A stretch of 13,580 nt of DNA, taken from positions 1-13,580 of the IMG/VR virus record IMGVR_UViG_3300045988_031658; one strand, given 5' to 3'. The notes under the pieces were generated by a model, which was not told where the DNA came from, made no database searches, and was given only the letters and a program-made list of their open reading frames with translations. The stretch comes from a virus. Positions 1-13,580 of the stretch are shown here, one piece after another. Position numbers and translations under genes: made by a program. The first letter of the stretch is position 1. Each line of letters starts with the position of its first letter.

Positions 1-47
1 CTACACAGAGTAGATCGTCGGCAGCGTCAGATGTGTATAAGAGACAG
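1..47. other. Illumina Nextera i5 adapter remnant (sequencing artefact, not phage DNA)
   Basis: The sequence reads CTACAC + AGAGTAGA (8-nt i5 index) + TCGTCGGCAGCGTC + AGATGTGTATAAGAGACAG (Tn5 mosaic end). It is the exact reverse complement of 13534..13580. Confidence 0.97.
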
Positions 48-128
48 ACCTAATACAATTTAGACACAATTCAAACAATTCACCCCTTTTCCCCCCCTTT
101 GCGTCAACAAGTCTGACAACTTGAATAG
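48..128. repeat. Left inverted terminal repeat (81 bp)
   Basis: I checked block by block that 48..128 is the perfect reverse complement of 13453..13533 (81/81). Identity stops at 129 versus 13452. ITRs are expected for a protein-primed linear genome. Confidence 0.85.
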
Positions 129-138
129 TAGAAAGTTG

Positions 139-167
139 TTGACATTTCTGGAAGTATGTGGTAAGAT
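139..167 (+). promoter_or_regulatory. Early promoter P1
   Basis: The -35 TTGACA is at 139-144, followed by a 17-nt spacer and the -10 TAAGAT at 162-167. The -10 is preceded by TGg (extended -10). P1 lies about 40 nt upstream of the first gene. Confidence 0.7.
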
Positions 168-208
168 AAGAGTGTAGTAAAGATAACATATCAAATGGAG
201 GTAAGAAT

Positions 209-592
209 ATGGCAAGCAAACAGTACATGTTAATCGAAAAGATGGAAAGAGAAGCGTGGGTAAGGTTACGCAAAGCAACCGAAATGTATGAAGCAGATGA
301 TAAGAAATTAACACAGGCAAGAGCTAAATGGTCAATCTTATCAGAAGCTCTTGATAATCTGGAAGCTATTGAAGATTCAGAAGCTATTGAAGGTCCTACA
401 TCAATTAAAGCTGAAATTATAAATCAGGTAATGGAACAGAGAATTTCCGAAGCATATGAAAAAATTGCATACATGACGGCGGCATGTGGAAAAGACAATG
501 TTCAAACATTATGCGCAAGGCGCGAATGGTATGGGATGAAGAAACTTGAAGAAGCAATCAGAACTAAGGAGGTAGAGATATTACATGCGTAA
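209..592 (+). CDS. Hypothetical early protein (127 aa)
   Basis: The ORF has a GGAGG RBS at 197-201, 7 nt before the ATG. It is the first gene after P1. It contains an internal EAIEDSEAIEG duplication. I recognise no family. Confidence 0.75.
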   Translation: MASKQYMLIEKMEREAWVRLRKATEMYEADDKKLTQARAKWSILSEALDNLEAIEDSEAIEGPTSIKAEIINQVMEQRISEAYEKIAYMTAACGKDNVQTLCARREWYGMKKLEEAIRTKEVEILHA

Positions 593-731
593 AGTTTGGT
601 ACAAAGTAGGGTATAAATTTAAAGAACATTGGCATTATATAAGAGTAGAGGAATCCGAATTAACACAGGTAATATTAGAATTATTAGCATATTCACCAAA
701 AATATCAATCACCCATAAGGAGGAAAAGTAA
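585..731 (+). CDS. Hypothetical small early protein (48 aa; not in the supplied ORF track)
   Basis: Hand translation gives MRKVWYKVGYKFKEHWHYIRVEESELTQVILELLAYSPKISITHKEEK. GGAGG at 568-572 lies 12 nt upstream of the ATG. The ORF overlaps the previous stop by 8 nt, and its stop overlaps the next ATG (TAATG). Confidence 0.5.
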   Translation: MRKVWYKVGYKFKEHWHYIRVEESELTQVILELLAYSPKISITHKEEK

Positions 732-901
732 TGACAAAGAAGGAACTGAAAGAAATCGAAACACTGGAAAGAAGAGCGGCAGAAAAGCTTGAAGAAAGCG
801 AAAAAGTATTCGGAAAAATGAATACAGTAACAATCAGTGATAGAGCATATTGGGCGGGAATAAGAGCCGTATTAGAAACATTAAAGGAGGAACAGTCATG
901 A
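731..901 (+). CDS. Hypothetical small acidic early protein (56 aa; not in ORF track)
   Basis: Hand translation gives MTKKELKEIETLERRAAEKLEESEKVFGKMNTVTISDRAYWAGIRAVLETLKEEQS. AAGGAGGA lies upstream. There is an ATGA overlap with the next ORF. Confidence 0.55.
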   Translation: MTKKELKEIETLERRAAEKLEESEKVFGKMNTVTISDRAYWAGIRAVLETLKEEQS

Positions 902-1008
902 TTTTATCAGTAACAACTAACACAGTTTTGACAGTAATCGTAATCGGATTTCTTGTAGGAATACTCATCGGATATGCGCTCGGGAGGACATCAAGATGCG
1001 AAAAGTAG
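898..1008 (+). CDS. Small single-pass membrane peptide (36 aa; not in ORF track)
   Basis: Hand translation gives MILSVTTNTVLTVIVIGFLVGILIGYALGRTSRCEK. This has one hydrophobic helix followed by a basic tail. AAGGAGGAA lies upstream, and the start is coupled to the preceding stop through ATGA. Confidence 0.5.
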   Translation: MILSVTTNTVLTVIVIGFLVGILIGYALGRTSRCEK

Positions 1009-1157
1009 TAACACGCTCCATATCATTTAACAAAGACACGCTAGCATATATTGATGCGCTGGCAGAAGAGAAGGAAATCAACAGGTCGAAAGCCATAGAC
1101 CTTATAGTAAAAGAGAGGATGGAAAACCATGAGACTAAGCCAGTTACACATTCTTAA
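996..1157 (+). CDS. Ribbon-helix-helix (CopG/Arc-like) DNA-binding protein (53 aa; not in ORF track)
   Basis: Hand translation gives MRKVVTRSISFNKDTLAYIDALAEEKEINRSKAIDLIVKERMENHETKPVTHS. This fits a beta strand (VTRSISF) followed by two short helices, the classic RHH layout. GGAGG at 983-987 lies 8 nt before the ATG. Confidence 0.55.
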   Translation: MRKVVTRSISFNKDTLAYIDALAEEKEINRSKAIDLIVKERMENHETKPVTHS

Positions 1158-1398
1158 AGAGAAAGAAAGAGCCATCAATGATTCAAAGAACTTCATACAG
1201 TTTTTATTATGCAAACGCGACGACGATTTATCCAACGATGAACAGATTGTTCTCGGTGAAATCTATGACAACCTAGAGATGGCAGGATATACGCTAAGCA
1301 TTCTAATTGAGAAGGGAGTGAAGGAAAATGGCGAAGCAAAAGCAAGCGAAGCTGGAATGGGACTTGATGTCATACATGCCAGCCTTTTCAACCGCTAA
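1129..1398 (+). CDS. Hypothetical early protein (89 aa)
   Basis: The ORF has a GAGAGGA RBS about 10 nt upstream. Its 3' end overlaps the next gene by 71 nt, which is unusually long, so its extent and even its reality are uncertain. Confidence 0.45.
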   Translation: MRLSQLHILKEKERAINDSKNFIQFLLCKRDDDLSNDEQIVLGEIYDNLEMAGYTLSILIEKGVKENGEAKASEAGMGLDVIHASLFNR

Positions 1399-1933
1399 AC
1401 CGGAATCAGAGTTAAGAAAAGAATATTCAAGACTTAGAAAAATCGCTCAGAAAAGACTCGCCCGGTTCGTTGGAACCGAGTGGGAAAAGAGCGAAGTGTT
1501 CAAAAGAAATTATGGTAAATATCCAGTTCTGACCGATATCAAATCGCCAACCCAACTTCGTTACGAACTTGCCGCTCTGGCGCGATTTATAAATGCGGAA
1601 ACATCCTCTGTATCTGGTCTTAAACGACAGAGAGCAAAGACAATAGAAACACTTAAAGATAAAGGTTACAACTTCGTAAACAGAAAGAATTTTTTCAAAT
1701 TTACGGATTTCATGGATTCATTCAGAAATATGCAACTCAACAGAATTTATGACAGCGAAGCGGCATTAGCAGTATTCGAAGCTGGGGAACGGTTTAAGAT
1801 TCCAGAAGAAGAGCTTAAGAGCAAATTTGAAGAGTATCTATCCAAAGCAGATGAGATAGAAAATATGGAAATTCCTAGAAACCCAAAAGCGCGAAACTCG
1901 GAATATATCAGGAGAAAATTGGGGATTAAATGA
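1328..1933 (+). CDS. Candidate terminal protein (protein primer) for DNA replication (201 aa)
   Basis: It lies immediately upstream of the protein-primed PolB and is translationally coupled to it (ATGA at 1930-1933), as gene 3 is to gene 2 in phi29. It has a basic helical N-terminus (KEYSRLRKIAQKRLARF) reminiscent of the phi29 TP N-terminus (AEYARLVKNTKAKIARTKKKYG, recalled from memory). The RBS is AAGGGAG. Confidence 0.5.
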   Translation: MAKQKQAKLEWDLMSYMPAFSTAKPESELRKEYSRLRKIAQKRLARFVGTEWEKSEVFKRNYGKYPVLTDIKSPTQLRYELAALARFINAETSSVSGLKRQRAKTIETLKDKGYNFVNRKNFFKFTDFMDSFRNMQLNRIYDSEAALAVFEAGERFKIPEEELKSKFEEYLSKADEIENMEIPRNPKARNSEYIRRKLGIK

Positions 1934-3909
1934 TAGTAAATTGCGAAGAGTTTGACTTTGATTGGTATGAGTCAATACAACGGGAAAAACGTAAAAGAGG
2001 TAATCAGGGAGGAAGCTCCAAAAAAGATTACAAATCTATAATAACAGCCTTTGATATTGAGACATCTAGAATCAAAGCAATCGAGCAATCTATTATGTAC
2101 ATCTGGCAATGGCAGTTTGACGAGGAATACACGGTTATAGGGCGCACATGGGAACAGTTTAACGATTTCGTTCAGAAGCTTAAAGACCGAATGAAACCGA
2201 GAGAAAACCTTGTCGTATATGTTCACAATCTATCCTATGAATTTCAATTTCTTAGGGGCATATACAATTTCACGTCTGATGAAGTTTTTGCACTAAAGAA
2301 GCGTAAAGTCTTGAAATGTACCATGCATGGATTCCTAGAGTTCCGATGTAGTTACATTCATAGCAATATGTCACTTGCGGAATATACGCGCAAGATGGAG
2401 GTGAAGCACCAAAAACTGGACGGGGAAGACTTTGATTACAACGAAGAACGCTACCCATGGACAGTTTTAACAGATAGACAGTTAGACTATTGTGTAAACG
2501 ACGTTTTAGGTCTGGTTGAAGCAATCAAAAAGGAAATGCAAATTGACGGCGACAACCTATATACAATCCCTCTCACATCGACAGGATATGTTCGTCGCGA
2601 TGCGAAACAGGCAATGCGATTAGTCCGCTATGGATATGTATCCAGTATGCTTCCAGACCTTGAAACATACAAGGCACTTAGAGAAGCTTTCAGAGGTGGA
2701 AACACACACGCAAACCGTTTCTACTCCGATATGAAACTGGAAAACGTTCATTCCTTCGACCGTTCAAGCAGTTACCCCGATGTAATATGCAATTGTGAAT
2801 ACCCTATCAGCGCATTTTATCACGCCGGAGCATGCACAGCAGAACAGCTTCTAGACCTGATAAACAGGCGACACAAAGCAGTTCTGATGCGAATAGGAAT
2901 CGTCAATCCTAAACTAAAAGTTGGACAAGGCTGTCCCTACATAAGCAAGGATAAAAGCCGTATGATAAAGAACGGATTATACGACAATGGACGTGTCCTA
3001 GAAGCGGAGTATTTAGAGACAACAATAACAGATATAGACCTAAAAATAATCATGATAGAATATGATTTCGATGACCTGATTCCGCTGGACGTATACCATG
3101 CAAGATACGGCAAACTCCCGAAACCCTTCATCGACCTGAACATATCATATTACAGAAGCAAGACAAGGCTTAAAGACGTTGAGGGAGAAGAGATATTCTA
3201 CATGAAGTCAAAGAACAAGCTTAACGCAATATACGGCATGACAGCACAGGACCCTGTACGACAGGAGATAGAATTCATGGCTACACAGGGATTCACAGAG
3301 CGAACAGATGACATAGGAGAGCTACTATCGAGTTCAAACAAGAGAGCCTTCCTACCCTACCAATGGGGAGTCTGGACAACAGCACATGCCAGATGGAGAC
3401 TTGAAGAAGGCATCCAGATAGCAGGAGAAGGATTCGTCTATTGTGACACGGACAGCGTAAAATATATCGGACAAGCTGACTGGACAGCTTACAACGAGCT
3501 TCGCATTGCAGACAGCTTAGAGTCTGGCGCATACGCAGAAGACCCACACGGTAACGTTCACTACATGGGCGTATACGAATCAGAAGGCACCTATGACTAC
3601 TTTAAAACACTAGGGGCAAAGAAATATGCCTATGTAAAGAACGGACGCTTGACGGTCACAATCGCAGGAGTAAACAAGAAAAAAGGTTCCATCGAACTGG
3701 GAACCATAGATAAGTTCAAAGAGGGATTCATCTTCTCAGACGCAGGAGGAACCGAGTCTGTCTACAACGACGAGCCAGAAATAGCTTCCTATGAGATTGA
3801 CGGAAAGATAATTGCCATCACATCTAATGTGGTATTGAAAGATTCAACCTACACGTTGGGAGTAACAGCCGATTATCGACGACTTTTGGACGAGTCAAGA
3901 ATAGCATAA
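1930..3909 (+). CDS. Protein-primed family-B DNA polymerase (phi29 gp2-like, 659 aa)
   Basis: The motifs occur in the canonical order: Exo I AFDIETS, Exo II HNLSYEFQF, Exo III YCVNDV, motif A FDRSSSYP (DxxSxYP), motif B KLNAIYG, motif C YCDTDS and KxY (GAKKYAY). Confidence 0.93.
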   Translation: MIVNCEEFDFDWYESIQREKRKRGNQGGSSKKDYKSIITAFDIETSRIKAIEQSIMYIWQWQFDEEYTVIGRTWEQFNDFVQKLKDRMKPRENLVVYVHNLSYEFQFLRGIYNFTSDEVFALKKRKVLKCTMHGFLEFRCSYIHSNMSLAEYTRKMEVKHQKLDGEDFDYNEERYPWTVLTDRQLDYCVNDVLGLVEAIKKEMQIDGDNLYTIPLTSTGYVRRDAKQAMRLVRYGYVSSMLPDLETYKALREAFRGGNTHANRFYSDMKLENVHSFDRSSSYPDVICNCEYPISAFYHAGACTAEQLLDLINRRHKAVLMRIGIVNPKLKVGQGCPYISKDKSRMIKNGLYDNGRVLEAEYLETTITDIDLKIIMIEYDFDDLIPLDVYHARYGKLPKPFIDLNISYYRSKTRLKDVEGEEIFYMKSKNKLNAIYGMTAQDPVRQEIEFMATQGFTERTDDIGELLSSSNKRAFLPYQWGVWTTAHARWRLEEGIQIAGEGFVYCDTDSVKYIGQADWTAYNELRIADSLESGAYAEDPHGNVHYMGVYESEGTYDYFKTLGAKKYAYVKNGRLTVTIAGVNKKKGSIELGTIDKFKEGFIFSDAGGTESVYNDEPEIASYEIDGKIIAITSNVVLKDSTYTLGVTADYRRLLDESRIA

Positions 3910-3925
3910 AATTTAAATAAAGTGC

Positions 3926-3954
3926 TTGACAAAATACATATAATCATTTATAAT
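3926..3954 (+). promoter_or_regulatory. Promoter P2 (upstream of ssb)
   Basis: The -35 TTGACA is at 3926-3931, followed by a 17-nt spacer and a consensus -10 TATAAT at 3949-3954. It lies in an AT-rich intergenic region. It shares the 12-mer GCTTGACAAAAT with P3. Confidence 0.75.
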
Positions 3955-4000
3955 AATAGTGTACTGGTAATATAATTGATGCAAAGAAAGAGAGGGCAAA

Positions 4001-4369
4001 ATGAACAGAGCAATTATTGTAGGAAGGTTAACACGCGACCCGGAAATCAGATATAGTGCAGGTAGTGAACCAATGGCAGTTGCCAATTTCACACTGGCTG
4101 TTCCACGATGGAACGATGAAGAAGCAGATTTCATTCGCTGTGTAGCATTCGGAAAAAAAGGAGAGTTTGCCGAAAACTACCTGTTCAAGGGAACAAAAGT
4201 TATCCTGGAGGGGCATATCGTAACAGGCAAGTATGAACACAAAGACGGATACACCGTATACACAACAGACGTTGTAGCAGACTCCATTGAGTTTGCAGAA
4301 AGCAAGAAAGACGAAGATTCAGAAACAAGTAAACCAGCAACCAAAAAACCATATCAGAAAAGGAGATAA
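4001..4369 (+). CDS. ssb: Single-stranded DNA-binding protein, bacterial OB-fold type (122 aa)
   Basis: The N-terminus MNRAIIVGRLTRDPEIRY...ANFTLAV...DFIRCVAFGK..AE....KG..V.EG matches the canonical SSB OB-fold signature. The C-terminus is basic (KKPYQKRR) rather than the acidic D-D-D-I-P-F-type tip. Confidence 0.88.
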   Translation: MNRAIIVGRLTRDPEIRYSAGSEPMAVANFTLAVPRWNDEEADFIRCVAFGKKGEFAENYLFKGTKVILEGHIVTGKYEHKDGYTVYTTDVVADSIEFAESKKDEDSETSKPATKKPYQKRR

Positions 4370-4374
4370 TCATT

Positions 4375-4554
4375 ATGACAAAGAAAGAACAGGCAGTATT
4401 TGACAAGGTACAGAACAAATTAAATCAGGCAGTTGTAGAAAAAATGCTTGCAGGAGAAACAGTTGACGAGAAGTTAAAAGGAGCAGCAGAAATCATTAAT
4501 GCACTCTCAGCAGAACTTGAAGCGGCAAGAGCGGACAAGCAGGAAGAAGCATAA
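4375..4554 (+). CDS. Hypothetical small helical protein (59 aa; not in ORF track)
   Basis: Hand translation gives MTKKEQAVFDKVQNKLNQAVVEKMLAGETVDEKLKGAAEIINALSAELEAARADKQEEA. AGGAGA lies 8 nt upstream of the ATG. A terminator follows directly. Confidence 0.55.
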   Translation: MTKKEQAVFDKVQNKLNQAVVEKMLAGETVDEKLKGAAEIINALSAELEAARADKQEEA

Positions 4555-4562
4555 TAAAGATT

Positions 4563-4588
4563 AAGAGCCGCAAGGCTCTTTTTCTTTT
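4563..4588 (+). terminator. Rho-independent terminator
   Basis: A 7-bp stem AAGAGCC/GGCTCTT encloses a GCAA (GNRA) loop and is followed by TTTCTTTT. Confidence 0.75.
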
Positions 4589-4605
4589 ATAGAAAAGGAG
4601 GAAAC

Positions 4606-5637
4606 ATGAATCTATATCTTGACAACGGATATGTAAATATAAGAGGAATTATTGAGCTAGGATTGCCATTCAATTTTATTGTCGGAGGACGAGGAACAGG
4701 AAAAACATATGGCGCGTTACAGGTTATGGAAGAGGATAGATATAAGTTCGTGTTCATGCGTCGAACACAGGCGCAAGCCGATATGATTAGCACTCCTGAG
4801 TATAACCCATACAAGAAATTAAACTTCGATAAAGGATGGAATATTGGATGCGCAAAGATAAATAAAATGACCAGCGGATTCTATGAGATGCAGAACATCA
4901 ATGGAAAAATGAAGCCAGAAGGAGAACCAAAAGCAATCATTCTAGCCTTGTCAACCATCGCAAACATGAGAGGTTTTGATGCGAGCGATTACGAAATTCT
5001 TCTATATGATGAGTTTATTCCAGAGAGTCACGAACGCCCCATAAAAGAAGAAGGAAAAGCGTTTAAGAACGCCTATGAAACAATTAACAGAAACAGAGAA
5101 TTAGAAGGCCATAAACCCGTTCAATGTATTTGTTTAGCAAACTCAAACACGATGACAAACGCCCTGTTTCTTGAATTAGGATTGGTCAAGAAAGCAGAAG
5201 AAATGCGAAGACGAGAACAAGAATATTCCATCATGAGAGAACGCGGCATAGGACTCTTTGTTTTGCGCGAAAGTGACATATCTGAAAAGAAAGCTGACAC
5301 GGCTTTATACAAGCTGGGAGGAAGCGACGAGTTCAACCGAATGGCATTATCGAACGAATTTGTAACAGACGAAATCGGAAGAATAAAAAGCAGGAATTTA
5401 GTCGAATATCGCGCCGTTGTAACAATAGGAGAGATAACCATTTACAAGCACAAAAGCAAACCACTTTTGTATGTCTCCACACACCTTTCGGGAACGTGTC
5501 CACAATTCGGTTCTGGCGACATAGACAGGTCAAGATTCAAGAAAAAATTCTTCTGGTTATGGTCTTCATACATGAAGAATAATATCGAATTTGAAGAATA
5601 TTTATGTGAAATTCTGTTTAACAAATATTTTGAATAA
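4606..5637 (+). CDS. DNA encapsidation (packaging) ATPase, phi29 gp16-like (343 aa)
   Basis: The blocks NFIVGGRGTGKTYG (Walker A), FVFMRRT, LLYDEFIPE (Walker B) and NRNRE...VQCICLANS are colinear with phi29 gp16 NFVIGARGIGKSYA / FIYVRRY / IVFDEFI / FRNRERVRCICLSNA (recalled from memory). The RBS is AAGGAGG. Confidence 0.88.
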   Translation: MNLYLDNGYVNIRGIIELGLPFNFIVGGRGTGKTYGALQVMEEDRYKFVFMRRTQAQADMISTPEYNPYKKLNFDKGWNIGCAKINKMTSGFYEMQNINGKMKPEGEPKAIILALSTIANMRGFDASDYEILLYDEFIPESHERPIKEEGKAFKNAYETINRNRELEGHKPVQCICLANSNTMTNALFLELGLVKKAEEMRRREQEYSIMRERGIGLFVLRESDISEKKADTALYKLGGSDEFNRMALSNEFVTDEIGRIKSRNLVEYRAVVTIGEITIYKHKSKPLLYVSTHLSGTCPQFGSGDIDRSRFKKKFFWLWSSYMKNNIEFEEYLCEILFNKYFE

Positions 5638-5657
5638 AATTTTTCTGAAAATAAAGC

Positions 5658-5686
5658 TTGACAAAATTTTCCAAAAGTGGTATATT
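5658..5686 (+). promoter_or_regulatory. Late promoter P3
   Basis: The -35 TTGACA is at 5658-5663, followed by a 17-nt spacer and the -10 TATATT at 5681-5686, preceded by TGg (extended -10). The architecture matches P1. The predicted +1 is around G5693. Confidence 0.75.
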
Positions 5687-5692
5687 TATATA

Positions 5693-5762
5693 GAGGACTA
5701 GTGGTCAGACGCAAGCCCCGGAAGGGTTGACACATCGCGGCGGCGATAGGAAGCTAGTCCTC
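5693..5762 (+). ncRNA. Unclassified structured 5' leader RNA (three-way junction)
   Basis: P1 pairs 5693-5702 with 5753-5762 (GAGGACUAGU/GCUAGUCCUC, 9 Watson-Crick pairs plus 1 GU). P2 is a hairpin at 5717-5726 (CCC-GGAA-GGG, GNRA loop). P3 is a hairpin at 5734-5747 (AUCGC-GGCG-GCGAU). G+C is 43 of 70 nt inside an AT-rich intergenic region. The element starts at the predicted P3 +1. Confidence 0.5.
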
Positions 5763-5795
5763 ACTTCTAAATTGGGGCGGAAAGAGAGGGCATAT

Positions 5796-5963
5796 ATGAC
5801 ATTAACCGAAATGACACAGTTGCTCGCGAATGGAGGAACATTGGCGGTGCTGATGTACTTTATGTTTGTAAAATCTGACGCACAGTCGCAGGCAATTGGA
5901 AAGCTTACAACGGCAGTTGAGAAGCTGAACATTCTCTTGCAGAGTAAGGAGGACGAAGGGTGA
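5796..5963 (+). CDS. BhlA/UviB-like holin (55 aa)
   Basis: MTLTEMTQLLANGGTLAVLMYFMFVKSD... has one N-terminal TM helix followed by a charged coiled tail. This pattern matches BhlA (..ITQYLSTQGPFAVLFCWLLFYVMKTSK.., recalled from memory). An ATG with a GAGAGGG RBS 5 nt upstream is preferred over the track's TTG at 5727. It lies directly upstream of the endolysin. Confidence 0.6.
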   Translation: MTLTEMTQLLANGGTLAVLMYFMFVKSDAQSQAIGKLTTAVEKLNILLQSKEDEG

Positions 5964-6514
5964 AAATTATGTTCGAAGACGTTACCGAAATGCCAGAAAT
6001 CAGGGTAAATGGTAAAATCTACGCTCCTGTTTCAGAGGACAAGCCAGCAAAGAAAGTTACATTATATGACATCATTGCGGGTAAACACGGGGCAAAAGAA
6101 TGGGACGATGTAGTCGGAATGATACAGACATGGTATTACGGCTCTTACGTCAAAGCATCATGGTGTGCGACAACGGTTTCATGGGCGGCGGCAAGCATGG
6201 GGATTCTTGACCAGATAGGCGGCAAAAATGAAAATGTATATCACATGATGAATGCATGTTCAAAAAGTGGAAAAGGTAAATTTTTCAGTAAGAAAGCAGG
6301 AAATATCCCGACAAAAATTGAACAGGGAGACATCCTGTTTTATCTGTGGGACGGAGACACAATGAAGGTTGATTCTTCAAAACATGTCAGCGTTGCCGCA
6401 GAAACAACAAGCAGTAATCAGATATTGTCAGAAGGTGGAAACCAGAAGGACAAGATTTGCAGACTTTACTATGAGAAAGCAAAATTATATGCCGTATTTA
6501 GGCCAGATTATTAA
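5960..6514 (+). CDS. Endolysin, CHAP/NlpC-P60-like cysteine peptidase (TIGR02594-like, 184 aa)
   Basis: It has a catalytic-Cys context SWCATTVSW, a His context SKHVSVAA and a GGNQKDKI motif, arranged as in the WCAAFV...GHVG...GGNQ family. GTG at 5960 lies 7 nt after GGAGG and overlaps the holin stop (GTGA). An alternative ATG lies at 5969. Confidence 0.65.
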   Translation: MKIMFEDVTEMPEIRVNGKIYAPVSEDKPAKKVTLYDIIAGKHGAKEWDDVVGMIQTWYYGSYVKASWCATTVSWAAASMGILDQIGGKNENVYHMMNACSKSGKGKFFSKKAGNIPTKIEQGDILFYLWDGDTMKVDSSKHVSVAAETTSSNQILSEGGNQKDKICRLYYEKAKLYAVFRPDY

Positions 6515-6525
6515 AGGAGGTAAAC

Positions 6526-6825
6526 ATGGATATTAAAGACATTATCGCTCTTGCGAACGCCGGATTCACGGCTCAGCAGATTGCCACAATGGCGACGACA
6601 GCACAAGCACCAGCACCAGTTCCAGCACCAGCACCAGCACCAGTTCCAGCACCAGCACCAGCACCAGTTCCAGTTGACCCTATCATGGAACAGTTAAAGG
6701 CGCTTACAACGGCGGTGCAGACAAACGCAATTATCAATAGCCAGTTGCCGATTACTCAGCCAGAAACGCCGGAGGATATACTGGCAAGTATTATTAATCC
6801 GCCAACAATTGTAAACAATAAATAA
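6526..6825 (+). CDS. Putative scaffolding protein with an Ala-Pro repeat linker (99 aa)
   Basis: This 99-aa ORF lies immediately upstream of the capsid gene, comparable to the roughly 100-aa phi29 gp7 in the same position. It has a helical N-terminus (DIIALANAGFTAQQI) and C-terminus joined by (APAPAPVP)n. The RBS is AAGGAGGTAAAC. Confidence 0.5.
   Translation: MDIKDIIALANAGFTAQQIATMATTAQAPAPVPAPAPAPVPAPAPAPVPVDPIMEQLKALTTAVQTNAIINSQLPITQPETPEDILASIINPPTIVNNK
6607..6672 (+). repeat. Perfect tandem repeat, 24-nt unit GCACCAGCACCAGCACCAGTTCCA, about 2.75 copies
   Basis: There is an 18-nt partial copy at 6607-6624 and full copies at 6625-6648 and 6649-6672. The repeat encodes APAPVP(APAPAPVP)2. 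Confidence 0.9.
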
Positions 6826-6835
6826 GGAGGTAAAC

Positions 6836-8008
6836 ATGGCCGCAAACGATTTAAGTTTTAACCAGTTGTCAACAGTATTAAACAGTATTGTTGCACAGGC
6901 AACAGGAAAGAATCCATTAGCAATTACTAACACTTCTGAGTTTATTTCGGTAGCTCAGACGGCACTTAAAACTGGATATGACCCGTTATTACAATCAATC
7001 TCACAGGTGTTATCAAGAACTATTTTTTCTACCAGGCCATACTACAGAAAGTTTGGTGGTATTCAGGTAGATAACCAGAAATGGGGAAACATCACAAGAA
7101 AGCTTAATATTTCCGACAAGGATTGGGAAAATGATGTGCGATTTGAGCTTGTTGATGGCGAATCAGTTGACATGTACAAGGTTAACAAACCTAACATTTT
7201 ACAGACAAACTTTTACGGCGCAAACGTGTATGAAAGAAGCTACACAATCTTCAAAGACCAGCTCGACTGTGCATTCTCCGGACCTGATGAGTTCGCCAGA
7301 TTCTTAAGCATGGTGACAGGAAACTGCACCGACATGATTGAACAGGCCCATGAGAATCTTGCAAGAGCTACCGTGGCAAACTACATCGGAGGTAAAGTTA
7401 AAGGTGACGCAGACAGTTGTATCCATCTTCTGACAGAGTATAACGCGCTTACAGGGCTTGCTCTTACGAAGGAAAATGTATATCAGCCGGCTAATTACAA
7501 GCCATTCATTGACTGGGTTTATAGCCGTATCGCTACCCTGACAGAGCTTATGACAGAGAGAAGCCAGCTTTTCCATACTAACATCACTGGCAAGACAATT
7601 AACCGTCATACACCGTTACAGAGACAGAGAGTTTATTTATATGCTCCTGCAAGATTCAATATCGAGTCTATGTCTCTGGCAAATACATACAACTATAATT
7701 TCCTTAAGATGGCCTACAATGAAACTGTGAACTATTGGCAGTCCATACAGAGTCCATCTAAGATTAATGTGAAGCCGTCTTATTTAAAGGCTGATGGAAC
7801 AATTACAACGCCAGAAGCTGCGCTGGAACAGGATGACATCTTCGGTGTAATCTTCGATGAAGAAGCACTCGGATACACGGTAATGAACCAATGGTCAGCT
7901 ACTACACCATTCAACGCAAAGGGTGGATATTCTAACGTATTCTTCCACTTTACAGACCGTTTCTGGAATGACTTTACAGAAAACGGATTAGTACTTTTAC
8001 TCGATTAA
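6836..8008 (+). CDS. Major capsid protein (390 aa)
   Basis: The call rests on position after the scaffold gene, size, and a strong AAGGAGGTAAAC RBS. The N-terminus (LSFNQLSTVLNSIVAQATG...) resembles the phi29 gp8-type start (ITFNDVKTSLGI..., recalled from memory). No alignment was computed. Confidence 0.65.
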   Translation: MAANDLSFNQLSTVLNSIVAQATGKNPLAITNTSEFISVAQTALKTGYDPLLQSISQVLSRTIFSTRPYYRKFGGIQVDNQKWGNITRKLNISDKDWENDVRFELVDGESVDMYKVNKPNILQTNFYGANVYERSYTIFKDQLDCAFSGPDEFARFLSMVTGNCTDMIEQAHENLARATVANYIGGKVKGDADSCIHLLTEYNALTGLALTKENVYQPANYKPFIDWVYSRIATLTELMTERSQLFHTNITGKTINRHTPLQRQRVYLYAPARFNIESMSLANTYNYNFLKMAYNETVNYWQSIQSPSKINVKPSYLKADGTITTPEAALEQDDIFGVIFDEEALGYTVMNQWSATTPFNAKGGYSNVFFHFTDRFWNDFTENGLVLLLD

Positions 8009-8020
8009 GGAGGTATTTAA

Positions 8021-9436
8021 ATGGGCATATCAGTGAATATGTATACGTTTAGCAAATATGCTAACTCAACGGAACAGCCAGCAGGAGCCGGGACAAGCTT
8101 TGATTGTGTACTGAAAGATACAAGCGGAGTAATTAATCCTACTATCGCTCTGAAACTTGATATGTCCTTTAATGTCTCTGCCTACAACTATGCCTATATC
8201 CCGGATTTTGAAAGATATTATTTCGTCCGTGAATGGACATGGGAACGCGGCCTTTGGGTTGCCAGTTTGGATGTAGATGTTCTTGCCACATACAAGGCGC
8301 AGATTGGCGTTTCAACTCAGTATGTGTTACGCAGTTCTCTTGCATCAAACGGCAAAATACTTGATACTATTTATCCTACCACAAGTGACATCACGCATCA
8401 GCGTGTAGCTGTAGAACTTCCATGGAAGATTCATTTAGAGGATGGTTACTATGTGGTAGGTATAATAGGTGACGCGAATAACACGTTGGGAGCGGTAAAC
8501 TATTACGCGTTTACGCAGTCAGAAATGAATGCCTTTAACAAGGCTCTGATGGCGAGTGCAGACTGGTTAAATGTTCCTACAGAGGAAATATCAACAGAGC
8601 TTTTAAAAGCTCTATATAACCCCTATCAATATGTTGTTAGCGCATTGTGGTTTCCTAGAGTAATACCGCTTACAGAAGCTCCGGCAGTTGCAAGTATCAA
8701 CTTCGGTTGGTGGAGCATTACTGTTAAATGCAGGAAGTTAAAAGCGACGGCTACATCGTTCAGCGGTTCGATTAATATTCCGAAGCATCCACAAGCCGCA
8801 ACAAGGGGAGAATACCTTAACCTTTCTCCGTACAGCAGATACACATTAAACTTCACTCCGTTTGGTTCTTTTCCTCTAGATACAACGAAGCTTTCAGGGA
8901 CAAGCATCTTGAATTACACAGTGCTGATTGACTACATAAGTGGAACAGGAAGACTCAACATTGCTCCGCAGTTTCCAGATGGAAACAGCCCAATTATTGA
9001 ATCGGTTGAGGGAATGTGTTCAGTTCCGATTCAGCTTGCGCAGATTGCCAGAGATTACATAGGAACCACGGCTACCGCCATTGCTTCCGTTGGGGACGTG
9101 GTGCAGAGTGCAGTAACTGGAAACATTGGAGGAGCAATATCCAACTTTGCTTCTGGAATTGACAGTACTTTGAAAGCCGCCGCTCCGCAGTTAAGGACAT
9201 CAGGTGGAAATGGTAATACATCTAACTTTATCACGGCTCCACAGTTATATTGCCAGTTCTTTAATCTGGTTCAGGAGTATAACGAGAAGTTGGGTAGACC
9301 GCTTTGTGAAGCAAGAGTTATCAATACAATACCGGGGTATATTATGTGCATGGATGCAGACGTTAAAACAGCTTCTACACAGACGGAGAATGAAAGAATC
9401 AAGGAGTACATGGAAGGGGGATTTTATTACGGCTAG
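8021..9436 (+). CDS. Tail knob / distal tail tube protein, phi29 gp9-like (471 aa)
   Basis: The blocks YIPDFERYYFVREWTW...LDVDVLATY, APQLRTSGGNGNTS and ENERIKEYMEGGFYY parallel phi29 gp9 KWFYAFVTELEF...FEIDVLQTW, IPPQLTKMGGNTAF and LQEIRTIFDNGITLW (recalled from memory). Confidence 0.78.
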   Translation: MGISVNMYTFSKYANSTEQPAGAGTSFDCVLKDTSGVINPTIALKLDMSFNVSAYNYAYIPDFERYYFVREWTWERGLWVASLDVDVLATYKAQIGVSTQYVLRSSLASNGKILDTIYPTTSDITHQRVAVELPWKIHLEDGYYVVGIIGDANNTLGAVNYYAFTQSEMNAFNKALMASADWLNVPTEEISTELLKALYNPYQYVVSALWFPRVIPLTEAPAVASINFGWWSITVKCRKLKATATSFSGSINIPKHPQAATRGEYLNLSPYSRYTLNFTPFGSFPLDTTKLSGTSILNYTVLIDYISGTGRLNIAPQFPDGNSPIIESVEGMCSVPIQLAQIARDYIGTTATAIASVGDVVQSAVTGNIGGAISNFASGIDSTLKAAAPQLRTSGGNGNTSNFITAPQLYCQFFNLVQEYNEKLGRPLCEARVINTIPGYIMCMDADVKTASTQTENERIKEYMEGGFYYG

Positions 9437-10082
9437 TTGGCACGCTAAGAAGACCGGAGGATACTCAAGAACTTCTATAGAAGCAATCGATAATGCGAAC
9501 ATGATATACGCAGTTTTATACAATAAAGGCTGGACACTTAACGCAATATGCGGAGTGCTGGGAAACATGGGAGCGGAGAGCGGATACAATCCGTGGAGAT
9601 GGCAGAGTGATAAGATAGGAGTCTCTACAGGCTCTCCATGGACAAACAAAGGATACGGACTCGTCCAGTTCACTCCGGGCGGTAAATATATCAATGACAC
9701 CAGAGCGAAAGCAATGCCGGGATATGGACCTAACTTTTCTGATAAAGTGGGAAATGTTGCAGACGGAAATGCACAGATATTATTTGTAGATTCGTATGCA
9801 GACTATTACCCTACAGGTGCCTATCCGATGAGCTTCGCAGAGTTCAAGACAAGCACTAAAGACCCGGGAACTTTGGCTAAAGCATGGTTGTATAATTATG
9901 AAAGACCAGAAGACCCGGGAGCTACCGAATCGGCCAGAGCAGAGAATGGAAAGTATTGGTTTCAGGTATTAAGCGGTGAGATACCCCCTGACCCACCAGA
10001 CCCACCAGACCCACCAGACCCACCCGGACCGTCTGGACATCTTGAAATATGGATGTATTTTAAATTGAAAGAAAGGAGGTAA
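9390..10082 (+). CDS. Tail-associated peptidoglycan hydrolase (phage tail lysozyme domain, PF18013-like); start uncertain
   Basis: GWTLNAICGVLGNMGAESGYNP...GYGLVQFT is the signature of the phage tail-tip lysozyme family. The frame is open from 9195. The first plausible ATG (9390) overlaps the knob gene by 47 nt and has GGAGA with zero spacing. No good start exists after the knob stop. Confidence 0.6.
   Translation: MKESRSTWKGDFITASWHAKKTGGYSRTSIEAIDNANMIYAVLYNKGWTLNAICGVLGNMGAESGYNPWRWQSDKIGVSTGSPWTNKGYGLVQFTPGGKYINDTRAKAMPGYGPNFSDKVGNVADGNAQILFVDSYADYYPTGAYPMSFAEFKTSTKDPGTLAKAWLYNYERPEDPGATESARAENGKYWFQVLSGEIPPDPPDPPDPPDPPGPSGHLEIWMYFKLKERR
9990..10025 (+). repeat. Tandem 9-nt repeat GACCCACCA x4 (last copy has 1 mismatch), encoding (DPP)4
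   Basis: The copies are at 9990-9998, 9999-10007, 10008-10016 and 10017-10025. Confidence 0.9.
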
Positions 10083-10086
10083 ACAG

Positions 10087-11040
10087 ATGCAAGCACCTAT
10101 GTTTTATGACCACATAAATGCAAAAGAATCGATGGTTAGCCCAAGCACAATGAAGGTTCACAATACCGGGCTTTACAGGCAGTTCCAGAGATATCTATTG
10201 CAAGAAGCTATGTCTCCTTTCAAATTCACTTTCCCTAAAACATGGGCGAAAGATTATGTGCTATATGTGCTTTATTTGTGGGGGTACTTTGCAATCTTTA
10301 ACACGGACAAGTTCGGAGTAATTCCACAGCAGTGCGGTCTTTACGGATACGACGTTTTCTACAGACCAACGCATTGCATCATTACAAATCCTCTGTTCAA
10401 GGAAACGTATTATCCTAAGATTGGCAAGGACTGTACGTTGATTAAATTACAGCCTGATTATGGCGGCATTATGGACATCGTTTCATACTATGCGGAAATG
10501 ATGGCTCTGTGTTCGGAGAGCGTTGCTGTTAACCTTGTAAACTCAAAGCTTTCATATGTGTTCTTTGCTAAGGGTACTAAGGAAGGAGAAGAGCTTAAAA
10601 AGATTTATGACCAGGTGGGAGCAGGAGAGCCTTGCGTTGTTGCTGATAAGAAATTTAGAGATGAAGACGGCTCTCTCGCATGGGAAATGTTCGACCGAAA
10701 TGTGAAGAACAATTATATTGCCAGTGATATCCTTAGTGACATGAAAAAGATTAAGGCAATGTTCGACACCGAGATTGGTATTCCTAATACGAATACCGAT
10801 AAGAAGGAGAGAATGATTACCAGTGAAGTTCTGAGTAACAACGTCGAGACGCTTAGCAAATGTGAGTTGTGGCTGGAAGAATTACAGGCCAGGTTTGAAG
10901 AAGCAAGGAATATGTTCGGATTTAGCAAAGAGGAACTTAATGTGGAGTGGAGATTCGACTTGACGAAAGGAGGTAATATGGATGAGAGCGACGCTATCAA
11001 TATTGGGGCTGTACCAACGGGAACCGACTCTGTTCGATGA
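10087..11040 (+). CDS. Portal / upper collar connector protein, phi29 gp10-like (317 aa)
   Basis: NTNTDKKERMITSEVLSNNVE parallels phi29 gp10 [21 protein letters not shown] (recalled from memory). The size is similar to gp10 (309 aa). The RBS is AAAGGAGGTAAAC. Confidence 0.85.
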   Translation: MQAPMFYDHINAKESMVSPSTMKVHNTGLYRQFQRYLLQEAMSPFKFTFPKTWAKDYVLYVLYLWGYFAIFNTDKFGVIPQQCGLYGYDVFYRPTHCIITNPLFKETYYPKIGKDCTLIKLQPDYGGIMDIVSYYAEMMALCSESVAVNLVNSKLSYVFFAKGTKEGEELKKIYDQVGAGEPCVVADKKFRDEDGSLAWEMFDRNVKNNYIASDILSDMKKIKAMFDTEIGIPNTNTDKKERMITSEVLSNNVETLSKCELWLEELQARFEEARNMFGFSKEELNVEWRFDLTKGGNMDESDAINIGAVPTGTDSVR

Positions 11041-11713
11041 GCTGGAATTGCCAGCGGGTATGAAAAAAGATGTTCTTATAGATAATATTTTGTATGAAGC
11101 GGCGTCGCTTGAAGCCTATTACCCGGACCCTAATTTCATGAAATTTATGATTGGACGTTGGTCGTTTATGAATCAGAGTATCTGGCAGAAACTCTATGAC
11201 ACAACTGTTCTGGAATACAATCCAATTTACAACTATGACAGAACGGAAGAGTGGACAGAGAATGAAAAAATGCTGGATAGCAGAACAGCCGCTGGTAATG
11301 AACTTGAGACTCGTAACTTGAAATCCGGGGAGACATCTAGGACAGATTCAAATGGGGATGTTACAACTACGGGAACTATGAAAACAGAGTTGAACGTGTC
11401 GGGGTATAATGAAGTAACGTTTACTCCTAGTGAAGAAACAATTGAAACTCCCGATACTATGACATCCAATAATGTAATAGTTGATGGGACTAGAGATTCT
11501 ACCGATACTGGAACAGTGTCTATTGACAAAAAAGATACTGAAAGCTTGGACAGAAAAAGAGATAATTTGAGAACTGGAAGAGCTTTTGGTAACATCGGTG
11601 TTACTACCACACAGCAGATGATACAACAGGAAAGAGAGACGGTTTTGTTCAATATGTACAAGGTTATTACCGATTCCTTTGTTGACAGATTTTGCTTGAT
11701 GGTTTACACATAA
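10982..11713 (+). CDS. Lower collar / head-tail connector protein, phi29 gp11-like (243 aa)
   Basis: It lies directly after the portal gene as in phi29. It has the N-terminal pattern LGLY..EPTLFDEL.LP.G..KDVLIDNIL......YYPDP.F......WS and YNPIYNYDRTEEW, typical of this protein class as I recall. GGAGG lies 8 nt before the ATG. It overlaps the portal gene by 59 nt. Confidence 0.6.
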   Translation: MRATLSILGLYQREPTLFDELELPAGMKKDVLIDNILYEAASLEAYYPDPNFMKFMIGRWSFMNQSIWQKLYDTTVLEYNPIYNYDRTEEWTENEKMLDSRTAAGNELETRNLKSGETSRTDSNGDVTTTGTMKTELNVSGYNEVTFTPSEETIETPDTMTSNNVIVDGTRDSTDTGTVSIDKKDTESLDRKRDNLRTGRAFGNIGVTTTQQMIQQERETVLFNMYKVITDSFVDRFCLMVYT

Positions 11714-11725
11714 GGAGGTGAAACA

Positions 11726-12559
11726 ATGGGATTATGGCAACAGTTTCCCTATCCTGATTATCACAATCTGAACCTTGACTGGATGATTACGGAAGTACAG
11801 GAAGTTAGGGTTAAGGTAGACGGACTTGTTTCAGAAGTTCAGGCAATGATTGATGGTGCTGAAAAGAAATTCGAAGCACAGTTTCAGGCGTTCAGGAACG
11901 AGATTAATCATACGATTACGGCGCTGAATATTAGGCTGGATGCGTTTGAGAAAATGATTCAGAAACAATTCGCAGATTATCAGGTGAAACTTGATGCACA
12001 GATTGCAAAAGCTATGCAGGATATACAGGCATTACTAGACAAGTTTCAGGGTGAAATCAACGGACAGTTACAGTTGATGCGCGAAATGATTCGCAACAGC
12101 GAAGCAAGCACAAGAGCTTATGTAGATGCAGAGATTCAGAAGGTAATCGATATGATTCCCGAGATTACAAGTGTCTATGTAAGAAACCCGATTACTGGAA
12201 AGGTTCAGCCGATACAGGAAGCACTTGATTCGATGAATAATTATTATCGGTATTTCGGATTGAATTGCTTGGAGTATGAAGCTAGAAACTGGACTGCAAA
12301 AGAATATGAAGAGCTGAACATGACAGCCGTGTTTTATGACTTCTATTCTAAGGAAAGGTTTGCATGGATATCGCCATTTACGGGTGAATGGTTTAGCACT
12401 TATGACTGGATGTACATGTTGACAAGCTTCCACAAAGAGAACGGATTGGCCGCAACTGAATATGACGCTATTATGATTACGGCACAGGCTTATGATGCTT
12501 TAATGATTAGCGCATACAACTATGATTTTCAAGGAAAGAACCTTGTACATACAAGGTAA
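11726..12559 (+). CDS. Putative tail fibre / appendage protein with central coiled coil (277 aa)
   Basis: It sits in the late-operon position after the collar genes. It has an N-terminal YHNLNLDWMI anchor-like motif and a long heptad-like Q/E/K-rich segment. The C-terminus carries 10-aa periodic x-Y-[DE] repeats. The RBS is AAGGAGGTG. Confidence 0.45.
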   Translation: MGLWQQFPYPDYHNLNLDWMITEVQEVRVKVDGLVSEVQAMIDGAEKKFEAQFQAFRNEINHTITALNIRLDAFEKMIQKQFADYQVKLDAQIAKAMQDIQALLDKFQGEINGQLQLMREMIRNSEASTRAYVDAEIQKVIDMIPEITSVYVRNPITGKVQPIQEALDSMNNYYRYFGLNCLEYEARNWTAKEYEELNMTAVFYDFYSKERFAWISPFTGEWFSTYDWMYMLTSFHKENGLAATEYDAIMITAQAYDALMISAYNYDFQGKNLVHTR

Positions 12560-12573
12560 TAGGAGGTTATTAT

Positions 12574-13392
12574 ATGAGCGCAACAAATAAGACATTAAAT
12601 TATGAATTACCGATTTTTATTGACACTGATAAACCGTCGTGGCTGGGAGATTGGAACGGTGCAATGACGAAGATTGACAACTCTATCAAGACTATTGATG
12701 GGGTTGCCGAGTCGGGCGTTACGACGGCGAATGAAGCGTTGACAACTGCCGAGGGTGCAGTGACGACTGCCGGAAATGCGCTGACTGCTTCGGGCGAAGC
12801 AAAAACGGAAGCTACCGCCGCTAAGACGCTGGCAAATAATGCTTACACACTGGCTGGCGATGCTCAGGTTAACTCAAATATCGCTATTGCGGATAGTACG
12901 AAAAATAAAAATGATATTAAGACAGTTGATGACAAGTTATCAGTTAATTATATTTCTTTAACAAAAGTTGCATCCGGTTCTGCATATAACTCTAATGCTT
13001 TTGTATCTAAATATATGTCAAAAATTATATATACAATGGAAACTTCAAGTTTAAAAACTATGGAAAAAGAAGCCGTAAAAGGAACACACTATAAAATTCC
13101 TTTTTCTAGTGTGCCAGGTAACGTTTTCAATCTTTTGGCTGATACTGTTGGTGATAACGCACATACTGTTTCATTGGAGTATGGAATATCGGAAATTAGA
13201 ACTGCCTCTAATGTGTCATGGAAGTTTACTAGTATTATACTTTGGTTCGATGGCGTAAACACTAAATTAGGAGTATGGCTGGATAATGATTATGCAACTA
13301 CTATCGAAGGATTTTCTTGCTATGGTTCTGTAACTTTCCTTCCTACAGGAAAAATTATTACACCTGTTGACATGTTAATGAGTGTGCAGTAA
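12574..13392 (+). CDS. Putative receptor-binding tail fibre protein (272 aa)
   Basis: The N-terminus LNYELPIFIDTDKPSWLGDWNGAMTKID resembles the conserved N-terminal anchor of Firmicutes phage fibres. It is followed by an A/T/G-rich coiled stalk and then an AT-rich, beta-type C-terminal domain. It is the last gene before the terminator. Confidence 0.5.
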   Translation: MSATNKTLNYELPIFIDTDKPSWLGDWNGAMTKIDNSIKTIDGVAESGVTTANEALTTAEGAVTTAGNALTASGEAKTEATAAKTLANNAYTLAGDAQVNSNIAIADSTKNKNDIKTVDDKLSVNYISLTKVASGSAYNSNAFVSKYMSKIIYTMETSSLKTMEKEAVKGTHYKIPFSSVPGNVFNLLADTVGDNAHTVSLEYGISEIRTASNVSWKFTSIILWFDGVNTKLGVWLDNDYATTIEGFSCYGSVTFLPTGKIITPVDMLMSVQ

Positions 13393-13395
13393 TAT
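13367..13395 (+). promoter_or_regulatory. Promoter-like motif at the right end (function doubtful)
   Basis: TTGACA at 13367-13372 is followed by a 17-nt spacer and TAATAT at 13390-13395, the same architecture as P1-P3. However, it lies inside the 3' end of the last CDS and points at the terminator and right ITR. Confidence 0.25.
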
Positions 13396-13399
13396 TATT

Positions 13400-13430
13400 G
13401 AGCGTACATTTAGGTGTACGCTCTTTTCTT
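13400..13430 (+). terminator. Rho-independent terminator of the late operon
   Basis: A 9-bp stem GAGCGTACA/TGTACGCTC (13400-13408 / 13415-13423) encloses the loop TTTAGG and is followed by TTTTCTT. Confidence 0.85.
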
Positions 13431-13452
13431 AATCAAACTGATTGCATGCTAG

Positions 13453-13533
13453 CTATTCAAGTTGTCAGACTTGTTGACGCAAAGGGGGGGAAAAGGGGTG
13501 AATTGTTTGAATTGTGTCTAAATTGTATTAGGT
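13453..13533. repeat. Right inverted terminal repeat (81 bp)
   Basis: It is the perfect reverse complement of 48..128. Confidence 0.85.
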
Positions 13534-13580
13534 CTGTCTCTTATACACATCTGACGCTGCCGACGATCTACTCTGTGTAG
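13534..13580. other. Illumina Nextera i5 adapter remnant (reverse complement)
   Basis: The sequence reads CTGTCTCTTATACACATCT + GACGCTGCCGACGA + TCTACTCT + GTGTAG. Confidence 0.97.

What the first reader, a model, noticed from the sequence alone, without database searches (positions are those of the whole stretch)
5693..5762. GC-rich three-way-junction RNA at the +1 of the late promoter, between the packaging ATPase and the holin
The first 70 nt of the predicted P3 transcript fold into a closed three-way junction. P1 is a 10-bp terminal helix (5693-5702 with 5753-5762). P2 is a hairpin with a GGAA GNRA loop (5717-5726). P3 is a GC hairpin AUCGC-GGCG-GCGAU (5734-5747). The junction strands are GGUCAGACGCAAG, UUGACAC and AGGAA. 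The element has 43/70 G+C in an AT-rich spacer, the classic signature of a structured RNA. I could not match it to any riboswitch or ribozyme consensus I know. There are three hypotheses.
- It could be a ligand- or protein-responsive leader that times expression of the holin, the very next gene, and the whole late operon.
- It could be a compact analogue of the phi29 packaging RNA. The phage has a gp16-type ATPase, the element is adjacent to that gene and its ends are paired as in pRNA. However, it is much shorter than pRNA and its two loops are not mutually complementary.
- It could be merely a 5'-terminal stabiliser stem against 5'-exonucleolytic decay, as known in Bacillus and phage SP82 mRNAs.
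A weak alternative pairing exists between GCCCC (5715-5719) and GGGGC (5774-5778) just upstream of the RBS.
Basis: partly seen in the sequence, partly recalled or inferred. Interest (0 to 1): 0.7.

Follow-up and report, generated by a model that had tools for sequence, protein, structure and literature searches.

The report
Miniature pRNA-like RNA in gut phages
The 70-nt element is a real, strongly conserved folded RNA made at the very start of the late transcript of a large family of tiny phi29-like gut phages. Its layout copies the core of the phi29 packaging RNA, a molecule so far known only from Bacillus phages.

Summary
The element at 5693-5762 is real. A covariance model finds one copy per genome, always on the late-gene strand. 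It hit 81 of 100 sources at default settings, and 12 of the 15 re-searched with filters off. Seventy distinct sequences show 91.5% pairing against 56.5% in shuffles.

P2 was mis-drawn: it is a 4-bp outer helix, a 7-nt bulge on the 5' side, and a 4-bp inner hairpin with a CGGAA pentaloop. This pairing is 3-5 Watson-Crick pairs in all 70 sequences, with about 25 different codes.

This is the same order of parts as the phi29 pRNA core: A helix, C helix, CE bulge, E hairpin, D hairpin, CE:D pairing. The phage also encodes a gp16-type ATPase and a gp10-type connector.

Full-size (~108 nt) pRNA-like RNAs turned up in cultured Clostridium phages CI55P1 and phiCPV4, and the mini form in Amedibacillus phage AD70P2.

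Best reading (about 0.5): a reduced pRNA-type packaging RNA made as the 5' end of the late mRNA.

Main rival (about 0.3): a cis-acting leader.

Against membership:
- no Rfam hit
- short P1
- no terminator
- different junction strands
- no basic connector N-terminus

The parts
5658..5686 (+). Sigma-A type promoter: -35 TTGACA (5658-5663), 17-nt spacer, extended -10 TGgTATATT (5678-5686). The start is predicted at about 5692-5693.
   Evidence: 11 of 12 matches plus TG. An equivalent promoter precedes the element in nearly all relatives, with the -10 ending 4-8 nt (mode 6) before the first P1 pair.
5693..5702 (+). P1 5' strand (GAGGACUAGU). It pairs with 5753-5762.
   Evidence: pair probability at least 0.97. 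P1 is 92% paired across 70 distinct sequences, and all 9 modelled pairs show changes on both sides.
5704..5707 (+). P2 outer helix 5' strand (GUCA). It pairs with 5728-5731 (UGAC).
   Evidence: columns 11-14 with 38-41 are 100% paired, and all 4 pairs show changes on both sides.
5708..5714 (+). 7-nt bulge on the 5' side of P2 (GACGCAA). C5710-G5711-C5712 pair with the P3 loop.
   Evidence: all 70 distinct sequences have 3-5 contiguous Watson-Crick pairs between bulge and P3 loop, nearly always starting at bulge position 3. There are about 25 pairing codes, and 0 of 2000 permutations reach the observed value. The last bulge base is A in 69 of 70.
5715..5727 (+). P2 inner hairpin: GCCC (5715-5718), pentaloop CGGAA (5719-5723), GGGU (5724-5727).
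   Evidence: columns 23-26 with 34-37 are 100% paired, with G-C, G-U, C-G, A-U and U-A types. The loop is C-N-R-A-A, with C, A and A invariant in 70 of 70.
5728..5731 (+). P2 outer helix 3' strand (UGAC). It follows the inner hairpin directly, with no unpaired base on the 3' side.
5734..5747 (+). P3 hairpin: AUCGC, loop GGCG (5739-5742), GCGAU. G5740-C5741-G5742 pair with the bulge.
   Evidence: the 4 core pairs are about 100% paired, with many changes on both sides; loop-to-bulge pairing.
5748..5752 (+). Junction strand between P3 and P1 (AGGAA). The family consensus is A-N-K-A, and the last A is present in 69 of 70.
5753..5762 (+). P1 3' strand (GCUAGUCCUC).
5773..5778 (+). Downstream segment UGGGGC, complementary to GCCCCG (5715-5720: the P2 inner 5' strand plus the first loop base). 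It lies 6 nt before the ribosome-binding site.
   Evidence: duplex -12.5 kcal/mol, z about -2 for this clade. Covarying counterparts occur in other clades: AGCCGGA:UCCGGCU, GGCCGGA:UCCGGCC, CCCGGA:UCCGGG and CGGACGGA:UCCGUCCG. The feature is not universal.
5784..5963 (+). Ribosome-binding site (GAGAGGG, 5784-5790) and the first late gene (5796-5963). The gene encodes 55 aa with one hydrophobic segment. It is holin-like by position only.
   Evidence: No Pfam or PHROG hit.
4606..5637 (+). gp16-type DNA-packaging ATPase gene, directly upstream of the promoter.
   Evidence: Pfam Podovirus_Gp16, E = 4.8e-14. phrog_2150. phi29 gp16 structure 7JQQ, E = 3.2e-9.
10087..11040 (+). Upper collar connector (portal) gene, gp10-type. 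Its N-terminus (MQAPMFYDHINAKES) lacks the basic cluster of phi29 gp10.
   Evidence: phrog_2038, E = 2.3e-25. N-termini compared.

Best explanation
**What it is.** The element is a member of a large, previously undescribed family of 66-70-nt RNAs (longer in divergent members). They are encoded by very small (about 11-14 kb) phi29-like phages of gut and rumen Firmicutes.

**Shown: the structure**
- The RNA begins at or within a few bases of the transcription start of the late (lysis and structural) operon.
- It folds into a closed three-way junction with three arms.
  - P1 pairs the 5' and 3' ends.
  - P2 is a helix interrupted by a 7-nt bulge on its 5' strand and capped by a conserved CGGAA pentaloop.
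  - P3 is a hairpin whose loop is Watson-Crick complementary to the P2 bulge.

**Inferred: the function**
- It is a reduced packaging (prohead) RNA of the phi29 pRNA type.
- P1 corresponds to the A helix. P2 outer, the bulge and P2 inner correspond to the C helix, CE bulge and E hairpin. P3 corresponds to the D hairpin.
- The bulge-to-loop pairing joins neighbouring molecules into a ring on the connector of the prohead, where the ring docks the gp16-type ATPase.

**Inferred: how the RNA is produced**
- The RNA has no terminator of its own.
- The 5'-triphosphate end is closed by P1, which should block 5' exonuclease.
- 3' exonucleases working back from a cut in the A/U-rich spacer should stall at P1.
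- The result would be a stable species of about 70 nt, made in step with the structural proteins.
For: **Reality and conservation**
- Models R1 and R2 find exactly one copy per genome, always on the late-operon strand.
- R2 hit 81 of 100 sources at default settings. With filters off it hit 12 of the 15 re-searched.
- Across 70 distinct sequences, 91.5% of cells are paired against 56.5% in shuffles. The covariation score is 0.872 against 0.183 (0 of 500 shuffles reach it). Slid controls give 0.08-0.11.

**Bulge-to-loop pairing**
- It was not part of the model, yet all 70 sequences have it, with 3-5 Watson-Crick pairs and about 25 codes.
- The mean is 4.14 for a sequence's own partners against 2.37 for other sequences' partners. 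None of 2000 permutations reach the observed value.
- G-U pairs (22 of 70 at one position) fit only the + strand.

**Same plan as pRNA**
- The Rfam structure line for phi29 pRNA reads: A helix, C helix, 9-nt bulge on the 5' side, E hairpin, contiguous 3' strand, UUU, D hairpin, A helix.
- In pRNA the CE bulge and D loop pair between molecules (PMC5066667). Known pRNAs show the same loop-for-loop covariation of 3-4 nt (PMC12670572).
- A 71-nt pRNA core construct is about the same size as this element.

**Motor proteins present**
- A gp16-type ATPase and a gp10-type connector are encoded in the window.

**Exclusive association with these phages**
- In a sample drawn without reference to the ATPase, 17 of 17 loci with the element encode the ATPase and lie on contigs of at most 14.2 kb. 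None of the 63 loci with chance motif matches does.
- Among 185,579 reference genomes, the only true copy found for the one 18-mer tested is on a 13.5-kb contig.

**Bridging forms in cultured relatives**
- Clostridium phage CI55P1 has an RNA of about 108 nt. It has a roughly 24-bp A helix, junction strands 0/UU/0 (phi29: 1/UUU/0) and UACCA:UGGUA pairing. Relatives show compensatory changes.
- phiCPV4 has a similar RNA at the 5' end of its late operon.
- Both phages keep the basic connector N-terminus.

**The start coincides with P1**
- The -10 element ends 4-8 nt before P1 in most relatives.
Against: - Rfam RF00044 does not match the element, and R2 does not match phi29 pRNA. Homology to pRNA therefore rests on architecture alone.
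- P1 is 8-13 bp without conserved bulges. The phi29 A helix, which carries the ATPase, is about 25 bp with bulges.
- The junction strands are placed differently: 0-1, 1-2 and 3-5 nt here against 1, 3 and 0 in phi29. This predicts a different coaxial stack.
- There is no terminator after the element in nearly all members. A discrete RNA would need processing, which is not shown.
- Across genome rearrangements, the element stays with the late promoter and not with the ATPase gene. A cis role would also explain this.
- The connector N-terminus of all mini-RNA phages examined lacks the basic cluster present in phi29, CI55P1 and phiCPV4. It has 0-2 K/R in the first 15 residues (3 in L131) against 4-5. 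In phi29 that cluster is held to contact pRNA (my knowledge of the phi29 literature).
- The P2 outer helix (4 bp) and the P3 stem (3-6 bp) put the bulge and the loop at similar heights. An intramolecular pseudoknot is therefore sterically plausible. Sequence cannot tell intra- from intermolecular pairing.
- Several clades carry a covarying downstream complement to P2, which hints at a cis switch.
Confidence: 0.5

Rival explanations
1. The element is a cis-acting 5' leader of the late operon. The three-way junction folds on itself, with the bulge-to-P3-loop pairing as an intramolecular pseudoknot. It works only as part of the mRNA. It could protect the long transcript from 5' decay. It could also act as a binding site or switch, through the CGGAA loop, that sets translation of the first late gene.
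For: - It always lies at +1 of the late promoter, with no terminator before the genes.
- It follows the promoter and operon when the operon lies on the other strand, far from the ATPase gene.
- A segment just before the ribosome-binding site is complementary to the P2 inner 5' strand plus loop. It covaries in at least five clades.
- The similar heights of the bulge and the P3 loop allow an intramolecular contact.
- The phi29-type basic connector motif is absent.
Against: - The downstream complement is missing in most clades. There only the G-rich ribosome-binding site matches the C-rich strand, with z near 0 to -1.5. So there is no common expression platform.
- A 5' stabiliser needs only a terminal stem, not a conserved junction, bulge, pentaloop and tertiary pairing.
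- The first downstream gene differs between clades, so no gene-specific control is conserved.
- This reading does not explain why the architecture copies pRNA part for part.
- It also does not explain why full-size pRNA-like RNAs sit at the same place in phiCPV4 and CI55P1.
Confidence: 0.3
2. The element is a processive antitermination RNA like put of phage HK022 (or EAR of Bacillus). The nascent structured RNA binds the RNA polymerase that made it and carries it through terminators in the roughly 8-kb late operon.
For: - The position right after the promoter of a long operon, and the size of about 70 nt, fit a put-like element (established knowledge of HK022 put).
- No Q- or N-like protein is evident among the small early genes. 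This is only weak evidence, because most of them have no family hit.
Against: - The consensus scan finds no strong terminator inside 5763-13399 on the + strand. The only strong ones are at 4563-4580 and 13400-13423.
- put RNAs are two stem-loops without closed ends or a bulge-to-loop pairing.
- There is no Rfam hit to any antitermination RNA.
Confidence: 0.05
3. The element is a riboswitch aptamer for a small molecule that reports host state.
For: - It is a closed three-way junction with a tertiary loop contact in a 5' leader. This is a common aptamer design, as in purine riboswitches (established knowledge).
- Some bases are invariant: loop C, A and A, the last bulge A, and an A in the P3-to-P1 strand.
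Against: - The junction strands are short and variable, so no conserved pocket is evident.
- There is no terminator or consistent structure hiding the ribosome-binding site.
- There is no Rfam match.
- The element is confined to one phage group.
Confidence: 0.05
4. The element is a self-cleaving ribozyme or a tRNA-like processing signal whose only job is to cut the 5' leader off the late mRNA.
For: - Small pseudoknotted ribozymes such as pistol, twister and hammerhead are common in phage genomes (established knowledge).
- The bulge-to-loop contact resembles tertiary contacts that stabilise such folds.
Against: - No hit to any Rfam ribozyme, even at E up to 10 on a 161-nt search.
- ARAGORN finds nothing.
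- Too few invariant bases lie in the junction for a catalytic core.
Confidence: 0.03

Closest known systems
phi29 prohead/packaging RNA (pRNA; Rfam RF00044), Bacillus phages of Salasmaviridae
   Same: - It is encoded by a protein-primed phi29-like podovirus with a gp16-type ATPase and a gp10-type connector.
- The transcript starts at the base of a helix that pairs the 5' and 3' ends.
- It has a three-way junction. One arm is a helix, then a bulge on the 5' side, then a short hairpin, with an unbroken 3' strand. The other arm is a hairpin.
- The bulge and the hairpin loop are complementary over 3-5 nt and covary, while the primary sequence drifts.
- The element is about the size of the pRNA prohead-binding core (roughly 62-71 nt).
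   Different: - It is 66-70 nt against 117-174 nt.
- The terminal helix is 8-13 bp without bulges, against about 25 bp with functionally important bulges.
- The C-equivalent helix is 4 bp against 9.
- The unpaired junction bases sit between P3 and P1 rather than between C and D.
- There is no terminator, and the element is fused to the late mRNA rather than being a separate early gene at the genome end.
- There is no match to the Rfam model.
- The connector lacks the basic N-terminal cluster.
- Neither a packaging role nor ring formation is shown.
Full-size pRNA-like RNAs found here in Clostridium phages CI55P1 (OP172759, 4764-4871) and phiCPV4 (NC_018083, 16183-16290, minus strand)
   Same: - They have the same plan and the same bulge-to-loop pairing (UACCA:UGGUA and GCCA:UGGC).
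- They sit directly after a promoter at the head of the operon that carries the packaging and structural genes.
- phiCPV4 has a GGAA-containing E loop (GUGGAA).
   Different: - They are about 108 nt with a 20-24-bp A helix interrupted by loops.
- The C helix is 7-9 bp.
- CI55P1 has phi29-like junction strands (0/UU/0) and a U-run after the A helix.
- Their connectors keep the basic N-terminus.
- They are not detected by model R2, and they are themselves unannotated and untested.
put RNAs of phage HK022 (cis-acting processive antitermination)
   Same: A structured RNA of about 70 nt is transcribed immediately after a phage promoter that drives a long operon, and no dedicated protein is needed.
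   Different: - put is two independent stem-loops with no closing helix, no junction and no bulge-to-loop pairing.
- put needs downstream terminators to act on, and none is evident here.
5'-terminal stabiliser stems of Bacillus and phage mRNAs (for example the SP82 early RNA stabiliser and the ermC and aprE leaders)
   Same: A stable helix begins within a few nucleotides of the 5' end, which is the known requirement for blocking 5'-end-dependent decay in Firmicutes.
   Different: Stabilisers need only a stem. They show no conserved multi-helix architecture, invariant loop or covarying tertiary pairing.

Membership tests
phi29-type pRNA | Encoded by a phi29-like phage that also encodes the gp16-type packaging ATPase and the gp10-type connector | tested here: met
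   - Pfam Podovirus_Gp16, Phi29_MCP and DNA_pol_B_2.
- gp16 structure 7JQQ, E = 3.2e-9.
- phrog_2038 upper collar connector.
- The element co-occurs with the ATPase in 17 of 17 loci, and in none of 63 without it.
phi29-type pRNA | Scores against the Rfam covariance model RF00044 | tested here: not met
   No RF00044 match at E up to 10, on the whole window or on 5640-5800 alone. The model scores 145 bits on phi29 itself.
phi29-type pRNA | The 5' and 3' ends are paired in a terminal A helix that starts at the transcription start | tested here: met
   P1 is 10 bp here and 8-13 bp in relatives, and it covaries. The -10 element ends 4-8 nt before P1 in most relatives.
phi29-type pRNA | Long A helix (about 25 bp) with conserved bulges, the part that carries the ATPase | tested here: not met
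   P1 is a plain helix of 8-13 bp. The long form exists only in CI55P1 and phiCPV4.
phi29-type pRNA | Three-way junction whose arms are C helix, bulge on the 5' side and E hairpin, followed by the D hairpin, in that order | tested here: met
   The consensus structure from 70 distinct sequences matches the RF00044 structure line.
phi29-type pRNA | The CE bulge and D loop are Watson-Crick complementary and covary | tested here: met
   All 70 sequences have 3-5 pairs, with about 25 codes, and 0 of 2000 permutations reach the observed value. Further codes were seen in divergent members.
phi29-type pRNA | That pairing is intermolecular and builds a ring on the prohead | not testable with these tools
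   Sequence does not distinguish intra- from intermolecular pairing. This needs trans-complementation of loop mutants, native gels or cryo-EM.
phi29-type pRNA | Junction strands of 1, 3 (UUU) and 0 nt, giving A-D coaxial stacking | tested here: not met
   The strands here are 0-1, 1-2 and 3-5 nt. CI55P1 has 0, UU and 0.
phi29-type pRNA | A separate small RNA gene with its own promoter and terminator | tested here: not met
   The promoter is present, but there is no terminator between the element and the first late gene.
phi29-type pRNA | The connector has a basic N-terminal cluster (phi29 gp10: MARKRSN) that contacts pRNA | tested here: not met
   The window connector starts MQAPMFYDHINAKES. 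The mini-RNA phages examined have 0-2 K/R in the first 15 residues (3 in L131). phi29, CI55P1 and phiCPV4 have 4-5. The role of the cluster in phi29 is from my knowledge of the phi29 literature.
phi29-type pRNA | Required for DNA packaging, present on proheads and absent from virions | not testable with these tools
   This can only be tested by experiment.
put-type antitermination RNA | Two stem-loops acting in cis on terminators downstream in the same operon | tested here: not met
   The architecture differs. No strong terminator-like site lies inside the late operon.
Riboswitch | A conserved ligand pocket in the junction plus an expression platform (terminator or masking of the ribosome-binding site) | tested here: not met
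   The junction strands are short and variable. There is no terminator. A downstream complement exists only in some clades. There is no Rfam match.
5'-terminal mRNA stabiliser | A stable stem within a few nucleotides of the 5' end | tested here: met
   P1 starts at the predicted +1. This is a property the element has, not a full account of it.

The most novel reading that the evidence does not exclude
The RNA has two jobs and so couples head assembly to lysis.

- While still attached to the late mRNA, its P2 inner strand and CGGAA loop can pair with a segment just before the ribosome-binding site of the first late gene, a holin-like protein. This would hold back translation of that gene.
- Once cut free or captured by proheads, the same RNA forms a minimal 67-nt packaging ring through bulge-to-loop kissing.
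- It would do this without the long A helix and without the basic connector tail that phi29 needs.

That would make it both the smallest known packaging RNA and a sensor that times lysis to capsid production.
Probability: 0.12. Interest if true: 0.92.

Novelty: new variant of a known kind. Interest (0 to 1): 0.8.

Why it matters
- **pRNA beyond Bacillus.** Since 1987, pRNA has been treated as a curiosity of phi29 and its close Bacillus relatives. [quoted passage not shown] A 2025 search that used phi29, GA1 and DLc1 pRNAs as templates added 12 more (PMC12670572). How the many other phi29-like phages dock their gp16-type ATPase has been an open question.
- **What this finding adds.** It puts pRNA-shaped RNAs into hundreds of gut, rumen and Clostridium phage genomes, in two sizes. 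The relatives include cultured phages (AD70P2, CI55P1, phiCPV4 and kin), so the question can be tested at the bench.
- **If the 67-nt form is a working packaging RNA.** It would define the minimal RNA needed for such a motor. It would show that the long A helix and the basic connector tail are dispensable. It would offer a compact three-way-junction scaffold with about 25 natural orthogonal pairing codes for RNA nanotechnology.
- **If it is a cis-acting leader.** It would be a new class of phage regulatory RNA that has converged on the pRNA fold.

Tried and rejected
- **Rfam.** Searched the whole window and a 161-nt slice at E up to 10. Only noise came back, and no pRNA, ribozyme, riboswitch or leader family matched.
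- **ARAGORN.** No tRNA or tmRNA.
- **Single-sequence MFE.** It keeps P1 but gives an interior that the homologues do not share, so it was not used for the structure.
- **Nucleotide search of the phage collection.** Only one weak ATPase-gene match. Relatives had to be found through the ATPase protein.
- **First MAFFT alignment of hand-cut elements.** It was out of register for P1 and P3. It was replaced by alignments fitted to a covariance model.
- **Hand-written descriptor for the pRNA plan, run on ten genomes.** It recovered the true elements, but it also gave about one hit per kb in shuffled sequence. It cannot be used to survey other families such as Cp-1 or the staphylococcal phages, and it was dropped.
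- **CsrA binding to a GGA hairpin loop.** Considered and rejected, because CUGAA, CUAAA and CAGAA loop variants lack GGA.
- **GNRA tetraloop reading of the P2 loop.** Rejected by covariation.
- **Downstream pairing to P2 as a universal switch.** Rejected as universal. It is clade-specific.
- **14-mer motif scan.** It mostly returned chance matches on large contigs. It became useful only after filtering with the model.
Full report
**Context**

The window is almost certainly a near-complete genome of a very small phi29-like podovirus. All genes lie on the + strand.
- Protein-primed type B DNA polymerase: 1930-3909.
- SSB: 4001-4369.
- gp16-type packaging ATPase: 4606-5637.
- Small hydrophobic protein: 5796-5963.
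- Endolysin-like protein: 5960-6514.
- phi29-type major capsid protein: 6836-8008.
- Tail lysozyme, and a gp10-type upper collar connector at 10087-11040.

The ATPase matches the phi29 gp16 chain of the packaging-motor structure 7JQQ (E = 3.2e-9). The closest cultured relatives are Amedibacillus phages AD70P2 and AD70P3 (Guelinviridae; ATPase about 35% identical). All closer relatives are metagenomic contigs of 11-14 kb from gut and rumen samples.

**Checking the observation**

A near-consensus sigma-A promoter ends 6 nt before G5693. Its parts are TTGACA at 5658-5663, a 17-nt spacer, and TGgTATATT at 5678-5686.

The 70-mer folds better than all 200 dinucleotide shuffles (z = -3.07). The MFE keeps only P1.

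Rfam gives nothing for the element at E up to 10, on the whole window or on a 161-nt slice. ARAGORN finds nothing.

**Relatives and structure**

I searched public viral contigs with the ATPase protein. In nearly every relative (ATPase identity 36-100%), the spacer after the ATPase gene holds a promoter followed by a recognisably similar element.

I built a covariance model from twelve well-aligned members. I refitted it on 27 hits and ran it over 100 sources, including 80 loci from a metagenome scan. That scan found at least 532 ATPase relatives.
- The model hit 81 sources, once each, always on the strand of the late genes.
- With filters off it recovered 12 of the 15 missed loci that were re-searched.
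- Several of the rest are contigs that end before the spacer.

On the 70 distinct sequences, the results were as follows.
- 91.5% of cells form a standard pair, against 56.5% in shuffles.
- The covariation score is 0.872 against 0.183 (0 of 500 shuffles reach it). It falls to 0.08-0.11 when partners are slid by 1-3 columns.
- The two halves of P2 are each 100% paired, and all of their pairs show changes on both sides.
- The four core pairs of P3 are about 100% paired. P1 is 92% paired.
- One caveat applies: the alignment was fitted to these nested helices, which favours them.
- Frequent G-U pairs fit only the + strand. One example is 22 of 70 at the pair closing the inner P2 helix.

The corrected anatomy in the window is listed below.

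| Part | Coordinates | Sequence or note |
|---|---|---|
| P1 | 5693-5702 with 5753-5762 | 10 bp including one G-U |
| Junction P1 to P2 | 5703 | G |
| P2 outer helix | 5704-5707 with 5728-5731 | GUCA / UGAC |
| Bulge on the 5' side | 5708-5714 | GACGCAA |
| P2 inner helix | 5715-5718 with 5724-5727 | GCCC / GGGU |
| Pentaloop | 5719-5723 | CGGAA |
| Junction P2 to P3 | 5732-5733 | AC |
| P3 | 5734-5738 with 5743-5747 | AUCGC / GCGAU |
| Junction P3 to P1 | 5748-5752 | AGGAA |

Sequences such as GCUC-CGGAA-GAGC, CAGC-CGGAA-GCUG and ACCG-CGGAA-CGGU fix the pentaloop. Invariant or nearly invariant unpaired bases are:
- the loop C, A and A;
- the last bulge A;
- one G in the P3 loop;
- the last A of the P3-to-P1 strand.

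**The tertiary pairing**

The model cannot encode pseudoknots, so the next result is independent of it.
- In all 70 distinct sequences, the P2 bulge has 3-5 contiguous Watson-Crick pairs with the P3 loop. The pairing almost always starts at bulge position 3.
- There are about 25 codes, including GUGC:GCAC, GAGC:GCUC, GGGC:GCCC, GGAC:GUCC, AGUCA:UGACU, UAGCA:UGCUA, UGUCA:UGACA, ACACC:GGUGU and GCACA:UGUGC. In the window the code is CGC:GCG (5710-5712 with 5740-5742).
- Own-sequence complementarity averages 4.14 pairs, against 2.37 for bulges paired with loops of other sequences. None of 2000 permutations reaches the observed mean.
- Divergent members missed by the model add further codes, seen by eye. 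Examples are UAUCC:GGAUA in phage AD70P2, AAUCA:UGAUU, UCAGC:GCUGA, ACUAC:GUAGU, GUCG:CGAC and GCUA:UAGC.

**Comparison with pRNA**

I ran Rfam on phi29 itself to get the curated pRNA structure line. It reads in this order:
1. A helix.
2. C helix.
3. A 9-nt bulge on the 5' strand (the CE loop).
4. E hairpin.
5. An unbroken 3' strand.
6. UUU.
7. D hairpin.
8. A helix.

In pRNA, the CE bulge (AACC) pairs with the D loop (GGUU) of the neighbouring molecule to form the ring on the prohead (PMC5066667). Known pRNAs show loop-for-loop covariation of 3-4 nt (PMC12670572).

The element here has the same parts in the same order, and the same kind of covarying bulge-to-loop complementarity. It is about the size of the pRNA prohead-binding core. 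For comparison, a 71-nt core construct has been crystallised.

The differences are real.
- No sequence or model similarity in either direction.
- P1 is only 8-13 bp.
- The C-equivalent helix is 4 bp.
- The unpaired junction bases lie between P3 and P1 rather than between C and D.

**Bridging forms (outside the window)**

*CI55P1.* Cultured Clostridium phage CI55P1 has only a 34-nt gap after its ATPase gene. It has a 150-nt gap before it. That gap holds an extended -10 promoter and an RNA of about 108 nt.
- The MFE shows an A helix of 10+7+7 bp, a 9-bp C helix with a 1-nt bulge, and a 6-nt bulge on the 5' side (AUACCA).
- It also shows an E hairpin, a UU linker, and a D hairpin (loop CUGGUAA) that abuts the A helix. 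A U-run follows.
- The junction strands (0, UU, 0) are those of phi29. The bulge pairs with the D loop (UACCA:UGGUA).
- Thirteen relatives (ATPase 86-100% identical) show compensatory changes in the A, C and D helices.

*phiCPV4.* This is the type Guelinviridae phage of Clostridium perfringens. It has a similar RNA of about 108 nt directly after a promoter at the head of its late operon.
- Features: A helix 13+7 bp, C helix CACAGAC/GUCUGUG, bulge CGCCA, E hairpin GGG-GUGGAA-CCC, D loop UGGC, pairing GCCA:UGGC.
- The stretch is unannotated in nearly all of 17 C. perfringens phage records. phiZP2 and CPS2 show compensatory changes.

Rfam does not detect the CI55P1 RNA. These two RNAs make it likely that pRNA-type RNAs are widespread in clostridial phi29-like phages. 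They also show that a position at the 5' end of the late operon is compatible with a pRNA-like architecture.

**Association and exclusivity**

Most relatives were found through the ATPase, so I also sampled by a 14-mer of the RNA itself.
- Of 80 loci, 17 carry the full element by the model.
- All 17 lie on contigs of at most 14.2 kb and encode the ATPase. The 63 chance matches, many on contigs of 25-177 kb, have neither.
- An 18-mer scan of 185,579 reference genomes gave 26 matches. Only one is a full element, and it lies on a 13.5-kb contig binned with a Clostridia MAG.

The element is therefore confined to this phage group, as far as these motif-limited scans can show.

**Position**

A near-consensus promoter precedes almost every copy. 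Its -10 element ends 4-8 nt (mode 6) before the outermost P1 pair in most relatives, so the RNA 5' end is the base of P1.

No terminator follows. After 10-55 nt of A/U-rich spacer come a ribosome-binding site and the first late gene. This gene is usually a small protein with a G-F-P-I motif, but it differs in some clades.
- In MT835998 the late operon lies on the other strand. The element sits with that operon's promoter, 8 kb from the ATPase gene. L190 and L197 are similar.
- In L034, L106, L114 and L198 an insert separates the element from the ATPase gene.

The constant partner is thus the late promoter and operon, not the ATPase gene.

**Evidence that cuts the other way**

*Downstream complement.* A segment just before the ribosome-binding site is complementary to the P2 inner 5' strand plus loop, and it covaries in several clades.

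| Clade or locus | P2 segment : downstream segment |
|---|---|
| L085 clade | AGCCGGA : UCCGGCU |
| L084 | GGCCGGA : UCCGGCC |
| L093 | CAGCCGGA : UCCGGCUG |
| L055 | CCCGGA : UCCGGG |
| MT835998 | CGGACGGA : UCCGUCCG |
| Window clade | GCCCCG : UGGGGC (5715-5720 with 5773-5778) |

It is absent from most clades. It suggests that at least some lineages use the element in cis as well.

*Connector N-terminus.* phi29, CI55P1 and phiCPV4 connectors begin MARKRSN, MSSKRRK and MSKRKS. All of these phages have long RNAs. The connectors of all mini-RNA phages examined begin with a conserved non-basic motif (M-x-A-P-x-F-Y-D-Y-I-N-A). They have 0-2 K/R in the first 15 residues, or 3 in L131. In phi29 the basic cluster is held to contact pRNA (my knowledge of the phi29 literature). 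The mini RNA, if it binds the connector, must therefore do so differently.

*Geometry.* The P2 outer helix (4 bp) and P3 (3-6 bp) put the bulge and the loop at similar heights. An intramolecular pseudoknot cannot be excluded.

**Verdict**

*Shown*
- A new, large, strongly covarying RNA family with a defined three-way junction and a bulge-to-loop tertiary pairing.
- It is transcribed from +1 of the late promoter of small phi29-like phages.
- Its architecture maps part for part onto the pRNA core.
- Full-size pRNA-like RNAs exist in related cultured phages.

*Inferred*
- It acts as a reduced packaging RNA (confidence about 0.5).
- It is released or left over from the late mRNA.

*Main rival*
- A cis-acting leader with an intramolecular pseudoknot (about 0.3).
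- The two readings are not mutually exclusive.

*Membership and novelty*
- Strict membership in the Rfam pRNA family fails. Several defining features are not met or cannot be tested, so I file it as a new variant of a known kind rather than as a member.
- The literature held here treats pRNA as restricted to phi29 and related Bacillus phages.

Noticed in passing
L130 (Clostridium phage CI55P1, OP172759) 4752-4880, + strand: An unannotated RNA gene of about 108 nt lies between the DNA polymerase and ATPase genes. It has a promoter and a long A helix followed by a U-run. It also has a C helix with a 6-nt bulge on the 5' side, an E hairpin, a UU linker and a D hairpin. The pairing is UACCA:UGGUA, and the junction strands are as in phi29 pRNA. 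Relatives L132-L144 show compensatory changes. Rfam does not detect it.
   Followed up: partly
L268 (Clostridium phage phiCPV4, NC_018083) 16183-16290, - strand: A pRNA-like fold of about 108 nt lies directly after a terminator and a promoter, at the head of the late operon. The pairing is GCCA:UGGC, and the E loop is GUGGAA. The stretch is 90-100% conserved and almost always unannotated in 17 C. perfringens phage records. phiZP2 and CPS2 show compensatory changes.
   Followed up: partly
L045 (Amedibacillus phage AD70P2, OP172638) about 5846-5917, + strand: This cultured phage carries a divergent copy of the mini element after its ATPase gene (loop UCGAA; bulge UAUCC pairs with P3 loop GGAUA). 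Model R2 missed it, and I found it by eye. It is a ready experimental system.
   Followed up: partly
Window 10087-10131, and connector genes of L038, L041, L046-L048, L131, L145, L153, L182, L190, L193, L196, L202, L205, L208: Connector N-termini fall into two classes. Phages with long pRNA(-like) RNAs (phi29, CI55P1, phiCPV4) have a basic start (KRK or RKR). Most phages with the mini RNA have a conserved non-basic, aromatic-rich start (M-x-A-P-x-F-Y-D-Y-I-N-A). What the second motif does is unknown.
   Followed up: partly
Window 5773-5778; L046 about 12872-12879 (- strand); L071, L077, L078, L084-L086, L089, L093, L107, L116, L117, L055 and L114 downstream of the element: A segment 5-20 nt before the ribosome-binding site of the first late gene is complementary to the P2 inner 5' strand plus the CGGAA loop. 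It covaries with that strand in several clades but is absent in most. It may be a clade-specific cis switch or a mask on the precursor.
   Followed up: partly
L123, about 3560-3700: A larger variant (about 125 nt) lies at the same place. It has a 12-bp P1, a 6-bp outer P2, the bulge UGUACAG and a P3 loop CCGUACA (UGUAC:GUACA). The CGGAA hairpin is replaced by two hairpins. A strong extra hairpin (GUCACAG-CUC-UGUGAC) follows.
   Followed up: partly
L096 1449-1492: This copy lacks P3 and the 3' half of P2 (GAGAAGGGGGUUGCACAAAGUCACAGCCGGAAGCAACCCCCUUCUC). It is either a defective genome or an assembly artefact.
   Followed up: no
L046 (MT835998) 12899-12967, - strand; also L190 and L197: In some relatives the late operon runs on the strand opposite to the ATPase gene. 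The element sits at the far end of the genome with the late promoter, and a terminator hairpin follows the ATPase gene instead.
   Followed up: partly
L013, L014, L063, L065, L068, L088, L091, L095, L097: 20-45 nt after the element: A conserved near-perfect palindrome (for example GUGUAUAC-AA-GUAUACAC) lies between the element and the ribosome-binding site in one group of clades. It could be an operator, an RNase III site or another RNA hairpin.
   Followed up: no
Window 4563-4580 and 13400-13423; 3926-3954 and 139-167: A bidirectional terminator-like hairpin lies just before the ATPase gene, so ATPase expression may depend on read-through from the perfect-consensus promoter at 3926-3954. A strong terminator closes the late operon at 13400-13423. 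Another good promoter lies at 139-167.
   Followed up: no
Window 7947-8029: There is a weak, sub-threshold Rfam match to RAGATH-19 (22 bits, E = 8). It rests on a 14-bp hairpin (ACCGUUUCUG...CAGAAAACGG) at the end of the capsid gene. It is probably just a stem-loop between the capsid gene and the next gene.
   Followed up: no
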